In this document: positions 1 to 64,000 of the stretch, piece after piece
Numbering within the stretch: the stretch's first letter is position 1
How the letters are laid out: the number at the start of each line of letters is the position of its first letter
From: Callorhinchus milii
Taxonomy: Eukaryota
DNA length: 64,000 bases
NCBI RefSeq assembly: GCF_018977255.1
Contig: NW_024704743.1
Location: 25,298,001 to 25,362,000 of the forward strand
Direction of reading: 5' to 3'
Notes under the pieces: generated by a model
Database searches by the model: none
Told to the model about the DNA's origin: nothing
What the model saw: only the letters and a program-made list of their open reading frames with translations
Made by a program: the position numbers and the translations under genes

Positions 1-1673
1 TTTCTACAGGTTTCAAGGTATTCTTCATCCCCCACAATTTTAGTTTTGACCATTTCTATTTCAGTCAGGGTCTTCTTAATGACACTGCCATATCGCAGGT
101 TTCTCCGAATGGGGGTAGAGCACAGAGGGCAAACCTTAAGCTTTATCACTGCCTCATCAGCTTTGTCTTCCTGCATCCAGCTGTCAAATCCAGTCACTTC
201 AAAGATATGCTGGCAGTCTTCCAGTTGAATAAACTTGGCTTCTGGGTCATCTTCTGTCCCGAAAAATATTTCGGTGACTTCACTCTCGTTGCAAAAGCGG
301 CACTTGTTCGGACACGGTTCCCCGCACAGGCCAATGCAGGGGTGGCCGCACCCAAGCATTTGACGGCACGGCTTGTTGCACGGCTGCCGGTTGCACGGCT
401 GGTGGCAGAGCTTTGTGCAGCTGTGGTGCAGGCAAACCCACTCGCAAGGCTCCATGCATGGGATGCACAACTGGCCACACTTCCTCGAACACTTGCTGTG
501 GATGCACCGATTCTCGCAGGGCCGTGTGCAAGGGGGGCACTCTTTGGTGCAAGGCTCTCGGCACTCGTGCGAACACACCAGAAGCCGCTTGCACGGGGTC
601 CTACAAGCCGTGTGAAGTTGGCCCTGGGCACAATCGAAGCAGTTGCCATTGCAGATGTGGCCACACTGCAGCTTGACTCTGCACTCCTTGAAGCAGAGCA
701 GTGGCTCACCTCTCATCTCCGCCTCCTTCTGCCAGTAGCACGTGACTTGCCTTGTGTGGCCGCATTCCAACACAGTACTAACCTGCTCAGAGCACTTCAC
801 GGTGCAAGGCTCCCCGCAAGATCGGGTGCATTGATGACCGCAATCCAAGGTCTTGGAACAAGGTATTTGGCAAGAAAATGTTTCCGGAGCTTGCGAGCAC
901 TGCACCTCTTGCTCGTGACCACACTGAGGGATGACTTTGATCACCTTCACCTGGCATTTGCCGCATGGATCGCCACAAAGCTTCGGACACTTGTGTTTCT
1001 GGTCGCAGAGCGTCTTCTGGCATTCTCTGTTACACTTGTACGTTTTGTGCTCCATATCGTAAGGGTGGCAAACACGAGTGCACACGTGGCCGCAGTCAAG
1101 TCGGAAGTCACAGGGTTGCTTGCATCCCCCCTCGGGAACTTGGTCAAAGTCCACAGCAGTGGATACCAAGCTGATGGTTTTCGGATGATTTTGGCAGCAC
1201 AACTTGAGGGCCGGACCCACTCGGCCATTTCTGCGGAGTGTGTCGACTATTTTACCCCACAGCGGGACCTTTGCTAACATGGTCATGTTACCGATGCAGA
1301 ACAAACCTTTCTTTGCTCTGGATAAAGCTACACAGATACGATTCGCTATCTTCAGAAAGCCTGCCCTGCCCTCGAAATTACTCCGGACAAGCGAAAGGAT
1401 TACAATATCGTTCTCTTCCCCTTGGTACTTGTCAACCACACAGACTCGGACACCATTAAATTTGCTCTTAGGCATTTTTTTCCTCAAGCAAAACAACTGC
1501 CCCGAGTAGGTGGTGAGGACAGTTATCTGGGATGGGTCGTATTCTTGCTGGATGAAATAATGGCAGAGCGACTCCACAAACGATGCCTCATGGGAATTCT
1601 GAAAACTCTTTCCTTCCCGGATCTCATCTTCATGTTGCAGGTGTTCAATGAAATAGAGGTTGGTGGAGACTCC
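1..1673 (-). CDS. ZNFX1: ZNFX1 large 3' coding exon (helicase C-terminal lobe, NF-X1-type zinc fingers, RING-like region); continues past the window edge
   Basis: Acceptor ttttatatcag|GGA at 1676-1674. Translation GVSTNLYFIEH...ITVLTTYSGQ...VVDKYQGEENDIVILSLVRSN...NRICVALSRAKKGL (Upf1-like SF1 motifs), then many CGHxCxxxC repeats and LEDCQHIF...CPLCSTPIRRNLRYG. It is absent from the ORF track, apparently because no stop falls inside the window. Confidence 0.97.
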
Positions 1674-2644
1674 CTGATATAAAACCAAACAAATGAGTAC
1701 TTTTAACATGAGGTGCTCGACGTTAGCAAAACCACTGAAGAATAAGCTTACATGCAAGTGAAACATTCAACCATCTGTCTTGCATTAACACTGTCCCAAA
1801 ATTGAAGTTTATCTTTCTCAGCCTAGACATCGATCCTAAATAAACTAAACCAAGCTTAAAATGGAGCAACTTATTAGCCGACCGTTATAAAAATTGATAA
1901 TAATAATCCCTTGATTTCATATAGCCCCTTATCATGGCACTGAGACGTCTCAAAAGCTTCACAGAACATACTAGGAATTTTGTGGGCGAAATATAATAAT
2001 AATGGGTTAAAGAGTGCCTAAATGCTCCGAGATGCCATCCGGTGTGAAGGGCGTTATACAAATGCAAGTTGTTGCTGTTGCTTGAACACTAAGACGATAT
2101 TACTGATGTCTCGTGATTTAACTCAATAATCGGCAGAGAATCTTTACTGTGTGTCACTCTGACATGCGAGATCGTGGCTCAAATGAGATCTCGGTTCAGC
2201 GTGACCTAAAGGATTCCCTGCACTTCATATTAGGACTTTCATGGCACAAAGTGCCAGTTTTGCCGCTTAAACACTTTTTCAACCTCAATAACTCAACATC
2301 ATACTTAAACCCGCTCTCACAATTTAGCTCTGCTGGAGGGGAAGCTGATTTTTTAAAAGGCAGGAATTGTCTCCCCATTCCATTAGCTCCCCACAGTGAA
2401 AAGAAACCCGAGGGTGACTTCTTACATTATTATCAACAGGTGTAGATATGATGCAGGAGGTGTACACACATCAGATTTAAATATCTATAGGAAGAAACCA
2501 AGTGCTAACAACAACAAGATTGCATTTGTATAGGACCTTTCACGTTGGGAGGACGTCCCAAGGCGCTTGATAGTGTACAGCATTTCAGCCCTGAGCTGGG
2601 GTCAGGGAGGGAGGGGAAGGAAAACAAGTTAAAAATAAAATTAC

Positions 2645-2740
2645 CTTGATATTCTCGTACAGCCTCACTGACTCGTGGTTTTCCAACTTGTCATAGATGT
2701 GTGGTGTTAGCAGCTCTGCGATTTCTGGGCGCATTCGGTG
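2645..2740 (-). CDS. ZNFX1: ZNFX1 exon (HRMRPEIAELLTPHIYDKLENHESVRLYENIK)
   Basis: 96 nt, cag| and |gtaa boundaries, phase 0-0, helicase QHRM motif. Confidence 0.95.
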
Positions 2741-3952
2741 CTGTATCAGGAGGGGAAAATATTTTAATGAGATTCTTGCAGAACACACTATGTGCATTGT
2801 AGAAAATATGCCCAGAGCCAAGTACAAAGCTAAGATTTGGTTGCATACAGAAAGGAGCCTAAACTTCAACTCAATCTCGGAAAACAAAACACTTAGCTTT
2901 AAAAAGACAACAATGTTGTTTTTTTAAAAAAAAAGCAAGGAATGAGAAAAGGCCATTCAGTTCATAGATCTCAGTCCTTCCAGAGACCATGCAAAACCTA
3001 CCCAAAGTCACCTCAGCTTGAGAGAAGGTACTGTATAAATATTCCTTAAATCCCATAATGAAATGTTATGAAACAAAAATCCAGAATATTTGTGCACCTT
3101 CGCTATTCAACTCTGTATTTCATTCACATCAAGCATTCTCGTGCCTTGTTCCCAGCAGTACAGGAACCATTGTATTCTTGTATTCTTGAAATAGACTGTA
3201 CCTATCCTTGAATCCTCCATTACTTAACTGGTTTGATGTACCGTCAGCTTCTTTTGCAGGGAAACACATTCTTTAGTCTAACTTAAAGCTTACATTTTAA
3301 ACCTGAAAAATACTTCTGATTAAATATTCCTTTCCATCAATCATACAGATGTACAATCTGTACTCAATGCAGTTTTATGTATCGGAGGTGGGGAGGTGAA
3401 ACTTCAAAGTGTAACATTACAGTCAAGGGCAATATTTGGCTTTCTAGTCTATAATTTGAATGCTATGAAGGGAATTCAGAGCTTTAGTAAGAGATAATGA
3501 TCTGGCACAAGTACAGACATAATGGACCAAATATCCTCCTTCTGTGTTGTAAACATGATATGGTTTCCTTACAATGAATGCTTCTCCCCACCCACCCCGG
3601 CAAGCAGCAGGTCAAGTGTTGCAATTTGAACTGTTGCATCTCCCATGGACCTGAGTTTCAGTGTTTCTGTAATAAATCCCAGCCACATCCAAACTTCCTG
3701 GGACAATAACAGATGAAAACCAGGTTCACTTTCTCCTGATATCCACATGTTGAGAGGGCTTCATAGGGCAAGGATACTCAAAAACAAAGGAGTGTTGTCG
3801 TTCTTTAAATACATAGTTGGGAAGGGAGAAAAACTAGAGTGTTTTTTTTTACTAGAGGTAAACAAAGGGCAAAGATACAAGTGAAGCACAGAGTTGAATT
3901 CTCAAGAGTATTAGCACTATGGCTTACATTTACAACGTTAACTGTCACTCAC

Positions 3953-4063
3953 CTGGTAATCCAATCGGACATACTGAACGTTCATATTGATGAGTCGCTC
4001 AAACAAGGAAACTTCCAAATTGAAGTGCTTAGCAAGTTCGTAAACTGTTGCACTTGGACGAAG
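3953..4063 (-). CDS. ZNFX1: ZNFX1 exon (LRPSATVYELAKHFNLEVSLFERLINMNVQYVRLDYQ)
   Basis: 111 nt, AG/GT boundaries, SLFERL motif of Upf1-like helicases. Confidence 0.95.
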
Positions 4064-4733
4064 CTGAAATTGAAAAAGAAACATTAGCCACCCATTGTAA
4101 GGCAATGTGATGCTGCAATGGGCTGAGCTTGAATGTTCTGGGCTATTAGGTGGCAGCATGCAGGTCCACAGTAATTTTGCACGTAGCTTTGGATCTCAAT
4201 TGTACTGCTACGAAGCAGGAATTAGGCCCAGAGAAAGGAATAAATCTAGTCAGGCCTAGAGTCCTCGGATAAGGTCCCAGTTCTTTTTAGCCGCAACAAG
4301 GTCTGTGTCCCTGAGACGTCTGAACTTCTGCTTCCAAATACACAGCTATTACACATTACAAAAATAAATTGAAGCATTTTGAAACGTTTTGATGTGGGAA
4401 AAAAATCAAATCAAAATAAATAAATAAATGATTTGGTCAATCAATCCATGACTGCTTGTGGGAAATTGCTTAGTCCAATTAGCTACTGCATTTTACCCGC
4501 AAAATATACACTTTACACTATATTCTGTGAAGTGCTTTGAGAACTGTCAACGACGTGATAAGGTGCTATTTCAAATGCAAGGATTATGTGTATTATTTTT
4601 AAAGGCTTATGTCAAATGAAGGAATTATGATGTTTGTGAAAGAAGGCAAATGGGAGTGCCTCCTGTATCCTCTCACTCCACACACACGCATACTCTAAGA
4701 GCAGTGCTCAAATTTCGCTTCAACAAAACCTAC

Positions 4734-4879
4734 CTGCTGATGGTCCCCTATTAAAATGAGGTGTTCACAGGCAGAAGTCAGTGTGGTTACTATATGAGCT
4801 TCCAGGACTTCGGCAGCTTCTTCAACAATGACAATTTTAGGCCGAAGGTCATGCAAAACACGCCTGTATTTCGCTGCAC
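4734..4879 (-). CDS. ZNFX1: ZNFX1 exon with Walker B ([10 protein letters not shown]) and LILIGDHQQ
   Basis: 146 nt, tag| and |gtag boundaries, phase 1-0, helicase motifs II and III. Confidence 0.95.
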
Positions 4880-5029
4880 CTAAAACAAAAAGCCAATTGT
4901 TTTTTTTAAAAAAAAGTGATTTGGAGCCAGCTAAAATATGTCATGAGATGAATACCATCAAATACCAGCACTTCCCAAGATAGCATGAAACATGTGAGAA
5001 GAGGAGCTTTGTGCAGGAGACGATGTAAT

Positions 5030-5390
5030 ACAACAATAATTTGCACTTATATAGCGCTCTCTATGCAGGGTATTGTCTCAGAGCTCTTAACATTGGCGGA
5101 GCCCGACTCCAAGCTGGGGTGAAGGTGGCCATAAGCACGGTCGAAAAAGTAGATTTTCAGGCGGGACTTGAAAAAGGAGAGGGGGCAAGGCGGAGAGATT
5201 AAAGGAGAGTGTTCAAGAGTTTTGGGGGCGTAGTAGCTGAAAACGTGACCTCCGATGGTGGGGCGGAGGGTGCGAGGGACAAGCAGGAGGCCGGTACCAG
5301 TCGAGCGGAGGCACCAGGTGGTGGATTGGGGAATGAGGAGGTTGAAGAGGTAGGGAGGTGCCAGAGAGTGAAGAGATTTGAACACAAGTG
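5030..5390 (-). mobile_element. L2 LINE 3' end
   Basis: FKSLHSLAPPYL...LRS...FSYYAP...FKSRLK-type C-terminus. Confidence 0.85.
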
Positions 5391-5596
5391 TGTAATGGAG
5401 AGTGCAAACATTAAATAAGATGGTGGGGTGGGGGCGGGNCGGAAGGAATGCCTGATATGGACAGGAAATACTAACAATGCATTTTGAGGATCATGCTGTT
5501 AAGTACTAGACTTGGCAGCTGATTCCCGCTGGCACTTTACATGTGCTTGTGAAAGCAAACAGAAAGGGGAAGCCATAGCTGTAAACAATTGTGTAC

Positions 5597-5751
5597 CTGT
5601 TGTAGTCATCCCCACTACTTTGGCCTGTCTCAGAAGGTTCATATCCTCTTGATTCCTCAGTTCAGCCAGGCGATTGATCACACCCTGGTACTCATTTTCA
5701 TACTCCAATATTTTAAACCTGATGTCTTTTTGGTATTTTGACAACCACAAT
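5597..5751 (-). CDS. ZNFX1: ZNFX1 exon (LWLSKYQKDIR...AKVVGMTTT)
   Basis: 155 nt, AG/GT boundaries, phase 2-1 matches both neighbours. Confidence 0.93.
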
Positions 5752-7085
5752 CTGGAATAAATATTATTATTATTATTTATTCGTATTATTATAAAACCAC
5801 ACGATCACACAACATTACAAAGGGAATTCCTCGTGCCAAAGCTGTGAGATAAAGGCACTATTTGAAGCACATCCCCTTTGAAACTCATCCCCCTCTGGTA
5901 CTTTGCCCCCAAATCAGTAACTGGAACTAAATGTACCACAGAACGAATGTTCTCCAATTAAAATTGGGAGCGTCCTTAGCCTCAATACAATTCCAAACAA
6001 ATTTGTGGAAAGGAAAAACAAATCAGAGAATACTGGAAATCTGAAAAAACACAATGCACAACAGGTCAATCAAAGTCTGGACTAGATTTAGGATTTGATG
6101 ATCGCAATAAGGATTTGAAGTTGTTCTGCTAGGATGTTGGGAGCAATGATGCTCGGAACTTAAGATCCATATTCAATATTACACTGCTTATGCAGGAGAG
6201 TGGATATGCACACTAACTATACCAACAGAAATTTACAACCCATTTTAAATTGACAGAATACTGACAGAAGAAGGTATTAGAGAACCAGAAGGATATCAGA
6301 GGCCTGACATTCCCCAATAAGACCATTTTCTCATAAAATAGCACAGAATTGTGGAATTTCTTAAACAAAAGCCAGTACTTTTTAACAACAACATAATTAC
6401 ATTTGTAAAGGGCCTTTCACGTCGGAAGGACATCCCCAAGGCGCTGGGATAATTAAGATAGAACTACGGAAAAGTGTCTATAAAATTAAGACAGAAACTC
6501 AATATTTTCTGCTATTCTATACAATTAAGACAACTTTAAGACAAACTTTGAGTCTAAATGAATCACACAAATTTACAACATAGAAAAAGGCCATTCGGCC
6601 CGTCATGCCTGTGCTGGCTCTTTGAAAGAGCAATCTATTCAGTCCCATTCATCTGCCCTTTTCCCCATATCCCTGCAAACAAATTATTTTTTAATCCATC
6701 TAGTTCCCTGTTGTAAACTAATACAGATCCTGTCTTGATCATGTACCTGGCAAGGTAATCCACATCCTAACAACTCTCGGTGTAAAAGAATCCTCTCAAT
6801 CTCACCCTGTACTAATTATCTATACAACAGGAGCTGGATACACCATTACTGGTCATCTAAATTCAGAAACAAATGACTAAATTACTCAAATTATTCTAAA
6901 CTTGAAGGAACATGAATGGGATTCCTTGCAGACGAAACACATTACATCCAGAGGTGTTTAATCCAGTCTGAGGTACTGTCTGGTCTGCCGTTATCCTGTT
7001 TCAATGCCTTTTTCCCCCCCAACCTCGTTCTCTCAGCAAGCTACAACGCAAAATTAATTAAGAAAACTGCTGATAGAAATCCAAC

Positions 7086-7225
7086 CTGTACAGTCGCCAG
7101 CGATGGTGGAGCTTAAGCTGCCAAATGTTCAAGATCTGCTCGGCTTCATCCTCTGACATGAAGTCTGATTGTTGCAACTCCCTCTTTGCCATAGCTTTCA
7201 TCCTTTTCTTCATATTTTTGGGCAC
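7086..7225 (-). CDS. ZNFX1: ZNFX1 exon (VPKNMKKRMK...IWQLKLHHRWRLY)
   Basis: 140 nt, cag| and |gttg boundaries, phase 0-2. Confidence 0.92.
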
Positions 7226-7515
7226 CTGTGTACAGAACACTAAACAATGTTACATTTATTTATATAGTGCCTTTAATGTGGGAGGATGCCTTAAAGCATT
7301 TCACAGAACTCACTGGGTGATCGAACTGTGGGAGGGGGAGCTGACAAAGCCAAGAAGGGTGGGTGGGGGGATGGAGAGAGAAAGAGGCTGATCGAAAGTG
7401 CAGAAAGGAAGAATATGGGAGTAGTATCAATATATGCATTAACAGGCTTTTTAGGGAGTTAAAGAATGGCTGATTGTTTATTGGAGGCGATAGCAGAATT
7501 CTGTTTCAGATTAAA

Positions 7516-7824
7516 GTCCTGTAGCTCAGTGGTTAGAGCACTCGCTTTGCAAGCGAGAGACCTGAGTTCAATTCCAGGCAGAGGGCGAAACCTTGGGCAA
7601 GTTTCCTTACTCCACACAGAGCCTAATAATAATCCTCCAAAACCAAAAACAATAATAAATTGGTCATTTTCAATCTACGACTGTTTGTGGGACATTGCTG
7701 TGCGCAATTGGCTGCCGCGTTCGCCCACAAATATACAGTCAATTCACTTTACAGTGTGATCTGTGAAGCGCTTTGGGACGTCCTCCCGACGTGAAAAGCG
7801 CTATATCAAATGCAAGGATTATTA
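7516..7824 (+). mobile_element. tRNA(Ala)-headed SINE with L2-like tail, full length
   Basis: GTAGCTCAGTGGTTAGAGC A box, TTTGCAA loop, GAGTTCAATTCC B box, tail GCGCTATATCAAATGCAAGGATTATTA; near-identical to the copies at 22862 and 59281. Confidence 0.92.
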
Positions 7825-7931
7825 TAAAGACAACAAGGTCCAGAAGGTTCATAAACTTGTTCCCAGAATAGGAAAGACATAGAATAACTTGTAGGCAGAA
7901 TAAATATTTTGAACTGTATTTAATACAGCAC

Positions 7932-8170
7932 CTGCCAGACATCAGGGTCTGCGGTCTCTGTTTCAGTTTGGTCTTCAAGTGCATACGTCTGAAAGCGTTT
8001 TTGAATGGCAACCACCCTGGCCTGAGCTCGTTGTATTTCATTCAGCAGGTCATCATCGTCTATCATTCTCTCAGCTTGCAATATTTCTGCTTCCCCAGCA
8101 ACTTGGATCAGTTCATCATCACCATCCTCTTCATTTTTGTCTTCCTCTTTAGCCATTGCATTAAGATTTT
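7932..8170 (-). CDS. ZNFX1: ZNFX1 acidic exon (EEDKNEEDGDDELIQVAGEAEILQAERMIDDD...DVWQ); 5' boundary is either 8170 or 8146
   Basis: Donor CAG|gtgc at 7931. Acceptor is ambiguous (see findings); both options give phase 1-0. Confidence 0.85.
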
Positions 8171-9328
8171 TTGAAAGAAAACATTGGGTGAAAATCATAT
8201 AAAGCGTTTGAAAATTTAAGAGAATCAAATAATAAATCGACAATCCTTGGGAATCAGTTTACTATTTTGTTAACATTTAACAACAACAAATTCAATTTGT
8301 AAACTGCCTTTCACATCGGGAGGACGTCCCAAGGTGCTAGACAGACAGAGTTAAGGACCCGAGCAGGGGGTTGGGATCAGGAGGGATGGAGGGCATGGAA
8401 GGTGACCGAAGGCGCGGGCGAAGAGGAGGGTTTTGAGATGGGTCCCGATTTAATATCTGCTGCTTTTTTTGACATGACATCAGTTACGTAATTAATAAAA
8501 TGGGTCCTACAGAAACCGCATCTATCTATTGTCATGAAACCCTTTGCGACATTTTCAAACCTTGTACCTGTTGCAACATGTTCCAATACTTTTTACAAAG
8601 TCCACAAAATTTTTTTTTAAACACAGCACTGGCTGATAGTCACAAATTTTGACCGATGTGTGGAATCTCAGACTTTCACGTGCAAATAATTCTACCCTCG
8701 AACAAACCAAAGTAAGCATTCTTGCTCACAGCAGGAGTGGGGCAGATGGGTTGGGGAGAGAGTTCATCAGCAAAGGCTCATCAGATGCCTAAAAGTACAA
8801 GAATGCCCACTCACTCTTGGTTCCTAATTGTCTTTGTGACTTTACCTGTTAAATTCAGCAATAGATTGGATATTCTTGGGAGTTCAAATCTCATGGACAG
8901 ATTATGTTTCAGGGTTCAAAGCTTCTGACAATATTGTACCACATTTTCCCTACACTTAAATCACTGAACTTGCTTGAACATTTAAGTTTTTAACTCACTG
9001 CACAAAACAATCGGCTTCCAAATTCAAATTGTGTCATCTAAATAACACCACATAAAATTACACATAAGAATTAAGAGGAGAACGGATGCGGAATCTTTAA
9101 CATTCACGTGAACAGGAAACATGACCTCTGTTTAATGTCTCATCTGGGAACACAGTGCTCCTCCAGCATTGCACTGTAGCATCAGCCGATGAGCTCAAAG
9201 TCCCAACATGGGGCTTGAACCCACAAACATCTGAGTCAAAGGCGAGAGCCAGTCTGTCATGTAAATAAAAATACTCAAATTGTAGATCTAAACAAAATTT
9301 TGAGAAAAATGGTTACACATTCTCTTAC

Positions 9329-9464
9329 CATTATCCCCATCTGTAGTGGTTGAGTCTGTCAAGTCAATCAAGTCCACTTCTGCTGCTTCTTCAGGAATGA
9401 TCACAGATCCAATTCCCAACCACTCCAGTATAACAGTTGATTTAACCTTAACTTCAGAAGACAT
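9329..9464 (-). CDS. ZNFX1: ZNFX1 exon (MSSEVKVKSTVILEWLGIG...TTDGDN)
   Basis: 136 nt, tag| and |gtaag boundaries; the LEWLG motif matches my recollection of human ZNFX1. Confidence 0.9.
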
Positions 9465-9624
9465 CTAGCAATATAAACAGTGTTCACTTAATAATCCTTG
9501 CGTTTTGGGGATTTAAGTTTCACTAAAATAATTCAAGTAAAGTTACACAGATAGAATACAAACAAGACATTTCTTTGCATATTGTTAAAAATAGTATCAA
9601 GTATGGACATAAGCCTTTTTGCTT

Positions 9625-10290
9625 GCAAAAAGGCCAGGTCGAAGAGGAAGATCTTTAGACGGTTCTTGAAGGAGGAAAGGGAGGGGGTGAGGCGGAAGTA
9701 TTGCAGGATAAGAGTTCCAGAGTGTGGGGGCAGAGATCCTGAATGCCTGACCACCAATGTTGGGGAAGGAAGTGCGAGGGACCTGAAGCAGGTCGGTGTC
9801 GCTGATCGTAGGGAGCGGTCAGGATGATACGGGGTTATGAAGTTGGAGAGGTATGGAGGAGCAAGATTGTGGAGGGCTTTGAAGGAGAGAATGAGGGATT
9901 TGTACTCGATTCTCTGAGAGATGGGATTCCAGAGAAGCTGATCAAGACGGGGGTGATTGGTTCGCGGAGCCGGGTGTGGGAAAGGACACGAGCTGCAGAG
10001 TTCTGAATAACCGGCAGCTTGCGGAGGGAAGAGTTGGAAAGTTTAGTGAGCAAGCAGTTGGCGTAGTCAAGCTGGGACATGATGAAAGAATGGATCAGGG
10101 TCTCGGCGGCCTGCGGTGAGAGGCAGTCGAGGAGGTGGGCAATGATGCGGAGGTGTGGAAAGGTGGAACGAGTCACGGCACGAATGTGAGGGTTGAAGAA
10201 TAGCTGGGGGTCGAAAAGGACACTGAGGTTTTGTATTGGCTCGGTGAGGTGCCATGAATAGTGATAATGTCGTTCAGGACTTAACGGCAG
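9625..10290 (-). mobile_element. L2 LINE ORF2 3' fragment
   Basis: LSPQAAETLIHSFIMSQLDYANCLL...IQNSAARVL. Confidence 0.9.
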
Positions 10291-10689
10291 ACAGATAAAC
10301 AACAACTAAAATTATACAATCAATAAACAACAAATTTGAACTATTTCCTTTTCCTCAATCAAGATTAAGCTTTTTTTTTACAAAAAGCAACGGTATTAAC
10401 AAGGTTTACATTTCAAAAAAGATTACTTCATCCCTTTATGAGTTCAGCAATAGAACAGTCCTTAAATAATGATTTTGATACTATAATTACCAGACTGTCC
10501 GAGTTGGGTGATGCTCACTAAGGTGCCAAGTAGTGGTTGTACACAATTCTACTCCATACCAATCAAGTATTAATTCAATTGTGCTGCTCAGAGTCCAGGG
10601 TGGGGAAGAGACAAGCTATTCTTGGGATGCTCATGCATTTCTTATCGGTTCAGAGTAACACTGGCAGAGATCCGAGACCAGGCTAGCTG

Positions 10690-10982
10690 CTCATCTTTCG
10701 TTTCAAATCCCCTCGCTCCCTGGCACCTTCCTACCTCTCCAACCTCCTGCTCATCCCTCGCACTCTCCGCTCCACCAATGGAGGTCGCACATTCAGCCAT
10801 TACGCCCCGAAACTCTGGAACACGCTCCCTCAATCCCTCCGCCTTGCCCCCCTGAAAACCTTCCTTTTTGACTGTGCTTACGGTCACCTCCCCCCGGCTC
10901 GGAGTCAGGCTCCGCTATTGTTAAGCGCTCTGAGATGCTACTCTGTGTGAAGGGCGCTGAAAACGTGGAAGTTGTTGTTGTT
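10690..10982 (+). mobile_element. L2 LINE 3' end
   Basis: Same tail as the other L2 copies, ending in (GTT)n. Confidence 0.8.
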
Positions 10983-11773
10983 TCCCCTTGGCTACAGCTG
11001 GCACATGTGCTGGACTCTGTGAGAGGGTATGGACATGGCACATGTCATCCAGGACTTGAAACTCTAAAACCCACAACTTCATGTACATTGCTGCTATTGT
11101 TTTCACACCCATTATGTTTCGAGGAATAATAGAATTTTTTTAGATCCTAAAATAGTAATCACAGCGATTAAAACAATTGCCTCTACCCTAGACTCAGAAG
11201 TGTGACGATTCCTGCTCTTGGGTCAGGCATTCTCCTCTCTGAATAGAGTTGCTAAATTACTGCAAACAGTAATCTTATCATTATTCATTTTGTACAGGTT
11301 GATTTACATCTGGCAGGAAGATTCATATCAAACATAGATCAGAGCTGAAAGGGCAGCATGCTAAGCAAAACTCCTTCGCAAGGGAAAATTCACATAAAAT
11401 AAAGCAAAAAAGCTCAATTGCCCATTGTTTTAAAGGTTGTAACTTTAAGGCAATCCCGTATCATTGGAACACTGGACTCTTAACCCAGGTACCCAAATTT
11501 GAGGTCACTGTAGCTTTTTTGAAACACAAGCTCACTTTTCCAGCCTTAGAAACAAACAGTCTATTCATTTCATTGAACCTGTTCTAGTTGATTAGATCTT
11601 AGCAGATGTTTTCATCCCATTTCCCCACATCCCTCAATACCCTTACTTCCAAGTATCTGTTTAAGTTGTTGAGAGGATGCAGAAGACCAGGTGAACCTCC
11701 TTCTCAATCCTTTAATACTTAACAGAGAACAACGGTTTCATTTAGACAAGTAAAGACTGCCTTGCAGACCTAC

Positions 11774-11911
11774 CTTTTTCAACTGTTCCAAATGATGTGG
11801 AGCAATGTATTCCTGCAAAATGATTAGATGGAGGATTGCTTGTGCACTAGTTTCAAACTGGGCGGTCGAAATTTCAATTCGTTCCTGGAAGTCGTATTTT
11901 TCCTGAGTCAG
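11774..11911 (-). CDS. ZNFX1: ZNFX1 exon (LTQEKYDFQ...LQEYIAPHHLEQLKK)
   Basis: 138 nt, cag| and |gtagg boundaries, phase 0-0. Confidence 0.88.
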
Positions 11912-13186
11912 CTGCTCAGTTTCAAAAGAAATAATGTTAAAATGAGAGAATGAGAAAGAATTTGCATCTTTACAGCACCTTGCCATATCAAAATGTTAGT
12001 CAAAGTGAGGGAAAACATTTAAACTAACATGGTAGGGCAGAGGAAGGGAAGAAAGACAGAGAGAGAAGTAAACAAGCTTTGGGGAAAATGGGTAAAAGGT
12101 TTTGTAAAGATGAAAAAAGACACGGGGAACTAAGAGAGGTGGGCGAAATTAAACGGTCAAAACAGCAGACAAGCTACTTGCCTTTACACAAACACTAGGA
12201 ATATTACAAGTAAAGTGGGAGAAATAGAAACTCAAATAAGCTTGCGGTGCAATATGATAGTGATTACAGAGACATGGGTACAGCTCAGTCAAAATTAGGA
12301 GTGGAGTATACCAGGATAGAGGATCTTAGAAGGGACAGGGAAAACAGGAAAGGAGGAAGAGAAACATTATTAAAACCACCAATCATAGTGGTTGAAAGGA
12401 AGGTTATATTTGAATATTATCAGCTAGAATAGGAAGGGTTGTTAAACATTGGTATGAATGTTTTTTATAGCCCTCGTGGCTATAATGATATAATAGAATG
12501 TACGTACAGTACAGGCAGATTAGGGAAACTTGGTTTTAATGGGAGAATTCATTATAATAAATAATGATTGTTACATTTGGTCTAGCGTCTTTCACATCGG
12601 GAGGGTGGTCCAAAGCACTTCACAGGATATAAAGTGTGTGTTTTGTGGGGGAATGCGGCAGCTAATTTTGCACACAGCAACGTCCCCAATAGCCATGATG
12701 TGAATGAACAGTTTTATTTGGGGAGTTTTGGCCAGAACGCGGGTAGAAACTCCCTTCTCTTTTTGAATAGGGCTAAGCGATCCTTAAAGTCCATATGAAC
12801 AGGGAGACGAGACCTTGGCTTAAATTCTCATCCAAAGCATGGCACCTTCAGCCATGCCCCCTCTCCCACCAGCACTGCATTGGAGTTTCAACCTGGATGT
12901 GTGAGATCAAAGCACCACCAATGACCTTGAACCTACAGCCGTCTGACTAAAGAGACAATGTGCTATCAACTGAGCCACGGGTGTCTTGTATGTCTGTCTG
13001 GATACATTCATAGAAACATAAAATCTTGATTTGAGATAACCAATTCTCAAACAGCACATCACAACACAAAATATATAGTCAATTCCTTTTACAGTCTATT
13101 CTGTGAAGCGCTTTGAGACATCTCAATGATGTGATAAGGAGCTATATCAAATGCAAAGATTATTATTATTCTAACAGTATGCTCAC

Positions 13187-13335
13187 CGAAGCATACATGG
13201 CTCTCAGGTGACCTGGCTGACTCTTCCTGAAGTTTTTACACTTCCGGATCTCCTTAAGTGAAAACTTTGATATTATTTCACTGGTGCTTCTTCCACCCAC
13301 TCTGATCAAGTCAGTTTTCAGAAACTTATGAATCC
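13187..13335 (-). CDS. ZNFX1: ZNFX1 exon (IHKFLKTDLIRVGGRS...HLRAMYAS)
   Basis: 149 nt, tag| and |gtgag boundaries, phase 1-0, RVGGRS motif. Confidence 0.93.
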
Positions 13336-13899
13336 CTAAAACAAAAATAAATAGCACAGAGGGGGTTAGTCAGAATAACTTATTCATCAAAATCTTTCCA
13401 ATAATACCATAAACGACAAGGGGTGGGGGAGGGCGGGGTAATAAAAAAATAATTGCATGATCAAGTCAAAATAAATATTTTTAAAAGCGAGGATCAAGGC
13501 TGGAAGTTATCCAAGTCTGTGCCCTAAATATAGGCTCCACTGATATGACCCAACTCAGTAAATTCCTAAAACTGACTAGATAAGAAAAATATCAGGATGA
13601 ACAACAACCTATATGAATGAAGGTCCTTCAAACAGTTAATGTATATGAACATGTTCCCTCCTTCATTCATTTATTTACATTAAAACTTACCTTTATTTAT
13701 TTTGTTGCCTTTCCCATGAGAGTAAATAAAGATAATTTAATTAAGTCAAACATTTCTGAATGAGTCTAAACATTTTAGATAAAGCACGGGAGGGGAGGGG
13801 ATGGGAGGGGGGGCATTGGAAGAGGAGAAAAGCAGCAGTCTCAGAATATCCTAAATGAGAGTACCTGATAATTAGTTGAATCTATGACTATACCCGCAC

Positions 13900-14415
13900 T
13901 GAACATAGGAACAGGAGTAGGCCATTCAGCCCGTTGAGCCTGTTCCACCATTTAATTAGATCATGGCTGATCTATATCTTTACTAGAATTTCAAATCCAA
14001 TTTCCCGCTTTCTCCCTGTATCCCTTGATACCCCGACCTACCAAAAATCTGTCAATCTCTTTCTTGAAGGTGTGGATGGATCCAGCATCCATGACCTTTT
14101 GGGGGAGAGAGTTCCATATTTCTACCACCCTTTAAGTGAAAAAATGCTTCCTAATTTCACTCTTAAATGGTCTGGTTCTAATTTTAAGACTATGCCCCCT
14201 TGTCTTGCATTCCCCCAACATAGGAAATAGCTTTTCTGCATCTACCTTATCAAATCTCTTAATCATCCTGAAAACCTCTATCAAATCACCCCTCAATCTT
14301 CTAAACTCGAGGGAAGAAAACTACGTTTACGCAGCCTTTCCTCATAACTTAACCCTTTTTGGCCTGGTAACATTCTGGTGAACCTGCGCTCCACCCCCTC
14401 CAAGGCTAATATATT
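13900..14415 (-). mobile_element. CR1 LINE 3' fragment
   Basis: Reverse complement of the LRGDLIEVF-type region and the AATGGCCTACTCCTGTTCCTATGTTC tail. Confidence 0.85.
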
Positions 14416-14523
14416 TTTGTGTCAGTGTCATAACTTTTGTAATCTGCAAGGTAGCCATTCTACAAAAAAACAGAAATCAAGCTTTCGTCATCAATTACCT
14501 GTATAGAATTTTAAAGTCCTTAC

Positions 14524-14652
14524 CTTCCATAAACTGGTCTAATGCATGATTTGTGTAGCAAACCACAAGAATAGGAGCAGCACCAGTAGCCTGCCAAACA
14601 TTAATATTAGCTAGAAGAGTCTTGACAACTTTCAGTCCCAAGTAAGTCTTGC
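14524..14652 (-). CDS. ZNFX1: ZNFX1 exon (GKTYLGLKVV...ILVVCYTNHALDQFME)
   Basis: 129 nt; completes Walker A (GPPGT|GKT) across the intron and carries motif Ia TNHALD. Confidence 0.96.
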
Positions 14653-14879
14653 CTATAAATTTGAAACATTAAAGAGGACAAAAGGAAAATAATAAATAGA
14701 ACAGATAGTAAAATTGTAGTAAAACATTTTTTTTCACATTTCCAACAGAGATAGACTGCTGTTTCAGTAAGTTTGCCGATTAACATCTGAATTTATAGCA
14801 GACAGTTATTAGAAAGTATCTTCCTATCTGTAATGGAATGGCATGGAGCACCTCACTCTAATAACACTGTAAGAACAAC

Positions 14880-15200
14880 TATTGGTAGTACTCTCAGCTC
14901 AGAGTCAGAAAGTTGTGAGTTCAAATCCCATGTCGGGATTTGGAACTCATAGATGAGACTAATGCAGTGCCTGGGGGAGAGGGCACTAAATTGATGGAGG
15001 TGCCATCCTTCGTATGAGTCGTTAATTCAAGACTCTGTTTGCCTGTTCAGGTGGACATTAAACATCCCTGTGTAAAACATTGCTGTGTGCAACTTGCTGC
15101 TGTGTTCGCCAACAAAACACACAGTCACTGCACTGCACAGTAAATCCTGTTAAGCGCTTTGGATCTTTTTCCCCCGACACCAAATATGAGTATTATTATT
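14880..15200 (+). mobile_element. Older SINE with Deu-domain-like core
   Basis: TGCCTGTTCAGGTGGACATTAAACATCCC core; related copies at 12560-12980 (-), 28780-29170 (-), 43130-43540 (-), 45290-45410 (+) and 61290-61545 (+). Confidence 0.7.
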
Positions 15201-15407
15201 AGTGTAATAAAAAGACATTGGGACATAGAATATTAGGTTTTTAATAGGCACACTACATCACACAGGAGTGTCTTGATATAACTAATATGGGGCTACAGTC
15301 TAACTATAACTTTCCGGTATATTTAGCAAGAAGGTATAAAATATCAGCCTGCTGGGTACAGCGTAAAACAGCATTCACTTCAAATGACTTAATGAAACGC
15401 ATTTTAC

Positions 15408-17063
15408 CTGTTCCTGGGGGACCTTGGATAATGGCAAGCTCTTTGGTTAAAGCCAATTGTACTGCACGCATTTGCGATGCATCAAAGGTTAATTCCTCCT
15501 TCGAAGGCCACTTTGTGAAATCAAGCAAATTTTTCATCAAGATGTTTGGGGGCTCGTGCAACCTCATCCCATAATCCAGCAGGCCATCACCACTGGAAAT
15601 GGCATTATGAGGCCTTCTCAAGTCTTTGAGGGCTTGTTCTTCAATCAAAGGCTGGAGCGTGTAGGTAAAAGATCCATGTTTTATGTACTCTGGTTCTGAT
15701 ACCTCAGGGTGGCATTGGACAATGTATTTTTGCATAGGAAAATCATCAGCTTCAATCTCTTTAAGACCTTCCAGGACGTGTCGGTAGGCTTCAAAGTACG
15801 CGCTTGTTTCAACCATTAGAAACAAGTCTCCTGGCTTAACATCAGCCAACTTCAAGCGACTGTCTTCAGTGAATATAATGGTGATCAAACCCTTTTTCAA
15901 TTCTTCAATATTTCGGTTCGCCACAGTTGCAAACAACATATTTTTAAAACGATCTTTGGAAAGGCAAACGAGTGACCCATACAATAAGCGCTTGGAGTTT
16001 TCCCATTTAATGGACTTTAGCAACTTCATGTTAAAATGAACTTGGTACAAGATACCATTTTGTGTGCACAATGGTGCAGATATTTGTGCATCAAAATAAA
16101 TTCGGATGTCATTAATCTGTCTCTTCTTCAGGTCTTTATCTTCGTATGCTAATAGTTCAGAAATCCCTTCTCTCAACGGGCGAACAAAGTCTTCTCGGAG
16201 CAGGCGAAAATGTGTGTCGAGGTATGTGACTACGTCAGGATATTTTCCAGTGACGATATTTGGCCTCACAAAGGGCTTCTCAATCAAATGGATGTCCTCA
16301 TAAGTTGGATATATTGAAATTAGTCTGAAGTCTTCTATTGCAGGGTCTGTGAAAAAGTTGTAGTTATCTGAATTCAATGCCTTTTCTCGTTTTTTCTCTT
16401 GTAAAAGCTGGACCATTTGCTGAAGGTTTTCTAAACTCTTCTTAGTTTCTACATCAATGGGTATTCCAAAGGACTCCTGGTGGTTCATAGCTGATTCCAC
16501 CAAAGTGGCCAGTAATGACACTTCCATAAATCCACTTTTTGGGTAGACGCTAATTATCTCAGTGAGCAGCTTTAGAATGTAAGCAAGATGTTTGAACCTT
16601 TCCAAGTGTTTTTCTATAGTCACCTCTGTGTGAATGCTAACAATGAACCTAGGCAAAGTGATTTTCACAAAGGGAGAATCTTTGACCGTACCGAGCAGAT
16701 ATTGTAAATTCTGCCTGTTAGATCTGCATTTAATTGCGGTCATGAAAATTTCCAGGAGCAGCACAATTGAGTCGTTGTTGATTTCATTCTGGTCTAAGAA
16801 TTCCTTGAGACCACTCCCTGGAGCAGCTAACTTCATTACAATGTCTGAAGGATTCTTTCCTGACAGCTCCAGCAGAGCCCCTTTGCCTAGTCGCCGTGGG
16901 ACGCGTGGAACAGATTGACCACGTTTATTTTCCCTCTTGGTTTTACGGTTGTCATTTAGCTCTGGTTTTTCACAGACCTGGCTTCTGCTGCGTTGCTTTG
17001 AAGAATTTTCTTGGTCACCATCAGTATTGGCACTACCCAGTGCTTGGCGGTAGGGCTGCCTGC
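15408..17063 (-). CDS. ZNFX1: ZNFX1 large exon (N-terminal helical region through IIQGPPGT)
   Basis: Includes the 510-aa ORF up to the donor at 15407 (YLDTHFRLLREDFVRPLREGI, WENSKRLLYGSLVCLS, YFEAYRHVLEGL). The frame stays open upstream to the acceptor ttctag| at 17066-17064. Confidence 0.96.
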
Positions 17064-17129
17064 CTAGAATTGTACGGGGGGTGTGGGAGGAGGGTTAAAA
17101 AACATATACATTAAAAAAAAATGAGTGTA

Positions 17130-17445
17130 GTCCTGTAGCTCAGCTGTTAGAGTGCTGACCTCGCAAGCGCAAGACCAGGGTTCAATTCCCGGTAGGGCCA
17201 AATGATGAGCAAGTCTCCACACACTTCTGTTTACCTAGCAGTAAGTTGGAACCCGGTTGTTAGTCGATTGGCAGATCGCTTTTCAGGGGGTAATAATTCC
17301 TTCCAAAAAAAAAATTGGTCACTCAATCCACAACTGTTTGTGGGACACTGCTGTCACTATACTTTACAGTACATTCTGTGAAGCGCTTTGAGACATCTCT
17401 AAGACGTGATAAGGCGCTATATCAAATGCAAGGATTATTATTATT
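17130..17445 (+). mobile_element. tRNA-headed SINE, variant subfamily
   Basis: Same head and tail, plus an internal TGTTTACCTAGCAGTAAG...GTTAGTCGATTGG segment. Confidence 0.88.
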
Positions 17446-18209
17446 TTAGTCATTGCAGACTAATATTAACATATTCGCTAAGCAGTGCTATTTGTAACTT
17501 GCATTTTACAAATGTTAATTGCCGACAAACAAAAATGTCTGGTTGCAATTCCTAAAGGACAGAAAAGTGTGGAGGAAAACAAAAGCTGGCACGCTATAGA
17601 GCAATTACAAAATAGTCAGCAAAGCCTGTAGAGAAAAAGGCATGGATCATTTACTAAAGTAGAGCCTTCATAGGCGGCTCGGGCTAGAGAGGCAGAAAAA
17701 TAAGTTGTTTAAGAGTTATTTCACCATCTTCCTATTTCGCAAACAAGCAGCAATCAAGGACATTAAAACACAGAAGTACAATGCTTTTGGAAGAAAACAT
17801 GACAGCATACATTTTGGAAATGAATGTTCTCTGCTGAATTTCTTCTGTTGTTTAAAATTAACTTTGTTACCAATGTTTCCCTTCCCATCTCTATAATTTC
17901 ATCATGCAACAATATTTTTAAAAAATACAAGACTTCAAAAATATTCAGACCAGAAATCAGCTCCATAAAGGAGGGTAAAGCTTAACTGTGTGAGTAAATG
18001 ATCTTGTACTTCTTTGAAAGGAGAGTGATGGTGAGGGAGGGGGGAGAAATAAATTTCAGAGTTATTCCAGAGTTACGACTGTTTGTGGGACACTGTTGTG
18101 CGCAATTGGCTGCTGCATTTCGCCCACAAAATATAGTCAATTCACTTTACAGTATATTCTGTGAAGTGCTTTGAAGGGTTATTATTATAATAAAGTCTTC
18201 ATTGCTCAC

Positions 18210-18407
18210 CTCGTTCTTGGTGGTGCCTTTGTGTCTCATTCTCCAAACTGCCTCTTGAGAGGCTGAGCAGATCAGTAAAGCTACTATGGAGCCTGGGATT
18301 TCCGGAGTGTACATGTGTAGTTGGAGGAAATTGAGTATTGTAAAACACCTGATGGCTTTGTAAACCCAGGTGGGGTTCTCCTTTTTGGCCACGTTTCTGA
18401 CACTGTC
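18210..18407 (-). CDS. ZNFX1: Putative ZNFX1 N-terminal exon (QCQKRGQKGEPHLG...RHHQER)
   Basis: 198 nt, tttcag| and |gtgagc boundaries, open in the phase 1-1 frame required by its neighbours. Confidence 0.72.
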
Positions 18408-19201
18408 CTGAAATTTAAAATTAAAAGTTGAACTTTCTCAAAAAGCATACTGTTAATAAATAACAACTTGCTGGATGATTGCTCATCAAATAACTGCAAG
18501 ACACAAGATCCGCTTTGGAGCAAAAGTAATACTGCAGATGCCATCTTCCACCTTATCTTCAAAATGGGCTCAACATGTACCAAACCTCAAACGGTATAAC
18601 AATTAAACAGGTAAAATTAGTTCAAGTTCTTTGAAAATAGCATTGAAATGTCTATTGCAAATGTAAGGTTCGGTAGAGATCCCTCAAATGTTTAGTTAAT
18701 AGTAGGTAGATCAGAATGCAACAAGGCAGGATAACATCAAAATTGGCCAAAGGGCCTTCTTAAACAAACTGATCTTGTCATTTTGCCTTTGTTTTCTATC
18801 ATCAATCCAGCTTGCTGTTCATTCACAATTAGCTTACTAATACTTCTATAAAAACACTCACACTCCAATCTTTACCAAAATCCTAATATGTTACATGGAA
18901 TGCATAGTCCTAATCTCTAGTTTTATGGCATTTGTATACAGAATTCCGTCATGTGAGGACAGGTGACAATGCTTCAAAATCCACCCTCACCATTCCTTAG
19001 TTCAGTGCTTTTTAATCTGAACATTGATGGCATCCCTTCAGCACTACCAAGCAATTTTACTCACTACGGATGTTAGGCCAATTGGATTATCTGCATTACA
19101 ATTTGGTAACAAAAAACAAAGTGCTTCTTTTAAACCAGGCTTTCCATTCCCCTCTCCCTCCAAAGGATCCTGTTCAGCTCTCCAGTCTGCCTTTCACTCA
19201 C

Positions 19202-19675
19202 CTCTGCCTTGCGTTCTTTCTGCATAACCTCTGATTCCAGATGGATGACCTCCTCTGTGACCAGACTGATGACCACCTCGATTTCCAGTCTGATGGCCTC
19301 CCCTGTGACCAGACTGGTGGCCTCCCCTGTGACCAGACTGGTGGCCTCCCCTGTGACCAGACTGGTGGCCTCCCCTGTGACCAGACTGGTGGCCTCCCCT
19401 GTGACCAGACTGGTTTCCAAAGTTGTGTCCTTGTTGAGCTTGGCTCTGATCATCTAATCTCGAATGTCCTTGAATTCTTTGCAAAGATTCAGATTGTTGA
19501 AAAACAGCAAGATACTGGCTACTCCCACCGAAACTTCTATCTTGTGAACGATGGCGGTTTGGCTGACTGTTACCAGAAGCATGTCCTCTGCTCTGCTGGC
19601 CGATGAGGAAAGGCTGCCCAAAATATGCTGGTGTATTGGGCAGATAGTGAGAAAAGGTTTTAACAAGTTTTGTTC
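19202..19675 (-). CDS. ZNFX1: Putative ZNFX1 N-terminal low-complexity exon with GGHQSGHR repeats
   Basis: 474 nt, ccttag| and |gtgagt boundaries, fully open, phase 1-1. Confidence 0.78.
19229..19420 (-). repeat. Coding 24-bp tandem repeat (GGAGGCCACCAGTCTGGTCACAGG), about 8 units, encoding GGHQSGHR
   Basis: Directly visible: four consecutive identical units plus degenerate flanking units. Confidence 0.95.
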
Positions 19676-21041
19676 CTAAGGTGGGTGAGGAGTCACTCAG
19701 TCCAAATTATAGAATGTGGCATTTATTCTATACAGTACAATGAAAACCAAAATTGTAACTTTCCATTTGTAATTATTGCAATATGCAGAACATTTTATCC
19801 CAATAGAATAGCTGTTCTGAAGATAAAGTAAAGGGTGGAATTTCCTAACACAAACCATTGAGGTGGAATTCATGAATACCTAGAGATTAAATAGATGCTT
19901 TGAAAGAGAAAGAATATTAAAGATTATGGAGAACAATCAAGAGAATGGGATTAGACTAGGTGATTCGTGTGGAGAAAGACACCAACAGAAACTAGTGGGT
20001 TGGATGACCTGTTTCTATGTTGTAACATTTATGATTCTGTGATCTTTATAATGATAATTCCTGATCTAGTTTCCTATTCCACATTTCAGATAAGCAAAAC
20101 TTATTCTGGCTACATGTCATAAAGCTGCCAAAAAACATTTAGTTTCTGGAGAGACCTACACTTACACAGTCACTATACTCTAGAGTAAAACTGTGAAGCA
20201 CTTTTATACAATGTGATAAGGCATGATATCAAATATTATTATTATTATCATTAAGGCTAATGAACCATGAGATCTGTAGAAATTAGAGGTAGTTTATAAT
20301 TTAGTGGGGATGACGGTTGGTTGTGTTGACAGTGAAGGCAAAGCAATTTTCAAGAGGATCAAATGAGCCACTGAGTTGCGGGCAGGTGTAGAAATGTAAA
20401 GGTGAGAAATATAGAAGCAAGAGCAGATAAGATAGTGAGAGTACGGGGTGGGGGAACAGAGTCAATCCTGTTGGGATTTTGTTTCAGGAGAGAAATAATA
20501 TCATGAAACGAAAGTCTCAGGAACTACAAATAAAATGGGATTGTAGACAAGTTGAAAGCAAAGTGGTGTTTCCTGGGTTGTTTGGGGTATTATCTGGGAT
20601 CATGAAAAGAACGAGCAGATAATCAACATCAGTTAGGAAAATTGTGCATGCAGTAAGGATATCAAATTTGTAGACAACTTAAGAACGTCATTTCAGGTAG
20701 AAGGAATAGTTAAAGGAAGAATAATTCTATGTAAATCTATGTGACACACCATTTAACACTGTCTAGACACACTCTGGACACACATTAATACAATGTTTAC
20801 TGGGAGAGATGTTGAAGTGAAAACAAAGCAAGCCAGAGTAACTAACTACAAGAGATTATAATCAATTACAGTAGTTTATTTACATTTAGGTCCTAGATCC
20901 ACCCATTTAAAAACGATTTGTAAAATGTGTTTGAGTATATAATTTTTTTTACAGAGGATGCCATTTTGTTTTGAAATCTAAATTTGTTCTCATTTGCATA
21001 TATCTGCCATTGTCTGATATGAACACATGAAAACCGCTCAC

Positions 21042-21120
21042 CTGCCATATCTTCATCCTTACATGTAAGATCACGTGACTGCTTTCTGCTTTGGTTTGAA
21101 TAACTTCTAGAAGATGCCAT
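21042..21120 (-). CDS. ZNFX1: Putative ZNFX1 first coding exon (MASSRSYSNQSRKQSRDLTCKDEDMA)
   Basis: Acceptor tttcctag|aaATGG and donor GCAG|gtgagc in phase 1, which joins the downstream exons in frame. Confidence 0.75.
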
Positions 21121-22861
21121 TTCTAGGAAACTGATAAGTAAAGTGGATTATGCCCAATTGGTTACAAAGCGTGAAAGAAAACTGATAAAATATCATGCAT
21201 ACGCTGTAGTCTCTACATTGGTCAAGGTATTTTTTTTCAGGTCAGAAGTGTGTCTGACACGTGCACAAACTATTGAGAGTTCCACATATCCATGTAAATT
21301 TAATTTTTTATGCTATATAGTGAGCACTCACTCCTCAGAGAGATGCACCTGGTTTACCCAATTCCAAGGCTTCGAAATGTGAAGGGTGCTAAATAAATGT
21401 GAATTGCTGTTGTTACTTCATAGATAGTTCCCAACCCAGCAGGTTAATTAATTTGTTATGCATTCTGTTGACTGCAATGGATCAATTCTTAACCCACATT
21501 ATGCTTTACGTGAGAGAATAAAGACTGACGTTGGTTACCCTCCCTGCTAATAGTCTGTTTTTTCAAAATTTGAGACTACCACACCTGCACCCTCAAAGTC
21601 CTCTATTCACGCATCTCTATCTTCTACATAACCACACATGGACATTCGATAAAGGAAAAAACAGACACTCTTCATTTCTAATCAAGGTGACAAAGGTTCT
21701 CAGCAGATTTTCATTTAAGAAAATGTAGAGTACTACAAATGTTAAGTAACCTTCATTATAAGTAAAATGCATAATAACAACAGAATAATAATCAACTGAG
21801 CAATCAAATGGTTTATTAACATATTAAATTATTGCAAATATATGTTTCATACTGGCAAAGCTTAGCAATATATATTTGATGGCTCTGTGTCGTCTCTGAA
21901 GCGTTATGAAGGTCAGGGGTGGGGGCGCAGATATGGTGGATGCCTTTACCCCCTGTCTGGGCCTCTCTCCCTGGTGGTCTCCATGACTGTGACTCACCAA
22001 TCTCCAGGGTCCTTCAGACCTGGGGACCCTAAGCCATGGTTTAACTTGGTTTATTGGTTAGTCCTATCATGCCACTTACCTCCTCCCCCAACTAGTTACT
22101 AGTGGGTCACCAGACAAGCAGATGTTTGAGCTCTCATCAGGTGGATGGCAGATGAGGGCAATGAAATAGTATCTCAATCCACTCAAATGTATAGGATTTT
22201 AACATTATTTAATTGGACCTCCCCCATTCTATTTTCTTTCTGTTCTTTTGGAGGAAAAAAAAGCTGCTTTAACTCTTCTTTATCTCTCTCACTCTCTTTC
22301 TTTCTCTCACACACAAAAGGTGTGATCCAATGACACTAACATACACAATCGCGTGATATTTTGGATCCAATGCCATGGTAGAACAACAAATATTGACAAG
22401 GCCACATCATAGCAACAAACCTGTTGGACCTTTGACCCCCTCTCACCCCACCATTAAATGCAGAAAGTTGGGAGTGGAGTGAACACAATAAATCCCCAGT
22501 AGCAGATTGCAGTATCAGACTAGATTAAAGTGAATTCAAAGTCCTTGAAACTACAACCTCGAAACTTAAGAGGTGAGAACCAGAGACACAGGAGTTGAAT
22601 TTTTTTTGGCAAAAAAACCCCCCCAAAAAGCCAGTAGGCAAAGCCTAGAGAAATATTTTTCTTAGTCCTTGAGAACCACTCCCTGGGTGGGTATCTGTGT
22701 GACACCCAGGCAAACACCACACTGCCCAAGAGAGGAGAAACAACACCCACAGATGAGTCGACAGTTTTCGGATCAGGTGAAAAAAATACATTGAGAGCCA
22801 CTCAGAAAGGCAGCAGAGAGAGAGAGAGAAAGAAATACTAACATTACTAGAAAGTAATGAA

Positions 22862-23184
22862 GTCCTGTAACTCAGTGGTTAGAGCACTCGCTTTGCAAGC
22901 GAGAGACCTGAGTTCAATTCCAGGCAGGTCAGGGCGAAACCTTGGGCAAGTTTCCTTACTCCACACGCCTAATAATAATCCCTCCAAAAAAACCAAAAAT
23001 AATAATAAAATTGGTCATTTTTCAATCTACGACTGTTTGTGGGACAGTGCTGTGCGCAATTGGCTGCCGCGTTCGCCCACAAATATACAGTCAATTCACT
23101 TTACAGTGTGTTCTGCAAAGCGCTTTGGGACATCTAGAAGACGTGAAAAGCGCTATACCAAATGCAAAGATTATTATTATTATT
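22862..23184 (+). mobile_element. tRNA-headed SINE, full length
   Basis: Same family as 7516-7824, ending in (TAT)n. Confidence 0.92.
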
Positions 23185-23579
23185 AAAGTACTGGATCTTA
23201 TTACTTACCATTGGTAAGGTTGTTTGCAGGAGGGGAACTTAAGCGGAACCGCTGCACTCGAAAAATCGGGGATATGGGCAATAGAAAGGGCACTTTCTAT
23301 TAATTCTGCCTTTCTAGGGATTCTCTCTCTCTCTCTCTCTAGAGAGAAAGAAAAAAAAACATGTTTTTTCCCCTCTCCCCCAACAAACAATAACAAAAAA
23401 GATACCAATTCAGGATTTGCCTCAACCCTTTCCTCCCTCGAACCGAGCAACTTAGTATAAGGGGTTTTGACTGATGTGGGAAATAAAAAGGGAGATTCTC
23501 ACCTGGTTTAGATAAGAGAGGACTCTGGCCAGGTGGCTCCTCTGGTGACTGTGACTCTCACCTCTGCATATCTGTCAAG

Positions 23580-24335
23580 CTCTCTCTCTCTCTCTCTCAC
23601 TGTGTTTCTCACTGTATGTCTCTCTCTCTCACTGTATTTCTCACTGTGTCTTTCTCTCACTGTGTTTCTCACTGTATGTCTCTCTCTCTCACTGTATTTC
23701 TCACTGTGTGTCTTTCTCTCACTGTGCTTCTCACTGTATGTCTCTCTCTCTCACTGTATTTCTCACTGTGTGTCTTTCTCTCACTGTGTTTCTCACTGTG
23801 TCTCTCTCTCACTGTGTTTCTCACTGCGTCTCTCTCTCACTGTGTTTCTCACTGCGTCTCTCACTGTGTTTCTCACTGTGCGTCTCTCTCACTGTGTTTC
23901 TCACTGTGTGTGTCTCCCTCTGTGTGTGTGTGTCTCCCTCTGTGTGTATGAGCTGTCTGTAGCTCCCTCTCTCTGTGTGTGTGTGTCTCCCTCTGTGTGT
24001 GTATGAGCTGTCTGTAGCTCCCTCTGTGTGTGTGTGTCTCCCTCTGTGTGTGTATGAGCTGTCTGTAGCTCCCTCTCTGTGTGTGTGTGTCTCCCTCTGT
24101 GTGTGTATGAGCTGTCTGTAGCTCCCTCTCTGTGTGTGTGTGTCTCCCTCTGTGTGTGTATGAGCTGTCTGTAGCTCCCTCTGTGTGTGTGTGTGTGTCT
24201 CCCTCTGTGTGTGTATGAGCTGTCTGTAGCTCCCTCTCTGTGTGTGTGTGTGTGTCTCCCTCTGTGTGTGTATGAGCTGTCTGTAGCTCCCTCTCTCTGT
24301 GTGTGTGTGTCTCCCTCTGTGTGTTTATGAGGTGT
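23580..24335. repeat. Compound minisatellite (TCTCACTGTGTT-type units, then roughly 50-bp TATGAGCTGTCTGTAGCTCCCTC(TG)n units)
   Basis: Directly visible tandem units. Confidence 0.95.
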
Positions 24336-24348
24336 CTCTGGACGTTGC

Positions 24349-24475
24349 AGTTTCGATTTCCCAGTTCCTCGTCGCCCCAATCCTGACTCTGCAGCCAATA
24401 GTACCTTCTGCACTCCCCTTTGCTTATCCATTACGTTACGAAAGCGAAACCAATCTGGTGCGCGTTTCTCAGAAA
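24349..24475. promoter_or_regulatory. Candidate interferon-responsive ZNFX1 promoter: 2 ISRE/IRF-E sites, 1 GAS site, 3 CCAAT boxes
   Basis: AGTTTCGATTTCCC at 24349-24362; GAAAGCGAAACC at 24440-24451; TTCTCAGAA at 24466-24474; CCAAT at 24377, 24395 and 24450; local CpG enrichment; lies upstream of ZNFX1. Confidence 0.75.
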
Positions 24476-25906
24476 AGCATCTGAGATTTGGTTGTGCAAA
24501 GACACACAGACGCACATACCATCCCACCAGGGCCACTGCTGTTGCTGACAGTCCAGTGTGGACTTGCCTGTGACAACCCTCTCAAGTGCAAATGAGAAGC
24601 TTATTTTTTTATATATTAAAAAAAATACTGGTCACCCAACAGAGAAATGTCATTTATTACGTTATTTTAAATATAGGTTCATTTTGCAACTGCCCCTCTC
24701 CACTTCCATCACTTTTTTTTTAAGAAAGCAAAACCAATCTGGTGCATTGCTCTGGCCCCCACCTTCTGAAACTCCATCCCACATTCCCTTCGCCTCGCCT
24801 CGCTCCGCTCCCAACCCCCATTTCCTTCAAGGCATGCCTCAAGACCCTCCGATTTGACCGTGCCTTCGGCCACCCTCCTACCCTCCCTGATCTCTCCCAA
24901 GAAGCTAGAATCCTCCCACGTGGGACAGTGAGAGACTGAGATAATGAGAGAGACTGGGACTGAGAGAGGGAGAGAATATATTATAGTGTTGTGACTGTGT
25001 TTTGTGGGAGAGACAGAGAGAGAAACTGAAAGAGAAACTGACATGGTGAGAGAGAGAGCGAGAGTGATTGGGAGAGACTGGGAGAGAGAGAGGCTATGAG
25101 AGAAAATATATTGAAGGAGTCCTCCCAGCTGAGTATAATGTCTAAACAAAATGTCTGTGTGTCAACTGACATTCCATATCCGACCCTTTGGTTTCAAGCG
25201 AACCTGCAACCGGTACAGCTAGTCACTAATAAAGTATGTTGGACAGAAAATGTAATAAATGTTTATTTGGTATTGAACACAATTTTGTACTGAACAAACA
25301 GAGCTAGGACAGAGGAAACAAACAATCACCAAACTATCACTCTCTCCACAATTTAGACTACTGCAAGGAGTCTCTCTACACTTTTGACCATTGTAGTTTT
25401 AAATGTTTATGAAACTTGAATTCAAGATTTAACAGTAGTTAAAATAATCTACAAAAAAATAACTCCATTGGCTAATGGACAAACAATACTTCACAATCAG
25501 TTATCAGAGAACCCTTGGCTTTGGCAGCTTCAAGTCTCTCTGCCATGAGAGAATAAGTCCTGAAATAAAAAAAATGTTAGTTACAAATGTATATTTAGAT
25601 TGGTAGATAGAGCCAATTCACAGGCGGATGACATTTCTGGCTTTAACCCTTTGAATCATTCTGATGAATCTGCCCTGCAGTGTCCAAAACTGAACTCAGT
25701 ACTCCAGATGGGGTCTGACCAAGATTAAGTTGAAGACATGTCCCTGTGAGTCAGCATCATAGACTTCAGATTCTACCACCTATGAAATTACCACAAAAAA
25801 CTTATGTTCACTTCCTACTGAATTATTTACAGTAAATAGATTTATAAAACCAATGCTTTTTGATTACTGTGAAGCTGGATAATACATTCTTACATGGGCT
25901 GCTTTA

Positions 25907-25944
25907 TCAAGATCTTGGGTAGTCCGGTCCAGGTTTTGAAAGAC
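25907..25944 (-). CDS. SNRPB-like: SmB-like last coding exon (GLSKPGPDYPRS*)
   Basis: Strong acceptor tcttttcttttag|; 12-residue ending with the same length and PG/PR positions as SmB' GPPPPGMRPPRP*. Confidence 0.8.
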
Positions 25945-26434
25945 CTAAAAGAAAAGATGTAAGATGATCATTGCAGTTTGCATCACATACTTAACAGACT
26001 TGAAACAATTTTAAAATGGGACAATTTTTCCACTCCCACTTCAGCATGAATAAAAAAGAATCGTAAAATAGAAATGACAAGAACCAAATCTGGTAATAAT
26101 GATCTTGGTCTGCAAACACCATTAATTTGCTGAATATGTAACTTTATGCTGAAATTTGTCTCAAGATTATGCTATGCAAGTGTACATCAGTGCTCAGTGA
26201 CCTTCACAATTAAGATGCACATTAACATCAGTTAGTCATTTTTATTTGAAAATCTATTGTGGACAATAAAAATGTAATTAACACTAAGAAGCTATGATAA
26301 AGGATAGAGAAAAAACTTTGCAGAACCAATGATTTGAATGATTTGGATTGTGGGATATTTATAGATTCAATATGAGACAGGATCAAAGAAAAGAGCACAA
26401 AACAATATTGGAGTTGAATTTGTAATATTCCCAA

Positions 26435-26700
26435 ATAATAATAATCCCTCCATTTGATATAGCGCCTTATCATGTCTTCGAGACGTCTCAAAGCGCTTCT
26501 CAGAATATACGTGAATTGACTGTATATTTTGTGGGCGAAACGCAGCAACCAATTGTCTACAACAGTGTCCCACCAACAGTCGTGGATTGAGTGACCAAAT
26601 TATTATTTAATTTTTTTTTGAGAGATTATTACCCCTGGAAAAACGATCCACCAATCGACTAACAATCGGGTTCCTGCTTACTGCTAGATAAACAGAAGTG
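26435..26700 (-). mobile_element. SINE body and tail
   Basis: Reverse complement of the family body and tail. Confidence 0.85.
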
Positions 26701-26951
26701 TTTACAAATATTTATAAAAGGGATGTGATGGACTAAGGTGCATTTCCTTGATCACCTTGAGAAGTTAAATAGAAAGGTGGTGGGGGGGGGCAGTGAGGGG
26801 GGGAGGGGAGCATTGTCGAGTGCAGGAAAAAAAGGCAACCGAGTGAAATGGATGATGCCTTTTTTTACTTTCAAGCTTATTTTCTCACTGTGGCAGCCAT
26901 TGGAGTGAAGAGGATAATGTATTTTTGTGCCCAAGATGAATCAATATCTAC

Positions 26952-27074
26952 CTTTCACCGTAGGTATCATTGGTAGCATCATCTCTGGAAGAATTACCAC
27001 GAGACCTCCTCTGCCAAGTGGCATTCGCATTAGCCCAAACAAAGTTTGCATGCCAGGAGCTGGTGCCAACAGGT
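26952..27074 (-). CDS. SNRPB-like: SmB-like exon 6 homologue (LLAPAPGMQTLFGLMRMPLGRGGLVVILPEMMLPMIPTVK)
   Basis: 123 nt, tatag| and |gtagat boundaries, phase 1-1; aligns with SmB [23 protein letters not shown]... Confidence 0.85.
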
Positions 27075-27169
27075 CTATAATTAAAATATCATTTGTAATT
27101 TCCAGCAATTGATGCTACAGGAATCTTATTTTTCAGTCTTTCAGGATTTCAATTATATTCCGATCAGTG

Positions 27170-27860
27170 TACAACTCTATCCCAACTCTATCTCTCTGCC
27201 TCCATCCTCGACTCTAGGACTACTGCTGACCTGACAGGAAGTCTAACAGATATCAAGTCCTGGATGAGAGCGAATTTTCTACAGCTGAACGTCAACAAGC
27301 CTTGAGGCTCTCCTGATTGTCTCCGGTCAGTGCCTCCACACCTCAGGCACTGACAGCATCACCATCCAGGGATGCACACTCCACCTCACCCATGTCAGTC
27401 TGGAACCTTGGCATCCTCTTTGACCCTCAACTGTCCTTTCTACCCCACATTCATGCCATGACCTGCTCTGCCTTCCCCCACCTCCGCAACATCGTCCGGC
27501 TGCGCCACTGCCTTACCCCTCAGGCTGCCGAAACCCTCATCCATGAATTTGTCACATCTAGGCTCGATTACACCAACTCCCTACTTGTCAACACTTCCCT
27601 CCACAAGCTGCAGATCATCCAGAACTCTGCAGTTTGTGTCCTCTCCGGCAGCAGGCTCCGTGACGCCATCACCCCCACCCTCACTCCATGTCCTCCGCCC
27701 AGCCCGACCCACCATTGGCGGTCGGCCTTGCCCCACCCTTTGGAACTTCATCCGGCATTCCCTTCGTGTCGCTCGCTCCCTTGCCTCCTTGAAGGCGTGT
27801 CTTAAAACCTTCCTCTTTGACCACGCCTTTAGTCACCCTCCTACTCTCCACCCTCCCCCC
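27170..27860 (+). mobile_element. L2 LINE 3' fragment in an SmB-like intron
   Basis: LTPQAAETLIHEFVTSRLDYTNSLL...LQIIQNSA. Confidence 0.9.
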
Positions 27861-27938
27861 GATTCTGTATTGTATATTGCTAACCTTAATTGGGATACTC
27901 TCTTAAACCTGTGCTCACATAACCCTCAGGGAACCTAC

Positions 27939-28062
27939 CTGGATGCAGCTCACCAGGGCTCATCATAGGTGGACACCCTCTCATTGGTACATAAGCTTGA
28001 GGGAAAGCAGAAATACATGTAGATACTGGAACTCCAGTCGTTCTAGGTTGTGGATCCATTAC
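27939..28062 (-). CDS. SNRPB-like: SmB-like exon 5 homologue (VMDPQPRTTGVPVSTCISAFPQAYVPMRGCPPMMSPGELHP)
   Basis: 124 nt, tgtttag| and |gtaggt boundaries, phase 0-1; aligns with SmB VMTPQGRG...[23 protein letters not shown]. Confidence 0.85.
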
Positions 28063-28199
28063 CTAAACAATAAAATGTTCACCACTAAACTTATAATGTA
28101 TAATCAAATACTATTTTATTTAATCTCATAATAACATGATGATACAATGAAAATATCTTTATGTTAAATGCTTTGTCTTTTTTTAATAAAAGGGAAAAA

Positions 28200-28560
28200 A
28201 ATGATATAGCGCTTTATCAATTCTTTGAGATGCGCAAAGCGCTTCACAGAATATCCTGTAAAGTGAATTGACTGGATATTTTGTGGGCAAAATGCAGCAG
28301 CCAATTGCACACAGCAGTGTCCCACAAACAGTCATGGACTGAGTGACCAAATTTTTATTGTTTTAAGGGATTATTAAGCAATCCGTCCATTGACTAACAA
28401 CCATGTTCCCTTTTTGATTTGTGCATGGATCTTTAACATCCACCTGAACAGGCAGATGAAACCTTAGTTTAACTTGTAAATCTAGGTAAACAGAGGCCCT
28501 ACCCGGGAATCAAACCTGGGTCCTCTCGTTTGCAAGGTGACTGCTCTAACCAATATGCTA
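28200..28560 (-). mobile_element. SINE, degenerate
   Basis: Reverse-complement head and tail are recognisable. Confidence 0.8.
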
Positions 28561-31349
28561 TGAACCATGTAAAACCAGCTTCCAAATGAAGACTGAATTT
28601 AAAAATGTTTCTATAATTCTCAGCAATTTTAAAATGTTAAGACAGAATGGTCTCATGAACTAAGACTAGGTGGAATTTCTCAGCCTCATTATTTAAATAC
28701 CCCAAATCACTTCTTTGGTTTCTGCCTGCTATGGTTAGCATAACCATTTGTGTCATAAACTTACAGCTACAGTTTATAATAATTGCATTAGATACAGGAG
28801 CTTATCACGTTGACAAGACATTTCAAAATGCTTCATAGGCTATATGGTAAAGTTTAATGACTGTGTACTTGTAGACAAATGCAGAAGCCAATTTATACAC
28901 CCTAGTGACCGATAAACAGCCATGAAGTGAGTAACCAATTTTATCTGGAGGATTGTTGGCCAGGACACCTGGAACAACTCCCTTCTCTTTTTGAATTGTG
29001 CATGGGATCTTTCACATTGAATGACGGTGAATCACAGAGAAACAATAGAGTTGGTTTAAGTTTAAGCTTAAGGGAACTCATAGAAAATGATCTATGAATT
29101 CAAATTACTCATGAGGGGCTTGAACCTACAACATCCTGATCAGAGGCAATTGTGCTAACAACTGCATCAGGCTTTTGTGATTAAGCAACTTTTAACAATT
29201 GCAGCACGCAGAATGCTTTTTAAATGCCGTCTTACCTAACTTGCTACAGGGCGATATTTACTATCTGACAAACTCGACTGTTACTCAATACAAAAATCTC
29301 TGCGGTTCTGTAACTACATTCTGATGGGGCTACACAAGCTACCCTCTCTCTACCACCCACCCCCCACCCTCCGCCTCTCATTTGACCCCAAAACTCCAAG
29401 CTGACTGGTGTTTCTTAACACAAAAAGGAATATATATTCACATAAACCAGGAAATAGGTGAAAACAAACAGGGTGTGAATAAATTGTCTTGTGAACTGAA
29501 TATTAAAGTACCTGCTAAAGTGGAAGCAGAGTACCATTATTGATACACACATAGGATAATTGTATGTATGCTAATTTTCCCTATTCACTCAATATAAGTG
29601 ATAGAAGGAAGAGATGCTTTCAAATGCTCCGAGATCCTACCAGCATGAAGGGACGATATAAATGCAAGCGGTATTATTTTACCGACAGATGTGAACATTT
29701 GGCACTGAGCAGCCATAAAAANTTATTAATTTATAAAAAATTTTAAGGGATTATTACCCCTGGAAAAGCGGACCACTAAATCGACTAACAACCAGGTTCC
29801 TACTTACTACTAGGTAAACATAGCCGTGTGGAGTAAGAAAACTTGTTTAACATTTTGCCCTGCCCGGAAATTGAACCCAGGTCTTCTCGCTTGTGAGACG
29901 AGTGCTCTAACCACTCTAACCCAGAACTCCACAGAAGTACATAGAAGTCTATGTTTATAGCACAAAGGATGAACAAAGACTAAAGGAACAGTAATAAACA
30001 CTGCATTTTATAGCCAACACAACTCTCCACAACAGATCCACACAACAGACTATCCTTTTCTTGTGAAGTTGAAAAGATCCTCAGGTGGGTAGCCTTAATT
30101 GTAATTACGGTATTTATTTAATTCTAATTACTATACTGTACTTGTTAAAGCATTCCTCGTGTATTAATTACTTTAAAGCTTACAGAATTTTATCGACAGG
30201 CAGGAACAAGCAACTACTGCTACCCTTACTACGGAAATTCCATACAAAATTCCCAGCTTTATTTGGGGGTCAGCTGGGTGTCTGACACATGCAGAAACCC
30301 ATCATCATGCTTAAGAGTACCCATATCAAATCAAACTGAGATTTCCATGCCCCACAGACCCCAGAGTGTGCGTCGGGGTACTGCTGAAGTCTAACCGGAT
30401 AAAGCCGCATATCTTGCCACTGATATCCTTCTCTGGCCAGCTTTCCCGCTACTTGTCCAGCTAAAATCATCCTATCCATTAGGACTTTGGGTTGCAGAGT
30501 TAACTGTAGCTGAGTGGGAGGATTTCCAGCCCCCAGTGACAAGTTGACGCTTCCAATTCCTGCCGAACAGCTGTGCTGTCATCAGGAGTGGCCTGGAATC
30601 TGCAGACCCACCTAGTTCAGGAACCTGGCTTGATACCGACATTTTTTGTCACCTTGGAGCTCCACGTTGTTACTGTGCCATAGAATTGTACTGTAATTAT
30701 CTTGGATGCTCAATGGCGTGACTCAAGGCATAAAAAAATGAACAAAATCTATAAATGCATTATGGTAACTTTGTAAAACAAAGAACAGGCTTTTGATCTG
30801 ACAGCACAAAACCAATACATGGCAATAAAAATGTGTTAATTTTTGCCAGCCAGTATTTCTAAAATCCTACTGTTGCAGATGTCCTTGCTCAGCAGTGTTT
30901 TACAGCAAATGATTAAAATATCTGTATTTTTCCAAAATAGAGCCACTTCATTTCAGGCACTGTAACACTGGTCCGAAACACTGACTGTCCAGCACCTGGG
31001 ATGTCCTTCCGACATGAAAGGCACTATACAAATGTAATTTTGTTGTTTTTGTAAGCATAATTATTTTATACAGTATCCCTCCAATGGCTGAAGTAACATT
31101 TTTGCATCAATGTGACATGGAGAAGGGCAGTCTTTCAGGTGTGAAGCCAAAAGGTATTTTAATGGATTTCCACTGATTGTTTAACAAAAATTCTAGACAA
31201 TCCATAATGAAGCTGCTTGAATTTTTTTTAAAAAGAAATCAACAATCCTGTCTAATCAATCCTGTCTTATCAGGACAACAAATCTTTCCTGTCAACAGCA
31301 GTGCCCTGGAATACTGGGTACCAGCCTGGCTCAGGAACTGGACTACCGA

Positions 31350-31634
31350 GACTGCCTGAGTTCAATTCCAGGCAGAGGGCGAAACCTTGGGCAAGTTTCC
31401 TTACTCCACACGCCTAATAATAATCCCTCCAAAACAAAAAACAATAATAAAATTGATCCTTTTCAATCTACGACTGTTTGTGGGACATTGCTGTGTGCAA
31501 TTGGCTGCCGCGTTCGCCCACAAATATACAGTCAATTCACTTTACAGTATATTCTGTGAAGCACTTTGGGACGTCTTGAAGACGTGAAAAGCGCTATATC
31601 AAATGCAAGGATTATCATTATTATTTATTATTAT
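31350..31634 (+). mobile_element. 5'-truncated tRNA-headed SINE nested in an older repeat
   Basis: Begins near the B box; both flanks match 61130-61285. Confidence 0.88.
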
Positions 31635-32234
31635 ACAGGATGGCCTCAATTCTAACATTCCATTGCCAAACATGTCATCTTGGAGCCAGTTTAGCTCCAA
31701 GGAGACCCAGTTTGCCTACCTTACGTGCCAGTCTTGATATTCGCAGTCCAAGTCCATTACCACATATCAGGTTTACCCAGCACCAGCTGCTTAATGCGTA
31801 TAATCCATAGGGACTTTTGCAAATAGATGTGCCCACTGTAAAGCAGGTCCCTCCCTCCCTGCAGCCACATCCCATGTTTGCCACAGATCCACCTCACTGC
31901 TTGATCCTGGACTTTGCAAATGGTCTGGAAGAAGCCCCTCTGCTGCATCCCTAGGAGCTTGGATTCATAAAGAAGGTTCACTTTTATCCTTAATAATATC
32001 AGTGCATTTGAAAATTATCTGACATCTAATAAAACATACGCATGTATCGCACCCTTCAGTTAAACGTCTCAAAGCTCTTCACAGAATGAGATCAGTTAAA
32101 ACTGAAGTGGATGTAGTGTAGGCAAAATAATTAAGTGGAAGCACACTGGATTTTTGCACCAAAAAGGAAACTACATAAAAATCTCACTTTGTAATAAGCT
32201 TTAAGTAAGGGTAAAAGTGTAAACTGCTGCTTAC

Positions 32235-32346
32235 ATCTCTTATGGGAGGTCCCTCTACTGTCATGGACACAAGACTTTCTCCTCGAAGAAGGACTAGGCC
32301 AAGTGACCTCTTTTCTTCTCGCTCAGCCTGCTTACAATTCTTCAGC
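32235..32346 (-). CDS. SNRPB-like: SmB-like exon 3, Sm2 motif ([38 protein letters not shown])
   Basis: 112 nt, catag| and |gtaagc boundaries, phase 2-0. Confidence 0.95.
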
Positions 32347-32774
32347 CTATGTCAACAACAACAACAAATTACACTTGCATAGCACCCTTCATATTGTAAA
32401 GACGACCCAGGGAGCTGGACAATCAGGGATTTTGGACCCGAGCTGGGAGATGGGGTCAGAAGGGGAGAAGGGTAGGATGACAGGGGGGTGACCGAAGGCA
32501 CGATCGAAGAGGAAGGTCTTCAGACGGGACTTGAAAGAGGCAGGAGAGGGAGTGAGGCGGCGGGATTGCGGGATAGAGTTCCAGATAGGGGGCGCGGAGA
32601 TGCTGAATGTCTGACCCGCAATGGTGGGATGGGATGTGCGGAGGACCTGAAGCAGGCCCAGCTTCCCAGCACGATCAATCCCAGCACAAGCACATAGTCA
32701 ACAAAGACAATGCTCATGATGCATGAAAAGCAAAAATCACCAAATACCAATACAGAAAATATACGCACACATAC

Positions 32775-32926
32775 TTGATTCTTCTGAATTCATCACAGTC
32801 ACAGAGAATCAGGTTCATGTGCCGATCGAAAGCTTTGAAAGTTCCAATAAAAACACGGCCATCCTGAAGTATACACCGCATTCTGTGGTCCACATATTCA
32901 ATCATCTTACGGTTTCTTCCAACAGG
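32775..32926 (-). CDS. SNRPB-like: SmB-like exon 2, Sm1 motif ([50 protein letters not shown])
   Basis: 152 nt, tttttag| and |gtatgt boundaries, clear SmB/SmN sequence. Confidence 0.96.
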
Positions 32927-33478
32927 CTAAAAAAAAACAAACAAACCCAAACTTCGACTGCCACAAAAAATGGGTACAGTGAACATTGACCCAAAGGGGG
33001 AAAAAAAATACACCTGCCCCAGAATGCAAATCATGTACACGATTAGACTCTTCAATTATCAGTGGAAAAGGCCAAGCATTAAACTGTGGTTTTGCTCCAC
33101 ATCATTGCTAACCATTCACCAGCAAAATTAAGAGTAAAGCCAATGAGCCTTTGTCATTTAGATCCATTGACCAAACCAAATGGGGGAATAATTGCATCTT
33201 GCTTTTATGTACGGTTTTTTTATCATTGTCTATCAGTGGGGGTTGCAAAGAGGCCCTGCAGGTCTCAAGCTTTTCTCCAGATAAAACAGAGGCAAAACGA
33301 AGAACTTCTCGTCTGCAAACGCCCTGCATTTTGGGACCAGTTTGCACTCCAGCAGCTGAGAGAGAGGGCGAGATGGGTCTGACCAAGTAAGTCACTGAGA
33401 GCTCACCCCAAGAGGGGAGAGGCAACTTGCAAAGTGGCAGCTATCAGACTACCTCCAAACTACAAGGCGAGCACTTAC

Positions 33479-33481
33479 CAT
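33479..33481 (-). CDS. SNRPB-like: SNRPB/SmB-like exon 1 coding part (ATG only)
   Basis: gcaATG|gtaagt; as I recall, vertebrate SNRPB exon 1 ends at the start codon; joins exon 2 in phase 0. Confidence 0.8.
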
Positions 33482-33517
33482 TGCAGGGACTGAAGACAAC
33501 TGAACCCAGGAAGAGTC

Positions 33518-34255
33518 ACAGCAATGAAGGGACTGTGTGTGTGTGTGTCACTACAGCAATGAGGGGACTGTGTGTGTCACTACAGCAATGAGGGGATTGT
33601 GTGTGTGTGTGTGTCACTACAGCAATGAGGGGACTGTGTGTGTATGTGTCACTACAGCAATGAGGGGATTGTGTGTGTGTGTGTCACTACAGCAATGAGG
33701 GGACTGTGTGTGTGTGTGTGTGTGTCACTACAGCAATGAGGGAACTGTGTGTGTGTGTGTCACTACAGCAATGAGGGGACTGTGTGTGTGTCACTACTGC
33801 AATGAGGGGACTGTGTGTGTGTCACTACAGCAATGAGGGGACTGTGTGTGTGTCACTACAGCAATGAGGGGACTGTGTGTGTGTGTGTGTCACTACAGCA
33901 ATGAGGGAACTGTGTGTGTGTGTCACTACAGCAATGAGAGGACTGTGTGTGTGTGTGTGTGTCACTACAGCAATGAGGGAACTGTGTGTGTGTGTCACTA
34001 CAGCAATGAGAGGACTGTGTGTGTGTGTGTGTCACTACAGCAAATGAGGGGACTGACTGTGTGTGACCTGCCACACCCACTCTGGGCTTCCACTGACACC
34101 TGCAACAGAGAGGGAACTACAAGCTCTTTAAATGTGGTGTGTATCCACTGCAGGTCAGACTGTCACCAATCACTGCAGGAGTCGGGTGGGGACTGTGTGT
34201 GTCACTACAGCAATGAGGGGACTGTGTGTGTGACTACAGCAATGAGCGGACTGTG
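33518..34255. repeat. Minisatellite CACTACAGCAATGAGGGGAC(TG)n, more than 15 units, immediately 5' of the SmB-like ATG
   Basis: Directly visible; interrupted by a unique segment at about 34065-34190. Confidence 0.95.
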
Positions 34256-34369
34256 TTCACCTAATCAAGACCACTTTCCTCCACCTGCGTCGCATTGCCT
34301 GCTTCCGACCACACCTCACCACCGGCGCAGCCGAGACCCTCATCCACACCTTTGTTACCTCCCGCCTTG

Positions 34370-37300
34370 GTGCGGGTGAGAATGCGGGCGGCGGAGTTTT
34401 GAATGAGCTGGACTTTGTGAATAGTGGAGGAGGGGAGACCGGCGAGGAGGGCGTTAAAGTAGTCCAGCCGAGAGGTGACAAAGGCGTGGACAAGGGTTTT
34501 GGCAGCTTTTGGGGTGAGGTATCGTCGGAGACCGGCGATGTGGCGGAGGTGGAAGAAAGCGGTGCTGGTCGGGGACTGAATGTGGGGGAGGAAGCAAAAC
34601 TGGGGATAGAACCTGATAAGAGGCCATTCGGCCCATCGAGTCTGTCCCGGCTCTTTGAAAAGAGCAAGGCAATGTCAATCCCACTCCCCAGCCCTTTCCC
34701 CATAACCCTGCAAACCCGTCCTCCTCAAATACCCAACCACCGCATTTTTAAAAGTTGTTATTGATTCGGCCTCGACCACCCTTTCAGGCAATGCATTCCA
34801 GATTTGAACAACTCGTTGTGTGAAAAAAATTCTTCTCACCTCCCCTCTACTTCTTTTAGAAACTATTTTGAATTTGTGACCTCGAGTCACCGACACACCC
34901 ACTAGTGGAAACAATTTTTCCCTTTCTAACCTATCAATTTTTCCCTTTCTAAGTCCCCTCATGACTTTGAAAACTTTGAAAACCTCTATTAGGTTTCCTC
35001 GTAACCTTCTCTGCTCCAATGAGAATAATCCCAGCCTCTCTGGCCTTTCCTCATAATCAAGGTCCCTCATTCCTGGTACCATCCTCGTAAATCTCCTCTG
35101 CACCCTTTCCAATGCCTTAACATCCTTCCAATAGTGTGGTGCCCAGAACTGGGCGCAGTATTCTAACTGTGGCCGAACCAGTGTTTTATATAGGTTAATC
35201 ATAACCTCCTGACTCTTGTACTCTATGCCCCTATTTATAAAGCCTCGTATCCCATATGCCCTTTTTCAGCTTTATCTACCTGTCCTGCCACCTTCAAGGA
35301 TTCATTTACCAGAACCCCCAGGTTTCTCTGTACCTTCGCCCCCCTTAAGATTGTATTACCTAGTCTATATTGCGTCTCCTCATTCTTTCTTCCAAAATGC
35401 AATATCTCACATTTCTCCACATTGAAATTCATCTGCCATGTGTCTGCCCATTTTACCATTCTGTCTATGTCTTCCTGCAGTTGGCTACTATCCTTCTCAC
35501 TGTTTACCACTTTACCTAACTTTGTGTCGTTGTGCGTAGGTTGAGGAGGTTGGAACCGTGGGGCAGAAGACGTTGGCGGGAGCCAAACAGTATGGCTTCC
35601 ATTTTGTTGACGTTTAAACTGCAGGAAATTTGCTCTCATCCGGCTCTTGATGTCCGACAGACAAGCTGACAGAACATCAGGGAACTGGGGGTCACAGCTG
35701 GAGGTTGAAAATTAGAGTTGAGTGTCATCCGCAAACATGTGGAAGTTAACCCTGTGCCTGTGGATGACATCACTGAGAGGGAGCATATAGAAGAGGAAGA
35801 GAAGGGGGCCAAGGATGGATCCTTGGGGTACCCCGCAGGTGACCGGGTAGAAGCGCGAAGAAAAGCCATTTGCAGAAATGTAGTGCTAGGGGTTCGTAAG
35901 GTAGGACTCAAACCAAGTGAGTGCGGTCCCACTGAGGTAGATTATGGAGGACAGACGGAGTAGGATGGCGTGATCGACTGCGGAGAAGTCCAGGAGGACG
36001 AGGAGGCAAAGGGAGCCCTAGTCGCAGATAGAGAGGATATTGTTAGTGACTTTCATGTACTGTACTGTGGGAATATCGGAAACCGGATTGGAGGGGTTTG
36101 AATTGGGTGTGTGCGAAGTTGATTTGCAATAATGTGTTCCAGAGCTTTGGCATTGAAGGGCAGGTTTGAGATAGGGCGGTAGTAGCCGAGGGTGGAGGGA
36201 TCAAAGGTAGGTTTTTTTAAGGAGGGGGATGATGCCTGCGGTTTTGAAGGGGAGCGGAACTGATCCCGAGGAGAGAGACTGGTTCATAGTGTCTGCCAGC
36301 AGTGGGCAGAGGAGGGGGAGCTGGGTGATTAGCAGTTGGGTGGGGAGTGGGTCGAAGCAGCAGATGGTGAGTTTCATTGTGGTGATGGTGGATGAGAGGA
36401 AGGAGAGATGGGGGCAAATTAATGTAGGATGGGGACCATGGTAGGAGCTGATGGTGGGTTGGGTGAGGGACACAGAATGGGGTGGTGGTAGGTGACACAG
36501 GGCAGAGGGATGAAGCTGTCAGGCGGACGTTGTCAATTTTAGAGCTAAGGAAGTCAATGACCTCTTCGCACTTAGCATTAGAGTTGATGATTGAGGGTGC
36601 TTGAAAGGGTGCATGGAGAAGGTGGTGAGGGTGGAGAATAGGATTTTGGAGTTATTGTTGGCCTCCAGTATGATGTTTGAGTAGTGTGCAGTTTTTGCTT
36701 TTGACAGGGAATGGCGGTAGATGTGAAGATGCTCAAGCCACAGCTGATGGTGAACCGTGAGGCTGGTTTTCTGCTTGAGCAACCAGGTTTGGGATTTTAG
36801 GGAGTGAGATGGTTGTCGTACCAGGGGGAGCGGGTGGGTTTGGAGACGGTCCTGGATTTCAGGGGGATGAAGGAGTTGAAGGTGGAGGAGAGGTGATCAT
36901 GGAGCAGCTTGACAGCTGCTTCAGGGTCGCTGCAGGTGGAAGGCCAGAGGGATAGGAGGTCTGAAGGTGAGAGGGCCTTTGTGAGGGTCTTTGGAAAAAG
37001 CCTTTTCCATGGGTGGAAAAGTATGGTTGAGGGCTTGATAGAGGAGAGAGGGATGCGAGAGGAGAAGGAGATGAGGAAGTGGTTTGAGGAGCCTTGTCTA
37101 TGATGCACAGATTGGAAATGTCAAGGATATGTGTGATGACGAGGTAGAGGGGGTGGCCGCGGTTGTGGGTCGGAGAGTTGATGTGGAGGGTGAGGTCTAG
37201 GGAGGAGAGGAGGGCAGTGAAATCTGAGGATGTGATACAAATGGAGTTTAGGTGGAATTGCCCATTACGAGCAAGCATTCTGAGCAGAAGGACAGGGAGG

Positions 37301-38200
37301 AGAGGAGAGTGGCGATATCAGAGAGGAAGGAGCCAGGAGAATTTTGAGTGAGAGAGAGGAGGGATGGTAGAGGGTGAGGTGCTCAAATGAGGAGAAACAG
37401 ACAGAGGAATAAGGGGATAGACCGAGGGAAGCTTGGGAGATGAGGGCCACACCACCGTGTTGATTTGGGCGGGTGGGTGGGGGGTTGGGCAAGGTGTGGC
37501 CAGGAGGGGAGGCTTCAACTATGGGATGGAGTCACTGTGAGAGAGCCAGGTTTCCATAAGCCCAAGAATATCCATGTGCTCATCCAGGATGAGGTCATGG
37601 ATAGTGAGGGCTTTATTGGAGAGGGAGCGGACGTTTTGTAGGGAAATGCGGATGGATTTGCTGGTGGGGGGGATGCAGGAGAGAGGGGCATAGAGAGGAT
37701 TTGGGGTCGTGGAGGAGAGATGACTGTGGAATTTGAGGAAGGGGCAGAGTTGGAGAGGGTAGGTATGGATGAGGGAGGGGGAAGGGGTGTTTGCCTTTTG
37801 GAGGCGGTTGCTGTGGGGGAAGTGAGTGATGGGCAGTTAGGGTGGCTGATCTGGGACAACCAACACTGGAAGCCCGGATGGGCTCAACGGAGGATGCCCA
37901 GTCTGTAGCAGAGGGAGGTAATGGTGGGGTGCAGGAGAGAGAGAAGACGGGGAGAGTTGTGGGAGAGAAGGAAAGAGTGGGAGTAGTGGATAGAGGGGGT
38001 AATGAGGAGGAGCATTTCCAGGGGGAGTGGCTCATGTCAGAGAGGCAGCCAAAACACGCAGAGGTTGAAGGTGGAGGAGAGGTGCAGAGACCGGGAGTGA
38101 ACGATTAGTGGGCCAGCATCAGCCCGCGGGCTACAGGAGACAATGCAGGGTGGGAACGGGGAAAGGTGGGATGGTAGTTATGGCTTAGGTGCCAGAGACC
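34370..38200 (-). mobile_element. Long degenerate L2 LINE (APE endonuclease and RT remnants), interrupted by a CR1
   Basis: Fragments GGVALI, HINSPTHNRGHPL, SPWY, DPLPTQLL...[28 protein letters not shown] region; frameshifted. Confidence 0.88.
34606..35528 (-). mobile_element. CR1 LINE 3' fragment nested inside an L2
   Basis: LYKTLVRPQLEYCAQFWAPH...LEQRRLRGNLIEVFK; L2 sequence resumes on both sides. Confidence 0.93.
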
Positions 38201-38211
38201 AGGAGGGAAGG

Positions 38212-38352
38212 ACATAAGCTTGAGGGAAAGCAGAAATTCAGGTAGATGCTGGAACTCCAGGCGTTCTAGGTTGTGGAGCCATTACCTAAACAATAAAATG
38301 TGCACCACAAAACTTACAGTGTATAATCAAATACTATTTCATTGAATCTCAT
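38212..38352 (-). pseudogene. Truncated duplicate of SmB-like exon 5 plus its upstream intron, with an in-frame TGA
   Basis: Closely similar to 27989-28130; reads VMAPQPRTPGVPAST*ISAFPQAYV; flanked by L2-like sequence. Confidence 0.92.
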
Positions 38353-38364
38353 TGCATAATAACA

Positions 38365-38855
38365 CAAACTACAGCTGATGCAGAACTCTGCTACTCGTAT
38401 TCTCGCCCACACTAAACTCCTACCCCCATCACACCAGTCTTTGCCAGACTCCACAGGCTTCGTATCACAGAATGGATCGATTTCAAGATCGTGTCACTCA
38501 TCTGCAAATCTCTTCACGTCCTGGCACCACTCTACCTTTTTGATCTGCTTTCTCCCCAATCCACTACCCTATGCCTCCGATCATCAGGCTCTGGCCACCT
38601 GCTTGTCCCTCATCCACTCTGCTCTACCATCAACACCCGCTCTTTCAGCCTCGAAGCTTTGGGACTCTCTTCCCAGTCTCTCTGCCTTGACCCCTACTTC
38701 CCCTCTTTCAGATCATAGCTGAAGACCATCCTCTTCGACTGTGCTTAATGTCACCTCCTCCCTCCCCCCGGCTCGGAATCAGGTTCCGCCACTGTTAAGC
38801 TCTCGAGACGCTCCCCTGCATGAAGGGCACTGTATAAATGCAAGCTGTTGTTTGT
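38365..38855 (+). mobile_element. L2 LINE 3' end
   Basis: LQLMQNSATRIL...KSLHVLAPLYL...LRSS. Confidence 0.85.
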
Positions 38856-39499
38856 GTTATCACTGCAGAAGTGAGAGAGGCAGTGTATGTGTTATTACTG
38901 CAGCAGTGAGGGGGACTCTGGTTTGGCCAAGAGTGAAGAAATCCTTCCTCCGGGAGAGATTGTGATCGCTTAGTGTGTGTCGATCATTTGTGGATCTTTC
39001 TCCTTCAGTAGCAGCATCTTGCCCTCCTATCAATGTATTGTGTTCACCACTGTTATGTTGTATTCCCATACCAGCGCCTGACCAGGTCTTGCTTTTTTCA
39101 CAGAAACTGCTCCTGCTGTTTGTTTTCTCTTGTTTTCTATTTTTATCCTCTTTGCATTCCTCAGGTTTCCTTAAACACTGATTTCACATCCCCTTATCAC
39201 AGACCCTTGCTCATCCTGCCTCTAAGAGCCATCACAATAACATTCTCCTGTCTCAAGGCTGAACACCACACATTTTGCAGAACAATTCCTGCAAAGTCTC
39301 TCTTTCTCTCCCTATCAGTTTGTTCTCACAGAAAATCAGCCTGTTCAAGGCCACCAGCCACTTGGAGCAAGCAGGGAGAAGGTTGCAGCTGTACTTTCTT
39401 TTTGTCAGGTACATTAAGTGTGAGCGCAAAGTGCACCTAGCAAAAATACCATCTTACACGGGTCAACTGGAAAAGGGAGTTAAAATTACAAAACATTTT

Positions 39500-42305
39500 A
39501 GGAACATGGGATCATAGGAACAGAAGTAGGCCTTTCAGCCCCTCCAGCCTGTTCCGCCATTCAAACAAGGACAGGAATGAGTGCTGAATATTCCTGGGTA
39601 CAATGTATTCAGGAGGAATAGGGAAGAAAAAAAGGAGGTGGGGGGTGGCAATATTGATTAAAGACACAGTTACGGCCCTGGAAAGGGACAATGTGGTAGA
39701 GGGTCCAAAAACAGAATCTATTTAGTTAGACTTAAGGACCAGAAAAGGAGCTGCTATTCTGTTAGGAGTATATTATAGAGCACCAAATAGTGGGAAGGAG
39801 TTAGACGAGCAAATCTGCAAGCAGATTTCAGAAAGATGCAAAACCAATAGAGTAGTGATAATGGGGGACTTCAATTATCCTAACATAGACTGGCAAAATA
39901 ACAATGTAAAGGACAAGGAGGGGGAGAATTCTTGAAAGGTGTGCCAGATAACTTTCTAGATCAGTATGTTTTCAGCCCAACAAGGAAGGAAGCATTGCTG
40001 GATCTAGTTCTGGGGAATAAAGTGGGGCAAGTAGAGCAGGTTTCAGTAGGAGAGCATTTAGACAACAGTGAACACAACATCATTAGGTTTATAGTACTTA
40101 TGGAAAAGGACAAAGGTAAAGATACTCAACTGGAAGAGGGCTAATTTCAATGAGTTAGAAAGGGACCGAGCCAAGGTGGACTGGAAAGAAAGATTGGCAG
40201 GTAAAACGTCTAACAAGCAATGGGAAGCCTTCAAGGAGGAGATAGTTTGGGGACAGAATAACTACATTCTCACACAGGGGATGGGTAGGGCATCCAAACC
40301 TCCCAGAATGAATAAGAAAATTGGGATTAAAATAAAACAGAAAAAGCACATTTATGATAAATGTCAGGTCCAAAATACAGAAGATAATCAAATAGAATGT
40401 AGAAGTACAGAGGAAAACTGAAAAAGGAAATAAGAGGGGCAAAGAGATTGTATGAGAAAAGATTAGCGTGTAACATAAAAGGGAACCCTAAAGTATTTTA
40501 TAAGCATATAAAGAATAAAAGGCTAGTCAAAGGTAGGGTGGGTCCAATTAGGGACCGAAGAGGAAACCTTCTTGTGGAGGCAGAGGGCTGACGGACTGAA
40601 TGAGTACTTTGCATCTATCTTCACAAAAGAAGAGGATGCAGCCAATGCCACAGAACTGGAGGAGAGGATAGAGAAATTGGATAAGATAAGAATAAACCGA
40701 GAGGAGGTACTGAAAAGGTTTTTAGTGTTTAGGGCAGGTAAGTCACCTGGTCCGGATGGGATGCATCCTAGGTTACTGAGGGATGTAAAGGGTGGAAATA
40801 ATGGAGGCTCTTGCCACAATCTTTCAATCCTTCTTGGACACCAGGGTGATGCCAGAGGACTGGAGGGTTGCAAATGTTACTTCCCTATGCAAAATAGGGG
40901 CAGAAGGATAAACTCGGGATCTACAGGCCAGTCAGCCTAACGTCAGTATTGGGGAAACTTCTAGAGCCTTTAATCTGGGACAAAATAAATTTTCACTTAG
41001 AAAATATGTGTTAATAAAGGACAGCCAACACGGATTTGGTAAATCATGTCTAACAAGCATGATAGAGTTTTTTGATGAAGTAATGGAGAGGGTGGATGAA
41101 AGTAGTGCAGTTGATGTAGTTTATATGGATTTTCAAAAGGCTTTTGATAAAGTGCCACATAAGAGACTTGTAAGTAAAATAGAAGCCCACGGTATTAAAT
41201 GGATAGTGGCAGCATGGATACCGAACTGCCTGGGAGACAGAAAGCAGAGTGTTGTGGTGGACAGTTGTTTTTCTGACTGGAGGGAAGTGTGCAGTTTCCC
41301 ACGGATCAGTAATGGAACCACTGCTGTTTTGATCTATATAAATGACCTGGACTTGGGTATAGGGAGTACAATTTCCAAGTTTGCAGATGATACTAAGCAG
41401 GAAAAGTAGTAAACAGTGAGGAGGATAGTAGCAGACTGCAAATGGAAGTAGACAGACTGGTAAAATGGGCAGACACATGGCAGATTAAGTTTAATGTGGA
41501 GAAGTGCAAGCGATGCATTTTGGGAGGAAGAATGAGGAGAGACAACATAAGCTGATGGTACAATCTTAAAGAGGGTGAAGGAATAGAGAGACCTGGGGGG
41601 TCATATAAGTAAATCTTAATCTTAATAAAGGACAGCCAACAGGACAGGTAGATAAAACTATTAAAAAATAAAATGGGATACCAGGCTTTATAAATAGGGG
41701 CATAGAATACAAAAGTCAGGAAGTTATGATGAACCTTTATAAAACACTGGTTAGGTCTCAGCTAGAGTACTATATTCAGTTCTGGGCACCACACTTTAGG
41801 AAGGATGTTAAGGCATTGGAGAGAGTGCAAAGCAGACTTGCCAGGATGGTAACAGGAATGAGGGACTCCAGTTATCCAGAGAGGCTGGAGAAGCTCAGAT
41901 TATTCTCCTTGGAGCAGAGAAGGTTAAGAGGAGACTTAATAGAAGTTTTCAAAATTATGAGGGGATTCGATGTGGTGAACAAGGAGAAACTATTTCCACT
42001 GGTGTGTGGGTCGGTAACCCGCAGACACCGATTTAAAATAGTTGTTAAAAGAAACAGAGGAGAGGTGAGGAGAAATTGTTCACACAGCGAGTTGTTCGAA
42101 TCTGGAATACATTGCCTGAAACTGGTGGAAGCTGAATTCGATAACAACTTTTAAGCGAGAAGCAGATAATTATTGGGGGAGAACAAGTTTGCAGGGCTAT
42201 GGGGAGAGAGCGGCAGAGTGGGATTGAATTGGATGGCTCTTTTCAAAGAGCCAGCACAGACACGATGGGCCGGATGGCCTCCTTCCGTGCTGTATAATTC
42301 TATAA
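39500..42305 (+). mobile_element. CR1 LINE ORF2 (EN and RT), degenerate with stops and frameshifts
   Basis: GDFNYPNIDW, PTRKEALLDLVL, KSPGPDGMHPRLL, YMDFQKAFDKVPH, SKFADDTK, LYKTLVRSQLEY, CR1-type tail. Confidence 0.95.
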
Positions 42306-43129
42306 AGTGCTATATAAAATGCAAGGATTACTATTATTATCTGTATCTGTTGTGTCTGAATCGTTCAAAGTGAAACAACCGTAAAACAGCCAATTGGAAT
42401 ATTTCTATGGTTTATTTTGCGATCTAATGCAGGACATTTGTGGGTTATTACATACTTGAGTGAAACTGTACATTTGATATGAAGACATCCAGAGTATAGA
42501 ATTTCAGATTGTTACAGTCACAAGTTCAACTCATAGAAAATGTAACTACGATTCTCTATTAGAGATCCGCTAGCAAAAAACAAAATCCCCTTTGCATGCT
42601 CACTTCTGTTAAAACAAAAGCAGCACGTGTTGAGAAGCTGCATGCGTGCAACTGTTAAGAAGTGGAAAAAACATTACAGGAACAGCTCATAAATGTACAA
42701 TGCCCAGGTGAAACCTCTTTTTTATATATACCAGGAAGCAAAACATACAGTCAATTCACTTTACAGTACATTCTGTCTAAGCGCTTTGAGACGTCTCGAA
42801 GACATGATAAGCGCTATATCAAATGCAAGGATTATTATTGTTATACTGAGGGCTACATCATTCAACCCGTGAGATATGATTTTTTGTGGAACTATTTCTG
42901 TTATATGAGCACCCCAGAATGTGTTGGATGTTTAAATGCTAACAATTTTAAGTTTCCCTTACATCTGCATGCAAAAGGAAAATCCCACCCTAAACATCAA
43001 ATGTTACCTTAACAACCATACTGAGACTAAAAGCAGGAAAGACGAGTGACCTAAGACTGAGAGCAGGAAACTTTGCTACTCAACTGAAATGGTTCTTGCG
43101 CTCATGTGCTGATAATAATAAATAATAAT

Positions 43130-43540
43130 TATTAATCTTGCCTTTGGTATAGCGCCTTATTACATTGGAAGGACGTCTCAAAGTGCTTCACAGGAATAAC
43201 TGTGAATGGAGTGACTGTGGGCAAATGTGGCAGCAAAGATATCCCACAAATAGCTGTGAAACAAATGACCAATTTTATTTGGGGCATTGTTGGCCAGGAC
43301 ACTGGGAGAAACTTCATTCCCTTTTCAAACAGTACCATGTCCATTAATGTCCACCTGAACAGGCAGACGACTTTGGTGTAACGTCTGATCCGAGGAACGG
43401 CACCTCTGTTACTTCGACATCCCCCAGTACTGCATTGTAATGTCATCTTTGACTATGTGAGTTCAAGTTCCCCTGTGGGACTCAAACTCACAACTTTTTA
43501 ATTCAGAGGCGAGAGTGGACACCGAGCCAAGCTGATAACA
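43130..43540 (-). mobile_element. Older Deu-domain-like SINE, near full length
   Basis: Reverse-complement head, GTCCACCTGAACAGGCAGACG core and L2-type tail. Confidence 0.75.
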
Positions 43541-43944
43541 TAGAAAGGACAGAACCAATGAGTGAGTACTGTTTTTGCTATTTGAGTCAAATTCATGTTT
43601 TCTAGAACCATATTTTTAACCTTCAAAGTACTGTACAGTACCTCTGACAATGAAGTGCTCCTCCAACCTTAATCTAAAAATGATTGAATATATACTCATT
43701 TCTATTTTCCTATTTTAAGATCTAAAATTAATGCACTTATAAGTGTCATACCTATGGCAAAACAAAATATTGATGATCATAACAAAATTAATAGGTGCCA
43801 GCTTTGAGCTCACAGTCCAGTCGATTGCAGGGGGGTGGGAGGGTTACTACATTTTCCTTTGATGAGACATTAAACTGAGGTCCTGTCTGTCTCGGTGGAT
43901 GTTAACCATCATGTGATATCTGTTTCCCATACCCTGGATGTGGA

Positions 43945-44078
43945 GTCCTATAGCGTATTGGTTAGAGCACTCATCTCGCAAGCGAGATGTCCTGAGTTCA
44001 ATTCCCGGTGAAACTTTGGGCAAGTTTCCTTATGCTTCTGTTTACGTAGCAGTAAATAAGAATTGGTGGATTGCTTGA

Positions 44079-44109
<31 letters not shown>

Positions 44110-44310
44110 ACTAAGTATTGGTGGATTGCTTTTCCGGGGATAATAATCCGTTAAAAAAAATGGGGTCACCCAATCCATGGTTGTTTGTGGGACACTGCTG
44201 TGCTCAATTGGCTGCTGCGTTTCGCCCACAAAATATTCAGTCAATTGACCCTACGATATACTCTGTGAAGCGTTTTGAGATGTCTCAATGACGTGATAAG
44301 GCGCTATCAC
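43945..44310 (+). mobile_element. tRNA-headed SINE with internal (CTGG)n expansion
   Basis: Family head and tail. Confidence 0.85.
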
Positions 44311-46213
44311 TTCATGATTGTCTTTGGGTCATTGCTTTGCGCAAAATTGACTGCTGCGATTCCATCGCAGAGGGGTCCTGGATATTCTTGGTGCCTAGGG
44401 CCCCAAGAATTCTTAATCCAGCTCTTTTTNCACCTCACATATCTGTTTGCATAGCTTGGTTTGCACCCTGTATGACAAATAGCAAATTTTAGATCTTAAA
44501 TTAGGAGTCTTAAAATGTTACTTGGTCGTATTCCATACAATTATTTGCATTTTGCCCACAAAACATAATTTTTCCAAACAAATGAACTGAATAAATCACA
44601 AATTGAATTTGATGCAACATTATCTGTATATATCCCGAATAGTGGGTGTACAAGTAATGTTGTGACAAGCTAGATAGTGCCTCTGGTTGAGAGATCAAGA
44701 AACAAGCAACTTAATTTTAAAATTAGAACAAAACCAGTTCAATTCACTTTGCAGTATATTCTGTGAAGTGCCTTGAGATATCTAGAAGATGCGATAAGGC
44801 GCTATATCAAATGCAAGGATTATTATTAATTAATACTTCCCAAATATGCATATATAATCTAGGTATGTACGTATGCATTTTGTGCCTCTCCTGATTGATT
44901 CTGCCTCTACAGCTTTCTGGGCCAACGCATTCTTCATTTTCACAAGCCTCTGTGTGACAAAATGTTTTCTGGTCTCACTTCAAACTGGTTTTGTTCTAAT
45001 TTTAAAATGATGTCTGCGTGTTTCTTGACATAATCCTAATTAGAACAAAATTGTCCTAATTGTAATTTGCATCAAATTCAATTTGCGTTTTATTCAGTTC
45101 ATTCGTTTGGAAAAATGAAGCAATGTAGCAATTATTGTTTTTCTGATTAGAGTTTAATTGTAAACCCAACTTTTTATTGCAGTAAGAAGCAATATATAAC
45201 ACATGTTTATGGTACATTGCTGGGCGTAATTCGCTGCTGCATTTTTAGTTGGTGGTGCAAAATACTGTGAATCATGAACCCTTCGATAAGGTGTTAAACC
45301 AAATCTGCTTGTTCAGGTGGATGTTAAAGATCCCGTGGCACTATTCGAAAAGAGAAAGAAGTTTCTCCTGGCACTGAACCTACTTGAAGGGCTCTACAAA
45401 AATGCAAGTTAACCTCACAACTGGCTTCAGGAAGTTGATGCGAAACTGTATTTAAGCCAGTGACCACCAGAGTGTAGTGTCTTCTCGTCCCTTGCTTTGC
45501 AAGTCTCTGTTGCCCAACCAGGAATCACATCAGGAGTAGACTCTAAAAAGCAATGTGCCACATTTCTTCATCAGTTACCCCTTCAGTGCCTTTAACAAAG
45601 AAATACTTTTTTTTTGAGAGAGGAGGTTTGTTTTCTGACATCTTATTTTCAAAACGTGCCACTTTAATTCTTGTCCAGCTGGAGCACTTTGCCTTTTTTT
45701 TTAAAAAAACTTTCTTTACAAAAGCTGATCGATCTCAGTTAAAAACAAGTTATGTTCCCCCACCACCACCCCCAAATAACTTGATTCATCGATTTTTTTT
45801 TTGCAAAAAAAAAGTCCCTCGTTCATTTAAAAGAAAGTTTTTTTTTAAAAAAAAGTGCAAAATAACTGCAAACATTTAGGGAGATTTTTTTAAAAATAAA
45901 GCAATGATTTATTCTTCCAATCTGACCTCGTGTGTATATCTGAATTTTGTTTATTAAAGGCACATTAATAACAGAGGGATGTTGGGAACACAGATTCCCC
46001 CTCCACCACTCCCCACCAGCCAAAAAAAAATGATGTGTGTCTGACGTATATCAGTTGATGGTATATTTTCATACCCTTTACCATTTTTTAAGAGATCATC
46101 GATATTCATAGGCTGTGTGAGATGCGACTGATTATATTGCTGATGATTTCCATTGTAACGATCACCGGCAGAGAGAGCGATGGCTTGGATTTCATGCAAT
46201 GAATGCATTAAAT

Positions 46214-46423
46214 CACGCAGTAACCTTGTTGTGGTGCTGGAAAGCGTGTGTCTACGCCGAGTGCATTTGATCAAACAATTGCTTGTTAACTGTGCAGGAA
46301 AAAAACACACACCTCGCACACCTCCGCATGTTATTTGAGTCGCTCGCTTAAGAAAATCATTTGAAGTATGCGGTGCTGGCGTGTGTCCAAGCCAAGCCAG
46401 AAGGCACTGAGCCGGCCGGCGTG
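46214..46423. promoter_or_regulatory. Cluster of four XRE/DRE cores (GCGTG/CACGC) in CpG-rich unique sequence
   Basis: CACGC at 46214; GCGTG at 46244, 46379 and 46419; upstream of the AHRR-like exon. Confidence 0.5.
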
Positions 46424-46574
46424 CGCGCAAAACAAAACGCAGTAACACTGGAAATAAAAGTTTGCAATCAATTTTGAGAGGACAGAACAGATCAGCAAGA
46501 GATGGAGCGCTCCATGTTGCCCCAATGATTTCAGTGTTTTGGTTTGTGTCACCTCTGTGCCCTGCTATCGCTCT

Positions 46575-47006
46575 GTGTGTGAGTGTGTGTGTGTGTGTGT
46601 GAGTTTGTGTGTGTGTGTATGTGTGTGTTTGTGTGTGTGTGAGTTTGTGTGTGGGTATGTGTGTGTTTGTGTGTGTGTGTGAGAGTTTGTGTGTGTGTAT
46701 GTGTGTGTTTGTGTGTGTGTGTGTGTGTGTTTGTGTGTGGGTATGTGTGTGTTTGTGTGTGTGTGAGAGTTTGTGTGTGTGTATGTGTGTGTTTGTGTGT
46801 GTGTGTGTGTGTCTGAGAGTTTGTGTGTGTGTATGTGTGTGTTTGTGTGTGTGAGTTTGTGTGTGAGTATGTGTGTGTTTGTGTGTGTGAGAGTTTGTGT
46901 GTGTGTATGTGTGTGTTTCTGTGTGTGTGTGTGTGTGAGTTTGTGTGTGTGTATGTGTGTGTTTGTGTGTGTGTGTGTGTGTCTGAGAGTTTGTGTGTGT
47001 GTATGT

Positions 47007-47041
<35 letters not shown>

Positions 47042-48000
47042 AGTTTGTGTGTGGGTATGTGTGTGTTTGTGTGTGTGTGTGTGTCTGAGTTTGTGTGTGT
47101 GTGTGTGAGCTGCTGAGTGTGTGAGTGTGTGTGTGTGTGAGCTGCTGATGAGTGTGTGTGTGTGAGTGTGTGTGAGCTGCTGATGAGTGTGTGTGTGTGA
47201 GCTGCTGATGAGTGTGTGTGAGTGAGCTGCTGATGAGTGTGTGTGTGTGTGAGCTGCTGATGTGTGTGTGCGTGTGTGAGAGCTGCTGATGAGTGTGTGT
47301 GTGTGAGTGTGTGTGAGCTGCTGATGAGTGTGTGTGAGTGAGCTGCTGATGAGTGTGTGCGTGTGAGAGCTGCTGATGAGTGTGTGTGTGAGTGTGTGAG
47401 AGCTGATGAGTGTGTGTGAGTGTGTGTGTGAGAGCTGCTGATGAGTGTGTGTGTGTGAGAGAGAGCTGATGAGTGTGTGTTAGTGTGTGTGAGCTGCTGA
47501 TGAGTGTGTGTCTGATAGTGTGTGTGTGAGTGTGTGTGTGAGAGCTGCTGATGAGTGTGTGTGAGTGTGTGTGAGCTGCTGAGTGTGTGTGTGAGAGAGA
47601 GCTGCTGATGAGTGTGTGAGTGAGTGTGTGTGAGAGAGCTACTGATGAGGTGTGTGTGTGCCAGAGCTGATGAGTGTGTGAGAGTGTGTGTGTGTGAGAG
47701 CTGCTGAGTGTGTGTGTGAGAGCTGATGAGTGTGTGTGAGAGAGCTGATGAATGTGTGTGAGTGTGTGTGTGTGAGAGCTGACAAGTGTGTGTGTGTGTG
47801 TGAGAGAGAGCTGATGAGTGTGTGAGTGTGTGTGTGAGAGCTGATGAGTGTGTGAGTGTGTGTGTGTGAGAGCTGATGAGTGTGTGAGTGTGTGTGAGAG
47901 CTGATGAGTGTGAATGTGTGTGTGTGTGTGTGTGAGAGTGTGTGTGTGAGAGCTGATGAGTGTGAATGTGTGAGTGTGTGTGTGTGAGTGAGTGTGAGAG
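46575..48000. repeat. Degenerate (TG)n array grading into GAGCTGCTGATGA(GT)n units
   Basis: Directly visible. Confidence 0.97.
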
Positions 48001-48196
48001 CTCTGTGTCGGGGCAGTGCTGTGGCTCTGTGTCGGGGCAGTGCTGTGGCTCTGTGTCGGGGCAGTGCTGTGGCTCTGTGTCGGGGCAGTGCTGTGGCTCT
48101 GTGTCGGGGCAGTGCTGTGGCTCTGTGTCGGGCAGTGCTGTGGCTCTGTGTCGGGGCAGTGCTGTGGCTCTGTGTCGGGGCAGTGCTGTGGCTCTG
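48000..48196. repeat. 24-bp minisatellite CTCTGTGTCGGGGCAGTGCTGTGG, about 8 copies
   Basis: Directly visible. Confidence 0.97.
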
Positions 48197-48409
48197 GTGA
48201 CACTGAGAGGGATCGGGTACCTGAGCCATAAGGCAGTGAGACTGAGTCAGTGGATGTGCAGAGGAGCGGAGCGCCGCCTCCAGGACACACACACAATAAC
48301 ACCACAGCGCCGTCTTCGGGTCAAACACCACACACTTCGGCAAATTGTTGTCCTTTTTTTTGTTCCCCCAAAAAATTACTGGCAACAGCAGGTGACCTGC
48401 GTGACACCA

Positions 48410-49193
48410 CCTCCCCTCCCCTCCCCCTGCCCCCCTGCCCCCCTGCCCTCCCTGCCCTGCTCTCCCTGCCCTCCCCCTGCCCTCCCCTCCTGCCCTGCCC
48501 TGCTCTCCCTGCCCTCCCCCTGCCCTCCCTGCCCTCCCTGCCCTGCTCTCCCTGCCCTGCCCTCCCTGCCCTGCTCTCCCTGCCCTGCCCTCCCTGCCCC
48601 CCTGCCCTCCCCCTGCCTTCCCTGCCCTCCCTGCCCTCCCTTGCCCTCCCTGCCCTGCCCTCCCCCTGCCCCCCTCCCCTGCCCTCCCTGCCCTCCCTGC
48701 CCTGCCCTCCCTGCCCTCCCCTCCCCCTGCCCTGCCCCCCCTGCCCTCCCCCTGCCCTCCTGCCCTCCCTGCCCTGCCCTCCCTGCCCTCCCCCTGCCCT
48801 CCCTTCCCTGCCCTCCCTGCCCTGCCCTCCCCTGCCCCCCTCCCCTGCCCCCTGCCCTCCCCCTGCCCTCCTTGCCCTCCCCTGCCTTCCCTGTCCTCCC
48901 CTGCCTGCCCTGCCCTCCCCCTGCCCTCCCTGCCCTCCCCCTGCCCCCTCCCCCTGCCCTCCCTGCCCTCCCCCTGCCCTCCCTGCCCTCCCTGCCCTCC
49001 CCCTGCCTTCCCTGTCCTCCCCCTGCCTGCCCTGCCCTCCCTGCCCTGCCCTCCCCTGCCTTCCCTGCCCTCCCTGCCCTGCCCTCCCCCTGCCCTCCCT
49101 GCCCTCCTTGCCCTCCCCCTGCCTTCCCTGCCCTCCCCTGCCTTCCCTGCCCTCCCCCTGCCTTCCCTGCCTTCCCTGCCCTCCCTGCCCTGC
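48410..49193. repeat. (CCCTG/CCCTC)n array; G-rich on the minus strand
   Basis: Directly visible. Confidence 0.97.
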
Positions 49194-49213
49194 ACAGCAC
49201 AGTGCCGGTCCTG

Positions 49214-50800
49214 CACCTTACACACACACCACACACCTTACACACACACACACACCTTACACACACACACCACACACCTTACACACCACACACCTTACAC
49301 ACACACACACACCTTACACACACACACCACACACCTTACACACACACACACACCTTACACACACCTTACACACACACCTTACACACACACACCTTACACA
49401 CACACACACACCTTACACACACACACACCTTACACACACACACACACACACACACCTTACACACACACCACACACCTTACACACACACACACCTGACACA
49501 CACACCACACACCTTACACACACACACCTTACACACACACCACACACCTTACACACACACACCTTACACACACACACACACCTTACACACACACACACAC
49601 CTTACACACACACACCACACACCTTACACACACACACACACCTTACACACACCTTACACACACACACACCTTACACACACACCTTACACACACACACCTT
49701 ACACACACACACACACCTTACACACACACACACACCTCACACACACACACACACACACACCTTACACACACCTTACACACACACACACCTTACACACACA
49801 CCTTACACACACACACCTTACACACACACACACACCTTACACACACACACACACCACACACCTTACACACACACACACCTGACACACACACCACACACCT
49901 TACACACACACACCTTACACACACACCACACACCTTACACACACACCACACACCTTACACACACACCACACACACACACACACCTTACACACACACACAC
50001 ACACCTTACACACACACACACCTTACACACACACCACACACCTTACACACACACACACCTTACACACACACCTTACACACACACCACACACCTTACACAC
50101 ACACACACACCTTACACACACACACACCTTACACACACACCACACACCTTACACACACACACACCTTACACACACACCTTACACACACACCACACACCTT
50201 ACACACACACACACCTTACACACACACCTTACACACACACCACACACCTTACACACACACACACCTTACACACACATCACACACCTTACACACACACACC
50301 TTACACACACACCACACACCTTACACACACACACACACCTTACACACACACCACACACCTTACACACACACACACACACATCTTACACACACACACACCT
50401 TACACACACACACCTTACACACACACACACACCTTACACACACACCTTACACACACACACACACCTTACACACACACACCACACACCTTACACACACACC
50501 TTACACACACACACACACCTTACACACACACACCTTACACACACACCACACACCTTACACACACACACACACCTTACACACACACACACACACACACCTT
50601 ACACACACACACACCTTACACACACACACACACCTTACACACACACCACACACCTTACACACACACACCTTACACACACACCACACACCTTACACACACA
50701 CACCTTACACACACACCACACACCTTACACACACACACACACCTTACACACACACACACACACCTTACACACACACCACACACCTTACACACACCTTACA
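49214..50800. repeat. CCTTA(CA)n compound microsatellite array
   Basis: Directly visible. Confidence 0.97.
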
Positions 50801-50820
50801 CCCCCCCCCCCCCTCTCCTC

Positions 50821-51030
50821 CCCCCGATAAAGGTGGTCTCGGGTCAGATCAGGTAAGTCCCACTTTACACTCAGAGCAAAAAATAATCTCATGTGTCCGG
50901 AGAGAGAGAGAGAGAGAGAGAGATGCGGAGCCGCGGCGGCGACATCGGGATGTCAGTCCCCGAGTGAAGGGCAGAAGCGCTTCGCAATCCGCAGCCCCAG
51001 TGGCGTCTGTCTGACACCACAGACTGGTCT
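50821..51030 (+). promoter_or_regulatory. CpG-rich island with consensus donor CAG|gtaagt (50852/50853): candidate non-coding exon 1 or promoter of the AHRR-like gene
   Basis: Dense CpGs; consensus donor about 1.5 kb upstream of the acceptor at 52397. Confidence 0.5.
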
Positions 51031-51860
51031 GTCTGTCTGTCTGTCTGTGTGTGTGTGTGTATCTGTGTGTGTCTGTCTGTGTGTGTGTGTGTGTGTGTCT
51101 GTCTGTCTGTCTGTGTGTGTGTGTCTGTGTGTGTGTGTGTGTGGTGTCTGTGTGTGTGTCTGTCTGTCTGTGTGTGTCTGTCTGTGTCTGTCTGTGCGTC
51201 TGTGTGTGTGTCTGTGTGTGTGTGTCTGTCTGTGTGTGTGTCTGTCTGTGTCTGTCTGTGTGTGTGCGTCTGTGTGTGTGTCTGTGTGTGTGTGTCTGTC
51301 TGTGTGTGTGTCTGTCTGTGTCTGTCTGTGCGTCTGTCTGTGTGTGTGTGTCTGTCTGTGTGTGTGTCTGTCTGTGTCTGTCTGTGTGTGTGCGTCTGTG
51401 TGTGTGTCTGTGTGTGTGTGTGTCTGTGTGTGTGTGTCTGTCTGTGTGTGTGTCTGTCTGTGTCTGTCTGTGTGCGTCTGTCTGTGTGTGTGTGTCTGTC
51501 TGTGTGTGTGTCTGTCTGTGTCTGTCTGTGTGTGTGCGTCTGTGTGTGTGTCTGTGTGTCTGTGTGTCTGTCTGTGTGTGTGTGTCTGTGTGTGTGTCTG
51601 TGTGTGTGTCTGTGTGTGTGTCTGTCTGTGTGTGTGTCTGTGTGTGTGTGTGTGTCTGTGTGTGTGTGTGTGGTGTCTGTGTTTTCTGTCTCATCGCACA
51701 TATCTCCAGCGAAAGCCCAGTGACACACACACACACACAGACACACAGACACAGACACACAGCAGCACAGACACACAGACACACACACACAGACACAGAC
51801 ACAGACACACAGGCACAGACACACAGACACAGACACACAGACACAGACACACACACACAG
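51028..51860. repeat. (TG/TCTG)n array followed, after about 50 bp, by the complementary (CA/CAGA)n array
   Basis: Directly visible. Confidence 0.95.
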
Positions 51861-52442
51861 CAGCACAGATCTCTTTATCATTTCGCTCGGATGGTTGTTC
51901 CGTGGCCCGAACACACACTCACTCACACTCACACACACAAAAAAACACCCCGAGACTCGAGACCACCACCATCCCAAACACTTTATTTTGTGTTTTTTTT
52001 TGTTTTGCAAAAAAAAAAACCCCAATGAGAACTGGGGGGTGAGTTTTTTTTTTTGGGGGGGGGGGGGGTTGAACGAAAAGCATTCACAGGGGGTGTATGT
52101 GTGTGCATGTGTGTGTGTGTGCATGTGCATGTGTGTGCGTGTGCAAGAGCTTTAAACCCCAACCACGTTACGTGTTGCACAAGGGGATGCACGAGATGTT
52201 TCCACCCTCCTCCTCCTCCTCCTCCTTCTCCTCCCCCCGCGAGAAAAAAAAAAGGCGAGTTTTTTTTTTGCACCAGAAAGTCCGATCCGAGGGCGTGCGA
52301 TGTGAAGTGAGAAACTCGAAGTGAGGGCTCTTTTTTTGTGTGTGTTTGTGTTTGTGTTTGTGTGTGTGTGTGCGCGTCCTCTTTCCTTTTTTTGCAGCAC
52401 CAGTCGCACCTGCAAACTCGTTCCAGGTCCCCACAGAAGAAC

Positions 52443-52504
52443 ATGATCCCACTCGGCGAATGCATGTACGCGGGGAGGAAACGAAGGAAACCCGTCCAGA
52501 AACA
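52443..52504 (+). CDS. AHRR: First coding exon of an aryl hydrocarbon receptor repressor-like gene (MIPLGECMYAGRKRRKPVQK)
   Basis: Exon 52398-52504 has a polypyrimidine acceptor ...tttgcag| and donor AAACA|gtgagt (phase 2, as in AHR/AHRR). The peptide matches the AHRR N-terminus MIPPGECxYAGRKRR(R/K)PxQKQ. The bHLH exon was not found inside the window. Confidence 0.85.
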
Positions 52505-52659
52505 GTGAGTATCACTTTCAATCTTTTTCTTTCTATTTGCATTTTTTTTTGCAAAAAAAAAAATCAAAAAAAAATCAAAAAAAATCAATCCCCCAAAAAA
52601 AAATAATAATAAATAAATCGACTTTTTTTGAAATCCGGTTTGCGCTTCAGAGATCACCG

Positions 52660-53630
52660 GAGTGTGACCTGAGGTTTTCAGTTCCCAAAGGGCAGGTCAA
52701 GGGGGCGAAACCTTGGGCAAGTTTTGCTTAATCCGCCCGCGCAGAGCCCTGATAGTAATCCCTCCAAAAAAAAACCCCCAAACACATTCATAAATTGGTC
52801 GTTTGCAATCCACGACTGTTTGTGGGGACACTGCGGTGCGCCATTGGCCGCCGCGTCCGCCCGCAAATACACGGTCACTTCGCTTTACAGTGTGTTCTGT
52901 GAAGCGCTTCGGGACGTCCTCCCGATGTGAAAAGCGCTGTATCAAATGCGAGGATTATTATTATTATTATTATTATTGCGAGACTGTGCATCGCGTTCCT
53001 TCACGAAGCTGCAGTGCTGCATTTGAGGATCTCGTCGCATGACCGTTGAATGCTGTTGTTTGCTGAATGATGTGCAACGTGTTTTTTTTTGGGGCGAGTT
53101 TCCCCCACTCCACACGCCTCGGTTTACCCGGCAGTCAGGAGGAACCTGGTTGTTTAGTCCATTGGGGGATGGCTTTTCCAAGGGGTGGGGGGGGGGGGCA
53201 ATAATCCCTTCCCCAAAAAAAATAGTAATAATAATTTGGTCACTCAATGGACAGCTGTTTGCGGGACGCTGCTGCGCGTCATTAGTTGCCGAGCTTCAGC
53301 CACAAAATATACGGTCGTTATATACTTTACAATATATTCTGTGAAGCGCTTTGAGACACCTCGAGGATGTGATAAGGCGCTGTTACAAATGCAAGGATTA
53401 TTATTCTATTATTATTTTTAATACGTGCGGGTGGGTCTACGTAACTAATGATGAATTTACATTTACACTGCTGGTGCTCTGTAGGTCAATTTGGGGTTTC
53501 ACCCACAAAATATACGGTCAATTCACTTTATAGTACGGTATATTTACAGTATATTCTGTGAAGCACTTTGAGACGTCACACAGATGTGATAAGGTGTCAT
53601 ATCAAATGCAAAGATTATTACTATATGTGC
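52660..53630 (+). mobile_element. Cluster of three SINE copies or tails in the AHRR-like intron
   Basis: Family motifs at 52660-52977, 53100-53420 and 53500-53625. Confidence 0.85.
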
Positions 53631-56600
53631 AATAGAGAAAGAGCAGCGCTGAATGGATCAACAGAACTTTCCAAAAATTGAAGAGAAATGGGTGATCTTA
53701 AGGAAGAGGATCTTTCAAGGGATGGAATTTCCATTGTTGACCAAAAAAAATGTAACTTTGGAAAACGTCTATTTGAGAAATTATGTAGTAGGAAATCATT
53801 TCAAAGTTGTCACATGGTTTGAAAATGTCATTATTAAACATATAGATGTGCATTTCATTGTGAAATTCTACAGAAGAAATTCACTTTTGAACATATTGAC
53901 CTATACAGCACCAAGCATACAAATATAAATTCATGATTTTATATATATATATATATAGACCCACCTGCATGCATTATTCGACAAGTAGGTCAGTATTTAA
54001 CTATTACATTTACAGATACATATGTGCAGGTGCACTTTGCATTACATACAATTTACAAGTCAAACTAATTGAAACAGTACAAAAAGGAAGTTTTTTTTCC
54101 AATTTTTTTTCTCTCTTAAGGCTTTCTTAATTCGTCTTCACGCACACAGTGCACAGTTATGAAACTCCCCACAATAATGCCATTTTATCTGGGATTGCAT
54201 AGTTCTTTTAAAAAAAAAGATATTGTAATGCTCCTTTTTCCAATCCATGCATTTCTTACAAAGATTATCTCAACACATTAGCAAATCCATGCTAGCACTT
54301 CTTTGTCCATGTGGTATGCATCAAAAATTCCATGTTAAGGAACTTGTTAGCTGAAAGCATATCCCCGATGGGTTGAATAAAATATGTTGCTTTCAATTTT
54401 TATGCAAAAGTGGTTGTGTTGTGCTTGATGTCTTTTTGGATTGGAGCTCTCTAATTCAATTTCGAATAAAAGGCAGCTAGCTGATGGTATTAATAAATAT
54501 TTTATTCACTGCAGTTTTTTATAAAAACAGTAACTTCAAGCATTTGTGTAGCCTTCGAAGGATAATAATAATCCTTGCATTTGATATAGCACCTTATCAC
54601 GTTGCTTCAGTGCTTCACAGAATATACTGTAAAGTGTATTGATTGTGTTGTATATCATAACAATATAATTTCAACAGGATGACTGAATAGCAATTCAAAT
54701 ATAAACTTTACTAGTTAACTACATAATGCGTGGAGCCACAATAAGAGCTTTCTAAGTCACCAATAGCGCTATAAGTTGCTCCTTCAACTAGTTATGCTAC
54801 AGCTTAAAGTTTTAACTTCTCAAACTCCGTGCTGTATTACACATGGACATGAAAATACGCCATAAAACATGAAATGTCTTTGGGCATAGAAGACCTTAAG
54901 AAAACATGGAATGAGAAAAGGGGCTGGCCATTCAAGTGCATTGAGCCTGTTCCTTCCAATTGACATGTGTATGATATTGGTCAAACAACTTGTAACCTTG
55001 TCCAGATAAAACTATGATTTTACCCACTTTATATTTCATTACAAGCCAGTTTTTTTATCTGTTTTTAGATTCTGGGAGCCTTTCTTGTGGCCTCTAAGTT
55101 GTAGTTGGCTGATTGCTAGTTGGGTCATTCTCTGCATAGATACTGATCAACCTATAAAGGAAACACAGTCCAAAAACCCTGAATGAATTGAAACAAATCC
55201 CCCAAAATATACAGTCAATTCACTTTAAAGTATATTCTGTGAAATGCTTTGAGACATCTCGAAGACGTAATAAGATGCTATATCAAATGCAAGGATTATT
55301 GTTATTAAATCCAAGTGTTATCTAATAGGAGATTTCTGGGTCTTGCCAGGCAATATTTCAGAAATTCTTTGTAATATTTATTTTGTATAATGCATTCTTT
55401 TTATTACAAGATACCTTAATGTTATAGTTCATCATGCGCTCTAAGCACAAATCTGCCAGTGTTATTATAGTGTACTTTCTGTTCGAAGTACAACTAAATA
55501 ATAATACATAATAATAAATAATAATAATAATGCTGCCACATTTCCCCCACACTCCACTTTACAATATATTCTGTGAAGCGCTTGAGACATCTCAATGACA
55601 TGTTAAGGCGCTATATCAAATGCACAGATTATTATTATTATACCTCTATCATTTGCTTAATATACTAATGTGCTGCTCCTGCGTGTATTTATGCTAAATG
55701 TTTGGAATTTCTTTGCATAGGCTCAGCAACACCAGCACCAAAATCCCATTCTATTTATTTAACCCATTACTTCACGTGTAATTCCTGTGCTGCTCAGTAA
55801 TGATTGCTTTCTTTCTTTAATCGGTTCCCAGTTGCATCCAGATAGTGCACTGGTGATGGATTCTCCACGAGCTGGCACTGAAGAGAGAATAGCAGGCCAT
55901 GCTGAAGAGAAAAGTTTGCCATTCAGATCTTTTTGAAATCCACACGATTAAAATACACTTCGGAACAAGTTTAAAATCTTCCCATTTTCCTGTTGATTTT
56001 GTATGGAGCACCTTTTTTTTAAGCTCCGAGTGCTGATAACATTATCAGGGCAATTGTCTGGGAGACCACACCAGAGCTAACTCCAGTGCATGCAGAGAGC
56101 TTGAGTGAATTTTGTTGGTGTGTCAATTCAGTTCTCTTTAACTCTGTCGGCCTCTGGAATTCCTCTGTTCGTCATCGCTTAAAAGTTTAAAGAAAATTAC
56201 CCTTGAAAGAAAACAAAAAAAGTTAATTCTAGCAGTAATTGCTTCATGACTAATTTTGAATGGGTGGACTCACCTTTTGAAACTTGCATGCGACAGCAAT
56301 AGCTGTTTTTAGCAGTCAGCTGTTATAACTGAAAGTGTGCTCTTGATTTCCAATTCTAGGTGTTAGCTTGGCTCAAATACTTTAACTCTCACTTTTGGGT
56401 CAAATAAGTCCAGATAATTACTTTCAAGTGTAGTGACTGCGTATGTGTATTTTTGTAGGTAAATGTGGTAGTCAGTTTATCCACAGCAATTCAGCTACAA
56501 ACAGCCAACGGCCAATTTATCTGGAGCATTGTTTGCTTTTGCAGTGCAGAATTGTCTTGATTGTGGCACGCACTGGGGTAAAAAGTATTTTCACGCTCGT

Positions 56601-57059
56601 CAGAGACTTATAGTCACGCATTGCCAAAGGCGTTCCATGTAATGCTGAATGGAATTTTTACCCAATTGTTTCTGGATAAATAGTTCTTTAATTGTACATT
56701 AGTGTTCTTCTTTACCCAGTGACAGCATGAAACAGTTTGAAGACATCTGCATCAACCTTAGAAGGTGATTAGCTTTTATGTTATTTTCGTTTGCCAAACC
56801 GGATTCCAAATTGCTGCTTTTAAATGCTTTTTTGGGGGGTTTCAAAACAACTTAATGAGAAAAAATGGTGGAATTATGGAATGTCTCCTAATATAACGTA
56901 CGTAATGGAGCCAATTTAAATTTGAAACAGGATTTAAGACCGCAATAACAACAACAATAACAACGATGTGCATTTATATAGAGCCCTTCATCTCAATATG
57001 CTTTACAGAGATGGTGCCAAACATGGTGTAGTGGCTTGGGGAATGAGGGAGATGATGAC

Positions 57060-57905
57060 GACAACAACATTATATTTGTATAGCGCCTTTCACGTCGGGA
57101 GGACGTCCCAAGGCGCTGGACAGAGTACAGTATTTCAGACCCGAGCTGGGGTTGGGGGGGTAAGGGAGGGGAAGGGGCTGGCCGATGGCATGGTGGAAGA
57201 GGAGGGTCTTGAGGCTGGACTTGAAGGAGGCTAAGGAGGGGGCGAGACGGAGTGACTGGGGGATGGAATTCCAGAGGTTGGGGGCAGAGTGGCTGAAGGT
57301 TCTCCCGCCAATGGTGGGCGGGTGGGTCGGAGGACGTGGAGCAGGCCAGAGCCGGCTGAGCGGAGGGAACAGGCAGGTTGGTAGGAGTTTAGGAGGTCGC
57401 AGAGGTAGGGTGGGGCCAGGCCATGGAGGGCTTTGTATGGGAGGAACAGGATCTTGAACTGGATCCTCTGAAGGATAGGGAGCCAGTGGAGTCGGGCGAG
57501 AGTGAGGGAGATGGGGTCACGGAGTTTGGTGCGTGAGAGCCTACGGGCTGCAGAGTTCTGGATTATCTGCAGCCTGTGGAGGGAGAAGTTGGGAAGGCGA
57601 CAAGCAGGGAGTTTGCATAGTCGAGCCTAGAGATGATGAAGGCATGAACAAAAATTTCAGCGGCCTGGGGGGTGAGGTAGTGGCGGAGTCGGGCGATGTT
57701 ATGGAGGTGAGGGAAGGCAGAGCGAGTCATGGCTTGAATGTGGGGGAGAAAGACAGTTGAGGGTCGAACAAGACACCCAGGTTCCTGACTGGTGGTGAGA
57801 TGTAGTGTGCAACCATGGAGGTTGATGTTGCCAGAGCCTGAGGTCCTGAGGCGCTGGCGTGAGCCAATCAGAAGGGCCTCAGTCTTGTTCACATTCAACT
57901 GACAT
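57060..57905 (-). mobile_element. L2 LINE 3' fragment
   Basis: NVNKTEALLIG...LTPQAAEIFVHAFIISRLDYANSLL. Confidence 0.9.
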
Positions 57906-58284
57906 TCAACTCACATTCACATTATGACAGTAGGCACAGTTGAAGTAGGTAGGGTTTTAGGCAGGTTTCAGACAGATAAAGAGAGGTGAGACAACAGATT
58001 GAGAGAGGGAGTTCTAGATGATTGGGAGGCAGAGTGGCTGATGATTTGGCCACTGATGGTGGGACAGAAGGGATAGATGATGCATAACAAGCCTGAGTTT
58101 GTCAAGTGGAGAGATGAGCAAAAGAGTATCTCAGAGGTAGAGTGTTTCAAGGGCATGAGGGATTTGTAGGTGAAGATCTTGAAGTCGATCCATTGGGACC
58201 CAGGGAGTCAATGGAATCTGCCCGAGGGTGTGGGTAATGTGTTTACCCACATCTGGGTTTCGTAAATAATAAATAATGCATTTA

Positions 58285-58932
58285 CTCAATCTGGGTTTTG
58301 TGCAGCACAGAGACAGCCTTGGTCAAAGTGACAAATGACATTCTGTCCACTTGCGACCAGGGCTCTCTCTGTCTCTTCGTCCTTCTCTACCTCTTGGATG
58401 CTTTCGATACTGTTGACCACTCTATTCTTCTCCACCGCTTCTCCTCTCACCTCCACCTCAATGGTTCTCTTCTTGTCTGGTCCCAATCCTATCTTTCCCA
58501 CTTCGTGGCCACCAACGGCTTCTCCTCTAGCCCCTGCACTGTCATGTGTGGCGTTGCTACCCCTACCTCTCCGACATCATAACCCAATATCAGCCTGTCC
58601 GCTCCCTCCGCTCAGCAGACACTGGCCTGCTTCAAGTCCCCCGTACTTCCCGCCCCACCATTGGCGCGGGCATTCAGTATCTTTACCCCCACACTCTGGA
58701 AATCTATCCCACAATCCCTCCGCCTCACCCCTTCTCTTGCCTCTTTCAAGTCCCATCTTGGTGATCCCCTTGACTGTGCCTTCTGCCACCCTCCCACTCT
58801 AACCCCACCTGCCCTGCTCCCCTTCTGACCCCACCTCCCAGCTCGGGTCCAAAACACCTGATTATCCAGTGCCCTGGGGCGTCTTTCCGATGTGAAGAGC
58901 GCTATACAAGTGTAATTTGTTATTGTTGTTAT
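58285..58932 (+). mobile_element. Internally deleted L2 LINE
   Basis: STETALVKVTNDIL...AFDTVDHSILL joined directly to the 3' tail. Confidence 0.88.
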
Positions 58933-59280
58933 AATGGGCAAAGACCAATCCCATATATCACTTATATTGGTTAATAATTTAGCATTAATAAATATAAACA
59001 TTAATGAGTATCTTGTATGTTGAGGTTCAAAGAAACAGACCATGCCAGGCCACATAAAGCATGTCATTTCAGATGGGGATCAGAAACTATCCATATCATT
59101 TAGAGGGCATCTTGTGAACTATTCGCTATTCTGTCTTATTTCTGTGCAGCTTGACATCTATATTTTTAGATGCTTTTAAATCCAGGATTACTATGTAATC
59201 GGCTACAAATAGCCATGTCACATGCTCTGTAGTTTGCACTTGATGGCGTTTATTCTGCTCTTGTTGATAAAATTTGAGGA

Positions 59281-59606
59281 GTCCTGTAGCTCAGTGGTTA
59301 GAGCACTCGCTTTGCAAGCGAGAGACCTGAGTTCAATTCCAGGCAGGTCAGGGCGAAACCTTGGGCAAGTTTCCTTACTCCACACACCTAATAATAATCC
59401 CTCCAAAAAAACAAAAACAATAATAAATTGGTCACTTTCAATCCATGACTGTTTGTGGGACATTGCTGTGCGCAATTGGCTGCCGCGTTCGCCCACAAAT
59501 ATACAGTCAATTCACTTTACAGTCTATTCTGTGAAGCGCTTGGGGACGTCCTCTCGACGTGAAAAGCGCTATATCAAATGCAAGGATTATTATTATTATT
59601 TATTAT
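59281..59606 (+). mobile_element. tRNA-headed SINE, full length
   Basis: Same family as 7516-7824. Confidence 0.92.
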
Positions 59607-60384
59607 AAAATGTACTAATTTAGTGTCTAAGCTCATGATGCTTGTCACGATGTGAGCTTGCAATTAGAGGTTACCAATTTATTGCCAGTTAATACTGAAT
59701 TATGGGCTGTTTGCCCTATGGCTCTTTATCTTTTACACCGATACTCTCCAAGCTTATTGTGCGGTCATGGACAACAGAGATAGAAAACGTTCATCAGGGA
59801 TGGTTTCAAACATGGGTTCTAGCAATGAAGAGGCTGTGTGCAGATCATGGGCTACTATAGCACTCATTGGACATTTCAGTACTAAACATAGATAGCAGTT
59901 ACTTTTGTGCAGATAAATGTAATTTTGGATCCATCACTATCTGTAGAGATTGGCCTAGGATGAAGATTCTGGAGTTATTAGGATATGGAATGCTCTATAG
60001 ATAGATAAATATTTGTTAGGTCAGGGTATTAAGGGGTATGGGGCAAAGCCGGGTAACTGGTCTTGAGGTATAGATCAGCCATGATCTTATAAAATGGCGG
60101 AACAGGCTCGAGGGTCTGAATAGTCTACTCTTGTTTCTATGTCTGTCTGTCTGTCTGTCTGCAGGGTGTGGTTGTTGAGGCAGAATCCTTATTAGCCTTC
60201 AAGAGGCAATTGGATAGATCTAAAAAGTAGTAATTTACAGGGGAAAAGGCAGCTAAATGGGACTGCATTGATTTTTCTTTCAAAGAACAAGTACTGACGC
60301 AAATAGGCTGAACGGTTTTCTGTGCTATAACTTTCTATGGTTTCTATGAGTCATGTCTCCAGATGGCCCTTAAATTGGTATCAG

Positions 60385-61285
60385 CCCAGCTCCTGAGCCA
60401 GGCGGGTTCGCAGTACTCCAGGGCACTGCTGATGACAGATCAGCCAGCCTGGTTCATTGGCAGGACTTGGAAGGGCAGATAGGTTATTCTTAACCTGGGA
60501 AATCAAAGCTCTAATGGGTAGGATGGTCCTAGCTGGACAAGCAATGGGAAGCTATGAGTTTTAGGCTGGTTAAACTCCAGCAAATAAACCAACGGACACA
60601 CCAAGCTTTGGCTGTCGCTAATACTCTCCCAAATTAGTTAAGCAGGATGTGTCCCTCCAAAAGACGGCTCGTGCCATTGTAAATACAGGAAATTTTCTAT
60701 GTGTGGTGCTGTTAGACTTGTTTAGATACACTCATGTGTGGTTTTCCACATTGTTTTTAGTCAGCTGCATGTCTGACACATGCAGGAACCCAGCATCAGG
60801 CTTAAGCGTGTCCAAATCAAACAGAGCTCCATACATCCCGCCTGTCCATGGAAATTCGAAAGATATTTATTGGGATGTGATGTGCTCTCTCTTCCTGGAG
60901 GGATGCATCCTGCTTACCAACTTCTGGAGAGTGTTAGATGCTGGTTGGCAAGACCCAACGCTTGGGGAACCCGGAGTGTGAGTTGGGATATTGCTGAAGT
61001 CTAACCAGCTAAATCCGCATATCTTGCCATTGAGAGCACTCACTGCCTGACAAGAGCTGCTTGAGAAGAGTCCTTACCCCCAGTGAGTGGTCTGATCTTT
61101 CAAGTCCTTCCATCAAGCCAGGCTGGCTATGCTGTCATCAGCAGTGCCCTGGAATACTGTGTACCTATCTGACTCATGACAGGACCATCAAGACAGCCAC
61201 AGAGTTTTGGTTAAATCCTGACATCCCATTGGCAAGCACTTTACCCTGGAGCCAGGTCAGCTTCAAGGAGACCCCGTTACCCCAA
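60385..61285. repeat. Unclassified interspersed repeat with inverted arms; other copies at 30270-30635 and 31285-31720
   Basis: Shared blocks such as TGTCATCAGCAGTGCCCTGGAATACTG and GCTGAAGTCTAACC...CCGCATATCTTGCCA. Confidence 0.8.
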
Positions 61286-63359
61286 AACCGGGGTCCTGTC
61301 TGTTTGAAAGATCCCATGGGTTGATTCGAAAAGAGGAGAGTTACTCCCAGTGTCCTGACCAACAATCCCCCAGATAAAAAATTAGATAGAATTTCTTCAT
61401 GGCTGTTTGTGGAGTATTGTGTTATGCAAATTGACTGCTGTGTTCATCTACAAAAATACAAACAATTACACTTTACTCTGCGAAGTGCTTTGAGATGTTT
61501 TGATGTGAAAAGGCACTATATTGTATGCAATGATTGTTGTTATTGAATTCCCAATGCAGATCCCTATCTCTGTATGTTATTATACAGGATCAAATATGAG
61601 CTGCTTTTTGACATAATGACTCAGTTTCCTCTTCTGAAGCAAAGCAAACATATAATAATAAAAGGAAAAGATGAATCGATTACCTCCAAGAGAGAAAAAG
61701 GGGAGAAAATTGCAGGAGAAAAAGTGATGCAGGAAAAATGTAAGCTAATCCTGTTATAATCTGTGGTTTAGGTCCATAAACTCAGATCCCGCATTGTAAT
61801 AGGATTGTGCACAAATGGCCACCAGTCACCAGAGTCATGTCATCCCAGGTTATCAGATTGACTTCCTTCTTAAAGTGCGGTTCCTGTGCATAAAATTCTC
61901 TTTACAATATATTCTATGAAGAGCTCTGAGACCTCTCAGCAATGTGAGAAGGCGCTATATCAAATGCAAGGATTATTACTAGAGCGCATGCACAGCAGAC
62001 ATGAAGTGACATTAATGGCATTTCCTGTGGGTAGCACGCATGCTCACAATTTACCGGAAACCAGTCAGTCAGGGCTGGAAGTTGGAAGTGTACCAGTGTC
62101 ACTGTTGTCCACAGTAAGCTAATGTGTTAAACGGATCTGTTCTGTACTGAATCATACCATAACGGGATAAGTCTGTAGAGAGGTATGTTCATTTGAATTC
62201 CCCACCTCATCCTGAATGCAAACAATTGCAAAGAATTGTACGCACTTACTGTTGCCTTTTTTAATTGTTTCCTATGTTTTATGTTTCAACGCACGAGGCG
62301 GCCTTGGAGCGAGCAATAAACGAGATTCTCTGAAAGATGAACGAGAGTATCATATTCTCTGCTTCTCCATCAATGTACAGATTTTGCTGCTATGATGATC
62401 CAATAAATAAGTCCCATTACAAGCACACAATGCCAATACCACTCCGCCCCGAAGCTTTGGGACTCTCTCCCTCAGTCCCTCTGCCTTACCCCCTCTTTTT
62501 CCTCTTTTAGATCATGACTGAAGACCTTCCTCTTCTGGTCACCTCCTCACTCCACCCGGCTCAGGGTCAGGCTCTGACACTGTTAAGCGCTCCGAGACCC
62601 TGTCCTACCTGAAGGCCATTATATAAATGCAAATTGTTGCTGTCCATCCCCTTACTGACTAGAGAATAAAATATCTCACCCCTTATATTTACTGACCTTT
62701 GGAAAGCAACAACAACAACTTGCATTTATATAGCTCCCTTCATGCCGGACGGCGTCTCGGAGCGCTTGACTATTTTAGAGCAACACTATCTTGTTCAGAA
62801 CCTGTTCTTTATTAGCATCACAACAATCTGGAAACACGGAGAAGCACTGCAGAGAACTTGCTGGTTAGCAATAGTTTTGATGCATTAGAAGTGGCAGCAA
62901 AGGCAGATTGAGTGGCACGAGGAAATGTGCAGGTGTGTTGACGACGTTTACGTTTAAATTGCTGTTCAGATGAATATGCTTCACATTAAATCTAAATGAC
63001 AACTTTGAAACGCTACCCTATATTACAAAAATTACAGTTGAGTTGTCAACTCACAAACACGTCTTGAGCTGACAAACACGTCTTGAGCTGACAACCCGGA
63101 TGACGTTTTATGACTGCGGATAATTCAGCCGGTATTTTGCATAATAATTTACCACCAGAGGGAGGCACCACTACTTCTTCCTGCGTAAAATGATAAACTT
63201 GGTGCTAGATCACAGTCTGAAGCTAAACACTAATCTTTTAACTATGCTTTTATAGTTACATTTTATAATTATACATAAAAGGTGTTAAAGAAATTGCTGT
63301 TTTCGTGATCAGCCCCATACGATTTTCACTCTCCCCTCACTTGTGTTAGGTACAATTTG

Positions 63360-63680
63360 CTAAAATAATAATAATCCTTGCTTTTGATATCGCTTTTCAC
63401 ATCGTTGAGATGTCTCAAAGCGCTTCACAGGATATACTGTAAAGTGGAGTTGCTGTGTATTTCCTGGGTGAAATATGGCAGTCAGTTTGTACACAGCGGT
63501 TTCAGCAAACAGCCATGCAGTGAGTGAGCAATTTTTTTTATTTATAAAATATAATAATAATAACCCTTGCATTTTTATAGTGCTTTTCATGTCTTCCAGA
63601 CATCTCAAAGTGCTTCACAGAATATACTGTAAAGTAAATTGACTGTATATTTGTGGGTGAAACGCGGCAGCCAGTTTGGT
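63360..63680 (-). mobile_element. Two tandem SINE tails
   Basis: Reverse complement of the family tail, twice. Confidence 0.82.
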
Positions 63681-64000
63681 GGATTGTTGAACTGTCCACT
63701 TGAACAGGCAGAAAAGATACATTGCAATGGTAAAAGGCTGCATCGTTAACACATTTTAATTTGAATCAACATTGTATGGGAAGTGATGCAAGTACAGCAT
63801 CAAAGCAGAGGTGAGAGTGTGGTTACTTTGTCAGGAACGCTGTGTAAAACGGAAAGGCATTTTTCCAGTGTCTCCCAGTTCCCAGAAAATATAAAATTTT
63901 TTGAGTTTGTGTTTTCTCACAACACAGCAGCCCTGTGGCTCAGAACACTGTGCAAATAGTTTCTGTTCCGGTTACCGTTCTTCCAAGGACTGAAAGATCT

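Follow-up and report, generated by a model that had tools for sequence, protein, structure and literature searches.

The stretch of elephant shark (Callorhinchus milii) DNA analyzed here, hereafter the window, comprises 64,000 nucleotides of contig NW_024704743.1 and carries a ZNFX1-like paralog (3..21120, minus strand), a divergent, intron-containing SNRPB-like gene (25890..33481, minus strand) and, on the plus strand, the first coding exon of AHRR. The coding segment of this exon (52443..52504) begins with the ATG at 52443, spans 62 nt or 20 codons plus 2 nt (phase 2), as a preliminary description of the locus had correctly read it, and encodes the AHRR-type N-terminus together with a basic nuclear-localization stretch. 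A GT donor follows at 52505, and an acceptor-like pyrimidine tract ending in AG (52380..52397, with the AG at 52396-52397) lies upstream of the ATG. A degenerate pattern built on the first 14 AHRR codons matched once in the window and in none of 100 shuffles, and the exon is 94% identical to its elasmobranch orthologs. Compared with PDB sequences, the 20-residue peptide yielded weak AHR matches only (E about 0.8). A motif search of the window, including the 11.5 kb remaining to the right of the exon, returned no bHLH or PAS exon elsewhere; these exons of AHRR are placed beyond the right edge of the window. The CpG observed/expected ratio is 1.04 in 52140-53140 vs 0.38 for the whole window, and this ratio, along with the word content of one of the sequencing runs described below (X1), points to 52140..52397 (plus strand) as a probable CpG-rich 5′ UTR or promoter-proximal stretch. 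Directly upstream of the AHRR start, about 5 kb (46560-51900) consist of near-continuous simple repeats, CA/TG-rich and with a C-rich block at 48400-49200. Two long microsatellite blocks flank a consensus donor at 50853 (plus strand), which lies 1.5 kb 5′ of the exon.

Transcription of the exon was examined by searching sequencing runs with 52140-52640. The search listed 22 runs, 20 of which contained some of the stretch; runs of other organisms with a small share of it (0.04) were not counted as evidence. Four runs from two studies (X1, X2, X5 and X6; X1 from study P1 and X5 from study P2) were aligned to the exon region. Their kind was labeled 'RNA?' through a guess of the search tool, and they were taken as RNA because their contigs end spliced. 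Contigs of X1 and X5 both end exactly at 52504 and continue into an identical loose end that supplies the rest of the split codon, proceeds in frame as residues 21-30 of the annotated C. milii AHRR protein (P0013) and reads up to the K-S-N motif opening the basic helix. The exon was spliced to the bHLH exon in two of the four runs, one from each study, with usage of the donor at 52505..52510, while the X2 contig ended short of 52504. The bHLH exon that the preliminary description had proposed to look for downstream is therefore joined to the present exon in RNA, its genomic copy lying outside the window.

On the 5′ side, all six contigs reaching that far (four runs) crossed the AG without mismatch up to 52386/52387, where the repeat mask has its edge, defining 52386..52504 as the minimum transcribed exon. 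Among the contigs of the four runs no loose end was reported at 52398, and the deepest contig was unbroken across this position. Thus, of the strong acceptor and donor originally ascribed to the exon, the donor is in use, whereas the acceptor-like element was read through in four of four runs aligned. Run X1 contained 0.61 of the sampled words of 52140-52640, whereas the 107-nt exon by itself would be expected to yield a share of 0.16 and 52140-52504 one of 0.71; together with the read-through at 52386/52387, this word share argues that the dominant transcript extends upstream of 52398. A minor upstream exon could still be served by the donor at 50853, as contigs drop rare forms and this donor falls outside the stretch that was compared with the runs. 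The ATG exon of human AHRR is preceded by a non-coding exon, whereas that of C. milii appears to be read through on its 5′ side. Finally, one X6 contig joined the AHRR donor to 55832, yielding an alternative downstream exon (55832..55882, plus strand; 51 nt, depth 3.67, single contig) that lies behind a pyrimidine tract and AG, carries an early in-frame stop and may possibly represent a poison or terminal exon. An ATTAAA is present at 55947, within the 55832-55952 region of this exon.

A protein search retained 34 matches among 38 candidates, most of them named AHRR and the others hypothetical, unnamed or 'AHR-like'. P0013 (UniRef A0A4W3JZ31, XP_007887853.1), the 807-residue AHRR of C. milii, is 100% identical to the exon peptide over residues 1-20, and its next residues are those of the spliced RNA loose end. 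The gene was therefore already annotated, no difference being seen between this record and the exon. The assignment of an AHRR-type first coding exon made in the preliminary description thus holds on three counts, namely identity to P0013, AHRR-named matches and splicing to the bHLH exon, and the exon is real, expressed and part of a known gene present in a single copy. The newer RefSeq model, XP_042202112.1 (P0137), has its C-terminal part in common with P0013 but is devoid of exon 1 and of the bHLH region, and carries in their place an unrelated N-terminus that looks like an annotation fault. The RNA contigs back the older model, and the newer one should be corrected.

The ZNFX1-like gene encodes a protein of 2059 residues (P0166), of which residues 1-1815 are inside the window. 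In the best 120 of its 1278 matches, those nearest to it carry the name 'ZNFX1-like'. To place it, a FastTree phylogeny was computed from 40 rows drawn from these best 120 of 1278 matches plus one cluster member, and midpoint-rooted with no outgroup. The tree separated 14 canonical, human-type rows from 26 'like' rows with a support of 100. The window gene fell in the latter group, outside the human ZNFX1 clade, in the company of 25 other proteins from sharks, rays, coelacanth, lungfish, ray-finned fishes and amphibians; no amniote member of the group occurred among the best 120 of 1278 matches. Heptranchias, Pristiophorus, Latimeria and Protopterus possess both canonical ZNFX1 and ZNFX1-like. 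The window gene is thus probably an old duplicate, most readily a whole-genome-duplication ohnolog, that was lost in amniotes, and we infer that the human AHRR locus looks different because of this loss. Human 20q13 is paralogous to regions of 5p15, 18q and 16q, and a ZNFX1 ohnolog beside AHRR is therefore expected from the vertebrate genome duplications. The second coding exon of the ZNFX1-like gene harbors short Gly/His/Gln-rich repeats near 19235-19460.

In the SNRPB-like gene, the ATG forms the end of exon 1 (33481-33479) and is followed by LSM exons at 32926-32774 and 32346-32235, the assignment of the 3′ exons being tentative. An LSM domain is present and 39 of the 50 residues of exon 2 are identical to human SmB; judging from its sequence, the gene is probably a second SmB gene. 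Its proline-rich tail is rewritten. The naming of the two neighbors as ZNFX1 and SNRPB in the preliminary description was thus partly wrong: the former is not the ortholog of human ZNFX1, and the latter, being divergent, is probably not plain SNRPB. The neighborhood had seemed unexpected because the gene next to AHRR was read as the ZNFX1 of human chromosome 20 rather than as a ZNFX1 paralog.

Linkage between AHRR and ZNFX1-like was then compared across species, with contigs of equal size taken to denote the same chromosome, not adjacency. By this measure the two genes shared a chromosome in 23 of the 26 species with both values, including 17 of 17 chondrichthyans and six of six non-teleost bony vertebrates (bichir, gar, two salamanders and two frogs). 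They were linked in none of the three teleosts tabulated; AHRR is duplicated in teleosts, and one of the three sits on small scaffolds. Protopterus was left out of the count, both of its contigs reading round 2,000,000,000. In C. milii itself, the ZNFX1-like records P0286 and P0287 are on a contig of the same size as that of the AHRR record P0137. RefSeq numbers of the two genes were consecutive in five of 18 species (S. canicula, S. torazame, Hypanus, Hemitrygon and Pleurodeles); the gap was 20 or less in 11 of 18 and exceeded 300 in four of 18, although such spacing is a loose guide, the unlinked ZNFX1 of Heptranchias being only about 200 numbers away from AHRR. On a single 414,709-bp contig of S. 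torazame, the locus tags of the ZNFX1-like gene and of the ORF holding the AHRR first exon differ by two, as do the GenBank numbers of the two genes in C. punctatum; a single intervening gene would fit the SNRPB-like gene of the window. In Heptranchias, canonical ZNFX1 is carried by a 55-Mb contig, and AHRR and ZNFX1-like by one of 172 Mb.

The relationships of AHRR were analyzed on the bHLH-PAS-A region with IQ-TREE (59 rows). AHRR proteins formed one clade (100/100) on a long stem, in which chondrichthyans (100/96) and bony vertebrates (99/95) formed sister groups, matching the species tree, and the C. milii protein was found inside this clade and outside the AHR clades. A FastTree run on 139 rows rooted the AHRR clade among ray-finned fishes instead. 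A preprint (10.1101/2022.07.13.499904) likewise places cartilaginous-fish homologs in the AHRR clade. The AHR/AHRR phylogeny that had been called for thus returned a single AHRR clade following the species tree, with the C. milii gene as a 1:1 ortholog. Taking these findings together, we put at about 93% the probability that the elephant shark has one AHRR, a 1:1 ortholog of human AHRR, whose coding sequence opens with this exon and which lies beside a ZNFX1-like gene as it did in ancestral jawed vertebrates, an arrangement judged ancestral from the ZNFX1-like side.

In the C. milii protein, bHLH and PAS-A domains come after an N-terminus of the AHRR type, and the bHLH-PAS-A region matches the human AhRR-ARNT structure 5Y7Y at E 3.7e-100, with 61% identity in a fold search. 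The protein has no Q-rich stretch, its 30-residue segments containing no more than 5 Q vs 10-16 in three AHRs, a low content like that of bony-vertebrate AHRRs. C-terminal SUMO-type motifs, which play a role in repression by AHRR, are common to both, two being present in C. milii vs four to five in the six bony-vertebrate AHRRs checked. According to two reviews (PMC12808330, PMC12076877), AHRR pairs with ARNT, binds xenobiotic response elements (XREs) and recruits co-repressors. By analogy with the family, the basic stretch encoded by the AHRR exon would bring the protein into the nucleus, where it would pair with ARNT via bHLH and PAS-A; the pair would then bind XREs, and the C-terminus, equipped with SUMO-type motifs and devoid of a Q-rich activation domain, would repress AHR targets.

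Outside the window, the protein has a further property. Reviews describe AHRR as devoid of PAS-B (PMC12076877) or of a portion of it (PMC8671103), whereas residues 288-385 of P0013 and the corresponding residues of its orthologs make up a conserved, full-length PAS-B-like segment. Scored with an HMM built from 33 AHR PAS-B segments, 11 of 11 chondrichthyan AHRRs reached 83-110 bits in matches that cover almost the entire domain, with 41-49% identity to AHR (103 bits and 49% for C. milii). Scores were 77-80 bits in the AHRRs of coelacanth and sturgeon, 41-56 in those of bichir, amphibians, turtle, bird and gharial, and 25-32 in those of platypus and dunnart; three placentals scored below 10 or not at all, and the HMM found nothing in the AHRRs of gar, bowfin and two teleosts. 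Pfam PAS_11 was above its cut-off in eight of nine chondrichthyan AHRRs, C. milii included, vs none of 12 from bony vertebrates. The segment is under constraint, since chimaera and elasmobranch sequences are 68% identical over it, near the 75% of PAS-A and above the 43% of the C-terminal region. In an AlphaFold model built on an alignment of 136 sequences, AHRs among them, and therefore biased toward the PAS-B fold, residues 301-370 reached a pLDDT of 79-89 while strands A and I were not formed (pLDDT 46-60). An earlier prediction on 16 chondrichthyan AHRRs, in which PAS-A was unfolded too (mean pLDDT 28), was uninformative.

The AHR ligand pocket is lined by H291, F295, F351, L353, S365 and Q383, as listed in PMC12808330. 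The corresponding residues in C. milii AHRR are N, L, F, V, A and P, so that one of the six human residues is identical (F351), the positions of H291, F295, L353 and Q383 are changed, and the A at 365 is the residue of non-mammalian AHRs; the AHRRs of rays and Heptranchias retain H291, F351 and Q383. The C. milii protein differs from AHR, AHR1 and AHR2 (e.g. 7ZUB, 8QMO, 8XSB) in falling in a separate clade and having no Q-rich domain, and an AHR-type, five-stranded PAS-B with all six pocket residues was not found in it. Because the model is missing two central strands, ligand binding by the chondrichthyan PAS-B is doubtful, and the segment is likeliest to be a remnant that folds in part and is retained for protein-protein contacts. 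A bolder proposal would see in chondrichthyan AHRR a surviving intermediate between receptor and repressor, whose PAS-B still binds ligand, HSP90/AIP or the PAS-B of ARNT, such that the repressor would be chemically regulated in sharks, rays and chimaeras, and whose domain was lost stepwise, independently in gar, bowfin and teleosts and in placental mammals. We regard this as unlikely on present evidence; rays and Heptranchias, with H291, F351 and Q383 in place, would be the best candidates for a chemically regulated AHRR. A search of the literature outside most subscription journals found no paper on the PAS-B remnant of shark AHRR, so that this remnant may already be known, nor one on AHRR with AHR3 in shark or tying ZNFX1 to AHRR.

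Other readings of the locus were weighed against that of a single AHRR in its ancestral place. Cartilaginous fish might have kept a second AHRR paralog, as the preliminary description had suggested, the other copy residing at PDCD6/EXOC3 or the two ohnologs having been lost reciprocally; the gene order in human is PDCD6-AHRR-EXOC3. The match lists extend to the best 120 and best 150 entries only, and a species-like tree is compatible with reciprocal loss. However, the P0013 search (2232 matches among 8000 scored candidates) returned, in its best 120 of 2232, 11 chondrichthyan clusters with one AHRR per species, the lowest scores in these best 120 being those at which AHR1-type proteins set in. 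An index-free search listing 150 representatives at 50% identity contributed 11 unnamed rows to the AHRR clade of the 139-row tree, none of which grouped with shark sequences, the two basal ones having teleost AHRRs as best matches; the 47 representatives left out of that tree for short coverage were closest to AHR (30), bony-vertebrate AHRR (17) or shark AHRR (0). Furthermore, a salamander gene named AHRR by NCBI has the same ZNFX1-like neighbor, and a second paralog is therefore quite improbable. The preliminary description had also entertained a translocation of AHRR, in the C. milii lineage, into a region homologous to human chromosome 20, on which ZNFX1 and SNRPB are located and which both neighbors bring to mind. 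We consider this very improbable, given that the neighbor is outside the human ZNFX1 clade, that the canonical gene of Heptranchias is on a different contig from the AHRR/ZNFX1-like pair and that this linkage extends from sharks and rays to bichir, gar, salamanders and frogs. A single AHRR per chondrichthyan species among the matches listed, with a synteny common to other vertebrates, is an outcome that the preliminary description had itself named as refuting its inference, and the neighborhood ceases to be unexpected.

Were the gene to encode a ligand-activated AHR, for example shark AHR3, and not a repressor, this would account for a PAS-B-like segment above the Pfam cut-off and for the name 'AHR-like' given to shark orthologs in some databases. 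Its placement within the long-stemmed AHRR clade, an N-terminal signature absent from every named AHR in the tree, the presence of SUMO-type motifs, the absence of a Q-rich stretch and the single human pocket residue retained make this extremely improbable. That the exon might be an orphan or pseudo-exon draws on the empty 11.5 kb to its right and on the truncated XP_042202112.1 model; with splicing to the bHLH exon in two studies, inclusion in both the older RefSeq model and the UniProt entry, and 94% identity to elasmobranch orthologs, the chance of it is close to nil.

As originally flagged, then, the AHRR exon matters little, belonging as it does to a single-copy gene that was already annotated and has kept its ancestral place. 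The recognition that the ancient neighbor of AHRR is a ZNFX1 paralog which amniotes appear to have lost is of modest value. The graded PAS-B remnant shows a repressor arising from a ligand-activated receptor, and if the shark domain still bound ligand or chaperones, the feedback of dioxin signaling in cartilaginous fish would depart from the textbook scheme. Between 46383 and 57855, and hence within 5 kb of the AHRR exon, there is no canonical XRE (TNGCGTG), the element through which AHR would induce the gene and a motif observed seven times in the window vs 11.3 expected; bare GCGTG cores are present at 52137 and 52293.
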